A program made the translations under genes and the position numbers. This document shows positions 1 through 64,000 of a DNA stretch of 64,000 bases, one piece after another (positions within the stretch are counted from its first letter, which is position 1; every line of letters starts with the position of its first letter). The notes beneath the pieces were generated by a model that searched no databases, had not been told where the DNA came from, and saw nothing but the letters and a program-made list of their open reading frames with translations. Source of the DNA: an uncultured Acidobacteriaceae bacterium (GTDB lineage Bacteria; Acidobacteriota; Terriglobia; Terriglobales; Acidobacteriaceae); the NCBI GenBank assembly GCA_963848515.1, contig CAWKEG010000021.1, positions 29,591 to 93,590 on the forward strand. Reading direction: 5' to 3'.

Positions 1-170
1 CCGCAGGGTTCGCAAGCATTGGCGTGCTCTACCTGACGTACTTGATTCTGCCGAACTGGGTCATGGCTTGCGGCGCCGTCCAGCCCATTTGGTGGATTGC
101 CGCCGCGGTTACGCTGATGGTCAGAAGCGGCAAAATCGCAGCGGCGGAGAGCCAGATCGCTCAGCCTTGA
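1..170 (+). CDS. 3' end of a membrane protein (partial)
   Basis: Open frame from nt 3 reads AGFASIGVLYLTYLILPNWVMACGAVQPIWWIAAAVTLMVRSGK... to TGA at 168-170; hydrophobic. Confidence 0.55.
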   Translation, partial: AGFASIGVLYLTYLILPNWVMACGAVQPIWWIAAAVTLMVRSGKIAAAESQIAQP

Positions 171-222
171 GCTGCGGCTTTGATCGATTGCTGCGGAACC
201 AGGTTGCTCACTTGACCTTGCC

Positions 223-906
223 TTAATAGCCGCTGGCGACGAGCCAGGCTTCAGTTAAGTCGAGTTCGGACTTTTTCTTTTCCTGCAACTGAGCATGGGC
301 CAGTTTTACTAAAACGTCTGCTTCTATGTTGACGGGGGCGCCGGGGGCGAGGGTGTGGAGGTTTGTCCGCCAGTAGGTTAAGGGCAGGATGGCGATGGCG
401 ATGGTCTCGCCGTCAAAGTCTGCGATCGTCAGGCTGATGCCTTCAACGGCGACTGAGCCTTTCAGGACCATCCAGGGGCGGACGCTTTCAGAGACGCGAA
501 CTTTGAGGGTCCAGTCGGTGGTTTCGCGGTTGAACTGCGGGCTGGAGAGGGGGATGACGGGGTCGAGAGACGTCAGGATGCCGCAGCCGTCGACGTGGCC
601 TTGAACGATGTGCCCGCCGAGGGGGCTGCCGGCGGCGGTGGGGAGTTCGAGGTTGACCTTGGCGCCGGGGGCGAGGGAGCCGAGGGAGGTTCTGTCGAGT
701 GTTTCCTGGGCGAGGTCGGCGTGGAAGAGGGTGGGGTCGACATCTAACGCCGTGAGACAGACGCCGGAGACGCCGAGGGAGTCGCCTTCGCGGAGGCGGC
801 CGGCCAGGCCTGGGGCTTCGACGGTGAGACGGCGGACGCCGCCCGTGTCCTTGAGGCTGACGATGGTTCCGGTCTGCTCGATGATGCCGGTGAACATGGA
901 ATCCAT
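223..906 (-). CDS. ribE: Riboflavin synthase (alpha chain)
   Basis: N-terminal MFTGIIE, GVCLT, LGGHIVQGHVDG, GSVAVEGISLT and VNIEAD lumazine-binding repeat motifs. Confidence 0.95.
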   Translation of the reverse strand: MDSMFTGIIEQTGTIVSLKDTGGVRRLTVEAPGLAGRLREGDSLGVSGVCLTALDVDPTLFHADLAQETLDRTSLGSLAPGAKVNLELPTAAGSPLGGHIVQGHVDGCGILTSLDPVIPLSSPQFNRETTDWTLKVRVSESVRPWMVLKGSVAVEGISLTIADFDGETIAIAILPLTYWRTNLHTLAPGAPVNIEADVLVKLAHAQLQEKKKSELDLTEAWLVASGY

Positions 907-913
907 TCTAAGC

Positions 914-958
914 GGTCAGGGATCAGGGGTCAGGGGTTAGGGGTCTGGGAACAGGGTA
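914..958. repeat. Degenerate 7-bp tandem array
   Basis: tcaggga tcagggg tcagggg ttagggg...; AG recurs every 7 nt. Confidence 0.7.
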
Positions 959-963
959 GGGCG

Positions 964-1437
964 TCAGCTTTCGTCCGAGTCTTCTGGAAGTGCGAACTCT
1001 GTGCAGGTGTCGCGCAGGTGGCAGGTGGAGCAAAGGTCTGCGTCTTCGCAGATGCGGAGTTGGGGGGCAATCATTTCACCATCGCTGGAGAGGGAGAAGG
1101 CGTCGACGGACCTGAAGGGGAGGATGTCCTGCTTGCGCTCGACGTTCTGGGAAGCGATCTGGACGGCGTAAAGCAAGATACCGGCGCGGCGGGGGTCGAG
1201 CTTTGAGGAACTGAGATCGTTGATGATCTGTGAGAGGGCGACCTGGATGGCGGTACGGTCTTCAAGGATGGGGTACTTGAAAGGTTCGTCTCCTGCCTTT
1301 GCGGAATGGGATTTGGCGCGGGATGGTTTGGCGATGGCTTGGATGCGGTTGTGGAAATAGCAAAAGTTCATGTCGTGGAGTGCGGGCGAGTGGCAGCGAG
1401 CCCCGTTGGGCATAATGTGGCGGCATTCGAAGTACAT
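964..1437 (-). CDS. Hypothetical Cys/His-rich protein (putative Zn-binding)
   Basis: N-terminal CRHIMPNGARCHSPALHDMNFCYFH and C-terminal CEDADLCSTCHLRDTC. Confidence 0.75.
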   Translation of the reverse strand: MYFECRHIMPNGARCHSPALHDMNFCYFHNRIQAIAKPSRAKSHSAKAGDEPFKYPILEDRTAIQVALSQIINDLSSSKLDPRRAGILLYAVQIASQNVERKQDILPFRSVDAFSLSSDGEMIAPQLRICEDADLCSTCHLRDTCTEFALPEDSDES

Positions 1438-1486
1438 ATCTCAACTCCTGCGGGGGGGTACCCCCTCCCCTCCCCTGTTTTGGCTA

Positions 1487-1762
1487 AATTAGTCCGCTGA
1501 ATGGACTTATGGGTCGGGAAGCTTTGGAAAATCTTCTAAACATTGAGGTTACGGGCAAAATCTTCTTAGCAAAGGGTTTGCGGCGATTTTCTGCCGGTTC
1601 TGCACCATTTCCGGTGCATTTCGTCCGTTATGATTCAGAAAGAATCCCATACTGCGATACTTCTAGGCGCTGTCTTCCCTCGCCGCGGCCTGTCTTTGAG
1701 CGGTGGAGGGGCCTGATCTACCTTTATTGTGCGCCGGGTGGGTGTAATTATCTGCAAACGGG
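1487..1762. repeat. Composite non-coding element, copy A (29-bp-period quasi-palindromic units plus a conserved 36-bp block)
   Basis: aaaatcttc-taaaca-ttgaggtta (1528-1551) and aaaatcttc-ttagca-aagggtttg (1557-1580); block 1726-1761 aligns with 62275-62310. Confidence 0.65.
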
Positions 1763-1888
1763 GGGAACGGAAGTTTGGGGAGCGGGGCCGGGCCTCGAGG
1801 GCGGCAGACGGGAAGGGGCAACGAGGGCTTTCTGCTCTTCGGCAAAAGGGATCTCTTCGGTTCGAATGCGGTGAACGGATCCACTCAT

Positions 1889-1914
1889 TCTTTACTTCTG
1901 ATAAAATGTAAAGA
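1889..1914. promoter_or_regulatory. Putative antitoxin operator
   Basis: Inverted repeat tctttac-N12-gtaaaga just upstream of the AbrB-family gene. Confidence 0.4.
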
Positions 1915-1931
1915 GAGGAGAGTGCGGATTC

Positions 1932-2177
1932 ATGGAGGCTAAGCTCAGTAGCAAAGGGCAGGCAACGATCCCCAAAGCGGTGCGCGATCGCCTGCAAATC
2001 AAGGCGGGGGACCGGTTCAAGTTCTTCTTCCACCCTGACGGCGTGATCATTCTACCCAAGATTCCAACTGCTCGACTCAAGGGTCTGATTCCAAGGCCGG
2101 CCCAATCGGTGTCTCTTGAAGAAATGGATCGGGCGATCGCCAAAGGCGCAACAGAAAGATTCCGGCGAAGGAAATGA
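1932..2177 (+). CDS. AbrB/MazE/SpoVT-family antitoxin (VapB-like)
   Basis: MEAKLSSKGQATIPKAVRDRLQIKAGDRF swapped-hairpin motif; GAGGAG RBS; ATGA overlap with the PIN gene. Confidence 0.9.
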   Translation: MEAKLSSKGQATIPKAVRDRLQIKAGDRFKFFFHPDGVIILPKIPTARLKGLIPRPAQSVSLEEMDRAIAKGATERFRRRK

Positions 2178-2572
2178 TCGGTCTAGATACGAACGTGCTG
2201 CTGCGCTACCTTGCGCAAGACGATCCAATTCAGTCCCCTCGCGCAACGGAGATCATCGAGCGGCGCTTGACGGAGGAAGAGCCGGGGTTCCTCAGCCTGG
2301 TGAGTGTTCTTGAAGTTGCATGGGTTCTCAAAAGCCTTTTCAAGCGCTCCCGGCAGGAGATTGCAAACGATATCGAAATGCTGTTAGCGGCGGATACGAT
2401 CGAGGTTCAGAATGAGCAGGAGGTTTATAACGCAGTAGTTTCGCTCCGCAACGGAATCGGAACATTCGAAGATGCCTTGATCGGTTTGCTCGGCGTATGG
2501 AGGGGTTGTTCGGCAACCCTGACCTTTGATGAAGATGCCGCAAGGCGGCTGCACGGGTTTGAACTCGCGTGA
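2174..2572 (+). CDS. vapC: PIN-domain toxin (VapC family)
   Basis: MIGLDTNVLLRYL, E, FEDALI and TFD acidic PIN residues. Confidence 0.9.
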   Translation: MIGLDTNVLLRYLAQDDPIQSPRATEIIERRLTEEEPGFLSLVSVLEVAWVLKSLFKRSRQEIANDIEMLLAADTIEVQNEQEVYNAVVSLRNGIGTFEDALIGLLGVWRGCSATLTFDEDAARRLHGFELA

Positions 2573-2602
2573 TTGGTTAAAAGGCGGCGGGTGGAGTGGG
2601 TT

Positions 2603-2723
2603 GCTGTCCCACCCATTTCACGGAGTTTCAAGAAGCAAGTCCCCACTCGACTACGCTCAGGGCAGGGTTTCTGCGCGTCCGCCGCGGCGGACGCGCTCAG
2701 GATGACAGAAATGAATGGGGCAC
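2603..2723. repeat. REP-like family A element with a family B element nested in its loop
   Basis: Arms gctgtcccacccatttc (2603-2619) and gaaatgaatggggcac (2708-2723) flank ...cgactacgctcagggcagg...gctcaggatgaca. Confidence 0.75.
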
Positions 2724-2775
2724 TCGGCGGTGGGCACGCGAGCCGGGTTGTGGTTCCAAGGATTTGCGGCTTCGG

Positions 2776-3297
2776 TTACTTGTCGGGCACGACGATTGGT
2801 TTTACGCTGCCGCAGTCGGGGCCTTTGTAGACGGAGGTTGAGAGGATTGTGTATTCGATAGGGGTTGCGTTCTGTCCCATCTGCATGGAGCCCTCGAAGT
2901 GCACTTTGCCGGTGGCGTGATCGGGGTCGGACCAGGAGGACTCGACGGAACCTTTGCCGGCCATCATGCCGGAGCAGACCCAGTCGGCGGTCATGCTGCC
3001 GGGGTTCAGGTGGACGTTGGAGATCTGGCACTGGTTGTTATGGCTCTGCGGGGTGGGAGCGCCGAACTTGTCGATCATGGCCTGGGTGAGGCAGACCTGG
3101 GTGGTGCGGGCTCCGCCGCCGAAGGGGGAGTTTGCGCCGGCAGGCATGGTCATTCCCGGGGGCATGGGCGATTTTTGCCAGGTCATGGTGCTGGTCATCT
3201 CCCACAGGCCGGGCTTTCTGCTGGCCTGGGCCGAGGCGCCGAGCGAGATGAAGAAGAGACAAAATCCGATGGCGAGCAAAACACGGGTCTTGTTCAT
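2776..3297 (-). CDS. Secreted DUF3617-like protein
   Basis: GGAGG RBS then MNKTRV; signal peptide; KPGLWEMTS and paired Cys motifs. Confidence 0.75.
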   Translation of the reverse strand: MNKTRVLLAIGFCLFFISLGASAQASRKPGLWEMTSTMTWQKSPMPPGMTMPAGANSPFGGGARTTQVCLTQAMIDKFGAPTPQSHNNQCQISNVHLNPGSMTADWVCSGMMAGKGSVESSWSDPDHATGKVHFEGSMQMGQNATPIEYTILSTSVYKGPDCGSVKPIVVPDK

Positions 3298-3429
3298 GAT
3301 TCCTCCAGGGTGATTTGGCAGGCGGGAGCCCACGCGCTTTCACTTTATACGAGCGTGGAAGGGGTGGGGAAGGGAAAGTTGAAAAACAGCTCAAGCGTAC
3401 TAGGGAGTGGGTTCGAAGCTTCTTGAAAA

Positions 3430-3500
3430 GCAGATGCAGGTCCTTCGACTCACCACCCCCAAACTGAGAGGCGTTTGGGGCCCCGTTCGCTCAGGATGAC
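3430..3500. repeat. REP-like family B
   Basis: gcaggtccttcgact...cgctcaggatgac, shared with 2633-2707 and 37003-37056. Confidence 0.75.
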
Positions 3501-3558
3501 CGCCTCTCGGAGGTATTCAGAGCGACTGCAGTCTGTGGCTGACATTCGAGGCAGGACA

Positions 3559-4635
3559 CTAGTTGCGCGCAAGAAGGGCGGTGCGGCCGAGGGCGAGCAG
3601 GGCTCCGGTGACGCGGCCGGCGGCGTGGCGGACGACAGACTCTTCGCTGGCGAAGTCTCCGGCGATGCAGCGGACGCCGAGGGCCTGAATGCGTTCGACA
3701 TCGGCGGGGATGGGCGAAGCGCCTTCGGCCTGGTAGCGGGCGATGGTCTCCGGCGAGAAGGGAGCGGTGTTGACCAGAGCGCAGTCGAAGATGGGGGCGC
3801 GGGTGTGCTCGTAGATGCGCTCGATGTGCTCGGCGGCGGTGAGGTTGAGGCTCTCGTTGGCCTGGGTCATGAGATTGCAGACGAAGACGCGGAGGCCGCG
3901 GGCGTTGGCGAGAGCGGAGGGGATGCCTTCAACGAGGAGATTGGTGATGAGCGAGGTGTAGAGGGAGCCGGGGCCGACGGTGATCAGATCGGCGCGGCGG
4001 ATGGCTTCCATGGTTTCAGGCAGGGGGGCGGGGTTGGGCGGATCGAGCGTGAGTTCGACGATGCGGCGATGGCTGGCGGTGATGTTGGTTTCGCCGCGGA
4101 CGAAGGAGCCGTCGTCCATCTCGGCGACCAAGGTGGTGTTGACCGAGGTCGCGGGGTAGATGCGGCCGCGGGTGGCGAGAATCTTGGAGGAGAGCTGGAT
4201 GGCCTGGACGAAGTCGCCGGTGATCTCAGTGAGGGCGGCAACGAAGAGGTTGCCGAAGTTGTGGCCCTGGAGAGCGTCGCCGGCGCGGAAGCGATGGTTG
4301 AAGAGGCGGGCGAGAAGATCTTCTTCTTCGCTGAGGGCGACCATGCAGTTGCGCAGGTCGCCGGGGGGAAGCATGTTGAAATCCTTGCGCAGGCGGCCGG
4401 AGGAGCCACCGTCGTCGGTGACGGTGACGACGGCAGCGAGGTCGGAGATGTCGCCGCGTGGGCCGTTGCGCGGGCCGGGGGTGGCGACGTGACGGCGGAG
4501 GCCGCGGAGCAGCGTGGAGAGGCCGGTTCCCCCGCCGATGGCGACGACGCGCATGGGATGGGCAGACGCGGACGAATCGACGCCGGGGGCGAGCGCTAGA
4601 GGAAATTTGCCGTTTTCAGAGTTCGCAGCGTTCAA
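3559..4635 (-). CDS. yvcK: YvcK/CofD-like gluconeogenesis factor (UPF0052)
   Basis: VVAIGGGTGLS, VTVTDDGGSSGRLR, PPGDLRN, GHNFGNL and GPGSLYTS motifs; start may be downstream (MRVVAIGG). Confidence 0.9.
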   Translation of the reverse strand: MNAANSENGKFPLALAPGVDSSASAHPMRVVAIGGGTGLSTLLRGLRRHVATPGPRNGPRGDISDLAAVVTVTDDGGSSGRLRKDFNMLPPGDLRNCMVALSEEEDLLARLFNHRFRAGDALQGHNFGNLFVAALTEITGDFVQAIQLSSKILATRGRIYPATSVNTTLVAEMDDGSFVRGETNITASHRRIVELTLDPPNPAPLPETMEAIRRADLITVGPGSLYTSLITNLLVEGIPSALANARGLRVFVCNLMTQANESLNLTAAEHIERIYEHTRAPIFDCALVNTAPFSPETIARYQAEGASPIPADVERIQALGVRCIAGDFASEESVVRHAAGRVTGALLALGRTALLARN

Positions 4636-4643
4636 AACAGGCC

Positions 4644-5207
4644 TTACGGAATCTCAGGATACAGCAATTCGGTAAAGCGAGGGTCGTCCACCATGCTTTG
4701 AAAGTCGTTATCCACGCGCGCCTGGAGGCGGTTTTTTGGATTCAACTCGATGGCTTTAGCAAGGTGGTCGAGGCACTCCTGAGACTGACCGGTGATGGAG
4801 TCGAGCAAGGCAAGGCCGTAGTAGGCGTAGTCGGCGTCTGGATGGCCGGAAAGGATGTTTTTGAACTGCTCGCGCGCCTCTTCGTAGTAGCCGGTGTTCA
4901 GTTGCGAGACCGCGTAGTCGTAGTTTTCTTCGGGGGTGGCAAAGGTGAGGTTGGGGCGCTCAAGCTGGCGCTGGCAGGTGGCGATGTACATCTTGCAGCG
5001 CTCGCGAATTTCGGCAGGGGCGGTGGGCAGCATTTTTTCAAAGGCGGCGAGGGCGCGCTCGAACTTGCCCTGCTGGAGCAACTGGACGGCCGCCTGGTAG
5101 TGCTGGAACGAAGACGCTGAGCCCGAGGTCGAGTGACTGTCGGGCTTGGCAGCGATGGCGGGAGAGTTATTGCGGCTGTGCGCCGCTGATCGGGCCTCTT
5201 GCATCAT
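4644..5207 (-). CDS. Tetratricopeptide repeat protein
   Basis: TPR-like helices (YQAAVQLLQQGKFERA; YYGLALLDSITGQ; LAKAIELNP). Confidence 0.8.
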   Translation of the reverse strand: MMQEARSAAHSRNNSPAIAAKPDSHSTSGSASSFQHYQAAVQLLQQGKFERALAAFEKMLPTAPAEIRERCKMYIATCQRQLERPNLTFATPEENYDYAVSQLNTGYYEEAREQFKNILSGHPDADYAYYGLALLDSITGQSQECLDHLAKAIELNPKNRLQARVDNDFQSMVDDPRFTELLYPEIP

Positions 5208-5367
5208 GTTTTTGCCTGGAGAGCGTGTTCCTCAGCGCGCGAAATAACCGTAGGGCTACCAGCTTAAAGCCCGCGCTCGGGAATAACGCTGCTCAGGCCC
5301 CTTTTATACGCATAACCCCGTAAGACGTCAATGGGGGAGTCTGCTTTGGAAAAAACGCGGGTAGGGT

Positions 5368-5982
5368 TCAGGACGCGGGCGGGCCGGGAAGATTGCGGTA
5401 GATGGCCGGGTTGAGCGCGGGATCGTTATACATCTTCAGTTGGCGGTAGAGCTTGAATTGACGGGTTCCGTCGATGGTTTCGCGCCATAAGGCATCGAGA
5501 CAGGCGGCCAGATCGGCGCGCTGCTGCTCGAGGATGGCGAGGCGGTCGCGGTTGCGCTCGGCGTGGCCCGCGGGCGCGTTGGTTCGCTCGGCTTCTTCGC
5601 GGGTGTGGAAGATTTTGAGGGCCAGGATGGAGAGCCGGTCGATGATGAGGCCGGGTGATTCGGAGTGGAGCGGAGCGTCAGCGTTTGGCAGGGCCTGGGG
5701 TTCGAGCCAGGCGAGCAGGAAAGTGTCGAGCTGTTCGGCCAGGTCGTTGCGGAGTTGGTTGGTCTTGTCGATGCGGTGCTTGACGTTGGCAACAGCGGCG
5801 TCGGTGACGCCGGGCGTGCGGGCCTCGTCTTCAATGTGCCATAGGTCGAAGTTGGCGCGATGCTGGCGTTCAACGGCGAGGAGCCACGCGCCGGGCGGGG
5901 CATCGAAAGCGGCGTCTTGCGGTTGATGCCAGGCGCGGGTTTGCCGGTCGTGCAGGTCGACGATTTGTACGGCGGAGATCAT
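5368..5982 (-). CDS. DUF4254-like protein
   Basis: 3' part of the 5368..7527 ORF starting at ATG 5982; NFDLWHIEDEAR, IDKTNQLRNDL, ESPGLIIDRLSILALKIFH and QLKMYNDP. Confidence 0.8.
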   Translation of the reverse strand: MISAVQIVDLHDRQTRAWHQPQDAAFDAPPGAWLLAVERQHRANFDLWHIEDEARTPGVTDAAVANVKHRIDKTNQLRNDLAEQLDTFLLAWLEPQALPNADAPLHSESPGLIIDRLSILALKIFHTREEAERTNAPAGHAERNRDRLAILEQQRADLAACLDALWRETIDGTRQFKLYRQLKMYNDPALNPAIYRNLPGPPAS

Positions 5983-6063
5983 GCTCGACAATTTCCCTGC
6001 GTAACGGGATGCAGGCTCTATGGTAGAACTATCCTCGCCGGGCAGTCCAAGGCGGGGTGGGCG

Positions 6064-7269
6064 ATGTTGGACACTACCGAGCGATTTCTCGTGATCGCGA
6101 GCAGCGAGAAGGGGCAGGATTTTCTGCGCCAGTCCTCGGAGATGGGCGTAAAGTCCACGCTGTTGACGCTGAACAAGCTCGGCGATGGCGACTGGCCGCG
6201 CGAGGCTCTCGAAGAGCTGGCAACGATGCCTTCGGGGCTGAATCGCGAGCAGATTCTGAATACAGTTTCGTGGATGGCGCGCAGCAGGCGCTTCGATCGG
6301 ATTGTCGCGCTGGATGAGGCCGACCTGGAGATGGCGGCCGAGATCCGCGAACACATGCGCGTTCCGGGGATGGGCGTGACGACTGCGCGCTGCTACAGGG
6401 ACATGCTGGGCATGCGGGTGATTGCGCGCGCGATGGGGTTCCCGGTGGTGGAGTTTTGCCGGGTGCTGAACTACGACGAGCTGCGCGCGTTTATGGAGCG
6501 CGTTCCGGCACCGTGGTTGCTGAGGCCGCGCGCGGAGGCATCGGCATTGGCCACGCGCAAAATCGAAGAGCCCGAGCAACTTTGGCGCATCCTTGAGGAC
6601 CTGGGCGACGCGCAAAGCCACTACCTGTTGGAACAGCTTGTGGCGGGCGATGTTTTCGAGGTGGACTCGATCGTGAGCGAGGGCGAGGTCAAGTTCCAGG
6701 CCGTGCATCAGTGCGGGCGGCTGGCGATGCGCGGGGTGCGCGATGGCGGCGTATTCACTATGCGTACGGTCGACCGCGAGAGTAATGACCATAAGGATCT
6801 GTCTGCGTTGAACGCGAATCTTGCGCCTTCGCTGGGGATGCTGCGCGGCGTGACGCATGCGGAGTTCCAGCGCGCCCATGCCGATGGACGCTTCTATTTC
6901 CTTGAGGTCGGAGCTCGGGTTGGCGGCGGAGTGATTGCCGGACTGGTGGAGGCGGCTAGTGGCGTGAACCTGTGGCGGGAGTGGGCACGGCTGGAGGTCG
7001 GAAACCTGCGCGGGGAAGGCTATGCGCTGCCGGACGCATTTGAGGCCTATGCGGGCAGTGTGGTGTGCGTGGCGCAGGACGCTGGACCGGATGCCGGCGG
7101 ATTCGAGGCTCCGGAGATTGTGACGCGCTTCAAGAAGCAGCACCAGGCGGGGCTGATTGTGCGCTCGAGCAGGCCTGCGCGAGTGGCTGAGCTGGTGGAC
7201 GAATACGGCGCGGGGTTCTCGCGGCGTCTCTTGGATGCGCTGCCGCCGGAGAGCCTGGCGCAGGGTTAG
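6064..7269 (+). CDS. ATP-grasp domain protein
   Basis: LLRPRAEASA, YLLEQLVAG and FYFLEVGARVGG ATP-grasp motifs; start taken at MLDTTERF. Confidence 0.85.
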   Translation: MLDTTERFLVIASSEKGQDFLRQSSEMGVKSTLLTLNKLGDGDWPREALEELATMPSGLNREQILNTVSWMARSRRFDRIVALDEADLEMAAEIREHMRVPGMGVTTARCYRDMLGMRVIARAMGFPVVEFCRVLNYDELRAFMERVPAPWLLRPRAEASALATRKIEEPEQLWRILEDLGDAQSHYLLEQLVAGDVFEVDSIVSEGEVKFQAVHQCGRLAMRGVRDGGVFTMRTVDRESNDHKDLSALNANLAPSLGMLRGVTHAEFQRAHADGRFYFLEVGARVGGGVIAGLVEAASGVNLWREWARLEVGNLRGEGYALPDAFEAYAGSVVCVAQDAGPDAGGFEAPEIVTRFKKQHQAGLIVRSSRPARVAELVDEYGAGFSRRLLDALPPESLAQG

Positions 7270-7316
7270 GGGTTGCAGTTGGGGGTGTGGGCGGCTCGGG
7301 GGTGCGAAAGAGGCGA

Positions 7317-7345
7317 TTGACAGGGTACCCACTAATCGGTATGGT
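7317..7345 (+). promoter_or_regulatory. Sigma70-type promoter with overlapping TetR-type operator
   Basis: TTGACA-17 nt-TATGGT; near-palindrome tacccactaatcggta (7326-7341) lies in the spacer. Confidence 0.7.
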
Positions 7346-7368
7346 AAGGGCCAACTGGCCAGGTTGCC

Positions 7369-7998
7369 ATGCAAACGACTGAAAGACAACGCGAAGCGCA
7401 ACATGAGTCGAAGACGAAGCTTTTGGATGCGGCGCTGCGGGTGATCCGCGCCAAGGGCTATGGCGCGACGCGGATTGATGACGTTTGCGAGGCGGCCGGG
7501 CTGACCAAGGGCAGCTTTTTTCATCATTTCAACAGCAAAGAGGAGCTTGCGCTGGAGGCGGCGGAGTACTCTTCGCTACTTGCCGAAAAGGTGTTTTTAA
7601 CGGCGCCCTATCTGAGCCTGCCCGACCCGCTTGAGCGGTTGGTTGGGTACGTCGAATTCCGCAAGGCGATTCTGCAAGGCGACCAGCTGGATTACACCTG
7701 CCTGCTGGGTACCATGGTGCAGGAGACTTGCGAGACGCATCCCGCGATCCGGAAGGCCTGCGACCGGTACATTTGCGCTCATGCAGCTACGCTGGTGCCG
7801 GATATTGAGGCGGCGATACGCAAATACGGCATCCAGCCTGCGTGGACGGCAGAGAGCCTTGCCTACCATATACAGGCCGTGATGCAAGGGGCTTTCGTTC
7901 TGGCCAGGTCCAGGCAGAGCGCGCAGGTGGCGGTTGTTTGCCTGGATCATCTGCGGCGCTATCTGAAGACGCTGTTTCTTTATTCCTCGAACACATGA
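7369..7998 (+). CDS. TetR/AcrR-family transcriptional regulator
   Basis: KGYGATRIDDVCEAAGLTKGSFFHHFNSKEEL HTH; CLLG motif in the C-terminal domain. Confidence 0.93.
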   Translation: MQTTERQREAQHESKTKLLDAALRVIRAKGYGATRIDDVCEAAGLTKGSFFHHFNSKEELALEAAEYSSLLAEKVFLTAPYLSLPDPLERLVGYVEFRKAILQGDQLDYTCLLGTMVQETCETHPAIRKACDRYICAHAATLVPDIEAAIRKYGIQPAWTAESLAYHIQAVMQGAFVLARSRQSAQVAVVCLDHLRRYLKTLFLYSSNT

Positions 7999-8079
7999 GG
8001 AGAGACCGCGGCCCGGGCTGAGAACGCCGGTACTTGTCCTGGGAAGGTCCTGGAGGGGGAAAAACGGCGGCCAATGGTG

Positions 8080-8155
8080 TGGTGAGCTCGCTGGGATTCG
8101 AACCCAGGACCCACGCCTTAAAAGGGCGTTGCTCTACCAACTGAGCTACGAGCTC
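8080..8155 (-). tRNA. tRNA-Lys (anticodon TTT)
   Basis: 76 nt; GAGCTCG acceptor stem, D-arm agctcagttggtagagc, anticodon loop CTTTTAA, GGTTCGAATCC T-arm, encoded CCA. Confidence 0.97.
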
Positions 8156-8386
8156 GTTCAAGGCCGCTGCTTCCAAACTAACACAGGAGAAGCGATGCTG
8201 GCGGGTAGAAGGAGTTGCCATCCATGGGTGAGGGCGGAGGGTTTAGGTGAGGGCTTTGGGCGGGGGCGATACGGCAGTTGGGCAGGTACTCGATAATGGT
8301 GGTACTATGGTAATCATAATTCCGGATAGACGAGTTACTCGCATAGAAAGAAACTCTGCATCGCAAACAAAATGAGGCGTTTCGGG

Positions 8387-8407
8387 ACTTTCCCATGACG
8401 GGAAAGT
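8387..8407. promoter_or_regulatory. Perfect inverted repeat upstream of the cellulose operon
   Basis: actttccc-atgac-gggaaagt. Confidence 0.4.
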
Positions 8408-8586
8408 GGTAGAGACTGATCCGAGCAAGTGTTATTGATGTGTCAACAGCGAGCGACTAGGATTCCGGGTAAGGATATCCTCCGTTTTGGTGAGTCCGTC
8501 TTGGCCTTCCGCGGCATTAGAGCTTAAATAGAGACCTGAAGTGAGCGGGAAATCGGGGGCGACAGCGGGAGGTCCTGGGGTGTGGG

Positions 8587-10941
8587 ATGACTGAACGTGG
8601 ACCGCTGTACGACCAGGATGAGACGCCGGAAGATGTGGCGACGCTCTATTCCTGGGCCAATCTGCACGGCGCCAAGTATCGCGATTTTTCTGCGTCGCGG
8701 GCGCAGACGCGGGAGAAGGCGCGGTTGCGCGTGCAGCAGGCGATAGACGAAGAGCAGGCGCGGGCGCAGCAGGCAGCGGGAGCGGAACAGCCGGCGGAAA
8801 TCAACAATCTTGCAGACGTGGAACGCGCGGCGGAGATGCGGCGTCTGGCCGAGCAGGCACGGGCGGCCGAACAGGCGCGCATTGAGGAATTGGCGGCGCA
8901 GCAGGCGGCACTTGAAGCAGCCCAGCAGGCGGCACGCGATGCAGCCGACAAGGCGGCGCGGGAAGCAGGCGAAGCGGCGGCACGTGAGGCAGCAGAGCAG
9001 AAGGCACGCGAAGCGGCGGCGGAAGCTGCGCGCCAGGCAGCAGAGCAGGCTGCGCAAAGAGCAGCGGAGCAGGCAGCGCGCGTGGCAGCAGAAGACGCGG
9101 CACGCCGGGCTGCGGAAGCGGCAGCGCAAAGAGCAGCGGAGCAGGCGGCGGCGCAGGAGGCCGCACAAAGAGCTGCGGAAGCGGCAGCGCGCCAGGCTGC
9201 AGAAGAAGCAACGCGCCGAGCGGCGCAGGAGGCGGCGGAGCGAGCGGCAGAAGAGATAGCTCGCCGGACCGCGCAGCTTGCAGCGCAACAGGCAGCGGAG
9301 AGAGAAGCAGAGCAGGCGGCACGCGTGGCGGCGGAAAAGGCCGCGCAACAATTGGCCGAGCAAAGACTGGCTGCGCAGAGAGCGGCGCAGGAGGCCCAGT
9401 TGCAGGCTACGCGACTGGCAGCGGAGAAGGCTGCGCAACAGTTGGCTGCGCAACGGGCAGCGCTGCAGGCGCAGGCGGCCAAGGACGCTGCTCAGCGGGT
9501 TGCTGAAGAGGCCGCTCGGCAGGCAGAGCAACAGGCTGCGCGGCAGGCCGCCGAACAGGCTGCACAGCAACGGGCCGCGCAACTTGCGGCGGAACAAGCT
9601 GCTCATGAAGCCGCAGAACAGGCAGCGCGCGAGGCAGCGGAACGGGAGGCGCAACTGGCCGCAGAGCTAGCGGCGCAAGAGGCGGCGGAACGAGTCGCGC
9701 TGGAAGCAGCGCAGCGGGAAGCGCAGCAAAGGGCTCATGCGGAGCGCCTGGCTGCCGCGATGGCTGCGGAGGCTGCGCGGGCGACCTCACAACCAGCCGC
9801 ACCTTACTCCCCGCCCAAGCGCGATTACGCTGGACGCGATTTCCCAGGACACGATTACCCAGGGCACGATTTTCCGGGCTATGTTCCTCCTCCGGCTCAT
9901 GCGCCAGTTGAGAGCCAGCCGCAGGCTTCGGCGAAACACGAAGACAGCTATGCGCTGCCGCGCAATCCATGGGCAGCAGGCGATCAAGGCGAACATGCGG
10001 GTCGTCCGGCCTGGTTGATGCCGGACCGCGCGGAAGCCGCGCCTCCGCCGCCCATGCCTCAGGCCCCTGAAGATACACTGCAGGGCTCGCGGGATCGGCT
10101 GGCTTCACGCTGGTATGCGTTGCGGGGAGTTTTTGAAGGAGCGGGTGCGCAGGCGGAGGCGGTTCCGGCTCCGGTGGCGGCGCGCGCTCCGGTGGTGGCC
10201 ATCTTCTCGCTGGCCGGCGGCGTTGGCAAGACCAGCCTGGTGGCAACGCTGGGACGGGCACTCTCGGCACGCGGGGAGCGGGTTCTGCTGGTGGATACGG
10301 CGCCTTACGGATTGCTGCCGTTCTTCTTTGGCGCGCGCGATCAGCGGCCGGGGTTGCTGAGGACCTTCAGCCCTCCGGGCAATAGCGGCGATGCACCGAT
10401 CCAGATGGTGACGATCGACCCAGAGGGATTGGGTCCGGACTCGGCGAACCAGGATGCGCTGTCGGGAGAGATCACGACGTATTCGCGCGGCGCGAGCCGC
10501 GTGATTGTGGATTTGGCGACGGCCTCGGGTGCAACGACGCGGCGGGTTTTGCGGCTGGCGCCGCTGGTGCTGGTGCCGCTCGTGCCGGACATGAATTCGG
10601 TGGTCAGCTTCAGTTCCATCGACAGCTTCTTTCAACACAATGGAAACGCTCAAGCTAAACCGCCGCTGCCGTTCTATGTGCTGAACCAGTTCGATCCTTC
10701 GCTTCCGCTGCACCTGGATATTCGTGAAGTGCTTCGCGAGCAGTTGGGCGACCGTCTGCTGCCGTTTGTTCTTCGCCGCACGCCGGCGGTGAGCGAGGCG
10801 CTGGCCGAGGGGATGACGGTGATGGACTACGCGCCCAACTCCACCGTAGCTGAGGATTTCGGCAGCCTTGCCGGATGGGTGAAGAGCCAATCGGCTGCCG
10901 CGAGCAGCACCTATCGCGGAGTGCGCTGGAGTGAACGATGA
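8587..10941 (+). CDS. bcsQ: Cellulose biosynthesis BcsQ (MinD/ParA-like ATPase) fused to a BcsR/BcsP-like N-terminus and a long Ala/Glu/Gln/Arg-rich linker
   Basis: Walker A SLAGGVGKTS, VIVDL and EALAEG in the C-terminal ~250 aa; N-terminal DVATLYSWANLHGAKYRDFS; ATGA overlap with bcsA. Confidence 0.85.
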   Translation: MTERGPLYDQDETPEDVATLYSWANLHGAKYRDFSASRAQTREKARLRVQQAIDEEQARAQQAAGAEQPAEINNLADVERAAEMRRLAEQARAAEQARIEELAAQQAALEAAQQAARDAADKAAREAGEAAAREAAEQKAREAAAEAARQAAEQAAQRAAEQAARVAAEDAARRAAEAAAQRAAEQAAAQEAAQRAAEAAARQAAEEATRRAAQEAAERAAEEIARRTAQLAAQQAAEREAEQAARVAAEKAAQQLAEQRLAAQRAAQEAQLQATRLAAEKAAQQLAAQRAALQAQAAKDAAQRVAEEAARQAEQQAARQAAEQAAQQRAAQLAAEQAAHEAAEQAAREAAEREAQLAAELAAQEAAERVALEAAQREAQQRAHAERLAAAMAAEAARATSQPAAPYSPPKRDYAGRDFPGHDYPGHDFPGYVPPPAHAPVESQPQASAKHEDSYALPRNPWAAGDQGEHAGRPAWLMPDRAEAAPPPPMPQAPEDTLQGSRDRLASRWYALRGVFEGAGAQAEAVPAPVAARAPVVAIFSLAGGVGKTSLVATLGRALSARGERVLLVDTAPYGLLPFFFGARDQRPGLLRTFSPPGNSGDAPIQMVTIDPEGLGPDSANQDALSGEITTYSRGASRVIVDLATASGATTRRVLRLAPLVLVPLVPDMNSVVSFSSIDSFFQHNGNAQAKPPLPFYVLNQFDPSLPLHLDIREVLREQLGDRLLPFVLRRTPAVSEALAEGMTVMDYAPNSTVAEDFGSLAGWVKSQSAAASSTYRGVRWSER
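8720..9785 (+). repeat. Coding low-complexity helical repeat (AAEQAARxA-like)
   Basis: ~350 codons of imperfect A-A-E/Q-Q/E-A-A-R/Q repeats; proline is absent after the first few residues. Confidence 0.9.
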
Positions 10942-13900
10942 CCGCATCGGGCCTTTGGCAGGACATTGGGGCAGGGGAGAATTTTTTCACCAGGCTCCTG
11001 CGCCTGATTTTCCTGCTGGCAGCGGCGGCGTGCTTCTGCTTTCTCGCGATTTTGCCGCTGACCTGGCCGCAACAGGCGGTGCTGGGGTTGCTGACTTTGC
11101 TGATGGCGCTGGCCATGGCGCGCAGCTCCGACTCCTACCTGGTGACGCTGACCCTGATGATGATGTCGATGTTCTGCACGTTTCGCTATGGATACTGGCG
11201 CATCATGCAGGTGGTGCAGTTTTTTCAGGATCCGGCGAGTCACTGGGGCGCGCTGGATGTGTTTTTCATCATGTGCCTGCTGCTTGCCGAGGCGTATGCA
11301 TTTTTGATTTTGTTTCTCGGATACTTCCAGACGATCTGGCCGTTGCGGCGCGCGCCGGTGTCGCTGCCTGAGAATACGGACGACTGGCCGCATGTCGATG
11401 TCTTGATTCCGACCTATAACGAGCCGCTGGATGTGGTGCGCTACTCGGCGCTGGGCGCGATGAACATGGATTGGCCGGCGGACAAGATCCATATCTATGT
11501 TCTGGACGACGGGCGCAGGAAAGCGTTTGAGCGATTTGCGTTCGAGGCCGGCATCGGTTACAAGACCCGGGCTGACAATGCGCACGCCAAGGCGGGCAAC
11601 ATCAACGCCGCGCTGAAGACGCTGAGTTCGCCGCTGGTGGCCATCTTCGATTGCGATCACGTGCCGACGCGCAGCTTTCTGCAGATGACGGTGGGCTGGT
11701 TTTTGCGCGACCGCAAGCTGGCGATGCTGCAGACGCCGCACCATTTTTATTCTCCCGATCCTTTTGAGCGCAACCTGGAACAGTTTCGCGTGATTCCCAA
11801 CGAGGGCGAACTGTTCTATGGAGTCGTGCAGGACGGCAACGACTTCTGGAACGCGTCGTTCTTTTGCGGCTCGTGCGCGGTGCTGCGGCGGACGGCTCTC
11901 GATGAAGTGGGCGGCATCGCGGTCGAGACAGTGACGGAGGACGCACACACCTCGCTGCGCATGCAGATGAACGGCTGGGGCACGGCTTACGTGAATATTC
12001 CGCAGGCGGCCGGGCTGGCGACGGAAAGTCTGTCGGCGCACGTGGGCCAGCGCATTCGCTGGGCGCGGGGCATGATCCAGATTCTGCGCACCGACAACCC
12101 GCTGTTTGCACCGGGGCTGACGTTTGCGCAGCGCCTGTGCTACTTCAACGCGATGTGCCATTTTCTGTACGCGGTGCCGCGGCTGATCTTTTTGACCGCG
12201 CCGCTGATTTATCTTTTGCTGAACCACACCAATATTCCCGGCTACTGGGCGGCGATTCTGGCCTATGCGCTGCCTCACCTGACGCTTTCAAACGTGACCA
12301 ACTCGAGGATTCAGGGCGAGCACCGTCACTCTTTCTGGAACGAGATTTACGAGACGGTATTGTCGCCGTATATTCTGCTGCCGACCATGATGGCGTTGAT
12401 CAATCCCAAGCTGGGCAAGTTCAACGTGACCTCAAAGGGCGGCGTGGTGAAGCGCACCTTCTTCGACACGCGGATAGCGCAGCCGTTTCTGGTGATGCTG
12501 CTGTTCAACATTGCGGGGCTGATCGTGGCGATTCCGCGCTTCTTTATCTGGGACAGGGACCGTCCGGGCACGGTGATGATGAACGTGCTCTGGTGCTGCT
12601 TCAATGTTGTGATTCTGGGCGTGTGCACGGCGGTGGCGCGGGAGCTGAAGCAGTTGCGGACTACGGTGCGTATCAGCGTGGTTACCCCCGTTGTGGCCAG
12701 AATGCCGGACGGAAGGCGGATCAGCGGAGAGACAATCAACATGTCCAGTGGTGGCACCAGCATCCGCCTGAATGAGGCGATTGAAATCGCGCCATTGACT
12801 GAGGTGCGCCTGGCGTTTCCGGCGCCGGCCGCGGGAACCGAGATGCATGCGTCAGTCATGTCCTGCGAGGGATCGGTGCTGCGCGTGCGGTTTGAGAATT
12901 TATCGATTGCCGAAGAGGAAGTGTTGACGATGGTGCTTTATTCACGAGCAGACTCGTGGCTTGGCTGGGGTGAAGCACGCGAAAGCGATAACGTGCTGGT
13001 CAGCCTTGGACGCATTTTCCGGATATCGATGCATGGACTTGCCTCGACCTTCAGAAGCCTGTTTACCGACAAGGACGACGACGACCGGAAGGCGAGCTCG
13101 CTTTCCATTGCGCGCAGTTCGGTGATCTTCATCTTGGCCGCGCTTCTGATGGGCGGCGGGCAACACCTGCGCGGACAGGCGCAGCACGCGGCAGTTGCGG
13201 CAAAGACCGCGGCCAAAGCCGACGCTCCCCTTGGCCCTGGGCACTACAAGGACACGTTCTCGCTGAACGACGCCGGCTCGCCGCAGATTGAACTGCATGG
13301 CATCGACAGCATGCACAATATTTATTTCACGCTGCCCGAGACCCACGTTGTGAAGACGGCAAAGATTCACGTCTACTATGCATTTTCTCCGAGCCTGTTG
13401 CCGCAGTTGAGTCATCTGAAGCTGATTCTGAATGGAACGCTGTTTGCCACCATCCAGCCGACGCCGGGGCAGGTGGGCGGCTCCGACAGCCGCGATGCGG
13501 AGGCGGAGTTCACCATTCCGACGGATCTGCTGGTGCACAACAACACGCTGACCATCGAGTTCATCGGGCACTACACGATGGTTTGCGAGGACCCGGCTAA
13601 TACGACGCTTTGGGCACGCGTACATCGCACGACGTTTCTCGATATTGAGGGCGACCTGCTGCCACTGGCCGACGACCTGAAGCAGTTGCCGATTCCGTTT
13701 CTTGATCCGGCCGTGATTCAGCCTCTCAGCATACCGGTGGTTTTTGCAGGCACGCCCAGCTACAAGGCGATCCAGGCGGCGGGCATCGTGACCAGCTACT
13801 TCGGCATGCTCTCTGAAAACAGGCCGGTGCGTTTTCCAGTTCATTTTGGAGCTATTCCGCAAGGCAATGCAATCGTGATTGCGGACAATGCGGCGAATCT

Positions 13901-15350
13901 TCCCGCGGGGCTTGGCCTGCCCAGCATCAGCCTGCCGACCGTGGCCATGCGCACCAATCCCAACGACCAGTACGGCAAGATTTTGATTGTGACCGGCGGC
14001 GACGCCGACCAGCTTTTGATTGCGGCCCAGGCCGTGGCCTTGCACAGCGACATGCTGTCCGGCGGACTGGCCAGCATTGACAGCATCAAGCTGCCGGAGA
14101 AGCAGGGACCCGATACAGCGCCGCGCTGGGCACGCACCGATCAGACGATTCCGCTGTGGGATTACGCATTGTCCGATCAATTGCAGGGCGACGGCACTGC
14201 GCCCTTGAATGTCTACTTCCGCATTCCTCCCGACATTTTTTATGCCGACCGACCCAATGCGGTGCTGAAGCTGGTGTATCGCTACAATTCGATTCCGATC
14301 GGACCAATCTCGAGCCTCCAGGTGCGGGTCAACAACGCGTTTCTCGGATCGACACCGCTGATACCCGGGCAAGAGGCTTCGCGCAAGATGGAGACCGAGG
14401 TTCCGGTGCCGGTCGTGAATCTGCGGCCGTTCTCGAACTCGCTTTCCTTCGACTTCACTTTTCAATTGCTGAAAAAGGGAGGCTGCGAGGACACGACGCC
14501 GATCAATATGCAGGGCTCGATTCTGCGCGACTCGTACCTTGATCTGCGCGGCTATCCGCACTACGCGCCGCTGCCGAACCTGGAAACATTTGCCAACGCG
14601 GGGTTCCCGTTTACGCGCTTTGCCGATCTCGGCGAGACCACCGTTGTGCTTCCGCCCACGCCCACCGAGCAGGAGATCGAGACCTTCGTTACGCTGATGG
14701 GACACTTCGGCCGGCAAACGGGCTATCCGGGACTGCGCGTGACCGTGGCGGGGCCGGATGCGCTGCACCTGGGCGCGAGAACGGATTTTCTGATTCTGGG
14801 CACAGGGGACGATCAGCCGGGATTCGACCAGTTGAACAACACCCTCCCGGTTGCCTTGCGCAGCGGCCAGATTCAGGTGCGCGATACGCAGGGATTTTTT
14901 GCGCCGCTGCATCAGGCATGGTGGAAGCTCCGCTCCGACGAGCACTCCGAGTCCGGCGACCTGACCGCCTCCGGCACGCCTGACGCGGTGATTGAGGGAG
15001 TGGAATCGCCGTTCGATCCGGGCGCGGGCCGCAGCATTGTTGCCATTCACCTGAGGGATGCGAGCGCCTTCGAGCCTTTCATGGACACGTTCATAAAGAT
15101 TCAACAGTCGAGCGATGTCTCGGGCTCGGTTTCGGTTTTGCATGGGACGCAGTTCCAATCCTTCAGGATCGGCGCAGCGGTTTATCACGTGGGCGCGGTG
15201 CCATGGTGGACGCGACTGCGGCTTTGGCTCCGGCAGGTTCCGTGGCTGATCGCGGTGATCGTGGTGATTCTGGCGCTGCTTGTTTCGCTGTGGACAAGGC
15301 AGTGGCTGAGGGGCAGGGCCCGGTCGCGTCTGAGGATGATTGAGGACTGA
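10938..15350 (+). CDS. bcsA: Cellulose synthase BcsA-BcsB fusion (GT2 + PilZ + BcsB periplasmic domains)
   Basis: PTYNE, DDG, HAKAGN, FDCDH, QTPH, FFCGS, TED and QRIRW; PilZ RTTVR...NMSSGG; BcsB-like C-half (LDLRGYPHYAPLPNL...ANAGFPFTRFADL) with a terminal TM. Confidence 0.95.
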   Translation: MTASGLWQDIGAGENFFTRLLRLIFLLAAAACFCFLAILPLTWPQQAVLGLLTLLMALAMARSSDSYLVTLTLMMMSMFCTFRYGYWRIMQVVQFFQDPASHWGALDVFFIMCLLLAEAYAFLILFLGYFQTIWPLRRAPVSLPENTDDWPHVDVLIPTYNEPLDVVRYSALGAMNMDWPADKIHIYVLDDGRRKAFERFAFEAGIGYKTRADNAHAKAGNINAALKTLSSPLVAIFDCDHVPTRSFLQMTVGWFLRDRKLAMLQTPHHFYSPDPFERNLEQFRVIPNEGELFYGVVQDGNDFWNASFFCGSCAVLRRTALDEVGGIAVETVTEDAHTSLRMQMNGWGTAYVNIPQAAGLATESLSAHVGQRIRWARGMIQILRTDNPLFAPGLTFAQRLCYFNAMCHFLYAVPRLIFLTAPLIYLLLNHTNIPGYWAAILAYALPHLTLSNVTNSRIQGEHRHSFWNEIYETVLSPYILLPTMMALINPKLGKFNVTSKGGVVKRTFFDTRIAQPFLVMLLFNIAGLIVAIPRFFIWDRDRPGTVMMNVLWCCFNVVILGVCTAVARELKQLRTTVRISVVTPVVARMPDGRRISGETINMSSGGTSIRLNEAIEIAPLTEVRLAFPAPAAGTEMHASVMSCEGSVLRVRFENLSIAEEEVLTMVLYSRADSWLGWGEARESDNVLVSLGRIFRISMHGLASTFRSLFTDKDDDDRKASSLSIARSSVIFILAALLMGGGQHLRGQAQHAAVAAKTAAKADAPLGPGHYKDTFSLNDAGSPQIELHGIDSMHNIYFTLPETHVVKTAKIHVYYAFSPSLLPQLSHLKLILNGTLFATIQPTPGQVGGSDSRDAEAEFTIPTDLLVHNNTLTIEFIGHYTMVCEDPANTTLWARVHRTTFLDIEGDLLPLADDLKQLPIPFLDPAVIQPLSIPVVFAGTPSYKAIQAAGIVTSYFGMLSENRPVRFPVHFGAIPQGNAIVIADNAANLPAGLGLPSISLPTVAMRTNPNDQYGKILIVTGGDADQLLIAAQAVALHSDMLSGGLASIDSIKLPEKQGPDTAPRWARTDQTIPLWDYALSDQLQGDGTAPLNVYFRIPPDIFYADRPNAVLKLVYRYNSIPIGPISSLQVRVNNAFLGSTPLIPGQEASRKMETEVPVPVVNLRPFSNSLSFDFTFQLLKKGGCEDTTPINMQGSILRDSYLDLRGYPHYAPLPNLETFANAGFPFTRFADLGETTVVLPPTPTEQEIETFVTLMGHFGRQTGYPGLRVTVAGPDALHLGARTDFLILGTGDDQPGFDQLNNTLPVALRSGQIQVRDTQGFFAPLHQAWWKLRSDEHSESGDLTASGTPDAVIEGVESPFDPGAGRSIVAIHLRDASAFEPFMDTFIKIQQSSDVSGSVSVLHGTQFQSFRIGAAVYHVGAVPWWTRLRLWLRQVPWLIAVIVVILALLVSLWTRQWLRGRARSRLRMIED

Positions 15351-15383
15351 GAGCGGCGGGCGAAAGTGATGAATCAGCGATAG

Positions 15384-15426
15384 GCAACAGCCACCAGACA
15401 AAAGAATTCTGGTGGCTGTTGCTTTT
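15384..15426 (+). terminator. Intrinsic terminator between bcsAB and bcsZ
   Basis: 15-bp perfect stem gcaacagccaccaga / tctggtggctgttgc with a 9-nt loop, followed by TTTT. Confidence 0.75.
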
Positions 15427-15581
15427 GCACATTCCTCTTCTCCGTTGTCCCTGCACATCGTCTTTAACTCCATGGAAACAAGCTGTATGCTAGAGGAATA
15501 GATAGCGGTTACTCGAAGGGGCGCCTGGCCGGATTCCAATAGCGATCTGCCACGCGGGCCTCTTTGCCGAGGACTTGTGCG

Positions 15582-16754
15582 ATGGGCATTCGGAAGTCCC
15601 TGCGCGGGAAGTGTGTTCTGCCGATCGTGCTATTGTCGATGCTCTCTGCAACGGGCGGGTGCAAGCAGCATAATTGGGCGCTCTGGGACGCGTATTCTTC
15701 GCGATTCATCGATGCACAGGGCCGCGTATTCGATCCCAAAGGTGATCAACACACCACGTCGGAAGGTCAGGCGTACGCGATGTTCTTTGCGCTGGCCGGC
15801 GATGATCGCGCACACTTCGACAAATTGCTCAGTTGGACCCAAGGCAACCTGGCTCAGGGCGACCTCGGCACGCATCTGCCGGCATGGCTATGGGGAAAAG
15901 ACCCGAGCGGCGCGTGGAAGACGCTGGACGCAAACTCGGCATCGGATGCGGATGTCTGGATGGCTTACACGCTGGTGGAAGCGGGGCGGCTTTGGAACAA
16001 TCCGCAGTACACGAACCTGGGCAGCCGGATGCTTTCGCAGATTGCCGTCACCGAGGTGGCGAATCTTCCCGGTTTCGGCTTGATGCTGCTGCCGGGCCCG
16101 ACAGGTTTCCAGCACGATCAGACGTGGACGCTGAATCCGAGCTATCTTCCGGTTTTTGTCTTTCAGCGGCTGGGGCAGTTCGATCCGAAAGGACCCTGGC
16201 AGCAGATCGCGCTCAACATTCCGCACCTGCTTGAGCAGAGCGCGCGCCACGGCTACGCGATGGATTGGGTAGATTATTTTCCCGGTGACGGTTTTTATCC
16301 TGCGACCGTCGAGAAGCCAGGAAGCAGCAGCAGCGATGGCGCGGGCGGTGGGTATGACGCAATCCGCGTATATCTGTGGGCAGGCATGACGGACGACAGC
16401 CAGGGAGCGCGTACAGATTTGGTAAATTACGTTTCCGGAATGGGCGGATATCTTGCCGATCATGATGCCCCCCCGGAAAAGGTAAGTGACCTTGGCGTGC
16501 CGATGGCGCAAGATGGTCCTGTGGGATTCTCGGCGGCCCTGCTGCCGTATTTGAATGCATTTCCCAATTTCTCGAAGATCAGCATTCAACAGATGATTCG
16601 AATGAATCTGATGAAGGATGAGTCGACGGGTTTGTATGGGAAAGACCTAAGCTATTACGATCAGAATCTTGTGCTGTTCGCAACTGGTTTTCTGGACGGC
16701 AGATTCCGGTTTGGCCCAGGGGGCGAACTGAAAGTAGATTGGAAGCGCCGATGA
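15582..16754 (+). CDS. bcsZ: Endo-1,4-beta-glucanase BcsZ (GH8)
   Basis: TTSEGQAYAMFFAL, LPAWLWG, NSASDAD, NPSYLP, YDAIRVYLW and YYDQNL; lipoprotein-like signal; GAGGA RBS. Confidence 0.95.
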   Translation: MGIRKSLRGKCVLPIVLLSMLSATGGCKQHNWALWDAYSSRFIDAQGRVFDPKGDQHTTSEGQAYAMFFALAGDDRAHFDKLLSWTQGNLAQGDLGTHLPAWLWGKDPSGAWKTLDANSASDADVWMAYTLVEAGRLWNNPQYTNLGSRMLSQIAVTEVANLPGFGLMLLPGPTGFQHDQTWTLNPSYLPVFVFQRLGQFDPKGPWQQIALNIPHLLEQSARHGYAMDWVDYFPGDGFYPATVEKPGSSSSDGAGGGYDAIRVYLWAGMTDDSQGARTDLVNYVSGMGGYLADHDAPPEKVSDLGVPMAQDGPVGFSAALLPYLNAFPNFSKISIQQMIRMNLMKDESTGLYGKDLSYYDQNLVLFATGFLDGRFRFGPGGELKVDWKRR

Positions 16755-19700
16755 GGGTTGGTTGCGGGACGGGGAGCAGGATTCTAGTTGCAGCGGGGTG
16801 CCTTTTGCTGGCGCTCCCGGTCGGTCTTGCTCAAAAGAAACCCGCCGCCGGCGCGCATGAGGGCGAACGGGGCACGCTGATTGACAAGGCGCGGGCGCTG
16901 GAGTCGCGGGGCCGGCCGGATATGGCCGTTCAACTTTGGCAGCAGATTCTGCTTTCGCAGCCCAACAATGCTGACGCACTCGCCGGCGTGGCCAAAGACT
17001 ATAAATTGATGGGCGAGGCGGACAAGGCTGACGCGGCACTGGATCGTCTGCGCAGGGTAAATCCCAACGACCCGAATATTGCCAAAATCGAGGCGCTGAG
17101 CAGCTCGAGCGCTCAGAGCGACGAGCTGCGCCACGCAGGCGAGCTGGCCAGGCAGGGCAGGGCCGATGAGGCGATGCAGATTTATCGGCAGTTGTACGGC
17201 GAACATCCGCCGGAAGGGCCAGTTGCGATTGCCTACTATCAAACGCTGTTTGGCACGGCCAACGGCAAAGCTGCGGCGATTGCGGGGATGAGATCGCTGG
17301 CCGATCGCAATCCGGGCGACGCGAGCACTGCGGTGGCGCTGGGCACGCTGCTGACTTACGACGCCAAGACCCGGCCCGAGGGAGTGCGCATTCTTGAGGC
17401 GCATCCGCAGGATGCCGATGCGCAGGCGGCGCTGCGGCAGGCGCTGATATGGGACTCGGCCAATCCGGCTTCCGCTGCGGAGTTGCGCCAATATTTGAAA
17501 GAGCATCCTCAGGATACGGAAGTTGCCGCAAACCTGAAGTCGAGCGAACGGAAGCTTGCGCAAATGAACTCGGGGATTGCGCGCACGCCGGCCGAGCGCG
17601 CGGCCTTTGCAGCGCTCAACGCGCACCGGTTGGAGGATGCGCAGCAGCGATTCGAGGCCTTGTTGCAGAAGGAGCCGAAGAACGGACGCGTTGCGGCGGG
17701 CATGGGATTTCTGCGCATGCAGCAGAAAGATTTTGGCGGCGCCATCAGTTATCTGACCGAAGCGCAGCAGGACGGCTACACGGCGAGAACGGTCGAGAAT
17801 GCGCTTACGACTTCGCGCTTCTGGTTCACGATGGCCGAGGCAACGCAGGCCTTCAACGAGAATCAACTGGTCGCGGCCGAAGCAAAGTACAAGACAGCGC
17901 TGGGCATGAATGCCCGCAGCGCCGAAGCGTTGAATGGATTGGCTGGCCTGCTGACCAAAGAGCAGAAGTATGCGCAGGCGGCGAGCGTCTACGAGCAATT
18001 GATCAAGGTGCAGCCCAATAATCTGGACGGATGGCGCGGAGTCTTTCTCTCCTATGCGCGCGACCACCAGTACCAGAAGGCTCTTTCGACGGCGGGGCGC
18101 TATCCGGCGCGGGTGAGACTGGCTTTGGCCAGGGATCCGGAGTACTTGAGCTCGCTGGCAAGCATCTATGAGGCGCAGGGGCGGAGCGCGGATGCCGAAC
18201 ACGTGTTGGCGCAGGCGCTGGCGCTGCCATTCCCCGACAACGGGACGAGCCTGAAGACGGATACAAAGCTGCAATACGCGGGCATCCTGATGGAGGCTAA
18301 ACGCTACGAGCAGGCCGCGGCGTTGTATACGCAAATACTCAACGAAGATCGAAACAACCTGTCGGCGTGGCTCGGCCTGGTGAGCGCGCATCACGGGCTG
18401 GGGCAGGATACGCTGGCCATCACGGACGTGCAGAAGATGCCTCCGGCGACGTACGAGGCCGCGCTGGGCGATGCGGGATTTCTATCGCTGCTGGGCGCAA
18501 TCTATCAGCAGGCCAATCAGCTTGAAGTGGCGCAAGGATTGCTGGAGCGGTCCGAGAAGCTGCAGACTGCGGCGGGCGGGCAGCCCAGCGTTGCGCTCGA
18601 ACTGCAGTTGGCCGGCATCTACCTGCTGCGCAATAACACCGCGCAGGCTTACGACATTTATAGCCGGGTGCTCAAAGCCAATCCCGGAAGTGCCGATGCG
18701 TGGAAGGGTTTGATTTCAACGCTGGCCGCGACCAACCGAAATGCGCAGGCGCTTGAAGAGATCGCGATGATTCCCGCGCCGGTGCGCAAGCAGCTTGAGA
18801 GCGATATTGAATTCGAGCAGACCGAGGCGGGCGTGTACGCCACAAGCGGCGATACGGCTCATGCCGTGGAATACATGAACCGCGTGCAGGCGCATTACGC
18901 GCGGCTCAAGATGCAGCCGCCGGCGAATGTAGACATCCAGAACGCGTGGCTGCTCTACAACACCGGCAACGACCGCGCTCTTTATCCTGCGCTGATGCGG
19001 CTGGGGAGCCGGAACGATCTCTCCGTCGCGCAGCGAGAGACGGTTCAGAACATCTGGGCCAACTGGAGCGTCCGCCGTGCCGCGGCGGCGATGGAGAACG
19101 GCAACATGCGTCGCGCGGTCGATATTTTGGATGCGGCTTCGCAGGCATTCCCAAACAACCTGACAGTGCGCAAGGCAGTGGCCGGTGGATTTGCGCGTGT
19201 GGGCCGCGCGAAGGAGTCGCTGGCGCTCTTCAAAGCGATTCCCATGCAGGATGCGAGCTCGGGCGATTTTCAAGGCGCGATTGGCGCGGCGCTGCAGGCA
19301 AACGACCGGAGCCAGGCTGAGTTGTGGTTGCGCCAGGCGCTGGAGCGGTTTCCGAACGACCCGGCGATTTTGTCGCTTGGGGCGCGTTACGAGCAGGCAC
19401 GCGGCGACAACGAGCGCGCTGCGGATTACTGGCGCGCGGCGCTGGCGGCCATGCCGGCGGCTACGCCCGTTGACAGGCTTGCGCACCAGTTGGCCTATCC
19501 CGAGCAGGATACAAAATCGCATCGCGCAGTAACGGCGGCCGATTTGCAGAACCTGCTCGATCCTGAGAACGAGCCTTTTGCGAAGACAACCAAGGTGCCG
19601 CCGCTGCCCGCATACGGGCCCGACCCTTATAACGGACCCGTGCCGGTAATGATCCCGCAGCCGCAGTCGTATGCGCCGCGGGCGGCAGACGCGGCGGGCA

Positions 19701-22700
19701 GAAACGCTTCTTCATCGAATGCCGGCCAGCCCGACGCGAATCCGCAGATCAAAGCGATTCCGTCGTCGCAGACGGCAAGTCCGCAACGGTTCCAGCAGCA
19801 GAGCGCGACGCGGATGGAAGCTGGAGATTCAGGTTGGAGCCAGGCGGGCTTTGGCGGATTGGTGGTTCGCGACGCGGTCTACCATCCGCAGGATCGAGTC
19901 TTGCGATTCGGTGCAACGGCGACGCCTCAGCGAGTTTATGACGCAAGCGGAGCAGCTTCGGCAGAGTTCGAACAAGCGCAGTATGCGAGCCAGGCAGACG
20001 TGCCGATCGCAGCGAACGCGCCGCATTCGATGGCATCCGACGCATGGAAGGGACTGGTCTTCTCGTTGATGGCGGGGAATCGCAACACAGAGGCGCTCGC
20101 AACGCTGAACAAGATTCCGCCGGATGTGCGTCGTCAACTGGAGAGCGATATCGAGTTTGTGCAGGGCGTCGCCAGCTTGTATGTGGCCGTGGGCGATGCG
20201 GCAATGGCGCGTGACTATTTGAACCGCGTGGAGAACTACTATCTGCTGCACCGGTCGGCTGCGCCGGCGGGTCTTGAAGTGCAACACGCGTGGCTGCTCT
20301 ATAACCTGAAGGATGACGTCTCTTTGTATCCGCTGATGCTGCGCCTGGATGCGCGCCCGGATTTGAGCGCGGCCGAGCGAGCGCAGTTGGATTCATTGTG
20401 GGCCACCTGGGCCGTGCGCCGTGCTGAGACTGCGATGAATGGAGGCAATCTTCTGCGCGGCGTGGAGATTTTGCAGGCTGCATCGAAGGATTACCCGGAC
20501 AATCTGGATGTGCGCAGAGCGGTGGCCGGTGCGTATGCACGAGTCGGGCGCGCTGCCGACGCGGTCACTCTTTTCAAAACGATTTCGATGGAGAACGCGA
20601 CCTCCGGCGATTACCAGGGAGCGATTTCGGCGGCTCTCGGCGCGACGGACATGGCGCAGGCCGAAGCCTGGTTGCGCCAGGCGTTGGCACGTTTCCCGAG
20701 CGATCCGAAGGTGCTGGGGCTTGCCGCACGATTCGAGCAGGCACGCGGCAACAATGAACGCGCCGCGGACTACTGGCGCGCTGCGCTGGCGACCATGCCT
20801 GCTGACTCGGCGGTCAAAAGTCTCGATAGCGGGCTCGGTTATCCGGCTGGATCGATCGCGCCCGCTGCGCCGGGAGACACAAAGCGATTGCTCGACCCGC
20901 GGCACGAGCCGGCAGCGAACAGTTTGCCGCCGTTGCCTGCCTATCCAACGGCTGATGCGAACCGTGCGCCGGTGGGCCTGGCCGGCCCACCCGCGGAATC
21001 CGCACCGCAGCATCAATGGCTCAACGCGCCGTCGAACGATCCACTGCCCATGCCTGGCGGGACGGGAGCGAACATTGTTCCGTTGCCGAATGCGCAGGGA
21101 ATCGCACCAGTGTACTCTCCGCAAAACGCGCAACAAGGAACGTCGGTGGCGCAGCCGGTGTTGATCCAGCAGAGTTGGACGCACCTGGTGACGACATGGC
21201 CGGAGGTGAGTGCAACTCATAGACGGAAGAAGGCTCATCGGCATCCTTCGACGTATGGCGCTTCGGCGCGGACACGGTCCGCTGCTAGAGCCAGGACCGC
21301 TGCGAGGGCCCGCGCCGCCGCAAGAGGACGAACGACGCTGCGTGCCAGGGCTGCATCCGGTACGCGAATGGCGCCGAGTGCAAGGACAGCCGCGAGTCCC
21401 CATCGTTATGCAGGCACGGTGAAGCTGCCGCCCTCGGAGCAGACCATCGCTTCGACGGAGGCGACAGTTGCAGCGCCAGGATTGCGGATCGCATCCGCGC
21501 CCATGGGACCGCTGGCAGCGCAGGTAAACGCCCGGTTTGCCGAAGAGACCGACAGCCAATTGACGCAGGGTTCGGCCGCGGTCATTCACACGCTGGCGAA
21601 TGCGCCGGTTAATGCGCAAATCCAGATGGGCGCGGCGCAGGTTCCGGCTGCTGCGACCGACGGTCAATACACGCAGGCGCAATATACGCCGTCTGCCCAG
21701 GAAGCAGCCACGGGCGCCTATTCGGTGCCGAGAAAACCTGCTGAAACCACGCCCGAGAAGCCTGCCGCGTCGACGCCGCGGACGTATGCGCATAAGAAAA
21801 CCCGTAAAAAAAGCAAACGAGCAATGCAGCAGGCCAGCCAGCCAACGAACGCGACGCTGGGCAATACGCCCGCACTGAGCAACGCACCGCAGACGCCTGC
21901 GGCTGAAAACGCGCAGCAGAACCAAACCTACGATGCGCAGTCTCCCGCGCCAACCTCAACGGGCGGGGGTTTGTCCGACGAGGAACTGGAGCAGAGGAAT
22001 CTGCCTCCGCTGCGCGGGCCATGGGTGCGCGTGCAGCGCGAGCCCAAACCCGTCAGTCCGCGTGAAGAGGCGGAGATGCAGTTGCGCACCATCGAGAGCG
22101 GCTACAGCGGCTGGCTCGGCGGCACGGGCTACATCAACTACCGCAGCGGCGCGCTGGGCTTTGACCACTTGTCGGCGCTTGAGTCACCGTTTGAAGCGTC
22201 CGCACCACTCGGGTACAACGGCCGGGTCACCCTTGTGGTCAAGCCCGTGTTCCTGGACTCCGGTCAGGCCGACGGCAGCGCGACGATCTCGGTAACGCAG
22301 TCGACGACGGGCGGCAATCAACTGGTTTCCATTCCCGAGCCCATCGGCACCCTGACCACGACCGACGTTAACCCGCCGGCGCAGCAAAACGCGGTCGGCT
22401 TTGGCGGCGAGGTGCAACTTGCGTTTCCTCACGCGGCAATTGCCGGCGGATACACACCGTACGGATTCCTGGTTTCGACCTTCACGGCTCGCGGCATGTT
22501 CCGGCCTGGCAACGGGCCCGTCACCATCACTGTCGCGCGCGACTCAGTCAAAGACAGCCAGCTCTCTTACAGCGGACTGCGCGACCCGGCGGGCGACACG
22601 CTTGGCAACCAGGGACAGATCTGGGGCGGCGTAGTTGCCAACCAGGGCAACGTGCAATTCTCGCGCGGCGACGCGATGTCTGGGTTCTACGTGGGCGCGG

Positions 22701-23293
22701 GCGGCCAGTACCTGACCGGCTATCACGTCGAAAACAATACGCGCATCGATGGGAACGGCGGCGCGTATTGGCGGCTGATGACTTCGCCGGAGAATGGCAA
22801 CCTGAGCATCGGCGTCAACTTTTTTGCAATGCATTACGCCAACAACGAGAACGCGTTTACGCACGGCATGGGCGGATACTTCAGTCCGCAGGGCTACTTC
22901 CTGGCCAATGTGCCGTTCACGTTCGTGGGCCACTACGGAACCAACTGGCACTACAACGTTGTGGGCGGGCTGGGCGTGCAGGCCTTCCAGGAAAACAAAA
23001 CGCCGCTGTGGCCGCTGGCCGGTGACAAGGCAATTGAGACAGGCCAGAACAATCCTATGCTGCCGGATGTGACCAACGTCGGGCCGAACTACGATTTGCG
23101 CGGCCAGGTGTCTTACCAGATCAGTCCGCACTGGTTTGCAGGTGGATTCTTCGGTGCGAACAATACGCGCAACTACTCGTCGGCCTCGGCAGGATTCTCG
23201 ATCCGCTACATGTTCCGCGAGCAGCCGTCCACGGCGACCGAGCCAACGGGGATCTTCCCTAGCGACGGCTTGCGGCCGTTTACGGTGCCGTAG
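16751..23293 (+). CDS. bcsC: Cellulose export outer-membrane protein BcsC (TPR + beta-barrel), unusually long
   Basis: Signal peptide; TPRs; C-terminal barrel with GGYFSPQ motif; position after bcsZ with ATGA overlap. Confidence 0.9.
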   Translation: MRVGCGTGSRILVAAGCLLLALPVGLAQKKPAAGAHEGERGTLIDKARALESRGRPDMAVQLWQQILLSQPNNADALAGVAKDYKLMGEADKADAALDRLRRVNPNDPNIAKIEALSSSSAQSDELRHAGELARQGRADEAMQIYRQLYGEHPPEGPVAIAYYQTLFGTANGKAAAIAGMRSLADRNPGDASTAVALGTLLTYDAKTRPEGVRILEAHPQDADAQAALRQALIWDSANPASAAELRQYLKEHPQDTEVAANLKSSERKLAQMNSGIARTPAERAAFAALNAHRLEDAQQRFEALLQKEPKNGRVAAGMGFLRMQQKDFGGAISYLTEAQQDGYTARTVENALTTSRFWFTMAEATQAFNENQLVAAEAKYKTALGMNARSAEALNGLAGLLTKEQKYAQAASVYEQLIKVQPNNLDGWRGVFLSYARDHQYQKALSTAGRYPARVRLALARDPEYLSSLASIYEAQGRSADAEHVLAQALALPFPDNGTSLKTDTKLQYAGILMEAKRYEQAAALYTQILNEDRNNLSAWLGLVSAHHGLGQDTLAITDVQKMPPATYEAALGDAGFLSLLGAIYQQANQLEVAQGLLERSEKLQTAAGGQPSVALELQLAGIYLLRNNTAQAYDIYSRVLKANPGSADAWKGLISTLAATNRNAQALEEIAMIPAPVRKQLESDIEFEQTEAGVYATSGDTAHAVEYMNRVQAHYARLKMQPPANVDIQNAWLLYNTGNDRALYPALMRLGSRNDLSVAQRETVQNIWANWSVRRAAAAMENGNMRRAVDILDAASQAFPNNLTVRKAVAGGFARVGRAKESLALFKAIPMQDASSGDFQGAIGAALQANDRSQAELWLRQALERFPNDPAILSLGARYEQARGDNERAADYWRAALAAMPAATPVDRLAHQLAYPEQDTKSHRAVTAADLQNLLDPENEPFAKTTKVPPLPAYGPDPYNGPVPVMIPQPQSYAPRAADAAGRNASSSNAGQPDANPQIKAIPSSQTASPQRFQQQSATRMEAGDSGWSQAGFGGLVVRDAVYHPQDRVLRFGATATPQRVYDASGAASAEFEQAQYASQADVPIAANAPHSMASDAWKGLVFSLMAGNRNTEALATLNKIPPDVRRQLESDIEFVQGVASLYVAVGDAAMARDYLNRVENYYLLHRSAAPAGLEVQHAWLLYNLKDDVSLYPLMLRLDARPDLSAAERAQLDSLWATWAVRRAETAMNGGNLLRGVEILQAASKDYPDNLDVRRAVAGAYARVGRAADAVTLFKTISMENATSGDYQGAISAALGATDMAQAEAWLRQALARFPSDPKVLGLAARFEQARGNNERAADYWRAALATMPADSAVKSLDSGLGYPAGSIAPAAPGDTKRLLDPRHEPAANSLPPLPAYPTADANRAPVGLAGPPAESAPQHQWLNAPSNDPLPMPGGTGANIVPLPNAQGIAPVYSPQNAQQGTSVAQPVLIQQSWTHLVTTWPEVSATHRRKKAHRHPSTYGASARTRSAARARTAARARAAARGRTTLRARAASGTRMAPSARTAASPHRYAGTVKLPPSEQTIASTEATVAAPGLRIASAPMGPLAAQVNARFAEETDSQLTQGSAAVIHTLANAPVNAQIQMGAAQVPAAATDGQYTQAQYTPSAQEAATGAYSVPRKPAETTPEKPAASTPRTYAHKKTRKKSKRAMQQASQPTNATLGNTPALSNAPQTPAAENAQQNQTYDAQSPAPTSTGGGLSDEELEQRNLPPLRGPWVRVQREPKPVSPREEAEMQLRTIESGYSGWLGGTGYINYRSGALGFDHLSALESPFEASAPLGYNGRVTLVVKPVFLDSGQADGSATISVTQSTTGGNQLVSIPEPIGTLTTTDVNPPAQQNAVGFGGEVQLAFPHAAIAGGYTPYGFLVSTFTARGMFRPGNGPVTITVARDSVKDSQLSYSGLRDPAGDTLGNQGQIWGGVVANQGNVQFSRGDAMSGFYVGAGGQYLTGYHVENNTRIDGNGGAYWRLMTSPENGNLSIGVNFFAMHYANNENAFTHGMGGYFSPQGYFLANVPFTFVGHYGTNWHYNVVGGLGVQAFQENKTPLWPLAGDKAIETGQNNPMLPDVTNVGPNYDLRGQVSYQISPHWFAGGFFGANNTRNYSSASAGFSIRYMFREQPSTATEPTGIFPSDGLRPFTVP

Positions 23294-23378
23294 GCTTTCA
23301 CAAGAGTCAGCCTGGCGCGGAGGAGATCGAATCTTCCCCTTTTAGCACTGCCGGTGAACTTACTTCAGATAGCATTCA

Positions 23379-23436
23379 TCCGGGCCTGAAGGCCCGGAGA
23401 GTTGCGCTGACTTTTTCAGGGGGATAAATCCCCCTG
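23379..23436. repeat. REP-like family C (two hairpins)
   Basis: tccgggcc-tgaa-ggcccgga and cagggggat-aa-atccccctg. Confidence 0.6.
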
Positions 23437-23593
23437 CTCCCTCCGGAACGACTATCTGTAACTTAAGTACGCGTGTCTGGATGCTTTTTGGACACAGTAA
23501 ATTGCAGACCTGTTTACTCCGTGTGTCATCTGCTGCCTTCGTGCTATTCGTTCAAATTGCAACAGATGGTAGGGTCACAGTGAGGAGATTCCT

Positions 23594-24577
23594 GTGACTC
23601 TGATCAGCTTTCTCGCCAAGCAGTTCATCGATGTTATTGAGTGGAATGAGCCGGAAGACGGCATTCTGACCTATCGCTATCCGATGCAGGATCTCGAGAT
23701 CCAGAACGGCGGCCAGCTTACGGTAAGCGAGTCGCAAATGGCGGCCTTCGTCAACGAAGGGCGCATTGCGGATGTCTTCGGGCCCGGCCTCTACACACTC
23801 AACACGCGCAATCTGCCCATCCTGACCGATCTGATGAACTGGGACAAGGACTTCGAGTCGCCCTTCAAGTCAGAGGTCTACTTCTTTTCCACGCGCTTGC
23901 AGATGGATCAGAAGTGGGGCACGGCTACCTCGATCACTATCCGCGACAAGGAGTTTGGCGCCGTCCGGCTGCACTGTTACGGAATCTACTCTTACCGCAT
24001 CGTTGATCCCCGCGTCTTTTTCAACCAGGTGAGCGGCACACGCGACGTCTACTTTACCGCGGACCTCGACGGCCAGCTGCGGGATACGATTCTGGCCAAC
24101 ATCGCGCCGATCTTCGCTAACAGCGGCATCTCCTTCCTCGACCTGACGGCAAGCCAGGCGCTGCTTGCCGATAAAATTGCCGAACAGATCAAGCCCACGT
24201 TTACCTCGCTGGGTCTGGAGCTGGACCGTTTCGTAGTTGAGAACATCTCGCTGCCCGAGGAGCTCTCGAAGGTCCTGGATCAGCGCATCGGAATGGGCAT
24301 GGTGGGCGATGTGGGCCGCTATACGCAATACGCCGCGGCTGAGTCGCTCGACCTAGCGGCGGCGAACACTGGCGGCGGCGCTGGTGTCGGCATGGGGCTT
24401 GGCGCGGGAGCAGCAGTTGCGCAGGTGCTTGCGACGTCATTGAAGTCGTCCGCGGTCTCGCCCGTTGCGCAGGCTGCGCCGGCTGTCCCCGCGACCGATA
24501 CCAAGTTCTGCATCAACTGCGGCCAGCCCATTCCTGCGAGCGCAAAATTTTGCGCGGAGTGCGGGAAGGCCCAGTGA
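23594..24577 (+). CDS. SPFH/Band-7-like protein with C-terminal zinc ribbon (YdjI-like)
   Basis: FIDVIEW, QKWGT, IRDKEFG and FCINCG...FCAECG double zinc ribbon. Confidence 0.85.
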   Translation: MTLISFLAKQFIDVIEWNEPEDGILTYRYPMQDLEIQNGGQLTVSESQMAAFVNEGRIADVFGPGLYTLNTRNLPILTDLMNWDKDFESPFKSEVYFFSTRLQMDQKWGTATSITIRDKEFGAVRLHCYGIYSYRIVDPRVFFNQVSGTRDVYFTADLDGQLRDTILANIAPIFANSGISFLDLTASQALLADKIAEQIKPTFTSLGLELDRFVVENISLPEELSKVLDQRIGMGMVGDVGRYTQYAAAESLDLAAANTGGGAGVGMGLGAGAAVAQVLATSLKSSAVSPVAQAAPAVPATDTKFCINCGQPIPASAKFCAECGKAQ

Positions 24578-25081
24578 ACTGTCCCTCGTGCGGCGCTCCG
24601 ATCACGCTGAGGCCGGATACGGAGGGCTACAAGTGCGACTATTGCCACACGGTTTTCTATCCCGGCGAGGAAGACACGGGCGTCGAAGTCACGGGCGAGC
24701 CGACCGGCGACAGCCTTGCCTGCCCGTTGTGCAGACAATCGCTTGTTCCTGCGGCGATCGCCAGAATCCCGGTCATTTATTGCAGGCAATGCCATGGACT
24801 TCTGCTTCCCATGCCGGTGCTTCAGCCGCTGCTTGCAGCAACTGCGCAGCGGCGACCGAAGCCCCGCCGTGCAGGCCCCGCCCGACAGCGGCGATCTGAA
24901 GCGCGTGATTCAATGTCCGAAGTGCAATCGGCGGATGGACACGCATTTCTATGCCGGTCCGGGCAACGTGATTGTGGACACCTGCGACAACTGCGACCTG
25001 ATCTGGCTCGATCGCGGGGAACTGACGCGCATTGCGCATTCGCCGGATGAAAGCGACGACACAGAGCCGAACTGGTCCTGA
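24574..25081 (+). pseudogene. Multi-zinc-ribbon (zf-TFIIB-like) protein, frameshifted near 24836
   Basis: GTG start; CPSC, CDYC, CPLC and CRQC in one frame, CPKC and CDNC...WLDRGEL in the next; removing one base gives LQPLLEQLRSG and 169 codons. Confidence 0.75.
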
Positions 25082-25270
25082 CGCACCCTCCGCGAATTAC
25101 TTTCCTTACCTAACAAATCAAAAACAGATTTACAAGATGTTTCCGAATTTGGTTACGGCAAACGCCCGAACGTCGAGCGGAACATTCAAATTGACCTGCG
25201 TCGCGAAATGACGGCAGCAATTAGTTTGGTTCCCTAGCGCGACAGGTGTTTCGAACGACGGTGAAGCACT

Positions 25271-26177
25271 CTATGACAAGGGCGCAATGTTCTTGCGAAG
25301 GAAGACTGTTGCCTGCGGGTTATCGTTATAGCGCTGGCATGAAACGTATCCGCGTTTGCGGTAGAGAGCAATCGCAACTTTCAAGTCATCGTAGCTATCA
25401 AGGTAGATCCACCGCAGACCCTTGTTGCGGGCGAAGTCCTCTAGTGCATCAAGCAACTTATGCGCAATGCGATTTCCCCGGCCCTCCGGCTTCACATAGA
25501 GACGCTTGCATTCGCCCGCGAACGGAATGTTGCTGAGATTCCTGAGCACTACGCATCCGACGGCCTTTTCGTTCAGATACGCGAGCCACACGCCAGAACA
25601 AGGGTTATCGATGATCTTCTGGATTGCTTCAGGGGTGTCTCGCTGGACAACGTTTACTGCCTCGTAATACTCCTGCAGTAATCGAATTGCATCTTCGTTG
25701 GATTCGGACCATGCGAACGATGCGAACCACATGGGGTCCACTCAGAATGGAGCGGATGCTGGAAAGCGAATCGAGCAGGGCAGCGCAGTCCGCCGAGTTG
25801 ACGTTGGCCAATAGCTCCCGAATCTCCCCGTCAGATTGTTCGTTCAGCCGGGCTACGGCGGCTTTCCCCGCATTCGAGAGCGTTAGCAGCTTCTCTCGAC
25901 CGTCCCGCCGGGAGGTTGTCTGGCACACCAGTTTTCGCCTGGTTAGCAGTGCAAGAATTCGGCTGACATAGCCGGCATTCAGGCCAAGTTTGATCCGTAA
26001 AGAGGACGCAGTGAGATCGGGAGCGGCTCCTATTTCATACAGGATGCGCGCCTCCGTGAGGGAAAAATCTCCATCGAGGTGCCGCTTGCGCAACAGGCCT
26101 AACCGCGCCGTGTAGAAGCGATTGAACTCCCGTACGGCGGAGATTTGCTCCTCTTCTCCCATCATTCCGATCTCCAT
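25271..26177 (-). pseudogene. MarR-GNAT bifunctional regulator, frameshifted near 25709
   Basis: MarR half (VREFNRFYT, SLTEARILYEI, DGREKLLTL) and GNAT half (ECKRLYVKPEGRGNRIA); removing one G joins them as VRM-SESNEDAIRLL. Confidence 0.8.
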
Positions 26178-26190
26178 CGAAAGAGTTTAG

Positions 26191-26223
26191 ACGAAGATAG
26201 TTGCGAAAAGCAACTATCTTCGT
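26191..26223. promoter_or_regulatory. Putative MarR operator
   Basis: Perfect 14-bp inverted repeat acgaagatagttgc-gaaaa-gcaactatcttcgt immediately upstream of the MarR start. Confidence 0.75.
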
Positions 26224-26273
26224 GGGGTCAATCTGGCACTCTTTGAAATAATTCAGAAAATCAATAAACTCTA

Positions 26274-26302
26274 TTGTACAACTAAATAATCTTAAGTATA
26301 GT
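26274..26302 (+). promoter_or_regulatory. Sigma70-type promoter for the DUF2089 operon
   Basis: TTGTAC-17 nt-TATAGT in an AT-rich tract. Confidence 0.55.
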
Positions 26303-26336
26303 TGTCCTTGTAGTTGAGAAAAGAGACAAACGCCCA

Positions 26337-26724
26337 ATGACTTCTATGCCCAAAACTGCTCTCAGACTGGCAGGAATTGCTCCGAATCGCCCAGGGCGGC
26401 ACGCTGATCGTCGAGCGCGTCCGCATCCCGGAAAAAGAGATTGCCGTCGAGGGGGCCTTCACGCTGCCGGAGCTCGCGCGGCTGGGGCTCGATGACCAGG
26501 TTTTTGTGGTGGCGTTTTTGCGCTCGCATGGCTCGATCAAGGAGATGGAGCAGACCTTTGGCGTCAGCTATCCGACCATCAAGGCGCGGCTGAACCGGAT
26601 TGCGGGGCAACTGGAGTTTGTGGACACCAACCCGTCGCCCTCGCGCGCAGAGGTGCTGGAGCGGCTGAAGAACGGCGAGATCACGGCCGAGGAAGCGATC
26701 CGGGCGCTCGAGGCATTGCAATGA
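26337..26724 (+). CDS. DUF2089-family HTH protein (apparent +1 frameshift in the AAAA run at 26352-26355)
   Basis: FVVAFLRSHGSIKEMEQTFGVSYPTIKARLNRI; the ATGs at 26337/26346 become in frame (MPKLLSDWQELL) if one A is removed. Confidence 0.8.
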
Positions 26725-26981
26725 CACCGAGCCTTGCATTCGTTCGCGTGGAAACGCCGGGGTGGCGTGGCATTCCGATCTGGCTTCCGCTGTTTCTGCT
26801 TTGGATTCCGGCGATTGTGTTTGCGCCGCTGATTTTGCCGATTCTGGTTGTGGTTTGCCTGGCCGGACGGATCAATCCCTGGCGCGCGATTGCGGCGTTG
26901 TGGGCGATTGTGTGCAGCTTGCCAGGGACATATGTGGATGTTCGCACCCAAGGGAAACAGGTCATGGTTCGCATCTTGTAG
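26721..26981 (+). CDS. Small membrane protein
   Basis: Hydrophobic IPIWLPLFLLW...; ATGA overlap with the upstream gene. Confidence 0.75.
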   Translation: MTPSLAFVRVETPGWRGIPIWLPLFLLWIPAIVFAPLILPILVVVCLAGRINPWRAIAALWAIVCSLPGTYVDVRTQGKQVMVRIL

Positions 26982-27049
26982 CGGCTCGCCGGCATTGAGG
27001 CGGCTGCATTTGACTGAGGCAGATTTTTTAACCGACAGGAGGATTTCTT

Positions 27050-27490
27050 ATGAACGAGGATCGTAGACAGATTTTGGAGATGCTGGCGGCGGGGAAGATT
27101 ACCGTCGACGAAGCCGAGCGGCTGCTGGCCGCGCTTGAACCGGACACCGCCGCAAAAACGGCGGAGTTTACCGGCAAGACCGCGGGCGAAAACGGCGCCA
27201 AAGTGAAGACCCAGGCGAAGTTCCTGCGCGTGCAGGTCGAGGGACCGACGACGGTGAACGTGCGGGTGCCCATGCAACTGTTGCGCGCGGGCGTGCGGCT
27301 GGCAAGCCTGATTCCGGTGCAGGCGCACGAGCAGTTGGATGATGCGCTGAACAAACACGGGGTTCCGCTGACGCTTTCGCAGATCAAGCCGGAGAACCTG
27401 GAAGAGCTGGTTGACCATCTTGAGGATTTGAAGGTGGATGTGGACGGCAACGATGGCAATACGACCAAGGTGCGGGTGTACTGCGAGTAG
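27050..27490 (+). CDS. SHOCT-like domain protein
   Basis: MNEDRRQILEMLAAGKITVDEAERLL, VNVRVPM and KVRVYCE; AGGAG RBS. Confidence 0.8.
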   Translation: MNEDRRQILEMLAAGKITVDEAERLLAALEPDTAAKTAEFTGKTAGENGAKVKTQAKFLRVQVEGPTTVNVRVPMQLLRAGVRLASLIPVQAHEQLDDALNKHGVPLTLSQIKPENLEELVDHLEDLKVDVDGNDGNTTKVRVYCE

Positions 27491-27516
27491 TGCGGTTCTG
27501 CGTGGGTGAGTGCGCT

Positions 27517-27561
27517 GCTCTCCCACCCATCCCGCAAAAAGCGCGGGATGGATGGGGCATC
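27517..27561. repeat. REP-like family A
   Basis: ctcccacccatcccgc-aaaaagc-gcgggatggatggggca. Confidence 0.75.
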
Positions 27562-27612
27562 GTGGCGGTCCTGCAATTGTTCGCAATTGGAAGAACTGTG
27601 GAAGAAGCCGCT

Positions 27613-28740
27613 CTAGCCGCGGCGCAGGGGTTTGTTCATAGGCACGACCTGCACGGTGACGTCGCGGACTTCTGAGAGAAAGCGGTTGAGCACCGAGCCG
27701 CGCCACAGAATGTCCCAGCGCGAGCGGGCGGACTGACCAAAGACCACGTGCGAGATGCTCTCCTGCTGAGCAAAGCGGATGAGGGCGTCGGAGACGTTGC
27801 GGTCTGTCAGGTTGACGACCTTGGCGCCAAGATCGCGAGCCATGCGCTCGTACTCTTCAAGCCGATGGAAGGCTTCCGGATCGCCGTGACCCTTGTCGTC
27901 GTCGGGGCGAGTGACGTAGACCGCATACCAATTGCTGGCCAGGCGGCCGGCGACGCGGGCGCCCACGCGCAGCAGCCGCTCAGTTCCGGGACGGGTGCTG
28001 AGGCAGACCATGACTTTTTCAGGAATGGGCGCCTGTTCCAGGCCTTGCGTGCGGCGATACTCTGAGGCGCGGCTGCTCACCTGCTCGGCGGTGGTGCGCA
28101 GCGCGAGTTCGCGGAGCATGTTCAGGTTGCCCTTGCGGAAGAAGTTGGCCAGCGACTGCTCGACCTTTTCCGCGGCGTAGATTTTTCCCTGGCGCAGGCG
28201 TGAGCGAAGTTCGTCCACAGTCACGTCGACGTTGACGACCTCATCGGCGCGCTTGAAGAAATTGTCGGGGACGGTCTCGCGGATGACGGTGTTCGCGGAG
28301 CGGTTGACGGCGTCGTTCAGCGTTTCAAGGTGCTGGATGTTGACGGCCGTCATCACATTAATGCCGGCTTCAAGCAGCTCGAGAACATCTTCGTAGCGTT
28401 TGCGGTTTTTGCTGCCGGGGACGTTGGTGTGGGCCAGCTCGTCTACCACTACGGTGTTGGGATGGCGGGCAATGATGGCGTCGACGTCCATCTCTTTCAG
28501 GTTGACGCCGCGGTAGGGAATCACGCGCTGGGGAATGATCTCGAGGTCACGGACGCGGGCCTCGGTTTCTGCGCGGCCATGGGATTCAACCAGGCCGATG
28601 ACGACATCGACGCCCAACTGGTGCTTCATGCGGTGGGCATCGTTGAGCATGTCGTAGGTTTTGCCCACGCCGGGCGCGGCTCCCAGGTAGATGCGGAGTT
28701 TGGCGGCTTCCGGCTTTTTTTCGAGGACGATCTCTGCCAT
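27613..28740 (-). CDS. KdpD N-terminal sensor domain + Usp domain (stand-alone)
   Basis: LRIYLGAAPGVGKTYDML, VDELAHTN, KRYEDV, NIQHLETLND and LRELALR; Usp-like VVFGQSARSRW. Confidence 0.9.
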   Translation of the reverse strand: MAEIVLEKKPEAAKLRIYLGAAPGVGKTYDMLNDAHRMKHQLGVDVVIGLVESHGRAETEARVRDLEIIPQRVIPYRGVNLKEMDVDAIIARHPNTVVVDELAHTNVPGSKNRKRYEDVLELLEAGINVMTAVNIQHLETLNDAVNRSANTVIRETVPDNFFKRADEVVNVDVTVDELRSRLRQGKIYAAEKVEQSLANFFRKGNLNMLRELALRTTAEQVSSRASEYRRTQGLEQAPIPEKVMVCLSTRPGTERLLRVGARVAGRLASNWYAVYVTRPDDDKGHGDPEAFHRLEEYERMARDLGAKVVNLTDRNVSDALIRFAQQESISHVVFGQSARSRWDILWRGSVLNRFLSEVRDVTVQVVPMNKPLRRG

Positions 28741-28743
28741 GGT

Positions 28744-30150
28744 TCAGCCCACCTCTACGGGATGCCGGACGTCTTCCGCAACGGCAACTGGAAGAGTGAA
28801 GCGGAACGTGGCTCCGTGGCCGAGGCGGCTCTCGACGGCGATCTGGCCGCCGAGCGACTCGACCAAACGCCGGACCAGCGCCAGGCCGAGGCCCGTACCC
28901 TGGTCAGAGAAAGTGTTGAAGCGGTCGAAGATGGTGCTGAGCCTGTCTGCCTCGATGCCGCGGCCGGTGTCGCGCACGGTGAACTGGACAACGTTCTTCA
29001 TCTCCTCGGCGGCGAGCAGGATTTCGCCGTCCTGCGGCGTATAGCGAATCGCGTTCGAAAGCAGGTTGTCGAGGATGGAACGCAGGGCGCGCCTGTCGGC
29101 TTTGACGACGGAGAGGTCGGCGTAGGCATTCACTTCCACGCGAATGTGTTTCTCCGTCGCTTCATCGCAATAGCGGTCGCGAGCCTCGCCCAGAGCCTGC
29201 AACGGCCTGAGCCGCTCGAGCTTGAGTTCGCGCTTGCCGGAATCGAGCTCGGCAACTTCGATCAGGTCGCGCATCAGGTCGTCCAGCTTCTCGGTCTCGT
29301 TGCTGGCCGAGGCTACCAGCTCAGCCTGCAAGGGAAGCAGTTCGCCGCCGAAGCCCTGGTTGAGCGCATAAAGACCGCGGCGCAACTGGAGGAGCGGGCC
29401 GCGCAGCTTGCGGCTGGCGACCGCGATAAATTGTGTTTTGAAGCGGTCGGTATCCTGCAGCGAGGTGACATCTTCAAGCGTTGTGACGGTGCCGAGCAGG
29501 CGGCCTTCGGAGTCGCGCATGGGCGTGGTGCGGAGCCGGAAGCTGCGCTCCTGTTTGCCGATGCGCATGGGCAGCATGGAGGCTTCATCTTCAGTGGCCA
29601 CGGCCTTTTGCATGGAGACGGCGTCGCGAATGGCGCTCAGAATCTTGTCGCCTCCGGGGGTATTGGTAAGCGCCATGCGGTCTGTGGCGGCCTCACCCAG
29701 CAGCTCTGCGGCAGCCGGGTTGACCTTGAGTACGTGGCCTTTGCCGTCGGTAACGATGATGGGCTCAAAGATGGATTGAAGCACGGCATCGGAGAGTTGA
29801 AACTCCATCTGGCGTCGGCCGGCCTCGGAGTCGCGCAGTTCGCGGAGACGAACGGCGATGCGGCTCAGCTCGCCGGCCAGAATGCCGAAGTCGTCGCGGC
29901 TGCTCCACTCCACGCGGTGCTCGAGATTGCCCTGGGCGATGCGGTGGGCGTCGCGCGCCAACATGCGGATAGGGGAAAGCACAAAGTAGACGGTCGCGAT
30001 TTCAACCAGCAACGCGGCCACGATGAAGCCGTAAGCCAGGGTGGTTTGGCCGGCAGCGGCAAGGGCGCGATGGGTAAGTGCCACGAGCCCTGCCGTAAGG
30101 CAGGCGAGTAGCACACAGCCGATAACAAGTCGCTGGGAAAGGTTGAGCAT
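28744..30150 (-). CDS. Membrane HAMP-PAS histidine-kinase-like protein lacking the phospho-acceptor His
   Basis: Two TMs, HAMP, PAS; H-box reads ASRKLRGPL; intact NLLSNAIRYT, DTGRGI and GTGLGL. Confidence 0.85.
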   Translation of the reverse strand: MLNLSQRLVIGCVLLACLTAGLVALTHRALAAAGQTTLAYGFIVAALLVEIATVYFVLSPIRMLARDAHRIAQGNLEHRVEWSSRDDFGILAGELSRIAVRLRELRDSEAGRRQMEFQLSDAVLQSIFEPIIVTDGKGHVLKVNPAAAELLGEAATDRMALTNTPGGDKILSAIRDAVSMQKAVATEDEASMLPMRIGKQERSFRLRTTPMRDSEGRLLGTVTTLEDVTSLQDTDRFKTQFIAVASRKLRGPLLQLRRGLYALNQGFGGELLPLQAELVASASNETEKLDDLMRDLIEVAELDSGKRELKLERLRPLQALGEARDRYCDEATEKHIRVEVNAYADLSVVKADRRALRSILDNLLSNAIRYTPQDGEILLAAEEMKNVVQFTVRDTGRGIEADRLSTIFDRFNTFSDQGTGLGLALVRRLVESLGGQIAVESRLGHGATFRFTLPVAVAEDVRHPVEVG

Positions 30151-30223
30151 TGCCCGGTCTCCAGGCCGGTAGAGGGTGTCAATTCCATTTTCGCGGAAAG
30201 AGCTTCATTCTGCAATGAGGAGA

Positions 30224-30310
30224 GGCAGGGAATAGGGAATAGGGAATAGGGAATACGAAGAGTGATTCAGGGCAGGGAACGGAAATCGGGGATCAGGGAT
30301 CAGGGAGGAG
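30224..30310. repeat. Degenerate 7-bp tandem array
   Basis: (agggaat)x4 then agggaac, ggggatc, agggatc. Confidence 0.85.
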
Positions 30311-30475
30311 GGACCGAGGGACTCGGGGAGGATTCCTCGGTAGCCAGAGTCCGCGTCGGTTCTATGGGCTTCATACGGGGTAAATGCCTGGCCTACCGCA
30401 CGGACAGCAGTTCTTCCGCAGCGGGTGCGTTGGGCGTGACGGTCATCCGTGCAGCACGTTCTGAAGGTCCGAACA

Positions 30476-30508
30476 CTGTGCACTGAGCACTGCTCACTGT
30501 CCTCTGCT
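30476..30508. repeat. Degenerate 7-bp tandem array
   Basis: cactgtg cactgag cactgct cactgtc ctctgct. Confidence 0.7.
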
Positions 30509-30509
30509 C

Positions 30510-32006
30510 TCAGGGGATTTGGCAGACCGCTAACGACGCGTTGTGCCAATGACAAGCCAACCCTGCCGGCTGGGGATAACTGACCATGACCCAATCGACG
30601 CCGAACTCGGACTTCAACCGCTCAAAGTCCGCGATCTGAAAATCTTTCCAGCCTTGCTGGGCCTCGACCTGGCGTTCCCAGTCGGGGCCGAGTTCGGGAA
30701 CCTGGGTGACGACCGCGGTGTCCTTGATTGCATCGGCTAGCTGGCTTCGCTCGGCGAGAGCGCGGAAGCTGTGGTAGTTCTCCCCTGGCGCGGCAAGATA
30801 GCGGGGATCGAGGGCAAAGTAGGCGTTCGTGGGAGTATTGGCCGCGATCCATTCAAAAGCCTGAATCCAGGGATTCGCGGTTGTGCGTCCGGGCCACTCG
30901 ATTTGATAGGAACCGCCAAGCTGCGCGCGCTGCGCGGCAAGCATGGAGCCGTTGAAGAGAACCAGAAAAAGCGCCCAGCGCCAGACGTGGGCCTTGAGAA
31001 GGTACTTTCCGAGCAGGCATCCGGCGGTAAGGGCCAGAAAGAGGTAAATGAGGTGAAGGTAGCGCATGGGCTGCAAGGGTGTGAGCCGGACCAGGGCAGG
31101 GAAACCGAGCACGGTCATGGCTACCGCTTGCTGAAAGACTCCGTAGACGAAGACGGCCATGGCAAAGCGCGCCAGCAGGGTTTCTCCGCGTTTCTGGGCC
31201 ACGCGCCAGAGCAGCCAGAACAGGAACAAGGGAGCCAATGCGCCGAGCCACTCGTACCAATGCCACTTGTAGAGGAAGTAGTAGGAACGGGTGTCCAGCG
31301 CCGTTCTCCAGGTCGGGCTCTGCGGTTCAAAGACCCAGCTCAAAGGGGCAAAGGCTGCCGCCACCGAGGTGGCTCTTGCCGGGCTCAAGGATTGGAGCCA
31401 GACATGGACGGGCTCCCACAAGGCCAAGGTGAGGAAGAAGCAGAAGGAGATGCCCAGCGCGGCCATGATGGGATGGATGATAAAGGCCACCAGCAACATA
31501 GGCACAATGCGCCAGCGCCTGCCCTCGATAATCCACGCGATGGCCATGAGGATGAGGGCGGTGGCCACGCTGCGGGCGTGCAAATGAGCGTCAAAAACAT
31601 AGAGCGCGGTGCCGGCGACGGGCAGGGTAAACATGGCGCCGACCAGGGCAACCCCCGCCCAGTGTGCGCGCGCCTCGGGAAACAGGCTTCGCGCGATACG
31701 CCAGGCTGCATAAAGCGTCAGCATGATGGTTGCAAGTTGAAGGAGCAGCTCGGCGGCAGCAATGGGGATGTGCGAGAGGCGGATGAATTCCGCGACCCAG
31801 CTATCGAAGACGGTGGCCTGGAGCTGGAGACGGAAGAACTCGGCGTCGTGGGGATAGAGAGCGGGATTCAGATCGGCCTTGACGGCCGAAAGGTAGACAC
31901 CGTCATCTTCAATGCCGGGATGGTAGCCCATCACGGCGAAAGAGAGCGCTGTAAAGCCCAAGATCAACAACAAGTTGATCAGGAATTTGTTCCGTTGCAC
32001 TATCAA
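30510..32006 (-). CDS. Polytopic membrane protein, possible GT-C glycosyltransferase
   Basis: Many TM segments; acidic EDDGVY motif after TM1; C-terminal soluble domain; divergent from the GT2 gene. Confidence 0.6.
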   Translation of the reverse strand: MIVQRNKFLINLLLILGFTALSFAVMGYHPGIEDDGVYLSAVKADLNPALYPHDAEFFRLQLQATVFDSWVAEFIRLSHIPIAAAELLLQLATIMLTLYAAWRIARSLFPEARAHWAGVALVGAMFTLPVAGTALYVFDAHLHARSVATALILMAIAWIIEGRRWRIVPMLLVAFIIHPIMAALGISFCFFLTLALWEPVHVWLQSLSPARATSVAAAFAPLSWVFEPQSPTWRTALDTRSYYFLYKWHWYEWLGALAPLFLFWLLWRVAQKRGETLLARFAMAVFVYGVFQQAVAMTVLGFPALVRLTPLQPMRYLHLIYLFLALTAGCLLGKYLLKAHVWRWALFLVLFNGSMLAAQRAQLGGSYQIEWPGRTTANPWIQAFEWIAANTPTNAYFALDPRYLAAPGENYHSFRALAERSQLADAIKDTAVVTQVPELGPDWERQVEAQQGWKDFQIADFERLKSEFGVDWVMVSYPQPAGLACHWHNASLAVCQIP

Positions 32007-32078
32007 TCTCGTATACTCAAAGTCAGAATGTCATCAACAATTATTGTTCCATCCTACATACAGATAGACGGCGCCACA

Positions 32079-32834
32079 ATGGATTCGCTGACATCAGCGG
32101 GACAGGAAAAGCTTACCCTGGACAAACTTGCGCTCGTGATTCCCACCCTGGGTGAGGCGGAGAATATTGGCGGGCTGCTGGATCATGTGCGGTCGGTGCT
32201 CGATCCGTTGGGAATTAATTACGAGATTCTGGTAGTGGACGACGATAGCCAGGACGGCACCGAGGGCATTGTTACCGCAATTGCCAGCCAGGACCCCCGC
32301 GTTCGGCTGCTTGTCCGCCGTGGGCAGAGAGGCTTGTCCGGGGCTGTTCTCTTCGGTTGGCAAAACACGGATGCATCGATTCTGGGCGTGATGGATGCTG
32401 ACCTGCAGCACCCGCCGGAACTGCTGCCGGAGCTGCTCCATTCGATCGAGACCGGGCACGACCTGGTGATCGGCAGCCGTTACGTAGCCGGCGGTCGCCT
32501 GGGCAACTGGAATCCGATTCGAAAGTTTCTTTCTGCGGCGGCGGTGTGGGTCACCTTGCCCATTCAAAAAGCGGGAATGCACGCCAAAGATCCGATGTCG
32601 GGGTTCTTCCTGGTGCGCCGCGAATGCGTGGAGCGGATTCCGTTTCAGCGCGCGGGTTTCAAGCTTTTGCTGGAGGTCCTGGTGCGCGGGCGGATTCGGT
32701 CGGTGGAGGAGATTCCGCTGGCATTTGGGCTGCGATACCGCGGGGCCAGCAAGGCCAACTTCAAGGTTGCCGTCGATTATGGCAGTCTGCTGATCAGGCT
32801 CTATGCCGGGCGGTTCGGGCTGTCGCGAAACTGA
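32079..32834 (+). CDS. Polyprenol-phosphate sugar synthase (DPM1-like GT2)
   Basis: VIPTLGEAENI, VVDDDSQDGT, RGLSGAV, MDADLQHPPE, GSRY, DPMSGFF and GFKLLLE. Confidence 0.9.
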   Translation: MDSLTSAGQEKLTLDKLALVIPTLGEAENIGGLLDHVRSVLDPLGINYEILVVDDDSQDGTEGIVTAIASQDPRVRLLVRRGQRGLSGAVLFGWQNTDASILGVMDADLQHPPELLPELLHSIETGHDLVIGSRYVAGGRLGNWNPIRKFLSAAAVWVTLPIQKAGMHAKDPMSGFFLVRRECVERIPFQRAGFKLLLEVLVRGRIRSVEEIPLAFGLRYRGASKANFKVAVDYGSLLIRLYAGRFGLSRN

Positions 32835-32841
32835 TTTCGAA

Positions 32842-33567
32842 TCACAGCGCAGGCAGCAGCATGCGCATCACAAGAAACGCGCCGACCCCCGCAAAAAACA
32901 CCAAAGCCATCCGTATCCCCGGTTCCCGATTGACTTCAGGGACCAGATCCGTTGCGCCTACGTAAATGGCGACGCCGGCAGAGATGGGCAATCCGTAGGT
33001 AAGCCAGGCGGGCACCACTTCAATGACCAGCACGCCCAGCAGCGTGGCAACAGCCAATCCTGTAGCGGAGTAGAGCGCTGTGGTACGGCTCCGTCCGCTG
33101 GCCAGCATGACCGAAGCCATCGTGAAGCCTTCCGGCGCCTTGTGCAGCAGGATGGCCAGAAAGATGAGCCAGCCCAGCCAGTTCGAGACCACAAAGCCGG
33201 AGCCGATGGCCACTCCGTCGAAAAGCGCATGAACGGAAAGGCCAACCAGCACGGCTATACTGGTGCGCCGCGTTACAAGCGCGCCGTGGTGCGTCTCTTC
33301 GCCATAGTGGAAGTGCGAGCTGATGGTGTGCTCGAGCAGGTGCACGACGCAATAACCGGCCATGATGAGGATGGGACCGAGGTGCGGGCTCAGGCGATAG
33401 CTCTCGGGAGCCATCTCGAGCAGGGCGACGGCCATCAGGAATCCAGCACCGAGGGCGACAAAATAGCGCAGGTAGCGCTCGATGCCCTTGGCGCGCACCA
33501 GCACAAGGCCGCCTGCCACATCGGCCAGCGCAGCGATGGTTCCGAGAATGAGTGAAAGCTTCAGCAT
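32842..33567 (-). CDS. ZIP-family metal transporter
   Basis: HFHYGEETHH loop, HALFDG and LHKAPEG. Confidence 0.9.
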   Translation of the reverse strand: MLKLSLILGTIAALADVAGGLVLVRAKGIERYLRYFVALGAGFLMAVALLEMAPESYRLSPHLGPILIMAGYCVVHLLEHTISSHFHYGEETHHGALVTRRTSIAVLVGLSVHALFDGVAIGSGFVVSNWLGWLIFLAILLHKAPEGFTMASVMLASGRSRTTALYSATGLAVATLLGVLVIEVVPAWLTYGLPISAGVAIYVGATDLVPEVNREPGIRMALVFFAGVGAFLVMRMLLPAL

Positions 33568-33572
33568 CTGGG

Positions 33573-34652
33573 TCAGCCACTATGCCGGATGTGCATGACG
33601 TCGCCATCCTGCACGATGTATTCCTTGCCTTCCAGGCGCAAGGTGCCTTTGCCGCGCGCGGCTGCTTCAGAGCCCGCTTCGAGCAGGTTGTCCCAGCGAA
33701 TAGTTTCGGCGCGGATGAAGTGATGTTCGAGATCCGAGTGAATGGCGCCGGCTGCCTGCGGGGCTTTGGAGCCCAAAGGCACCGTCCATGCGCGGCACTC
33801 GTCTTCGCCCGCGGTGAAAAAGCTGATCAGGCCGAGCAACTCATAGCTCTTGCGGATGAGGCGCACCAGGCCACTTTCGTTCAGACCGTAGCTGCCCAGA
33901 AACTCAGCCGCTTCCTCGTCGTCCATCTCGGCGAGCTCGGCTTCAACTTTGCCGCAGATGGCGGTTGCGCCGGCGTTGGGGCGGTGGGCCACTTCGTCCA
34001 GCTTGAAACGAGCCACGGCCGCGTCCAGGTCAACGCCGAGCGTGGTGCTTTCGCCAATGTTGAGCGCGTAGAGAATCGGCTTTTGTGACAGGAACATGAA
34101 GCCCTTGATCAGCTTCTTCTCCTCGTTCGTCATCTCGAGCTCGCGGAGCGGCTGCTCCTTTTCGAGAGCTTCTTTTGAGCGGAGCAGCAGTGCCTGTTCG
34201 CGCTCCAGATCGCTGGTGCGGCCCTTCTTCAGGTCTTTCTCCAGCCGCTCGAGCCGCTTTTCGACCTGCGTCAAATCGCTGATCATCAGATCGAACTCGA
34301 CATTCTTGATATCGCGCAGCGGATCGATGGGGCCGACGTGGGGAATCGACTCGTCTTCGAAGGCGCGCAGTACGTGAATGAGCGCGTCCACCTGGCGCAG
34401 GCTGGCGAGGAAGGCTGTTTCCTTCAGCGCTTCTTGCCCAATCGCGGCCACGTCGACAAAATCAACCGACGCGAAGGTGGTTTTCTTGGGCGAGTAGAGC
34501 GCGGAGAGTTTTTCCAGCCGTTCGTCGGGCACGCGGGCCACGCCGATGTGCTCCTGGCGGGAGTGGGCGCGCTCTTCGAGCTTGGCCTTGGTCAGAATCT
34601 TGAACAGCGAAGTTTTGCCCACCTGCGGCAGGCCGATAATGCCGGTTTTCAT
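33573..34652 (-). CDS. ychF: Redox-regulated ATPase YchF
   Basis: GLPQVGKTS, AAGAIHSD, FIRAE and EGKEYIVQDGDV. Confidence 0.95.
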   Translation of the reverse strand: MKTGIIGLPQVGKTSLFKILTKAKLEERAHSRQEHIGVARVPDERLEKLSALYSPKKTTFASVDFVDVAAIGQEALKETAFLASLRQVDALIHVLRAFEDESIPHVGPIDPLRDIKNVEFDLMISDLTQVEKRLERLEKDLKKGRTSDLEREQALLLRSKEALEKEQPLRELEMTNEEKKLIKGFMFLSQKPILYALNIGESTTLGVDLDAAVARFKLDEVAHRPNAGATAICGKVEAELAEMDDEEAAEFLGSYGLNESGLVRLIRKSYELLGLISFFTAGEDECRAWTVPLGSKAPQAAGAIHSDLEHHFIRAETIRWDNLLEAGSEAAARGKGTLRLEGKEYIVQDGDVMHIRHSG

Positions 34653-34722
34653 CGTCTTCCTATTGTGGCCCCGTCAGGATGGGATGCGCGTGCGAGGGCC
34701 TCTCCGATGATACAAGATCGGG

Positions 34723-34808
34723 GAACAGAGGACAGAGCGCAGAGAGCAGCGAACAGCGAACAAGGAACAGGGAACAGGGAACAGGGAGCAAGGATCAGGG
34801 AACGGGGA
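34723..34808. repeat. Degenerate 7-bp tandem array (~12 units)
   Basis: ...agcgaac agcgaac aaggaac agggaac agggaac agggagc aaggatc agggaac. Confidence 0.85.
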
Positions 34809-34864
34809 AATGACGGAGTTGGTCCCCAAAAGTTGTCCGCCAAGCAGAGGGTCACTCTTGTTTC

Positions 34865-34985
34865 GAAAGGGCATGGCTTTACAGTCCGTTTCGAAATTCA
34901 CCGAATTCTTGTTCTGTAACAAGGGCACGGCTTCAGCCGGGCCGCAACCATCGCCAAATCATCGTGGGCTATAGCCCCTGAGGGA
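34865..34985. repeat. REP-like family C
   Basis: aagggcacggcttcagccgggccg...gggctatagcccctgaggg, preceded by a degenerate aaagggcatggcttt copy. Confidence 0.6.
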
Positions 34986-35021
34986 ACGCTCGACGCGAAG
35001 GGTCAATTGATCGGACGTTCC

Positions 35022-35513
35022 CTAGCTCTTGGTGGTTTCCGCACGAGCCACCAGTACAACGGTTGCGAGGCCCAGCAGCAGAATCACCTCTTCAACAAAC
35101 TCGCTGCGGTTGTGGAGCTTGTTGAAGTCGGCGGTGACGGGGCCCGTGGCGTCGGCTGTGTCGATCGCTCCGCCTGCGGCCAGGCGGTCGCGCTCCATGG
35201 CGGGGATGATGGCGAATTGCGAAAAGATGGTGAGGAAGATCATCAACACCAGCAGGCCCATGGGCGCAAGCACCACGCGCGGCTTGTAGATGTTCCACGC
35301 CGGGGCGAGAGCGAGCAGAGCAAGCGCCACCATGCCCGAGACCAGGCCCATGCCGTGCAGGATGCGGAGCAGTTGGCCGACGATGGTGCCGGCGGTGTGC
35401 GTGTCTGGGCGCAGCGTGGTGAATGTGATGGCGGCAACGACTGGAAAGAAGATCTCAGCGCCCAGCCAGACGATGAGCGCGAGATAGAGAAGGGTGCGGA
35501 GAAGAGTTTTCAA
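35022..35513 (-). CDS. DUF4149-like membrane protein
   Basis: LIVWLGAEIFF, AGTIVG and FNKLHNRS; four TM segments. Confidence 0.75.
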   Translation of the reverse strand: MKTLLRTLLYLALIVWLGAEIFFPVVAAITFTTLRPDTHTAGTIVGQLLRILHGMGLVSGMVALALLALAPAWNIYKPRVVLAPMGLLVLMIFLTIFSQFAIIPAMERDRLAAGGAIDTADATGPVTADFNKLHNRSEFVEEVILLLGLATVVLVARAETTKS

Positions 35514-35518
35514 GTCAG

Positions 35519-35634
35519 CCTCTAGCTGCTAGCTTCTAGCCGCTAGCTCCGGTGCTTCAGCAATTCTAATTCCGTGACCACGCGATGCAAATGCGCAGCC
35601 GGGAAAAAAGCTAGAAGCTAGAAGCTAGAAGCTG
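35519..35634. repeat. Two inversely oriented degenerate 7-bp arrays
   Basis: tctagct gctagct tctagcc gctagct (35521-35548) and (agctaga)x3 (35610-35630). Confidence 0.75.
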
Positions 35635-35637
35635 TAC

Positions 35638-36942
35638 CTAGGCGCTGTGCTTCAGGGCGCGTTTAAGCACAATTTCGAGAGCGGCTTTTACCTGCGCGTA
35701 CTCCTCTGCCGTGATGGTGCCGGAGATTTTTTCGCTTTCAAGGGCGAAGAGCTCTTCCTTGAGAGCGTTGAGCAAGGCGGCGTTTTTGCCCGCTGCACTG
35801 GTCTTGGATTGGTAGGCGAAAGTGTCTCCATGGGCAACTGCGACGCCTTGCGCGCCGGTATCTGCGGTTGTGGCGATGACGCCCGCGGTGGCCGGTTTGC
35901 GCAGTAGGAAGGCAGCGGCTGCCGAAAGCAGCAAGGCGAGCCCGCCGAGAATCCACCATTTATATTTCGACAGCGGGTCGGGCGTGTCGATCGGTGTTCC
36001 GATGCCGCCGCCGGGCTGGGCTGGGTTGGCGCCCGCGTCCTGGCCGCCGCCTGCTTGCGGACCGGCTGGGGTGCTTTGCGATTCGCGCGGCATGGAGCCG
36101 GTTCCGGCGACGCTGAAGGCGATCGGCTTGCCGGGAGCCGGGTTCTTGAGTAGCCAGGTCTGGATGCCGGGATCTTCCTGCACGGATTGGAAGGCCGCTC
36201 CGGAACCGGGCGTAAAGCTCATGCTCTTAGGCATCAGGATCGCGAGGTTGTCGGCTGGCAGAGAGACTTGCGTCTTGAAGTTGTACTTGCCGCTGCTGTA
36301 GGGCAGGTTGTAGCTGATCTGGAACAGCGTGTCCTTGTCGCCGTTGTCGGGCTGGATGGGAAAGTTGAAAGAGTAGTGGCCCTTCGGTCCGTCGGGGTCC
36401 ATCTTGGTCGAGGTAGGAAGGCCGCCCGGACGCTGCGCGCCCACGTCGTTGAGCACCGCATCTTCCGGAAGCACCACCTCGAACGACTTCTTGCTCCACT
36501 GCGTTGTGGGCGGGGAGCTGGTGTTGTGCACAAAATAGCGCTCGTCGATTTTGAGCTGGCCGTTCTCGGCTTCGACTTCAATGACATCGGCCTCTATAAA
36601 GACGCCCTGAACCTTGGCCGCCACGTCATAGACGGGAATGTCGCCGGGCGCGCCACCCTGCGGCGCGGCGATAAAGTAACCCGCGCCCTGGTGCGTGACG
36701 CGGACGAGGTACGGACCGCTGCCCGGCTCGCTGAGCGAATAGCGGCCTTGGGCGTCGGTCGTGGCGTGGGCTACCTCGCCCATGCCGGCCTGCACATCGA
36801 CTAGCACCACGTTATCGCCGGCGGCGGGCTTGTTCGTCGTTTTGTCTGTGACTGTGCCAGTGACGGTGGCGGCCTGCGCGAGAGCGGCGGAGAAAATCGC
36901 AGCGAAAGCAAGAGTGCGAAAAACAAAGATTGTCGATTTCAT
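35638..36942 (-). CDS. Exported carboxypeptidase-regulatory-like domain protein with a TM and CcmI-like tail
   Basis: Signal peptide, ATVTGTVTDKT, TDAQGRY; C-terminal TM then LKEELFALESEKISGTITAEEY. Confidence 0.7.
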   Translation of the reverse strand: MKSTIFVFRTLAFAAIFSAALAQAATVTGTVTDKTTNKPAAGDNVVLVDVQAGMGEVAHATTDAQGRYSLSEPGSGPYLVRVTHQGAGYFIAAPQGGAPGDIPVYDVAAKVQGVFIEADVIEVEAENGQLKIDERYFVHNTSSPPTTQWSKKSFEVVLPEDAVLNDVGAQRPGGLPTSTKMDPDGPKGHYSFNFPIQPDNGDKDTLFQISYNLPYSSGKYNFKTQVSLPADNLAILMPKSMSFTPGSGAAFQSVQEDPGIQTWLLKNPAPGKPIAFSVAGTGSMPRESQSTPAGPQAGGGQDAGANPAQPGGGIGTPIDTPDPLSKYKWWILGGLALLLSAAAAFLLRKPATAGVIATTADTGAQGVAVAHGDTFAYQSKTSAAGKNAALLNALKEELFALESEKISGTITAEEYAQVKAALEIVLKRALKHSA

Positions 36943-37002
36943 GGTCGTGAGAGCGTCCTATGGGTGGTGCGTGGTTCGGTTATGAGCATTGTTCAAAGGA
37001 GA

Positions 37003-37056
37003 CAACCGCAGATCCTTCGACTTGGTCCGCCGCGGCGCACTTCGCCCAGGATGACA
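37003..37056. repeat. REP-like family B
   Basis: gcagatccttcgacttggtccgccgcggcgcacttcgcccaggatgaca. Confidence 0.75.
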
Positions 37057-37070
37057 GCGCGTGGCGGCGT

Positions 37071-37349
37071 TCAGGCCTGCTGAAGATGATCGATTTCAGA
37101 CAGTAGCTGGGCTGCTTCGTTTTCGAGCTGTGCGCGCTGCGAATTAAAGTCCTCTTCAGGATATTTGCCGGCTTTGTATTCGAAGTTCAGGTCGCGGAGG
37201 TTTTCGTAGAGTTGATCTTTGCGCTCCAGCAGATAGTCGAGCCGCGTCTTCTGGCGCTGGCTGGCAAAGACATTCTCAGGCCAGAAGGTGTAGACCAGCA
37301 GCGCGAACAAAAGAAACAGTCCGGCGATCATGCCCTGGGTTTCTGTCAT
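37071..37349 (-). CDS. Small CcmI N-terminal-like protein
   Basis: One TM followed by LRDLNFEYKAGKYPEEDF; lies in the ccm operon. Confidence 0.6.
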   Translation of the reverse strand: MTETQGMIAGLFLLFALLVYTFWPENVFASQRQKTRLDYLLERKDQLYENLRDLNFEYKAGKYPEEDFNSQRAQLENEAAQLLSEIDHLQQA

Positions 37350-37352
37350 GGA

Positions 37353-37892
37353 CTAAAATCCTCCGTCGCCGGTTTCGCGGCGAATTCGTTCTCTGCGCTC
37401 GATGTCGGCTGGGTCGTCGATGGCAATGTTTGGTCCGGCGGCTTGTGCTTTTGCGCCGGCCAGGCCAGCCCAGCGGCGGATCAGAAGAATCGTGCCCAGC
37501 AGCGCCGCGCCGAAGACGGCAAAGGGTGCAACCCAGGCAACCAGATCGAAGCCATGCGTGGTAGGAGCGGCCAGAACGGTGGCGCCATACTTGGCCGTAA
37601 AGGCGGAGAAAATTTGCTGGTCGCTCATGCCGGCGGCAATGTCGGCGCTTAGCTCGCTCAGTTCCTGGCCGGAGGACGGGCAGCCGACGTGGTTGCATTC
37701 GCCCAGCAACTGCGCGCATCCGCAGGTGCACATCAGGCGGTGGTTCAGGTCATGGTAGCGGGCGCTCGAGTCCGTCGCGCCCATCGAGAAGCAGACGGCG
37801 ACGGCCAATATTAGCGCTTCGGCTGACTTAATCCAGAAGGCCGCGGGCTTGGACTGAGAGGTGAGTGTCTTGCTATCCCACTCATTTCGCAA
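37353..37892 (-). CDS. ccmH: Cytochrome c biogenesis protein CcmH/CycL-like (start uncertain)
   Basis: LMCTCGC, YGATVLAAP and WVAP TM; downstream of ccmF. Confidence 0.8.
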   Translation of the reverse strand: MRNEWDSKTLTSQSKPAAFWIKSAEALILAVAVCFSMGATDSSARYHDLNHRLMCTCGCAQLLGECNHVGCPSSGQELSELSADIAAGMSDQQIFSAFTAKYGATVLAAPTTHGFDLVAWVAPFAVFGAALLGTILLIRRWAGLAGAKAQAAGPNIAIDDPADIERRERIRRETGDGGF

Positions 37893-37915
37893 AGTGCGCG
37901 AAATGAATGGGGCAC
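37872..37915. repeat. REP-like family A
   Basis: gctatcccactcatttcgc-aaagtgc-gcgaaatgaatggggcac. Confidence 0.75.
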
Positions 37916-37954
37916 AGGTTCTCATCCATAAAGTAAAACGTGCGGGAGCACCCA

Positions 37955-40018
37955 TCAGTCGCCTCCTTTGAGAGCCGGTTGGGAAGGCGCGGGTCGTGTG
38001 ACCGGCACACGCAGAGACGCAGTAGCCGGCGAGATGCTTGGAACCAATGCCACAAACGTGCCGAAGATCAAAATCACAAGGCCGGCCCAGATCCAACCGA
38101 CCAACGGATTGAGAAACGCCTTGATGATCGGTTGGCTCGTGTCTGGATTGGTGCCTTCATAGACGACGTAGAGATCCCAACTCGGCAGCGAGTGAATGGC
38201 TACCATGGTCTGCGGCTGGTCGCTGGCATGATACACGCGCTTTTCAGGAGTCATCTGGAACTGCTTCTTGCCGTTCCTGTAGACATCGAGCATCGCGTAG
38301 TCTGAGTCGTAGTTGTCATTCGAGTCCTGCGTAAAGCCGATGCACTCGAGCGTGTAAGGGCCGATGAGCAGCTTGTCGTGCAGGCCCAGCTCCTGCTCCT
38401 GGCTGGTGTTGAAGGCCGCTCCGGCCAGACCGACGACTACGATCACAACGCCGATATGGATAATGTAACCGCCGTAGCGGCGCGTGTTGCGGCGCGTCAG
38501 CAGCCATGTGGAGACGAGCAGATTGCGGCCAGTCTGGCGCGAGATGACACCGGCGCCGCGCAGAAACTCGGAGAGAATGGCGGTCAGCACAGCCGCCGAG
38601 ACTGCGAAACTCACAATCGCATAAAAGCTGCCATTGGAAAACGTCCCGTCTTTCCACGGGTTCACGCCCACCGCGAAGCAAACGATCACCGTGGCCCATA
38701 GCGCAATGACCGGCAGAATAAAGTTGCGCTTGATGCTTTTGAGCGATGTAGAGCGCCACGGCAGCAGCGGTCCCACGCCCGTGAGGAACAGCAAGAACAG
38801 CCCGATGGGAATGGCGACGCGGTTATAGAATGGCGCGCCTACGGTGACCTTGTTGCCGACGACGTATTCACTCAGGATCGGGAAGAGCGTTCCCCACAGA
38901 ATCACAAAGCAGGCAGTAAGCAGGACGAGATTATTGAATAGGAAGCTGGATTCGCGGCTAACCAGCGACTCCAAATGATGTTCGGTTTTGAGATGACCGC
39001 GCTGCAGAACGTAAGTGAAGATGCAGACCGCAAGCACGATGCACATAAACACGATGAACCACGTGCCGATGGACGATTGCGCGAAGGCGTGCACGGAGCT
39101 GACCAGCCCGGCGCGCGTGAGCAACGTGCCCAGCAGCGTGAGCAGAAACGTGGAGAAGATGAGCCACACATTCCAGCTCTTCATCATGCCTTTCTTCTCC
39201 TGCATCATGACGGAGTGGAGAAAGGCAGTGCCTGTAAGCCACGGCATGAAGCTCGCATTCTCGACCGGGTCCCATCCCCAGTAGCCGCCCCATCCGAGCA
39301 CGGCGTAGGCCCAGTGCATGCCGAGAAAGATGCCTGCCGTAAGAAACAGCCACGTCACCATGGTCCAGGCGCGGGTGACCTTGATCCATTTTTCGCCGGG
39401 GTAGCGCATCATCAGCGCGCCCAGCGCAAAGGCGAAGGGAACAGAGAAACCAACATAGCCCAGGTAAAGCATGGGCGGATGAATCACCATCTCCGGATAC
39501 TGGAGCAGGGGATTGAGTCCGTTGCCGTCTGCGGGAATCGCGCCACGATAGAGCGCAAAGGGCGGCGCGGCAAAGTTGAGCACGAGCAGGAAGAAGACCT
39601 GAATACCTGCCAGAATTGTGCCGGCGTAGGCGTAGAGCTTGACGTCGGTCTTATGCGTGAGCCGAAGGACGAAGCCGTAGGTTCCCAGCAGCCAAGCCCA
39701 CAGCAGCAGCGAGCCTTCCTGGCCGCTCCACAGCGCTGAGAACTTGTAAGCGGCGGGAAGCGCGCGGTTGGAGTGCTCCATGATGTAGGTGATGGAGAAG
39801 TCGTTGGTAAAAACCGACCAGATGAGCGCGAAAGCTGCGGCGGTAATGGCCAGAAAGCCGGCGATTCCGGCGCGGCGTGCTGTGTCGGCCAGCCGCTCGG
39901 GCGAGATGCGGGCTGGCTGTCCGGTGGCGATAAGTCGAAGTGCGAGAGCGCCGGCGAGTAGATTGTAAGCGGCCAAGGCCAGCGCGATGATGAGTGCAAA
40001 GCTACCGAATGCTGCCAT
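37955..40018 (-). CDS. ccmF: Heme lyase CcmF
   Basis: WSGQEGSLLLW, HPPMLYLGY, WAYAVLGWGGYWGWDPVENAS (WWD domain) and SVHAF. Confidence 0.96.
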   Translation of the reverse strand: MAAFGSFALIIALALAAYNLLAGALALRLIATGQPARISPERLADTARRAGIAGFLAITAAAFALIWSVFTNDFSITYIMEHSNRALPAAYKFSALWSGQEGSLLLWAWLLGTYGFVLRLTHKTDVKLYAYAGTILAGIQVFFLLVLNFAAPPFALYRGAIPADGNGLNPLLQYPEMVIHPPMLYLGYVGFSVPFAFALGALMMRYPGEKWIKVTRAWTMVTWLFLTAGIFLGMHWAYAVLGWGGYWGWDPVENASFMPWLTGTAFLHSVMMQEKKGMMKSWNVWLIFSTFLLTLLGTLLTRAGLVSSVHAFAQSSIGTWFIVFMCIVLAVCIFTYVLQRGHLKTEHHLESLVSRESSFLFNNLVLLTACFVILWGTLFPILSEYVVGNKVTVGAPFYNRVAIPIGLFLLFLTGVGPLLPWRSTSLKSIKRNFILPVIALWATVIVCFAVGVNPWKDGTFSNGSFYAIVSFAVSAAVLTAILSEFLRGAGVISRQTGRNLLVSTWLLTRRNTRRYGGYIIHIGVVIVVVGLAGAAFNTSQEQELGLHDKLLIGPYTLECIGFTQDSNDNYDSDYAMLDVYRNGKKQFQMTPEKRVYHASDQPQTMVAIHSLPSWDLYVVYEGTNPDTSQPIIKAFLNPLVGWIWAGLVILIFGTFVALVPSISPATASLRVPVTRPAPSQPALKGGD

Positions 40019-40180
40019 GAGGAATAGGACTCCACGATGATTCTCGCATGCAGATGGGGAGGCAGCGAGAATCCCAACGAGGTAATTCTCTAACCATCAT
40101 AGGCTTTTCGGGTGTGATTTAGCTCACACTATGATCAGGCTGAGGAAACGCAGGCTTTCGCGCTGGGATGCAGCTGGGGA

Positions 40181-40558
40181 TCAGGCTGTTCTGCGTTGAT
40201 TCTCAGCAAGCAACTGGGTTGCGAGCGCGAGTAACTGATCCGCGGGAACGGGCCGGGTAAGGAAGGAGACGTGTTCGCCGTGATACTCGCCGCGTTCTTC
40301 GCTGCTTTCGACCAGCACCAGCACGGGAAGCGAAGGTATCCGCGTGTGCAATTCGGCGACGAGGGCCGGTCCCCCGATGCCTGCGAGCCGGTGTCCCGTG
40401 ATGACCAGGCCGAGGCTGTCGGCGAACTGAGGCTGCTCCACCAGGCGCAACGCATCGGCCGCGCCTGCCACGCGAAGCACCTCGGAGAATCGTTTTTCCA
40501 GCATGGACTTGCGCACCGACCCCTGAAAGGGGTCGTCGTCCACGAGAAGAATTGTCAA
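40181..40558 (-). CDS. Single-domain response regulator with a degenerate phosphorylation site
   Basis: ILLVDDD; LVITGH in place of LVITD; FLTRP in place of KP. Confidence 0.8.
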   Translation of the reverse strand: MTILLVDDDPFQGSVRKSMLEKRFSEVLRVAGAADALRLVEQPQFADSLGLVITGHRLAGIGGPALVAELHTRIPSLPVLVLVESSEERGEYHGEHVSFLTRPVPADQLLALATQLLAENQRRTA

Positions 40559-40674
40559 AATATGCCCCAGACCCAGCGCCGCCTCTCGGCTGGCTAAATT
40601 AATTTACTAACTGGAATCTTAGGATGAGGGGGTGGACAATATCGTTGCCTGAGGAGGGGAAAGTTCTTGACGGC

Positions 40675-42666
40675 TTAGCCGAAAAGGAACTCCTTGTCGC
40701 GCAGCTCCTTGATGGCGTCCCGCAGCCGGGCGGCCTTCTCGAACTCGAACTTCTTCGCCGCCTCCCGCATCTGCGTCTCCTGTTTTTCGATATAGGCGTC
40801 CAGCTCCGCCTGCGAGGCGAACTCAGGCAGCCCCGCCGTCTCTTCCTCGTCAATATCGCCGTACTCGGCCTTCAATATCTGCGCCAGGCCCATGTCCATG
40901 GTGTTGATGATCGACTGCGGCGTAATGCCGTGCTCCTCGTTATAGGCGCGCTGCACCGTGCGTCGCCGATCCGTCTCGTCCATCGCCCGGCGCATCGAGT
41001 CCGTGATTCGATCTGCATAGAGAATCGCGCGGCCCTCCAGATGACGGGCGGCGCGGCCCATGGTCTGGATCAGCGACCCCGCCGAGCGCAGAAAGCCTTC
41101 CTTGTCCGCATCCAGAATCGCCACCAGCGAAACCTCCGGCAAATCCAGTCCCTCACGCAGCAGGTTGATGCCGATCAGCACGTCGTACTCGCCCCTGCGC
41201 AACCCGGCCAGCAGCTTCACGCGCTCCAGCGTCTCAATCTCGGAGTGCATATACCGGCAGCGCACGCCCACCTCCGTGTAGTACCCGGCCAGGTCCTCAG
41301 CCATGCGCTTGGTCAGCGTCGTCACCAGCACGCGCTCATTCTTCTTTGCCCGGTCGCGGATCTCGCCCAGCAAATCGTCGATCTGCCCTTTCACCGGACG
41401 AATCTCAACCTCAGGATCGACCAGCCCCGTCGGCCGAATCACCTGCTCCACCACCACGCCCGCCGAGCGCGTCAGCTCATAAGGTCCCGGTGTCGCCGAG
41501 ACATAAATCGTCTGGTGAATGCGGCTCTCGAACTCCTCAAACTTCAGCGGCCGATTGTCGCGCGCCGAGGGCAGCCGGAAGCCGTAATCCACCAGGTTCT
41601 GCTTGCGGCTCTGGTCGCCGAACCACATCCCGTGCACCTGCGGAATCGTCGCGTGGCTCTCATCCACAAACAGCAGAAAATCGCGCGGAAAATAATCCAG
41701 CAGCGTAGGCGGCGGCTCGCCCGGCAGGCGGCCGGAAAAGTGGCGCGAGTAGTTCTCGATGCCATGGCAGTAGCCCATCGACTTGATCATCTCCAGGTCA
41801 AAGCGCGTGCGCTGGTGAACCCTCTGCGCCTCCACCATGCGCCCCTCGGCCTCAAGCTCAGCCACCCGCTCATTCAGCTCGGTCACGATCGTGTCGATGG
41901 CCAGCGCCTTCCGTTCCGGCTGCACCACGTAGTGGCTCTTGGGATAGATCGGCAGCCGCGAATACTTCTGCTTCACCGTGCCAAACAGCGGATCAATCTG
42001 CGACAGCGACTCGATCTCGTCGCCGAACAGCTCAATCCGATACGCCGTTTCGTCATAGGTAGGGAAGACCTCGATCACGTCCCCGCGCACCCTGAACGTC
42101 CCGCGCCGAAAATCCGTGTCGTTGCGCTCGTAGAGAATCTCCACCAGCCGCCGCGTAATGTCTTTGCGGCTGATGTGCTGCCCCTTCTCCAGCAGCAGCA
42201 ACATGCCGTAGTAAGCCTCCGGCGACCCAAGACCGTAGATGCAACTCACCGAGCTCACAATAATCGAGTCGCGCCGCTCAAACAGCGACCGCGTCGCCGA
42301 CAGCCGCAGCTTGTCCAGCTCTTCGTTGATCGTCGCTTCCTTCTCTATATAGAGGTCACCGGCCGGAATGTAAGCCTCCGGCTGGTAGTAGTCGTAGTAG
42401 CTCACAAAGTACTCAACCGCATTGTCCGGGAAAAACTGCTTGAACTCGTGATAAAGCTGCGCCGCCAGCGTCTTGTTATGCGCCAGAATCAGCGCCGGCC
42501 GGTTCGACTGCTCAATCACCTTCGCCATGGTGAACGTCTTGCCCGACCCCGTCACGCCCAGCAGCACCTGGTGCTTCTCCCCGGCGTTCAGCCCATTCAC
42601 AAGCTCATCAATCGCCCGCGGCTGATCGCCCTTCGGCTTGTAGGAGGTCACCAGTTGAAAGTCCAT
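40675..42666 (-). CDS. uvrB: Excinuclease ABC subunit B
   Basis: [49 protein letters not shown] and QTMGRAAR. Confidence 0.98.
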
Positions 42667-42853
42667 TGAAAGATTATACGCCAAAGGCGAAGATTTAGCG
42701 AATAAAATACCGAACCGTGCAAGATCGGATCTCCACCGGCTATCCTCAAGCCCGCCCTAGAGCAGGCCTTGCCCGGTTTTGCCGGACACACCATTTACGT
42801 ATCATGTTCCTGGGAATGTTCGATCATCAGTCGATTGGGTTGGGGAGAGGACA

Positions 42854-43765
42854 ATGCGCGTATTTGTGGCAGGGGCAAGCGGAGCGATTGGCGAACCGTT
42901 GGTTGCGGAGTTGTTAAGGAAGGGACACTCCGTAGTGGGGATGACAGCGAGCGAGACGCGAGCCGGGAATCTGAAGAGCCAGGGCGCCGAAGCAGTGATC
43001 GCTGACGCGTTCAATGCAGCCGAGGTGGAGACTGCGCTGCGGCAGGCGAACGTGGAGGCTGTCATCGATGAATTGACCTCGCTGCCCAAAGAACAGAGTG
43101 ATATGCCGAAGTATGCGCCGGGCGACAGAAGGCTGAGGATTGAAGGCGGAGGGAATCTATTTCGTGCGGCTATCGCCTGCGGCGTGCGGCGCTATCTGCA
43201 GCAATCCAGCGGATTCTTCTTGAAGGCTGCGGGAGGGACATTGGCGGACGAGGGGGCCTCGTTAGATGTAAATGCGAGCCCAAGAGTGGCGCAGAGCGCT
43301 CGGACGTATACGGAACTGGAGGCACGGCTTTTCAGTTCCAACGCAATTGAGGGCGTGGCTCTGCGGTATGGATTTTTCTATGGGCCGAAGACCTGGTACT
43401 ATCCCGGCGGGTCAGCGGCAAACATGGTCATGCGGCAACAGAATCCCGTAGTAGGTAAAGGCGAGGGCGTGTCGTCTTTTGTGCATATCAACGATGCGGC
43501 GGTTGCCACGGTTGCGGCGTTGACGGCAGACCCGGGCGTCTACAACCTTGTCGATGATGATCCTTCTCCGCAGGCCGTTTGGCTGCCCGCGTTTGCCAGG
43601 TTTCTTGGTGCTCCGGAGCCCCCGCGGATGAGCGAAGCTGAAGTAATAGCAATTGCGTGGGAAGATGCTGTGTACTACGCGACCAGGCTGAGCGGGGCCT
43701 CGAATGCGAAGGCGAAGCGGGTCCTCGAATGGAAACCAAGACGGCTGGAGTGGCTTCAGGCGTAA
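42854..43765 (+). CDS. NAD-dependent epimerase/dehydratase family protein
   Basis: MRVFVAGASGAIG Rossmann motif, LRYGFFYGP; GGAGAGG RBS. Confidence 0.9.
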   Translation: MRVFVAGASGAIGEPLVAELLRKGHSVVGMTASETRAGNLKSQGAEAVIADAFNAAEVETALRQANVEAVIDELTSLPKEQSDMPKYAPGDRRLRIEGGGNLFRAAIACGVRRYLQQSSGFFLKAAGGTLADEGASLDVNASPRVAQSARTYTELEARLFSSNAIEGVALRYGFFYGPKTWYYPGGSAANMVMRQQNPVVGKGEGVSSFVHINDAAVATVAALTADPGVYNLVDDDPSPQAVWLPAFARFLGAPEPPRMSEAEVIAIAWEDAVYYATRLSGASNAKAKRVLEWKPRRLEWLQA

Positions 43766-43810
43766 GCGAATTCCGTCACCGAAATTCCGCACCCGTAGGC
43801 GAGCTGCCGG

Positions 43811-45106
43811 TTAACCCGCCGCCTGCCTTGCATGCCGATCAAGCCATTTCATAGCCACAGGAACGGTCTCTCGGATCATATCGCCAACCCACGGCTCCGG
43901 TTGCCAGGCACGCTCGTTTGCGCGATCAAGCAAAAAATCAAACCAAAGCATCAGTCCAAGGAACTTCAGACCATCCTTGTCCATCTTCGACTTGGCGCCA
44001 ACCCACGCAATCCTCTCCGCAAAAGCGCTATCCTCAAACTCATCCGTCCAAAGTTCGCGGAACAGTTTCCCCACGCCAAATCCCCGGTTGCCTCGGTACG
44101 AATTGATGATCATGAACAAGGCATCCACCAGCGGTATGCCGTCCCTGCGCGCGTGGTCCCAGTCAATCACGCCTTTAAGCGTGTCACCGTTGAACAGAAC
44201 ATTGCCCAGCGTAAAGTCTCCATGCGCAACGCCTACCGGTATGCGCACCGCCGCGAACCACTCCAGAAGCGCATCCGCCAACGGCAGCAGCAACTCTCTG
44301 TAGCAAGGAGAATACGAGCAAACCAGTTCCAGTCGCTGGCCCAGCTCGGCCACCGTTTCCCCATTGCGCGAAGGCCCGCGCGATAACCAGAATTCGTTGG
44401 CAATATCAATCCTGCGCCAGGAGAACTCGCAAGCATCGGCAGGGATCCGTGATTCCACCAAAAGTTCCGCGCCATTGGCCAGGGTCTTATGCGCAAGCAA
44501 TTTGGGCAAAAGCGGTGCGATTGCAGCATCGGATGCGGCGACCACAAGGCCGGCGGCCTGATGCCCGATATCAGAAATTCCACGGCTGCAGTTTCCGTAA
44601 TGTATTACGGCTGGAACACCATCCCAATTGGCCATCAACACCAGGCTGCAGTTCGCCTTTGAAATGTAAAGCCGTGGCACCGGCTCCGGGTCGCAGCCCA
44701 GAAATGCGCCAATCGATTTGGCCGGCGCCACGCCCGGCACAACAAACAGCGGCTGCTTCGATCTCGTAAAACGGCGCAATTGCGTCAGAACCGGATCTGT
44801 CGAATATTCGACCTCGCCGCTGCGCCAGGCAATCGACTCGCCGGTCAAGAACACACGGTCCCTGCCAACTGTTTTGAACAGTCCCCATAGGCTATTGCCG
44901 GTTTGCACAACCCGAGCGAACTTCGATATGGAGTCAACTGGAAACGCCGCTCTTGGGCACCCAACCGTCTTGCCCGCAATCAGGCTAAGTGCACTCGAGA
45001 GCCCGCAAGCCCTATGGTCGGAAGGATCGAATTTGGATGACCATGCGTTTGTCCCGCTGGAATCATTCAATTCAACAGTCCTGGTGGTCATAGACATTTT
45101 AATCAT
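43811..45106 (-). CDS. Aminoglycoside-phosphotransferase-like kinase
   Basis: HGDFTLGNVL and VIDWD kinase motifs. Confidence 0.75.
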   Translation of the reverse strand: MIKMSMTTRTVELNDSSGTNAWSSKFDPSDHRACGLSSALSLIAGKTVGCPRAAFPVDSISKFARVVQTGNSLWGLFKTVGRDRVFLTGESIAWRSGEVEYSTDPVLTQLRRFTRSKQPLFVVPGVAPAKSIGAFLGCDPEPVPRLYISKANCSLVLMANWDGVPAVIHYGNCSRGISDIGHQAAGLVVAASDAAIAPLLPKLLAHKTLANGAELLVESRIPADACEFSWRRIDIANEFWLSRGPSRNGETVAELGQRLELVCSYSPCYRELLLPLADALLEWFAAVRIPVGVAHGDFTLGNVLFNGDTLKGVIDWDHARRDGIPLVDALFMIINSYRGNRGFGVGKLFRELWTDEFEDSAFAERIAWVGAKSKMDKDGLKFLGLMLWFDFLLDRANERAWQPEPWVGDMIRETVPVAMKWLDRHARQAAG

Positions 45107-45249
45107 CTTTTAACGGAACTGGCCCCGAACCCTAATAAAAATTGACCCCACCGAGGTGGGATTCAGCCTGGCGCTCCGGCCCTCAAGCCCTCCAGCCCAG
45201 CTGGCCATCCCGCTCGGGCGCTCGCAGCCCGCGGAGTACATTAGTACCT

Positions 45250-45921
45250 ATGACAACCAGCGGCCATCCCAGCGAAACGCATACCGGGCCCAGGCCGAAA
45301 CGCCACCGCCTTCGCTATCCCGCCGCACTGGGCTTCGGCGTTCTGCTCGGGTTGCTGGCCATGATGGGGTTTGCGCGCGTGGCGCAGGCCGGCTTGTGGG
45401 ATCGGGTCGCGGGGTTTGTCCTGGGCCGCCCCGCCCGGTTCGACGTCTCGTCTCCAACCGTCGTCGACAAAATCAGGCAGCTCTCCAGGCTTGAGACGGT
45501 CGAATACTCGCTCGACAAGATCGTCGAAGGCGAGCGCCAGAGCGCCTACCTGCCCAACTTTCTGGCCGGCGACAAGCTGCTGCTGGTCGCGCACGGAGAG
45601 GTGATTGCCGGCATCGACCTCGGCCAGTTCAAGGCCGGCGATGTCCAGGTCAGCGGCGATGCCGTGCATGTCCATCTGCCGGCCGCGCAAATTCTCTCCA
45701 CGCGCATCGATAACGGCCGCACCCGCGTCTATTCCCGCACGACGGGCTTATTGGTAGCCACCGACCCCAACCTTGAGTCCGAAGTTCGCCAGCTTGCCGA
45801 GCAGCAGATTGCCCAGGCAGCCCTCGACGACGGCATTCTTGACAAGGCCCGGCAAAACGCGCGAACCAGCGTAACGGCTCTCTTGTATGGGTTGGGATTT
45901 CGCACGGTAGTCGTCGAGTAA
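45250..45921 (+). CDS. DUF4230-like membrane-anchored protein
   Basis: N-terminal TM; IRQLSRLET, AGIDL and HLPAAQI. Confidence 0.75.
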   Translation: MTTSGHPSETHTGPRPKRHRLRYPAALGFGVLLGLLAMMGFARVAQAGLWDRVAGFVLGRPARFDVSSPTVVDKIRQLSRLETVEYSLDKIVEGERQSAYLPNFLAGDKLLLVAHGEVIAGIDLGQFKAGDVQVSGDAVHVHLPAAQILSTRIDNGRTRVYSRTTGLLVATDPNLESEVRQLAEQQIAQAALDDGILDKARQNARTSVTALLYGLGFRTVVVE

Positions 45922-46000
45922 GCCAGGCATCACGGACCACGGACCAGACAGGCGCCCCAGGCTATCAATCCAGAAGAATCGACTTGAACCATGAGAAACT

Positions 46001-46046
46001 GTGCCCCGTTCATCGTGGCCCCATCGCGATGAGCGGGTCTTCGAGC
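46001..46046. repeat. REP-like family A (opposite orientation)
   Basis: gtgccccgttcatcg...cgatgagcggg. Confidence 0.6.
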
Positions 46047-46600
46047 AATCAAGAGCACGCCTATCAATCACCAGACCAACACAATCGAATTCATAGACCG
46101 GAGTCCTGCCGCTCATAAAATGGCATTGGATCAAACCGAGCTCACGGGTTCAAGATTCCCATTGGTTGCTTTGCCGAAGCCCAGACTCTTTCATGACGAC
46201 AAGGGCGTTTTTCAGGATCTATCTAAAGATCGCCGAGATCGATGAACGATTTGGCCTTTTGGCCTCCATTCAGGATCGTGAGGAATCAGATCGGCGAACG
46301 CTGGCCGATTTGTCGTTAAAAAAGGCGGTCTGGATGAACGGTACAGTAAGCCCGCTTGTCAGAGAACGATCACCTCAGAGTCGGCGAGCGCTTTGCCTTG
46401 GCTTTGCAGTAAGCTGTTCGAAAGCGGACATCCGATCCACAGATGGACAGTGTGTTGGCGGAGCCGGGAGATAATGCCGCAGCCTATGTCGATGACGGAT
46501 AGAAACTTACCGTCAAACGTGTTTTGGCACATTGCATGCATGTCCTGATAGAGCAAGACTCTGGTTCCCCAAGATCAAACTTCATTTGAAGGAGATAGGC

Positions 46601-49033
46601 GTGAGAGGGCTGCTTCAGGATTTTCGTTTTGCCTTGCGGCAACTTCGCAAGAATCCGGCATACACGATCGCGGCTACGCTGATGTTGGCAGTTGCCATTT
46701 GCGCCAACGGCACGGTGTTCAGCTGGATTGACGGGACGATGCTGCACCCGATACCGGGAGCGCGCGATATGAGCTCGCTGGTAAGCGTGATGCGAGGGCA
46801 GTGGAATACTTCGCCGACTCCGCCATTCTCCTATCTCGATTACCGCGATCTGCGGGACCAGAATCACAGCTTCGAGGGAATCATCGCGTATCACAACGAT
46901 TGGCTTGCGTTGACCAGCGGAGCCGAGCCGGAACGGATCTATGTTGCCAACGTGACTGCGAATTTCTTCGATGTACTCGGCGTGAAGCCCCTCTACGGGC
47001 GTTTTTTCCGTCCGGAAGAAGAGGCTGCAGGGCGAAGCATTCCGTACGTTGTTATCAGCTACTCGCTCTGGAAGACGCATTTTGCGGGCGACCCCGGGAT
47101 TGTGGGCAAGTCGCTGGAGATTGCTCGCCACCAGGTGACAGTGATCGGCGTGGCGCCGAAGGGTTTCGTCGGTGCGGCGCCGGGGCTGCGGGACGATATG
47201 TGGGTTACGCTCGATCCGCTCGGAACGGGCGGTTGGCGGATGAGCGAGCGCAGCGGGAATTGGCTGATCATGGTGGGAAGGCTGCGGCCGGGCGTGAGCC
47301 GCGAGCAGGCAAACCAGGATCTTGAGACCATCATGCGGCGGATTGTGGCGGCGTATCCTAACGATCACCTGGGCACGAACACGATCACGCTCGATCCGAT
47401 GTGGCGGTCGCCGTTCGGCGCGAACGGATATATGGCGACTACGCTCCCCATCCTGCTGTCGATTGCAGGGATGGTGTTGCTGCTGACGTGCACTAATGTG
47501 GCCACGCTGACGCTGGTGCGGTTTGTGTCGCGGCGGCGCGATATCGCAATCCGACAGTCGCTGGGCGCAGGTCGCGTGCGCGTCGTCCGGCAGATGATGC
47601 TCGAAGGCGTGATTCTTGCCCTCTGCGCGGGAGCGGCGGCGTTTTTCCTGACTCTGTGGACGGCGAAGTCACTCGCACTGTTCATTCCGGCGAACGCGAT
47701 CCCGGTCTCGATCAACGGCATGGTCGATCCCGGCGTTGTGATCGCAATTGTGGCTCTGGCAGTTCTGGCGAGCCTGCTGTGCGGGGCATTTCCGGCCTGG
47801 CGGTCGTCGCAGGTATCGGCGGCGGAGGTGCTCAAGGAGGAATCGGCAAGCGTATCGGGCAGTAAGCACAATCGGCGGTTGCTTAGCGGCCTGGTGGTCT
47901 CGCAGGTGGCGCTCTCGCTTGCTCTGCTGGTTAGCTCCGGACTGTTTTTGCGCACGCTCAGGAACATTGCCCATGCAGATCCGGGATTTGAGCAAGATCA
48001 TGTTTTGACCGCGTCCGTGGGATTGAACATCTCCGGCTATCCGAATGACCAAAGGCGGTTAGTCCGCGACAAAATTCTGCAGCGCGTGGAGGCATTGCCC
48101 GGCGTGACCGTGGCTTCGCTTACCGACTGGGTTCCGCTGACGCTGACGCGAAAGACGGAGGATGCGTATCCGGAAGGATACGCGCCACGGCCGCATGAGT
48201 CGCTGGAAGTAGGGAGAGCGGATGTATCGCCGCGGTACTTCGAGACCATGGGGATACCCATTCTGGAAGGGCGCGACTTTACGCAGGACGACAATGAGAA
48301 AGCGCCGCTCGTACTGATCGTGGACCAGACAGCGGCGAACCGGTACTGGCCGGGGCAGGATCCGATGGGGAAAAAGCTGAGCATAGGTAGCAGCCTGTTC
48401 ACGGTGGTCGGCGTGGTGAGGAACTCGAAGCACCTGATGATGAGTGAGCGGCCCGGGCCCATGGTCTATATCAGCTATTATCAGCAACCGGGCCCGGAAC
48501 TTATCGTGCAAATGAAGACCATGGGCAATCCGGCGGGTCTGCTGCAGGCGGTCGAGGGCGCGATCCAGGAGGTTGACAGTCGGCTCCCGGTTTATGACGT
48601 GCGCACGATGAGGGAGAGCACCGCCTTAGCGAGTACGTTTGTCCTGATGCAGAGCACGTTCGCGGGGATATTCGCGATCATCGCGCTGGTTCTGGCGGCC
48701 ACGGGCATTTATGGCGTGATGGCATACCGTACCGAGCTCAGGACGCACGAGATCGGCATCCGCGTAGCTTTGGGTGCCTCGCGAGTGGATGTGATGAGGC
48801 TGGTGCTGATCCAGGGAATGCGGCTGGCTGCCATTGGGCTGGCGCTGGGACTGGCTCTTTCGTTCGGGCTGACCCGCTTCATTGCCGGTCTGCTGTACGG
48901 CATCGGCGCCAATGACCCATTGACGATTTTTACAGTGGTGATTCTGCTTGCGGCGATGTCATTGCTGGCATGCTACGTTCCGGCACGTCGAGCGATGCGG
49001 GTGAATCCGGTGACGGCGATCCGCGAACACTAA
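46601..49033 (+). CDS. ADOP-type duplicated MacB/FtsX-like ABC permease
   Basis: GGAG then GTG start; LLQDFRFALRQLRKNP, two MacB-PCD/FtsX units, EIGIRVALGA and PARRAMRVNP; no ATPase gene adjacent. Confidence 0.9.
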   Translation: MRGLLQDFRFALRQLRKNPAYTIAATLMLAVAICANGTVFSWIDGTMLHPIPGARDMSSLVSVMRGQWNTSPTPPFSYLDYRDLRDQNHSFEGIIAYHNDWLALTSGAEPERIYVANVTANFFDVLGVKPLYGRFFRPEEEAAGRSIPYVVISYSLWKTHFAGDPGIVGKSLEIARHQVTVIGVAPKGFVGAAPGLRDDMWVTLDPLGTGGWRMSERSGNWLIMVGRLRPGVSREQANQDLETIMRRIVAAYPNDHLGTNTITLDPMWRSPFGANGYMATTLPILLSIAGMVLLLTCTNVATLTLVRFVSRRRDIAIRQSLGAGRVRVVRQMMLEGVILALCAGAAAFFLTLWTAKSLALFIPANAIPVSINGMVDPGVVIAIVALAVLASLLCGAFPAWRSSQVSAAEVLKEESASVSGSKHNRRLLSGLVVSQVALSLALLVSSGLFLRTLRNIAHADPGFEQDHVLTASVGLNISGYPNDQRRLVRDKILQRVEALPGVTVASLTDWVPLTLTRKTEDAYPEGYAPRPHESLEVGRADVSPRYFETMGIPILEGRDFTQDDNEKAPLVLIVDQTAANRYWPGQDPMGKKLSIGSSLFTVVGVVRNSKHLMMSERPGPMVYISYYQQPGPELIVQMKTMGNPAGLLQAVEGAIQEVDSRLPVYDVRTMRESTALASTFVLMQSTFAGIFAIIALVLAATGIYGVMAYRTELRTHEIGIRVALGASRVDVMRLVLIQGMRLAAIGLALGLALSFGLTRFIAGLLYGIGANDPLTIFTVVILLAAMSLLACYVPARRAMRVNPVTAIREH

Positions 49034-49310
49034 ACAATGTAATCCGGGTGCGTCATCAACTTTCAGCGAGAGACGCCGAGGGCGTGGACGTCACAAGACG
49101 TTCAGTCGCGACCATGCACGATTTCAGGATCTATGCCGGCAAGTGCCAAAGGCTCCGGGCGCACTTCTGGAATGACGCCAAATCGCCTAAGCACTCATCG
49201 AGCACAGATGGGTACCGATAAGTCGGCAAACGTCCAGGAATAGGACGATGAATGGCCGGGTGCCCCCTTAGTCTCGCGGCGGAAGGCCCGGGATTGAGGC
49301 CGCTCACACT

Positions 49311-50420
49311 CTAGGTAAGCTTCACCAACTCATAACTGGTGCTGCGCCCGCCTTCGGCGCTCCGGACCAGCAAGCCGCGCTCGACGAGTTCCTGTATATC
49401 GCGCAGCGCCGTATCATGCGAGCACTTCGCCAGCGTCGCCCACTTGGCAGTCGTGAGCTTGCCCTCAAATCCGTCGAGCATTCGGTTCAGTACCAGCCGC
49501 TCCCGCGCGCTCAACGGCAAGCCGCCAACCCGCTCCCAGAAGCGCGTCTTGTCCGGCACGGTTTTGAGCGAGTCTTCTGCGCCCACGATGGCGCGGTCAA
49601 GGCAGGCAAGAAACCATTGCATCCACGCCGTCACATCCAGTGTGGCCTTCTGTGTCTGTTCGAGGATGCGGTAGTAATCGTCCCGCTCGTGGCCGATCTG
49701 CGCGGACATGCTGTAGAAGCGCTGCGGACTATTCTCCGAGCGCGCCAGGGCCATGTCCGCGATGGCGAGCGCAATGCGGCCGTTGCCATCGTCGAACGGG
49801 TGAACCGTTACGACCCAGAGATGAGCTAGCGCGGCCTTGAGCACCCAGTCTGCTTCGTTCTCCTCGTTGAACCACGCCAGGAACTGCGCCATCTCCGCGT
49901 CCAGGCGAGCGGCCGCCGGAGCTTCGTAGTGGATGTGTTCACGGCCCATGGGGCCAGAGACCACCTGCATCGGGCCGGTGCTGTCGTCGCGCCAGGCGCC
50001 GGCGCGGATTCGCCTCATGCCGCTACTGGCGGTAGGGAACAGAGCCGCATGCCACGCAAACAAGCGCTCCCTGGTAAGGGGCTCGCCAAATTTCTCCGTC
50101 GCGTCGAGCGTCACTTCGACAATGCCCTCGACGTTCCGGTCGACAGGCTTCAGCGCTCCAATGTCGATCCCGAGCCTGCGCGCAATCGACGAGCGGACTT
50201 GATCGGAATTCAGGTGCTCGCCCTCGATCTCGCTGGACTTGACCACGTCCGCGGTCAGCGTGTGGAGCGCCGCTTCCTGCCGAGGCTCAAAGCCGAGCGC
50301 TTCCATCCGTCCAAGCAATCGGCCCTGCCTGTGCCGCACGGCAGCCAGCGGTTCCGCCAGCGCCGCGCGGTCGAAGCCGAAGTGGGGCCACTCCGGTTGC
50401 TCATAAAGGTAGGGAGACAT
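49311..50420 (-). CDS. Fic-family protein (DUF4172-type N-terminus, C-terminal wHTH)
   Basis: YLYEQPEWPHF, SSEIEG inhibitory motif, HPFDDGNGRIAL and GGRSTSY. Confidence 0.9.
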   Translation of the reverse strand: MSPYLYEQPEWPHFGFDRAALAEPLAAVRHRQGRLLGRMEALGFEPRQEAALHTLTADVVKSSEIEGEHLNSDQVRSSIARRLGIDIGALKPVDRNVEGIVEVTLDATEKFGEPLTRERLFAWHAALFPTASSGMRRIRAGAWRDDSTGPMQVVSGPMGREHIHYEAPAAARLDAEMAQFLAWFNEENEADWVLKAALAHLWVVTVHPFDDGNGRIALAIADMALARSENSPQRFYSMSAQIGHERDDYYRILEQTQKATLDVTAWMQWFLACLDRAIVGAEDSLKTVPDKTRFWERVGGLPLSARERLVLNRMLDGFEGKLTTAKWATLAKCSHDTALRDIQELVERGLLVRSAEGGRSTSYELVKLT

Positions 50421-50731
50421 TCTACGCATCCTTTGCGTAGATTATGGCAGCTATTCGACGCAAAAAGCAAATATATCTACGCACAATTTGTGTAGATTAA
50501 GACCCTAATCGACGCACCACCGCCCCGGCCCGAGTCTTTCCCCCGCTCATGATAGCCAAAACCCGCAAAAAACAGCCCTCAAACGCACTTCTAATCGATT
50601 AGAAACACGCTTTTAACGCGTTTTAACGCTCATTTCGGGTAGTTCGGAGCAACCCATGCCCGCTTTTCCGCACTTTGTAGACCAACAAACGCTCGCTTTA
50701 GGTGGTCTGAAAGGTTAAGTAACTGAAAAAC

Positions 50732-50819
50732 CGCAACCTTCTAAGCCAACATTTGCAGCGAATTCGCAACCTTATAAGCGAACGTTTCCCGCTTTCGCGT
50801 AACCATCTAAGCGAACATT
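50732..50819. repeat. Three 22-bp direct repeats at exact 33-bp period
   Basis: Starts at 50732, 50765 and 50798; consensus CGYAACCWTMTAAGCSAACRTT; followed by the palindrome tgtttcgaaaca (50823-50834). Confidence 0.8.
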
Positions 50820-50896
50820 ACCTGTTTCGAAACAGTCACTTACGCCTAAATCCTCTGTTTACTTGAGCATCGCGTTCAAATTCGCGCTGCGGAGTT

Positions 50897-51793
50897 TCAG
50901 AGTTGGAAGCTGAACTCGGGCAACACACCTGTCTCCGCAGCCATCCGGAAGAACCCGCGCATCCCTTCTATGCATTCTTGGTCGAGGTCGTAGTGGATGT
51001 TGGTTGAGAGATAAGAGCGGATCGTCGCCTCGGGAATGGGGAGCTTGCGGGACCATTCGGCAGCCAGGGCTTCAATGTTCTGGAGGCCGTGGATGCGGGA
51101 TTGATTCAGATCGTCTGCGACTCTCTCATCCAAAGGGCTGCCGTGCGCAGCACCCCAGACGGCGGAGACGAAGGGAAGTCCGGTGAGTGTGTGCCACTCG
51201 TGGGCGAGATCGTGATAGACGAGTTCTTCGCCGGTGCGTTCGAAGCGATTGGAGCGTTCTTCCAGGGCAAATAGTGCGGGATCGCCAATAACGACGGCTG
51301 CTTCAGCCTTGTCGAGCATGGAGTTGAGATCGGCGGCCATGGGCACGAAAGGAACATCAGGGTTGCCCCACTTGTGAAAGAGGATGCGGGTGTAGGCGAT
51401 GGTGGTGCGGCTGGCGGTGTCGGCCGCAACGGAGCGCAGAGTGGCGAGGGGCTGGCTGGCGCGGCGAACCAGAAGCAGCGAACGGACACGGCCCTTCGAG
51501 GCGATGGTGCAACCGGGCAGGATGCGCAGGCCGGGCGTGGTGGCCAGGGCGGCGATGGGAATCAGACCGATGTCGGCGGTGCCGGCGGCCAGGCGGCGCG
51601 CGCATTCCGAGGGTGTCATGCGGTCGATTTGATAGCGGCGAGCGAGAGGGGCGTCGAGGGGCGGATGCCCAAAGTCCCACATCAGGGGTGCGGGATTCAG
51701 AAAGCCGATCGCGGCAATGCGCAGGCGTGCATCTTGCACAGGATTCACTTCTATTAGAGTACCAATGATTTGTGAAGGAATCGAGACAGGCAA
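50897..51793 (-). CDS. mqnA: Chorismate dehydratase MqnA (futalosine menaquinone pathway)
   Basis: IGFLNPAPL, DTASRTT, VIGDPAL, DLAHEW and LPFVSAVW. Confidence 0.85.
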   Translation of the reverse strand: MPVSIPSQIIGTLIEVNPVQDARLRIAAIGFLNPAPLMWDFGHPPLDAPLARRYQIDRMTPSECARRLAAGTADIGLIPIAALATTPGLRILPGCTIASKGRVRSLLLVRRASQPLATLRSVAADTASRTTIAYTRILFHKWGNPDVPFVPMAADLNSMLDKAEAAVVIGDPALFALEERSNRFERTGEELVYHDLAHEWHTLTGLPFVSAVWGAAHGSPLDERVADDLNQSRIHGLQNIEALAAEWSRKLPIPEATIRSYLSTNIHYDLDQECIEGMRGFFRMAAETGVLPEFSFQL

Positions 51794-51803
51794 TGGGCGC
51801 CGC

Positions 51804-51832
51804 TTGACACGGAGTGCGGCGAGGGCTAAGGT
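51804..51832 (+). promoter_or_regulatory. Sigma70-type promoter of dprA
   Basis: TTGACA-17 nt-TAAGGT. Confidence 0.65.
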
Positions 51833-51915
51833 GAGCGCAAATCCCTTTGATTGGTCTAATGATTTCTTATGAGGAAGCGGAAGTGTGCAATTTCAGGGAC
51901 TAAAGAATATTAAGG

Positions 51916-53113
51916 TTGGCAGACTTGGCTGAGAATGTTGGTACTTCGCAGGCTCAAACGACTGTGAGTTCGGCGGCGGAAGAGGATCGGCTGGCGTGGC
52001 TGGCGCTGGCGCTTTCGCCGGGGCTGGGGCCGAAGCGGATTCTCGATGCGATGAACGGACTGGAGGCGCCGAGCCGGATTTTTTCGATGCGGCTGACGGA
52101 ACTCGAAGGGCTAAGGTTTCCGGCAGCGGCAGCGCAGTTTATTTTTGACGGAAAGGCGCGGGCCGCGGCCGAAACGGAGTGGGCGCAGGTAGCGGCGCAA
52201 GGGGCAACGGTGGTGAGCTTTGGGTGCGCGGAGTATCCGGAGCGGCTGAAGGAGATCTACGATCCGCCGCCGGTGCTTTGGGTGCGCGGCGATGCGCAGT
52301 TACTGGCGAGGCCTTCGATTGCGGTGGTGGGGACGCGGCATCCGACGCCGTATGGATCGGGGATTGCAGAGATGATTTCGCGGGACTTGGCCGCTCGACA
52401 ACTGCTGATCGTCAGCGGAATGGCGCGGGGAATCGATACGTGCGCGCATAAAGGGGCGCTGGCCGCGCGGATGCCGACGGTGGCTGTGTGGGGCACGGGG
52501 ATCGATGTTGTTTATCCGAAGGAAAATAAAAAACTCGCAGAAGAGATCCTGGCCACGGGTGGGGCGATTGTGAGCGAGGTTCCGATGGGCACGTTTCCTG
52601 CGCCGCAGAATTTTCCGCGTCGGAACCGGATCTTGAGCGGGTTGAGCGTGGCCGTGCTGGTGGTGGAGGCGAGCGAGAACTCTGGGACGCGGGTGACGGC
52701 GCGCTGTGCGGCAGAGCAGAACCGGGATCTTTTCGCAGTGCCGGGGAATGTGACCAATAAGGGGTCGTGGACGCCTAACACGCTGATAAAACAGGGGGCC
52801 AAGCTGGTGGCTACCTGGGAGGATGTGTGGGAGGATTTGCCCTCGCAGGTGCGTCTGGAACTGGAGTCGCTGGCGCCGGTTGAATCCAGATCGACGACGA
52901 CGGCATCCTTATTGCCTGACCCAATGCTGCGGCCGCAGGAGGCGATGGTTCTGGAGGTGTTGCAAAAGGATGCGAGCCTTCAGATTGACGAAATTCTGGA
53001 TCGGCTGGAGACGCAACTGACTTCGTCTGAGGTGTTTACGGCGTTGTTTGAGCTGGAGATGGCGGGGCGGATACAGGGGATTGCCGGGGAAGAATTACGT
53101 GAGAACGATGTAA
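51916..53113 (+). CDS. dprA: DNA-processing protein DprA (apparent +1 frameshift in GGGG at 53076-53079)
   Basis: IAVVGTRHPT, VSGMARGID, NFPRRNRILSG; removing one G gives the terminus GRIQGLPGKNYVRTM-stop at 53113. Confidence 0.93.
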
Positions 53114-53115
53114 GA

Positions 53116-53148
53116 ACAGGGAACGGGGTCAGGGATCAGGGATCAGAA
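53116..53148. repeat. Degenerate 7-bp tandem array
   Basis: agggaac ggggtc agggatc agggatc, right after the restored dprA stop. Confidence 0.65.
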
Positions 53149-53526
53149 AGACAGCGGGGTCCCGACCTGGACTGTTCTTGGAACGAGCTGATGAGTTTTC
53201 TTTTCCTGCGGATAGGGCGGGCTGCCTACGATTCCGTGGAGTGACTCTTTACAGCTGTAAACAGGGGTTTTGCGGCGGGATTTCCCGGACGCTATGGTTG
53301 GGTTCTGCGCATCCGCAGATGACGTCTCAGGTGACGAAAAAGGTCCGGGCGAGTGGAAATGCGGTGGTAATTCGTGGTAGGGTGCATAACTTGCGGCCAA
53401 TTTTTTCCTCGAATGGGACGAGCGGGCAGGCGCTGGCCTGAAGCCGGTCCCGGTCTTGGAATGAATCGAAATCGCGAAAGCTGAGTCCAACAGGGCTAAC
53501 AGGGTAGATCGGGTACTGTATTAAGG

Positions 53527-56211
53527 ATGGCAATGACCAAATCATTAGTGATCGTGGAGTCGCCGGCCAAGGCGAAGACGATCGAGAAGTATCTTGGCAA
53601 GGGCTTTGAGGTGCGTGCCTCGGTGGGGCACATCATGGACCTGCCCAAGAATGACATTGGCGTGGAGCTTGAGAATCGGACGTTTGAGCCGAAGCTGGTC
53701 GTGTCTCCGGGCAAGGAGAAGGTGGTGGACCAACTGAAGAAGTTGGCGGCCAAGGCAGACGAAATCTATTTGGCGCCTGACCCGGATCGCGAGGGCGAGG
53801 CGATTGCGTACCACCTGGCTTTGCAACTCGGGACCAGCGCGAAAGAACGCAAGAAGATCAGGCGCGTGACCTTCAACGAGATTACGAAGAAGGCAGTGCA
53901 GGAAGCCTTCAATCACGCGCGGGATGTAGACCAGAACCTGGTGGACGCGCAGCAGACTCGCCGGGTACTGGACAGGCTGGTGGGTTACCAGATTTCTCCG
54001 TTGTTGTGGGATAAGGTGCGGCGCGGATTGTCGGCGGGACGTGTGCAGACGGTTGCGGTGCGACTGATTGTGGAACGGGAACGGGAGATTGGCGCGTTCC
54101 AGCCTTTGGAGTACTGGACGCTGGACGCGATGCTGCACCCGGAGAAGCAGGCGGAGAAGAGGTTCAAGGCGCGATTTGTCGGCATTAATGGAGAGCCGGT
54201 TCGCGTTGCCAACGGGACGGACAAGGACGGGAAGGCGCAGTGGATCTCGAACGCCCTGGCGGGCAAGGCGGCGATGGACGAAACCCTCGCCGCTCTCGAT
54301 AAGGCGCAGTGGACGCTGGCATCTGTGCAGGCTACGGAGAAGCAGCGCAGGCCAGTGCCGCCGTTTATCACCAGCCAATTGCAGAGGGATGCCTCGAGCA
54401 AACTGGGCTTCAATGTGCGCCGGACGATGGGCGTGGCGCAACGGCTCTATGAAGGCGTGGATGTTGGCGCCGAGGGGACGGTGGGCCTGATCACTTACAT
54501 GCGTACCGATTCTCCACGCGTGGCGCCGGAGGCGGTAGCGGGTGCGCGGGAGTGGGTGACGAAGAACCTGGGAGCGAAGTACCTGCCGCCGACGCCGAAT
54601 GCGTACAAGGGAAAGAAAGATGCGCAGGATGCGCATGAGGCGATTCGTCCGACGGATGCTTCGCGGACGCCGGAGTCGATTGCGCGGTATCTGAGCGACG
54701 AGCAGTTGAAGCTTTACCGGCTGATCTGGCAGCGGTTTGTAGCATCGCAGATGGTTCCGGCGGTCTACGATGTGACGACGGCGAATATCGCGGCAAAATC
54801 CGCGAAGAACGGCAAGACCTACGATTTTCGCGTCAGCGGATCGGTGCTGCGGTTCGACGGATTTCTGAAAGTGTACGAGATTGCCGAAGAGAAGAAGGAC
54901 GAAGACGACGAGAGCGCGAACAAGCTGCCGATTCTTGATGGCGTGAAGGCGCTGGAGTTGGAAAAGCTGGAGAACGAGCAGCACTTTACGCAGCCGCCTC
55001 CGCGGTACAACGAAGCGTCGCTGGTGAAGGAGCTGGAAGAGCGGGGGATCGGCCGGCCGTCGACGTATGCGTCAATTATCAGCACCATTCAAGACCGGGA
55101 GTACGTGGTGAAACATGGCGGATCGCGGGGACGGTTCTATCCGACCGAGATTGGTGTGGTGGTGTGCGATCTGCTGGTGAAGAATTTTCCGTACATCTTC
55201 GACCCGGCCTACACGGCGAAGCTGGAAACGGAACTGGACGATATTGAAGAGGGCAAGGAGAAGTGGACCGATCTGCTGAATGGGTTCTACGACTATTTTG
55301 AGGTGGAACTCAAAGATGCCGGCGAGAACATGGAAAACATCAAGCGGATGGAGCAGGTGACGGGCGAGAAGTGCGAGGTTTGCGGGTCGCCGCTGGTGTT
55401 GAAGTGGGGCAAGTTCGGTACGTTCTTTGCCTGTTCGGCCTATAACAAAAAGGATCCGACGAGCTGCACGTTTACCAAGGAGAACATCGCGGCCAAGCCC
55501 GACCTGAATACCCCCGAGGCGCAGGAGGCGGGCGAGACCGAGGAGTATTGCGAGAACTGCGGCAAGGTAATGATTATGCGGCGAGGCCTGTTTGGGCCGT
55601 TTATGAGCTGTCCGGACTATAACGCCGATCCGCCGTGCAAGACTTTCAGGAAGCTGAGCCAGAAGCAACAGCAAAAGCCGCCCGAGCCGACAGGCGAAGA
55701 CTGCCCTCTGTGCAGTAAGCCGCTGGTGCTGCGGCAGGGAGCGTATGGGGAGTTTGTCTCCTGCTCTGGGTATCCGAAGTGCAAGTACATCAAGCAGAAC
55801 CTGATTGAAGGGATGAAGTGCCCGAAGTGCGGCACCGGCGACCTGGCAGAACGCAAGGCGCGGCGTGGGAACGTGTTCTGGGGCTGCACGAACTATCCGA
55901 AGTGCGACTTTACCTCGAATCTGAAGCCGGTGGCGAAGAAGTGTCCCGAGTGCGGGAGCCCTTACCTGCTGGAAAAGACGCTGAAGTCGGGAATCTTCCT
56001 GGAGTGCCCGAACAAGAAGAAGGGCGCCGAGGAAGAGGTTGCACCGAAGAAGCGCGGGAAGAAAGTTGCGGCAGCACCGGCTGAAGAGGGCGAGAAAGTG
56101 GTGTGCAGCTATTCGAAGCGGATCGGCGATGCACCGCCTCCGCCGACGGTGGAAACGCACGGGCCGGTGGTCGAGAAGAAGGGCGGGAAGAAGGAGCTGG
56201 TGGTGGCGTAA
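53527..56211 (+). CDS. topA: DNA topoisomerase I with C4 zinc ribbons
   Basis: LVIVESPAKAKTI, DPDREGEAI, SAGRVQ, ITYMRTDS, DAHEAIRPT and GIGRPSTY. Confidence 0.98.
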   Translation: MAMTKSLVIVESPAKAKTIEKYLGKGFEVRASVGHIMDLPKNDIGVELENRTFEPKLVVSPGKEKVVDQLKKLAAKADEIYLAPDPDREGEAIAYHLALQLGTSAKERKKIRRVTFNEITKKAVQEAFNHARDVDQNLVDAQQTRRVLDRLVGYQISPLLWDKVRRGLSAGRVQTVAVRLIVEREREIGAFQPLEYWTLDAMLHPEKQAEKRFKARFVGINGEPVRVANGTDKDGKAQWISNALAGKAAMDETLAALDKAQWTLASVQATEKQRRPVPPFITSQLQRDASSKLGFNVRRTMGVAQRLYEGVDVGAEGTVGLITYMRTDSPRVAPEAVAGAREWVTKNLGAKYLPPTPNAYKGKKDAQDAHEAIRPTDASRTPESIARYLSDEQLKLYRLIWQRFVASQMVPAVYDVTTANIAAKSAKNGKTYDFRVSGSVLRFDGFLKVYEIAEEKKDEDDESANKLPILDGVKALELEKLENEQHFTQPPPRYNEASLVKELEERGIGRPSTYASIISTIQDREYVVKHGGSRGRFYPTEIGVVVCDLLVKNFPYIFDPAYTAKLETELDDIEEGKEKWTDLLNGFYDYFEVELKDAGENMENIKRMEQVTGEKCEVCGSPLVLKWGKFGTFFACSAYNKKDPTSCTFTKENIAAKPDLNTPEAQEAGETEEYCENCGKVMIMRRGLFGPFMSCPDYNADPPCKTFRKLSQKQQQKPPEPTGEDCPLCSKPLVLRQGAYGEFVSCSGYPKCKYIKQNLIEGMKCPKCGTGDLAERKARRGNVFWGCTNYPKCDFTSNLKPVAKKCPECGSPYLLEKTLKSGIFLECPNKKKGAEEEVAPKKRGKKVAAAPAEEGEKVVCSYSKRIGDAPPPPTVETHGPVVEKKGGKKELVVA

Positions 56212-56213
56212 AT

Positions 56214-56250
56214 GCCAGCTTCCAGCTTTTAGCTTCCAGCCTTCAGCCTG
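56214..56250. repeat. Degenerate 7-bp tandem array
   Basis: ccagctt ccagctt ttagctt ccagcct tcagcct after the topA stop. Confidence 0.75.
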
Positions 56251-56430
56251 CTTCTGCGGGTTCGTCCTTTGGGTGCGGCCGTAATCTTGATTGAGGTCTT
56301 GTTCGACCTCGGATCTTCCGCTGCGGCGGATGGGACTTGGGATATATCCGCGGGCGAAACTGATCGGAAAACACGGTCCTCGGCAGATTCTGGTTGAATC
56401 CGGTAGTATTGGGCATCGGAGAAGACCTGA

Positions 56431-56874
56431 ATGGAACGGATGCTTGCTACGCCCGCGGATGCGGAGATTATTTTAAAACTTTACTCGTTGCGCACCGAAG
56501 CGGTGTTGCGGCAGGCACGCGCGTGGGTCGGCGGCGAGTTTTGGCCGACGACGGCGGATGAGCTGCTGGCCGTACTGCTGAACCCCCAGGACCCGCATAA
56601 CGCGCATCTGCGGCAGGTGCTGAGCTACTGGGAGATGGCGGCGGCGATGGTGCTGCACGGGGCTGTGTCGGCGGAGCTGTTTGTGGATTGCAACGGCGAG
56701 GGTTTTTTTCTGTTGGCCAAGTTTGCGCCGATTGTTGAGGCAGTGCGGGAGCGCTATCCGGGGTTCATGGTGAAGACTTCGGAGCTGGTGGAGCGGTTCT
56801 CAGCGGCATCGCAGCGCTACGAGACGACACTGAAGATGATGGAAGCGAGACGCCAGCGCATGTCGGCGCAGTAA
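56431..56874 (+). CDS. Conserved hypothetical protein (DUF4760-like)
   Basis: ADAEIILKLYSLRTE and VLSYWEMAA; coding-like composition. Confidence 0.65.
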   Translation: MERMLATPADAEIILKLYSLRTEAVLRQARAWVGGEFWPTTADELLAVLLNPQDPHNAHLRQVLSYWEMAAAMVLHGAVSAELFVDCNGEGFFLLAKFAPIVEAVRERYPGFMVKTSELVERFSAASQRYETTLKMMEARRQRMSAQ

Positions 56875-56993
56875 AAACGAGCAGCGGAATTTTCGATTGA
56901 AGGAACACTGGATTTCTCGCCGCTTGTGAAAAGTGGTGCGGGAGGAGCATGATTGTGGTTGTTCGTGACTTCTCAACTCCCCGGAGGTTCTTT

Positions 56994-57314
56994 GTGAAGC
57001 GTCTATCGTTTGTAGTGGCAGTATTTGCGCTGACCGCGTCGGCGGCCATGGCTGCGGATTCAAGCAAGATCACCGGCTATATCTCCGACTCGATGTGCGG
57101 GGCCAAGCACATGGGCACGGGCTCGGAGTGCGTAAAGAAGTGCATCGAGGGCGGCATGAAGCCGGTTTTCGTGAGCGAGAAGGACAAGGCTGTCTGGACG
57201 ATCGACAATCCGGACTCGGTGAAAGCTTTTTACGGCGACCATGTGACGGTAACTGCGAAGGCCGACGCATCGGCAAAGAGCGTTCACATCGACAGGATCG
57301 AAGCTGCCAAGTGA
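56994..57314 (+). CDS. Small secreted Cys-containing protein
   Basis: GGAGG then GTG; signal peptide; GYISDSMCGAKH...ECVKKCIEGG. Confidence 0.75.
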   Translation: MKRLSFVVAVFALTASAAMAADSSKITGYISDSMCGAKHMGTGSECVKKCIEGGMKPVFVSEKDKAVWTIDNPDSVKAFYGDHVTVTAKADASAKSVHIDRIEAAK

Positions 57315-57473
57315 TAGGGCGGGCCGCCAGGTAAATGGAGCTGTCCAACAGGTTACGTGCGCACAATTGAATACGCGAAGGGACTCGCCACACCGCGCAA
57401 TCTCTGGTAGTGTCGTATCCGGCGGCATTTGTGTGGCCATTTTTGGCGCGTGAATGCTCCTGCGGAATTGAAA

Positions 57474-57758
57474 ATGGCGCGAGCAATCTGGAACGGCAAA
57501 TTAATTGCCGAAAGCGATAAGACGCAAACGGTGGAAGGGGCGGTTTATTTTCCTGAGTCCAGCCTCAGGCGCGAGTACTTTCGCCCAAGTTCTACAACTT
57601 CAACCGATCCGATGAAGGGGCAGGCGCGGTACATGAGCCTGCTGATCGACGGTCAGGACAATCCTGACGCGGCCTGGTTCTACCCGGACCCGAAGCCGAT
57701 AGCGCGCAAGCTCAGAGGCTATGTGGCGTTCTGGCGGGGCGTCGACATTCTGGAATAA
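57474..57758 (+). CDS. DUF427-like protein
   Basis: ARAIWNGKLIAES, VYFP, KGQARY, AAWFYPDP and VAFW. Confidence 0.85.
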   Translation: MARAIWNGKLIAESDKTQTVEGAVYFPESSLRREYFRPSSTTSTDPMKGQARYMSLLIDGQDNPDAAWFYPDPKPIARKLRGYVAFWRGVDILE

Positions 57759-57813
57759 CCAGGACAGAGACAAGGGACCGGGTGGTTGAGAGTTTGCCGG
57801 CGCGGGGGAATTC

Positions 57814-58278
57814 ATGCGGATTCGGCGAGTTCTGGCCATATTTCTGATTACAGGATTGCCGGCAGGGTGCGCGATGCATCAGCCGGCGGTTTTGTCTGCA
57901 GGAACGGCGCCGACGCTTGCCGGCGATCCGGCCCATCCTGGCAGCACGCGGGGATGGGTGGATACCAAGCTCTACTTTGGGCTGGGACCGGCGGACGATT
58001 CGAAGAAGGGAATCAGCGAGGCAGATTGGCGGGACTTTCTGGATCGGGAGGTGACGACGCGCTTTCCGTCTGGGTTGAGCGTGGTGGATGTGTACGGGCA
58101 GTGGCAGGGGAAGAATGAAAGCGCACCGGAGCGGCTGCGGACGAAGATGCTGATCATCGACTATCCGGATACGGAGGAAAACCGGAAGAAGATTGAAGCG
58201 ATTCGCATGGCTTGGAAACAGAAGACCGGCGACCAGTCGGTGATGCAGGTGACGGAGCCGGCGGAAGTGTCGTTTTGA
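57814..58278 (+). CDS. DUF3574-like lipoprotein
   Basis: Lipobox AGC; TKLYFG, FLDREVTTRFPSG and QQSV-like tail. Confidence 0.8.
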   Translation: MRIRRVLAIFLITGLPAGCAMHQPAVLSAGTAPTLAGDPAHPGSTRGWVDTKLYFGLGPADDSKKGISEADWRDFLDREVTTRFPSGLSVVDVYGQWQGKNESAPERLRTKMLIIDYPDTEENRKKIEAIRMAWKQKTGDQSVMQVTEPAEVSF

Positions 58279-58280
58279 GA

Positions 58281-58316
58281 AACAGTGGTCAGTTGTCAGT
58301 GATCAGTGGACAGTGC
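58281..58316. repeat. Degenerate 7-bp tandem array
   Basis: cagtggt cagttgt cagtgat cagtgga cagtgcc. Confidence 0.8.
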
Positions 58317-58338
58317 CACGCAACGCGGAACACAGGCC

Positions 58339-59781
58339 TCAGTAGGCCTGGAGCTGGTCGAGGGGCAGGCGGACGCGGAAGCAGGTGGACCCTGGCTCGG
58401 AGCGGACACTGATGAAGCCGCGATGCTTGCGGACGATGCGCATGGCGTTGTCGAGTCCTAGCCCGAGGCCCTGGCCGGGAGCTTTGGTGGTGAAGAAGGG
58501 TTCGAAGATGCGTTCCTGCAATTCCGCGGGAATGCCAGGTCCGGTATCCCAGATCTCAACCAGCATCATTTCGCCTTCAAGGCGGCAGGCGAGACGCAGG
58601 AGACCTTCGTTGCCGAGTGCGTCGAGGGCGTTTTCAAGCAGTGCGGTCCAGACCTGGTTGAGCTCGCCTCCATAGGCGTTGATGGTGGGCAGGCCGGGCT
58701 CGTAATCGCGCTCGATTCGGATGTTGGTCATGCGTGACTGGAGCATCTGGACGGTGGCGTCGAGGCCGGCAGGAACGTCGACTTCGAGAATTGGTGCGCG
58801 GTCCATGCCGGAGTAGGTCTTAACGGCATCGATGAGGTCAAAGATGCGTGCGGTGGAGTGGGCCAGAGTCTGGACGGAGCGCGTGGCGCGGAGATAGCGG
58901 GCAAAGAACTGCAGGGAGATGCAGGTTTCGTTGCCGTTGAGCAAAGTGCGCAACTGGTCAAGATCGGCGACGCAAACACCCTGCTCTGCCAACTGGGGCG
59001 CGACTTCCCATGGATCGGGACAGCCCAGCTTCTCAAGCCACTGGCGGAGTGCCTCTTCGCGGGCGATGAAGGCCAGGGCACCGGGCTCCTGAGACGGACC
59101 TGGGAGGCTGCGCCGGAGGATGTTTTCTTCCCAGGCCTGCACGCCGCGAATCTGCACTTCAGTGAGGCAGAGGTTGACGAGTTTGAAGCGGTCTTCGCGG
59201 TTGGCTGTGAGAGCGTTGGCGAGGCTGGAGGCGGCGCTTTGGGCGGCGGAGGCGGGGTTGTTGAGTTCGTGGGCCAAGTTGCCGGCGAGTTTGCCGAGCG
59301 CGGTGAGTTTTTCAGCCTGCTGCTCGATGCGGGTGACTTCGCGGACGCGGTCGAGCAGCGTGGCGACAACGCGCTGGGCCATTGAAGGGATGGCCTGCAG
59401 CATCTGAGGGAAGATGGTCTTGGGAATGATGAGCGCCCAGACTGGAGAGATAGCGAAGCCTTGTCCGCCGTAGGTCTTCATGCGCGAGAAGGGGAGTACG
59501 CCGGTCATTTGCCCAGCGCGGCCGATGAACAAGGCCATGGGACCACCATGCTGGCGGCGAACGTGGATTTCGCCTTTGAGGATAAGAATCATGTTTTGAG
59601 CCGAGGCGCCTTCTTCAAAGAGGACATCGCCGGCGTTGGCGATGAACTCCTCGCCATGGCGCGCGAGCCAGAGGCGGTCCTCAAGAGGAAGGCCATTGAG
59701 CGGGCCAATGCGTTGAAGAGCCTCGGCGATTTTTTCTGCCGGGGTGGGCGTAACGGGAGCGGAAACGGTAGGGGAAAGCAT
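58339..59781 (-). CDS. cNMP-binding-domain sensor histidine kinase
   Basis: N-terminal cNMP-like domain (LFEEG); LAHELNNP; NQVWTALLENA, DTGPGI, FFTTK and GLGLGL. Confidence 0.9.
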   Translation of the reverse strand: MLSPTVSAPVTPTPAEKIAEALQRIGPLNGLPLEDRLWLARHGEEFIANAGDVLFEEGASAQNMILILKGEIHVRRQHGGPMALFIGRAGQMTGVLPFSRMKTYGGQGFAISPVWALIIPKTIFPQMLQAIPSMAQRVVATLLDRVREVTRIEQQAEKLTALGKLAGNLAHELNNPASAAQSAASSLANALTANREDRFKLVNLCLTEVQIRGVQAWEENILRRSLPGPSQEPGALAFIAREEALRQWLEKLGCPDPWEVAPQLAEQGVCVADLDQLRTLLNGNETCISLQFFARYLRATRSVQTLAHSTARIFDLIDAVKTYSGMDRAPILEVDVPAGLDATVQMLQSRMTNIRIERDYEPGLPTINAYGGELNQVWTALLENALDALGNEGLLRLACRLEGEMMLVEIWDTGPGIPAELQERIFEPFFTTKAPGQGLGLGLDNAMRIVRKHRGFISVRSEPGSTCFRVRLPLDQLQAY

Positions 59782-59927
59782 CCGGTGACCTCCGGGCGTT
59801 CTCTCTAAGAATACCCGATTATGGTTGAGTCTAGAGTTTGGCTTGATCCCGGCGGTTTCCTGACCGATGGTTATTTTCTGATAGCCTGTTGAGGCTTGGG
59901 ACGACATTTGGAGTGGAGGTTTTTGGA

Positions 59928-60527
59928 ATGCGTGTTTGGGGTTTGGTTGCATGTTGTGTGATGGGCATGGCGTCTTTGACGGCGTCGGCGCAGATGGGCG
60001 CAGATGGGGCAAAGGGGCCAGCGGCGGGAACGATTGTTTCACCGGCGCAGGCGATGGACTCGGAGTTGAGCCTGATTGAAGGCGAAATGATGGGCGCTGT
60101 GAAGGCGATGCCGGCGGAGAAGTTCGGGTTTGCGCCGAGCGCGGCGATTTTTGTGCCGGGGCAGAAGGCTGAGTTTGCAACGGTGAGGAGCTTTGCGCAG
60201 CAGGCGGCTCACGTGGCGGAGGCGAACTACTACTTCTTTTCGACGGTTGGCGGACTGAAGCCGGATGTGAACACGAGCGCGGTGGAAAAGCTGACGAACA
60301 AGGACGAGGTTGTGGCGGCACTGGCCGCTTCTTTCGCCTTCGGTCACAAGGCAATTGCGACATTGACGGCGGCCAATGCATTCGAAGTGCTGAACGCGCC
60401 GGAGCCTGGAATCCAGACGCGGGTCACGCTTGCGGGCTTCGCCATTTCTCACGCCAACGACCACTATGGGCAGATGGTGGAGTACCTGCGCATGAATGGG
60501 ATTGTGCCTCCGGCGAGTGCGAGGTAG
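59928..60527 (+). CDS. DinB-family exported protein
   Basis: Signal peptide; AMPAEKFGF, HVAEAN and HANDHYGQMVEYLRMNGIVPPAS. Confidence 0.85.
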   Translation: MRVWGLVACCVMGMASLTASAQMGADGAKGPAAGTIVSPAQAMDSELSLIEGEMMGAVKAMPAEKFGFAPSAAIFVPGQKAEFATVRSFAQQAAHVAEANYYFFSTVGGLKPDVNTSAVEKLTNKDEVVAALAASFAFGHKAIATLTAANAFEVLNAPEPGIQTRVTLAGFAISHANDHYGQMVEYLRMNGIVPPASAR

Positions 60528-60606
60528 GGGGCGCGCCCGGAGACTCCGCGGTCTGAGAAAAGCGAGACCTCGGCGCCGGCTTGCGGCAGAGGTAGCATAT
60601 TCTGCG

Positions 60607-61893
60607 TCAGTTTTGGGCTTGAACGCAGACGCCTGATCTGATCTTGAGTGCGTCTTCGATGATATCGGCGGCGAGGCCGAGGCCGTCGGATTGCTGGATG
60701 GATGCCTGGAGTTTTTTGGCGGCGCTGCGGTAGGAATCATTTTCAAAGACAGTGCTCACGGCGGCGTGCAAGCGCCTGGCATTGAGCTTTTGGCGTGGGA
60801 CGACAACGCCTGCTCCCCGCGCGGCGACACGGGCTGCGACACCGGGCTGGTCGTTGCCAATGGGAATGCAAACGAGAGGGATGCCCTCGGCGAGGGACTC
60901 GAGCGCGGTGTTGATGCCGGCATGGGTGATGACGATTGCCGAGCGCTTGATGAGTTCCAACTGCGGCGCGTATTTGACGACGATAGGATCGCCGTCGAGG
61001 ACGCCTAGCCGTTCCTGATCGAGGCCCGCGCCGAGCGAGATGACGAGTTGCACGGGAAGACTTGCGCAGGCGGCAGCGATGGTGCGGAAGATCTCTTCGG
61101 AACCATTTTGCAGAGTGCCGAGAGAGGCGTAGACGAGCGGACGGCCGTCGAGACATTCCCATGGGAATTCGATGTGTGGACGCTGCTGAGGATTGACGAA
61201 AGGGCCGGTGTAGTGGAGGAGAGGATGACGGTCGCTCATGGGGATGTCAAACTCGAGCGCGGCGGGCATCTGGGCGACCTGGGCCAATGTTGATAGCGCC
61301 TGAGACCATTCGGTGTGCGGTTTCAGTCCCCAGGCCTTGCGTTGCTGGTTGACGAGGGCGAGGATTGGCGATGCCACTCGTGCGAGAAAGCGAATGGTGA
61401 TTTCATTGCGCAGGCGGATTGGGATGGAGTTGCCGGCGGACCAGGGAAACAAATAGGGCGGAATGCGGTTGTCCCAGACCATGGGCGGAATGATGGCGAT
61501 GGAGACCCAGGGCAGGCCAAGGCAGTCAGCGACGTTGCCGCCGAAGTCGGCTTCGTCGATGAGGAAGGCTTCAATCTCCGCGCGGCGAGCGGCTTGGGGG
61601 CCGTCGCGGAACACCATGCGGGCGGTGTCGGCAATGCGTTCGAGCGTGAAGCGAAAGCTTGGCAGGCCGTGGAGCTGGCTCAGTTTAAAGTCGAGTTTCT
61701 CGAGCGTTCCAGACGGGAAGTCGCTCTGGCCGATGAGGGAGAACTCGATGCCGGCGGCTTTGACGCGTTGCTCGACGTCGGCGATACCGAACAAGACAAC
61801 GGAATGGCCGCGCTGCTGGAGGCGGCGTGCCAGGGCGGTCATGGGGTTAAGGTGTCCGGTGCCGGGGAAACAGAATGCGCCGATCCTTGCCAA
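60607..61893 (-). CDS. UDP-glycosyltransferase (GT1, MGT family)
   Basis: GHLNP, ASLGT, PQLELI, ITHAGINT...E and DQPGVA. Confidence 0.9.
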   Translation of the reverse strand: MARIGAFCFPGTGHLNPMTALARRLQQRGHSVVLFGIADVEQRVKAAGIEFSLIGQSDFPSGTLEKLDFKLSQLHGLPSFRFTLERIADTARMVFRDGPQAARRAEIEAFLIDEADFGGNVADCLGLPWVSIAIIPPMVWDNRIPPYLFPWSAGNSIPIRLRNEITIRFLARVASPILALVNQQRKAWGLKPHTEWSQALSTLAQVAQMPAALEFDIPMSDRHPLLHYTGPFVNPQQRPHIEFPWECLDGRPLVYASLGTLQNGSEEIFRTIAAACASLPVQLVISLGAGLDQERLGVLDGDPIVVKYAPQLELIKRSAIVITHAGINTALESLAEGIPLVCIPIGNDQPGVAARVAARGAGVVVPRQKLNARRLHAAVSTVFENDSYRSAAKKLQASIQQSDGLGLAADIIEDALKIRSGVCVQAQN

Positions 61894-62137
61894 GCTTTTC
61901 TCCGAGTACAGATGGATAAGACGGACTCGCGGTGCGTGCGCGGGCTTGATTGGATTCTCTCAGACCGGGGTGACGGGTAGGTGAAAGAGGGCGGCACCGG
62001 GGTGAGGTTAGGCGTCGCAGGCGCATACGCGGGGCAGGGGCAGGGGCGATACGGCGGCGTTGGGGGGGGCAAAAAAAATTCTGGACTTTTTGAGGAAGTT
62101 CCTGCGGTGCAACAGGATACGCGGTGGTCGCTGTTCT

Positions 62138-62310
62138 TAAGTCGTCTTTAAATTGAAGTTATGGGTAGAGTCCTCTCAGCAAAGGAGTTAGGGGCAGTGG
62201 ACAGTGGGCAGTGGACGGTGGTCAGTTGTCAGTGGTCGGCTTCTGGCTTCCGGTGAAGGATGCACTCTGAAGTCATTGTGCATCAAATGGGGGAAATTAT
62301 ATGCAAAGGG
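62138..62310. repeat. Composite non-coding element, copy B
   Basis: taagtcgtc-tttaaa-ttgaagtta and agagtcctc-tcagca-aaggagtta at 29-bp period; 36-bp block 62275-62310 matches 1726-1761 at 27/36. Confidence 0.65.
62192..62240. repeat. Degenerate 7-bp tandem array
   Basis: cagtgga cagtggg cagtgga cggtggt cagttgt cagtggt. Confidence 0.8.
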
Positions 62311-62404
62311 CAGACGCTGGTTAAGTGTCTCATTTTGAATGGGATGAAGAAGGGGCTGCCTCAACTTTATTTGACACCGAGTTTGTGCTGGTCAGGTTTG
62401 GTTT

Positions 62405-62480
62405 TCGGCAGAGGAATCCTACGCTGAAGACTACGCTGGCGGTGATGAGGGCGCTGGGGATCGGGCTGACAGTCAGGGTT
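62405..62480 (+). pseudogene. Remnant of an addiction-module antidote HTH protein
   Basis: RNPTLKTTLAVMRALGIGLTV resembles the C-terminus of HI1420-type antidotes; the N-terminal part is not recognisable. Confidence 0.5.
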
Positions 62481-62794
62481 CAGCGGGCGGGTTGGCGGCT
62501 GAGGGTTTCGCGGGCGAAGGTGATGCGCAGGCGGGTTCGGGTGGCTTTGGCGAAGCGCTCAAGCGTACGGGTTGAGGGGAGGACTTTGCCGCTTTCGAGG
62601 CGGGCGATCACGGCCTGAGTGGTTCCCATAGCCTTGGCGACCTGCTCCTGGGTCATGTCGGCGTCGGCACGGGCCTTGATCATTGCGGATGCGAGGGCGA
62701 ACTCTTCTTCGAGCGCGTTGTAGGCGGCAACATACTTGGGGTCCTTCTTCCACTTCTTGAAGGAGTCTTCGACGGGGATGAAATTGGTTTTCAT
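62480..62794 (-). CDS. Xre/HigA-type HTH antitoxin
   Basis: RADADMTQEQVAKAMGTTQAVIARLESG; ATGA overlap with the toxin. Confidence 0.9.
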   Translation of the reverse strand: MKTNFIPVEDSFKKWKKDPKYVAAYNALEEEFALASAMIKARADADMTQEQVAKAMGTTQAVIARLESGKVLPSTRTLERFAKATRTRLRITFARETLSRQPAR

Positions 62795-63114
62795 TGAACC
62801 TCCTTTGCCTTTTTCAGGGCCTCAACGATTTCTTTTCTTGGCGTCTTCTGCGTCTTTTTGGCGAAGACATGAACGACAACGATGCGCATGCCGGATGCCG
62901 TCACGTAGACGGCGCGGGCGATTCCGCTCTTGCCCTTGAGGCGCATCTCCCAGAGCGGGCCTTCAAGATGCTTCAGGTAGGGCTCGCGGACTCGTTCCAA
63001 GCCGCGTTGCTGAATTAGCTCTACGATGCGCTGAAAGCTGGCGTGGATATCGATTGGAAATGCATCAAGTGCGGCCTTGGTTTCTTCGTCGAGAAATCCG
63101 ACTTTCCATGGCAT
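62791..63114 (-). CDS. RelE/HigB-like toxin (gp49/DUF891 type)
   Basis: KHLEGPLWEMR, ARAVY and HVFAKKTQKTPRKEI; toxin-first order. Confidence 0.9.
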   Translation of the reverse strand: MPWKVGFLDEETKAALDAFPIDIHASFQRIVELIQQRGLERVREPYLKHLEGPLWEMRLKGKSGIARAVYVTASGMRIVVVHVFAKKTQKTPRKEIVEALKKAKEVQ

Positions 63115-63120
63115 GAAGTT

Positions 63121-63147
63121 AGTATACCATTTTTGCAATATTTTGCA
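63121..63147 (-). promoter_or_regulatory. Extended -10 promoter and operator of the toxin gene
   Basis: Minus strand TGG-TATACT ends 6 nt before the ATG; near-palindrome tgcaatattttgca at 63134-63147. Confidence 0.6.
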
Positions 63148-63376
63148 TGGACGAGTCCTAGGTCTCAGGAGCGGGACTTGGGGCACCCGGCACCCGGCCT
63201 AATACAATTGACTTAGGGCACGAGGTGATGAGAATGGCGTCCCATTTGAATATTTTCGTTGGCTCTGGAAGGTTTAGTTGTCAATAACTTCTCTGAGACC
63301 TTAGGTTTCAAAAGGGAGACCTAGAGTGCCGGACAGTGGTATGCTCGGTATCGTATAGTCTTGATGCAAACCAACA

Positions 63377-64000
63377 ATGACAAACATGCGAATTCAGTTG
63401 CTTGAGATTCCCAGCGAGGAGCAAGGCACACTGGCGAGCTTAGTGACGCTTTCCAGTGAAGCTTTGGTGGAACTGGGGTCGGCGCTTAGCGCTGTGAAGC
63501 CGACTCTCGATAAGGAAGTCTTGATCTCGCAGTTGCGAGAGAACCCGAGCCTTGCACGCGTTTTGGACTTGGATAGGATCGTAGCATCGCTTATCAATAT
63601 TGCCGGCACGGCCTATACGGCGGGCGTTGATACTGACGATGTGATAGATGCCGCGATCCAGACAATCAAGAGCGACGATGTTGTTGAACTTTCCGAAGAA
63701 GAGGCTGAAACTCTTAGGCTGCGATTGTCAAATCTCGAGAAGCTGCCCGCAATTGAGCTGATCGCGAAAGCGAGTGAGCTCTTAAAGGCAAACGAACGCA
63801 CCTTTCATTCGGCAAGGATCGTGAGCGATTTGCGCCCAATATGCTTAGGGGAGGACACGAGAATTGCGGGAGCGGTTATTGTCCACCAACTCGCCGTTCG
63901 CTCGTCTCGCAATGGTCGACGTGAGGTCATTTATGTTGCACTTGACTCATCAGATCTCACGGACCTAAATGAGGTTATTTTGCGAGCTATGAAAAAAGAC
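63377..64000 (+). CDS. Hypothetical protein, runs off the window (possibly COMM-domain-like)
   Basis: Stop-free frame MTNMRIQLLEIPSEEQG...ERTFHSARIVSDLRPI...VALDSSDLTDLNEVILRAMKKD; visibly lower GC. Confidence 0.7.
   Translation, partial: MTNMRIQLLEIPSEEQGTLASLVTLSSEALVELGSALSAVKPTLDKEVLISQLRENPSLARVLDLDRIVASLINIAGTAYTAGVDTDDVIDAAIQTIKSDDVVELSEEEAETLRLRLSNLEKLPAIELIAKASELLKANERTFHSARIVSDLRPICLGEDTRIAGAVIVHQLAVRSSRNGRREVIYVALDSSDLTDLNEVILRAMKKD

Follow-up and report, generated by a model that had tools for sequence, protein, structure and literature searches.

A histidine-less kinase homolog and a short KdpD form a conserved gene pair in soil Acidobacteriota and probably act as a phosphorelay-independent input to the Kdp potassium pump

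Organization of the locus

The locus lies in a 64-kb window (the whole stretch of DNA that was analyzed) and consists of two minus-strand genes identified by ORF calling, whose products of 468 and 375 aa are a membrane protein with a HAMP-PAS-HisKA-HATPase architecture and a soluble KdpD-N/Usp protein (Table 1). This anatomy, including the 3-nt distance between the genes, had already been described by a first-pass annotation of the sequence and is borne out by the ORFs and by Pfam. The short spacer makes for tight coupling of the two genes, and distant relatives show an overlap of 1-4 nt between the pseudokinase stop and the KdpD-N start.

Table 1. Features of the gene pair, with positions in the 64-kb window
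Feature	Position	Strand	Description and basis
Pseudo-histidine kinase gene	28744..30150	-	468 aa; 2 TM, HAMP, PAS, degenerate DHp, intact CA; ORF and Pfam
N-terminal membrane anchor	29974..30150	-	residues about 1-59; hydropathy, alignment
HAMP domain	29842..29982	-	residues 57-103; Pfam PF00672
PAS domain	29458..29790	-	residues 121-231; Pfam, conservation, dN/dS
Degenerate DHp/HisKA domain	29236..29439	-	residues 238-305; HisKA 21.5 bits, below gathering score of 26.9
Arg247 codon CGC	29410..29412	-	phospho-accepting His position; sequence reading, orthologue alignment
CA (HATPase_c) domain	28783..29097	-	residues 352-456; Pfam 100 bits; N, G1, F and G2 boxes intact
Shine-Dalgarno-like GAGGTGGG	28748-28755	-	inside the upstream (pseudokinase) gene
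Spacer of 3 nt	28741..28743	-	pseudokinase stop to KdpD-N ATG; minus-strand reading TGA-ACC-ATG
Short KdpD gene	27613..28740	-	375 aa; KdpD-N and Usp, no TM segment; predicted atypical serine kinase; Pfam, NCBIfam
Walker A G20-x5-G26-K27-T28, then Tyr29	28657..28683	-	aligned to E. coli G30..T38, W39
Walker B Asp100-Glu101	28438..28443	-	E. coli D109/E110; serine-kinase catalytic pair; invariant in alignment
Arg202	28135..28137	-	E. coli R190; adenine-coordinating; invariant in alignment
Usp domain	27670..28020	-	residues 241-357; Pfam

The KdpD-N gene lies directly downstream of the pseudokinase gene in all 80 genome loci compared, and also in every other His-less locus with sufficient flanking sequence. 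The surroundings of the pair are less constant. A co-oriented gene for a DUF6798-like membrane protein directly precedes it in 67 of 93 Terriglobia-type loci and, not being universal, was dropped as a part of the module. Likewise, a tandemly repeated heptamer that precedes the operon was rejected as a conserved regulatory site, since it is absent from 77 of 78 orthologous loci. Simple scans for a promoter and a terminator at the pair gave no signal above background. No identical protein was found in the contig index that was searched, and the public sequencing runs containing the locus are all metagenomes.

The membrane protein is a conserved pseudo-histidine kinase

Hydropathy analysis of the 468-aa protein indicates two transmembrane segments (residues about 4-28 and 36-65) joined by a loop of about 10 residues, such that it has no periplasmic domain, whereas relatives carry a periplasmic 4HB_MCP sensor domain (Pfam of P0123, P0124 and P0139). 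The PAS domain is its most conserved part, with 91.5% mean identity. In the CA domain, the ATP-binding boxes that HisKA-type kinases require are all intact, namely N (N362, N366), G1 (DTGRGI), F (F408/F411) and G2 (GTGLGL; G420-L-G-L), and they are invariant across orthologues.

The H-box reads FIAVASRKLRGPL, with Arg247 (CGC, 29412..29410) at the position of the phospho-accepting histidine. The first-pass annotation had pointed to this arginine and to the intact N, G1 and G2 boxes, and sequence and alignments agree with it on both counts. The degeneration extends beyond the histidine itself. Position H+1 is Lys248 instead of Glu/Asp, and H+4 is Gly251 instead of Thr/Asn, residues to which roles in the kinase and the phosphatase reaction, respectively, are ascribed (summarized in 10.64898/2026.02.27.708494). 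In 81 sequences Lys248 is invariant, and position 251 is Asp in 69, Asn in eight and Gly in four of them. [quoted passage not shown]

An orthologue alignment had been proposed as a check, with histidine-bearing orthologues as the observation that would overturn the pseudokinase assignment. None has emerged. Position 247 is Arg in 117, Gln in two and Lys in one of the 120 nearest homologs; in the window and the 80 species loci, all of which are Terracidiphilus-type, the 81 orthologues have Arg in 79 cases and Gln and Lys once each. Representatives of 50% clusters, with identities from 41% to 78%, all carry Q, G, N, S, K, E or R at this site, and no relative down to 41% identity has a histidine there (R/Q/K/E/S/G/A/D/N instead). 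The canonical SHELRTP sequence is confined to about 35-38% identity. Since the loss is common to every orthologue examined, it is not due to chance or error.

The protein is maintained by purifying selection, with a dN/dS of 0.11 overall, 0.06 in the PAS, 0.10 in the DHp and 0.09 in the CA domain (81 orthologues), and Arg247 is encoded by five synonymous codons in 103 sequences. Column conservation revealed no alternative conserved histidine in the DHp domain (residues 233-305). The histidines that are conserved belong to the TM end (H27), HAMP (H78), PAS (H139), G3 (H445) and C-terminal tail (H463) and to no other part, and an alternative acceptor histidine in the DHp domain was therefore rejected. 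What sets a HisKA-type sensor kinase apart, the acceptor histidine, the H+1 acid with H+4 Thr/Asn and a cognate response regulator, is missing here, while a histidine-kinase fold with a replaced acceptor is conserved under selection. The protein is thus a genuine, selected pseudo-histidine kinase and not a product of decay, and its pairing with a short KdpD is conserved across soil Acidobacteriota.

The partner is a short KdpD with intact serine-kinase residues

The 375-aa protein scores 302 bits for KdpD (PF02702) and 31 bits for Usp (PF00582), and hydropathy analysis detects no hydrophobic segment. It therefore has the architecture of a short KdpD, i.e., KdpD-N and Usp in the absence of TM, GAF and DHpCA parts, and the view that it is a split-off KdpD N-terminal protein holds. 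It is 41% identical to residues 1-400 of E. coli KdpD and matches PDB 2r8r (E=7e-61). NCBIfam NF038185 is its best-scoring family, yet the score of 418.5 bits is below the cut-off of 550.

The first-pass annotation had regarded this region as a sensor of ATP and, in some taxa, of c-di-AMP. That description needs to be extended, because KdpD-N is not merely a sensor: it is an atypical serine kinase that phosphorylates Ser162 of KdpB, and the roles of its residues have been defined (PMC11018627). Ser162 sits in the TGES loop, and its phosphorylation inhibits KdpB and shuts the pump off when K+ is sufficient (PMC11018627). The residues concerned (Walker A, the aromatic residue, the Asp/Glu pair and the arginine) are invariant or conservatively replaced in our KdpD-N alignment, so that the short KdpD is predicted from its sequence to be an atypical serine kinase. 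In the KdpB proteins of related loci, the E. coli sequence VDESAITGESAPVIRE is preserved unchanged.

As to c-di-AMP, the motif for its binding by the Usp domain of KdpD is (A/G/C)-x-S-x-S-x2-N ... (Y/F), derived for Firmicutes only (PMC8214093). The corresponding sequence here, C-L-S-T-R-P-G-T ... Y, agrees with this motif at three of five positions. The short KdpD is 73-79% identical to those of Acidisarcina polymorpha, Acidipila rosea and Acidobacterium capsulatum. For all three, a dataset restricted to species in which a Kdp pump is annotated gives an accession for KdpE and none for a diadenylate cyclase, and it records Acidipila rosea and Acidisarcina polymorpha with only two KdpD-type chains (PMC11018627). 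Given that no diadenylate cyclase accession is listed for the species of the closest named orthologues, c-di-AMP may not be the input.

Relatives of the pair reside in kdp operons

The window contains neither a response regulator nor a K+ pump, in agreement with the first-pass annotation. Pfam detected no receiver domain and no KdpA, KdpB or KdpC among its about 40 ORFs, and tblastn of its six frames gave no match at E<=1e-3 for Kdp and response-regulator queries from Acidobacteriota and E. coli. The canonical KdpD/KdpE layout, in which one polypeptide (KdpD-N-Usp-4TM-GAF-DHp-CA) is encoded beside kdpE and kdpFABC, is not the one found here. The same applies to the lineage as a whole: tblastn detected no kdpFABC, DUF4118-type kinase or kdpE within +-10 kb of the pair in more than 90 Terriglobia-type loci.

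The annotation's remark that no kdp genes are nearby is correct for this lineage, but not for its sister branch. A tree computed without the H-box columns recovers the His-less "KLR" clade as monophyletic (100/100 bootstraps). In the Blastocatellia-like branch of this clade, the pair is part of kdp operons of the order kdp(F)ABC-pseudoHK-KdpDN, with kdpC directly upstream of the pseudokinase gene in 11 loci. This makes the link to K+ pumping strong rather than absent. The operon-embedded orthologue and the short KdpD of our locus are 62% identical. Four Blastocatellia-like loci (L084, L086, L092 and L107) additionally carry a DUF4118(-GAF)-HisKA-HATPase kinase and KdpE beside the pair. Two further His-degenerate lineages occur in kdpFABC-KdpDN-HK* operons (L087, and a YLQ group in L155 and L157), and no DUF4118 kinase or KdpE was detected near them within the flanks covered.

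Receiver gene and acceptor histidine go together. His-retaining relatives have a receiver gene 3-57 nt downstream in eight of eight loci, whereas 112 of 113 His-less loci have none within 3 kb. The proteins encoded after the His-retaining kinases combine a receiver with an unknown domain. The histidine and the receiver have been discarded together at least twice independently, and in the clade studied here their loss is ancient and selected. Since the pseudokinase lacks the histidine and the H+1 acid, and its cognate receiver gene is missing as well, the pair would, from its sequence, be independent of phosphotransfer, as had been proposed.

A short KdpD does not always come with such a partner. 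In another Terriglobia-type genome (L172), a paralog of the short KdpD (45% identity) is encoded at the kdp locus itself, without a HAMP-PAS partner, indicating that a short KdpD can work without one. A database search with a Terriglobia type-B short KdpD as query returned matches named Acidoferrales/Acidiferrales and others labeled as MAGs, with no Terracidiphilus names among them.

Discussion

Because the same pair is found inside kdp operons in related bacteria, it probably controls the K+ pump as a phosphorelay-independent input. We propose that the pseudokinase descends from a kdp-linked HAMP-PAS histidine kinase that once signaled to its own receiver. Its lineage has lost the receiver gene, the acceptor histidine and the catalytic H+1 acid and has retained the membrane anchor, HAMP, PAS, the dimerization helices and the ATP-binding domain. 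The resulting protein may work at the membrane as a sensor or scaffold to which the soluble short KdpD binds and which switches the serine-kinase activity of that protein in response to a membrane or PAS ligand, with ATP binding by the CA domain presumably having a role as well. The short KdpD in turn would phosphorylate Ser162 of KdpB, the presumed target in this genome, and close the pump at sufficient K+. We put the probability that the pair is a regulatory module of this kind within the Kdp system at roughly 50%. The absence of kdp genes around the pair in Terriglobia-type loci, the partnerless short KdpD of L172 and the NF038185 score below the cut-off count against it.

A pure scaffold role would leave unexplained why selection has kept all of the CA domain's ATP-binding motifs. 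A more far-reaching version, which we entertain only tentatively, is that the pseudokinase uses or senses ATP and directly gates a Walker-type serine kinase, giving a chain from pseudo-histidine kinase to atypical serine kinase to P-type ATPase, or else that the detached Terriglobia pair has taken on another substrate in place of KdpB.

The proposed module has precedents for its parts. Short KdpD serine kinases such as DgKdpD of Deinococcus geothermalis (Silberberg et al. 2024, PMC11018627; NF038185) likewise consist of KdpD-N and Usp without TM, GAF and DHpCA, and have the Walker A (GX5GKT), aromatic residue, Walker B D-E and arginine that are present here, whereas our protein has a kinase-like HAMP-PAS protein without the histidine as its coupled partner and is not encoded beside kdpFABC. 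In the split KdpDs of Acidobacteriota/Chloroflexota, Deinococcus and cyanobacteria, the N-terminal half also has its own gene, a KdpD/Usp chain being accompanied by a TM/GAF/DHpCA kinase chain (PMC11018627, PMC5716572), and a DUF4118-type kinase with KdpE is seen in the Blastocatellia-like relatives of our pair, too. What differs is the additional third component, the HAMP-PAS pseudokinase wedged beside KdpD-N, of which we found no mention in the literature retrieved. In E. coli KdpD, the N-terminal serine kinase is under the control of the membrane and C-terminal sensor part, and K+ stimulates it only in a membrane environment (PMC11018627). By analogy, the same logic may operate here across two polypeptides, though with a C-terminal half of 2 TM-HAMP-PAS instead of 4 TM-GAF, without histidine autophosphorylation and without a KdpE partner nearby.

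Among proteins of histidine-kinase fold, DivL of Caulobacter has a tyrosine in place of the histidine and acts without phosphotransfer, and its structure (PDB 4q20) is the second-best PDB sequence match of the pseudokinase. DivL senses the phosphorylated receiver DivK~P and controls CckA (PMC4211667). Since no receiver partner is evident at our locus, where the partner is a Walker-type serine kinase, the mechanism probably differs from that of DivL. RetS of Pseudomonas, also among the PDB matches (6dk7/6dk8), is a histidine-kinase-like protein that regulates a signaling protein, GacS, by direct contact; unlike our protein, it keeps receiver domains, and its target is a bona fide histidine kinase.

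The existence of such modulators raises the question whether the pseudokinase forms DHp heterodimers with the true Kdp kinase (the DUF4118-GAF-HisKA-HATPase "KdpD C-half") and thereby tunes KdpE phosphorylation and kdpFABC transcription, with KdpD-N as a separate player. The purifying selection on the DHp domain and the four loci shared with a DUF4118-type kinase and KdpE would be in line with this. However, the universal, tightly coupled neighbor is KdpD-N and not the DUF4118 kinase, which, like KdpE, went undetected in the covered flanks of the kdpFABC-KdpDN-HK* operons, and the DHp-CA parts of the two proteins are only about 33% identical. We regard a RetS-like role, which corresponds to the heterodimer suggested by the first-pass annotation, as unlikely, though it is still in contention.

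The CA domain could alternatively have been repurposed as a protein kinase that uses ATP to phosphorylate Ser/Thr/Tyr or another residue on KdpD-N/Usp, KdpB or itself, resulting in a two-step cascade. Serine kinases of the histidine-kinase fold exist, i.e., SpoIIAB/RsbW and PDK/BCKDK, and a CA domain whose boxes remain invariant in a clade long devoid of the histidine, across two acidobacterial classes and at 41-58% identity, invites the comparison, as does its low dN/dS. However, no candidate acceptor residue emerged that is confined to the His-less clade (Ser246 also occurs in canonical kinases in the alignment), and the conservation may instead reflect binding or ATP sensing, as is the case for DivL (PMC4211667). 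This possibility, too, is unlikely.

It is similarly doubtful that the pair diverged from Kdp in Terriglobia, acquiring another substrate or process after leaving the kdp operon. Its consistent separation from kdp genes in this group, the frequent DUF6798-like neighbor and the paralogous short KdpD occupying the kdp locus in L172 would fit such a divergence. On the other hand, the serine-kinase residues and 62% identity to the operon-embedded orthologue have been retained, the DUF6798-like gene is not universal, and the closest named orthologues come from species with a Kdp pump and KdpE, two of which have only two KdpD-type chains. Strain-specific decay or a sequencing error in an ordinary histidine kinase, for which nothing speaks except that the difference from the consensus is a single codon, can practically be dismissed, as the substitution pattern recurs in hundreds of independent assemblies with intact frames, a dN/dS of about 0.1 and synonymous variation at the Arg247 codon.

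The discovery in 2024 of the KdpD-N serine kinase left open how short KdpDs without K+-sensing domains receive their input, and about 900 species have only a short KdpD/Usp chain (PMC11018627). Our locus provides a concrete candidate for this missing input, notably in species without a diadenylate cyclase: a membrane HAMP-PAS protein of histidine-kinase ancestry that is always found beside the short KdpD and often inside the kdp operon. Terracidiphilus and its relatives are among the most abundant bacteria of acidic soils and peat. The pair further ranks among the cleaner cases in nature of a two-component kinase turning into a phosphotransfer-independent regulator; phylogeny dates this conversion, and the lost partner gene allows it to be traced. 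If the more far-reaching version is true, the chain from pseudo-histidine kinase to atypical serine kinase to P-type ATPase would be previously undescribed and would answer how short KdpDs lacking both K+-sensing domains and c-di-AMP get their input. The repeated, independent loss of histidine and receiver in kdp-linked HAMP-PAS kinases would then represent a general route from two-component to one-step protein-protein signaling.

Results

Anatomy of the pair and its surroundings

The two genes of the pair, one for a membrane-bound HAMP-PAS-DHp-CA protein without acceptor histidine (the pseudokinase) and one for a short KdpD (KdpD-N), meet at TGA-ACC-ATG and are thus separated by 3 nt, with a ribosome-binding-like site (GAGGTGGG) located within the 3′ end of the pseudokinase gene. 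Hydropathy analysis found two membrane segments at the pseudokinase N-terminus, joined by only ~10 residues, which leaves no periplasmic domain, and none in KdpD-N. The latter matches Pfam KdpD (PF02702, 302 bits) and Usp; the NCBIfam model that fits it best, NF038185 (‘KdpD-like non-kinase potassium sensor’), gives 418 bits against a cut-off of 550.

Features of the pair, its upstream neighbors and related receiver genes
Feature	Location	Strand	Remarks
Pseudokinase gene	28744..30150	-	ORF, 468 aa
KdpD-N gene	27613..28740	-	ORF, 375 aa
HAMP	pseudokinase residues 57-103		Pfam
PAS	pseudokinase residues 121-231		Pfam
HisKA, weak	pseudokinase residues 238-305		Pfam 21.5 bits, below gathering score 26.9
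HATPase_c, strong	pseudokinase residues 352-456		Pfam 100 bits
DUF6798-like multi-pass membrane protein gene	30510-32006	-	directly upstream of pair, co-oriented
GT2 glycosyltransferase gene	32070-32834	+	upstream of pair, divergent
Receiver-family genes	L154:11307-11948 and 12055-12804; L089:9905-10630		after His-retaining kinases

The pseudokinase H-box reads FIAVASRKLRGPL, and Arg247 (codon CGC, 29412-29410) occupies the acceptor position, exactly as the first-pass annotation had it. At H+1, Lys replaces the catalytic Glu/Asp; at H+4, Gly stands in place of the Thr/Asn on which phosphatase activity depends, and there is no conserved His anywhere across the DHp region. The N, G1 and G2 boxes, described as intact, are so, as is the F box. 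The annotation had also seen neither response regulator nor K+ pump in the window. None of ~40 window ORFs scanned with Pfam matched a receiver domain or KdpA/B/C, and tblastn (E<=1e-3), with KdpA/B/C/D/E of acidobacteria and E. coli plus three receivers as queries, returned only the pair itself and an unrelated kinase gene located at 58.3-60.4 kb. Since anatomy, Arg codon and absence of partner genes all agree, the original observation holds in full.

Downstream of the pair lie convergent DUF2089/SHOCT genes. Upstream, the co-oriented DUF6798-like gene directly precedes the pair in 67/93 loci of the window-like, Terriglobia-type branch, often together with the divergent glycosyltransferase gene, a synteny that is conserved, if not universal. 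A perfect 7-nt tandem repeat (AGGGAAT x4.1, 30227-30255) in the 360-nt intergenic region 5′ of the pseudokinase gene has no counterpart in 77 of 78 orthologous loci and is therefore probably incidental. Elsewhere in the window, a 680-aa kinase-like gene (58339-60381, minus strand) with a cyclic-nucleotide-binding domain and HATPase_c, and no HisKA/DHp by Pfam, may be another ‘incomplete’ histidine kinase, and a GH8 glycosyl hydrolase gene (15564-16754) between two very long ORFs of 1470 and 2184 aa (10938-23293, plus strand) may mark a polysaccharide synthesis or secretion cluster.

Loss of the acceptor histidine is shared by orthologues

The check proposed by the annotation, whether orthologues share the loss, gave a clear answer. 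The nearest database hits bear source names that assign the window to Terracidiphilus (Acidobacteriaceae). Among the 120 closest homologues (85-96% identity) the His site holds R in 117, Q in 2 and K in 1; in the window and 80 species-level genome loci it holds R in 79 and Q and K once each, and the remaining H-box positions (S-x-K-L-R-x-P-L) are invariant across this 81-sequence set. Five different Arg codons encode Arg247 among 103 sequences of >=78% identity. When 1.84 billion cluster representatives were searched, all relatives of 41-78% identity proved to lack His at this site (they have Q, G, N, S, K, E or R), and canonical SHELRTP kinases came up only at ~35-38%; in an alignment, homology is clear over HAMP, PAS, DHp and CA, and the ATP-binding residues are all shared. 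Pairwise dN/dS, a rough value here because dS is close to saturation, is ~0.11 for the whole pseudokinase gene (PAS 0.06, DHp 0.10, CA 0.09) and 0.08 for KdpD-N. The loss is both old and selected. Within the PAS domain, the very strong conservation points to a site for a ligand or partner, and retention of the ATP-binding site to a continuing role for nucleotide binding, or for phosphorylation on a residue other than His.

A C-terminal tail, R-H-P-V-E-V-G (28744-28767; His463 invariant), is found in 81/81 sequences of the window-like (Terracidiphilus) type and in 53-57%-identical relatives, and is missing from the Blastocatellia-like sister branch; a role in lineage-specific docking is possible. 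In one orthologue (P0121, L083:10001-11506) the PAS region is an unalignable Arg/Pro/Ser-rich stretch, which looks like an assembly frameshift artefact.

The family in kdp operons, and its receivers

KdpD-N follows the pseudokinase in all 80 genome loci, and in 74 of these a gap of 3-9 nt separates the two tblastn matches; distant relatives show an overlap of 1-4 nt between the two coding sequences. Eighty further loci came from a metagenome scan and, together with those fetched earlier (e.g., L084, L086, L089, L154), fall into four groups. In the first (Blastocatellia-like, VAS[S/G/A/D/E]KLR), 11 loci, L084 and L086 included, have kdpC immediately upstream of the pseudokinase, with a DUF4118 kinase and KdpE upstream or downstream; L086 (Blastocatellia) reads porin-kdpF-kdpA-kdpB-kdpC-pseudoHK(Asn)-KdpDN/Usp-[DUF4118-GAF-HisKA-HATPase]-KdpE, and L084 likewise with Gly at the His site. 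In the second (Terriglobia-like, VAS[R/Q/E/K]KLRDPL), the pair stands by itself, without kdp genes in the flanks of any locus. The third holds canonical TASHELRTPL kinases (kdpABC-KdpDN-HK), and the fourth the His-degenerate ‘YLQ’ group TAA[H/Q/N/R]YLQTPL (kdpABC-KdpDN-HK*). Kinases of this HAMP-PAS family thus recur in acidobacterial kdp loci, always beside a short KdpD. L087 (kdpFABC-KdpDN-HK*(Glu)) encodes a His-less relative (P0139, 10001-12595) with ~250 extra residues past the CA domain that match no Pfam family.

In a neighbor-joining tree of 92 kinases, built without the H-box columns and rooted on the His-containing L089, the ‘KLR’ clade (groups one and two) and the YLQ group are each monophyletic (bootstrap 100/100), as is the His-retaining group (95/100), which joins YLQ and L087 (98/100). 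These groupings indicate that the acceptor His was lost at least twice.

In loci with 2.5 kb or more of sequence downstream, a receiver-domain gene follows canonical SHELRTPL kinases at 3-57 nt in 8/8 loci (L154 has two, plus a separate KdpE upstream), whereas 112/113 His-less kinases have none within 3 kb; the sole exception is L086, with KdpE behind its DUF4118 kinase. Where the acceptor His has gone, so has the cognate receiver, as real abandonment of phosphotransfer predicts, and this bears out the annotation's suggestion of a phosphotransfer-independent pair. The receivers themselves form a distinct family whose C-terminal ~100-130 aa have no Pfam match.

Discussion

Both domains that the annotation assigned to the partner, a complete KdpD N-terminal ATP-binding domain and Usp, were found; sensing of ATP or c-di-AMP is not the whole role, since Silberberg et al. 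2024 (PMC11018627) showed this domain to be an atypical serine kinase, which targets Ser162 of KdpB and inhibits KdpFABC when K+ is high. The activity uses Walker A (GX5GKT), W39, Walker B D109/E110 and R190; in Deinococcus geothermalis a short KdpD/Usp phosphorylates KdpB likewise, controlled by c-di-AMP; the E. coli enzyme responds to K+ only with its membrane part in a lipid environment; and in Acidobacteriota serine- and histidine-kinase functions typically sit on separate chains (PMC11018627). KdpD-N of the window retains G20..K27-T28, Y29, D100-E101 and R202, and KdpB of L084, L086 and L087 has the same VDESAITGESAPVIRE segment as E. coli. The KdpD-N of the window is 73-79% identical to short KdpDs of Acidisarcina polymorpha, Acidipila rosea and Acidobacterium capsulatum, species with an annotated Kdp pump (a criterion for inclusion in the dataset) and a KdpE accession, and no diadenylate cyclase accession listed (PMC11018627 Supplementary Data 1). 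Its Usp domain keeps 3/5 of a c-di-AMP-binding motif defined in Firmicutes (PMC8214093).

Most likely, then, the pair combines a short KdpD serine kinase as output with a His-less HAMP-PAS membrane input. The short KdpD, predicted to act on KdpB, would be controlled by a former two-component kinase working by contact instead of phosphotransfer, much as in E. coli KdpD the membrane/C-terminal half governs its own N-terminal kinase domain. We infer both the physical interaction and the action on KdpB in this organism.

It is possible that the detached pair has functionally diverged from Kdp in Terriglobia, given its separation from kdp genes there and a second short KdpD in the kdp locus of another such genome (L172:1471-11128, an ‘Acidipila sp.’ MAG). 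This paralogue, 45% identical to that of the window, lies beside porin-kdpFABC and a divergent DUF4118 kinase/KdpE and has no HAMP-PAS partner; Acidobacteria thus have two short-KdpD lineages. Alternatively, the pseudokinase may act on the DUF4118 kinase in a RetS-like manner, or its CA domain may have been repurposed as a serine/threonine kinase. Strain-specific decay of an ordinary histidine kinase is excluded by a loss common to orthologues.

A KdpD N-domain fused to STAS (L089:10614-12047), with Cys-rich insertions in its C-terminal part, comes after a HAMP-PAS kinase that has kept its His and after a receiver gene, and no kdp genes are seen around it; KdpD-type Walker kinase domains may have targets beyond KdpB.

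Split KdpDs and short KdpD serine kinases are already known, as are pseudo-histidine kinases such as DivL, the second-best PDB sequence match to the pseudokinase. Among the papers retrieved from the searchable literature, none describes a conserved His-less HAMP-PAS kinase obligately paired with a short KdpD as its partner, the location of such a pair within kdp operons in one class but apart from them in another, or repeated co-loss of His and receiver. The output of the receivers that follow His-retaining relatives would show what the ancestral pathway controlled. For the regulation of short KdpDs, which the literature explicitly poses as a question, the pair provides an answer that can be put to the test.
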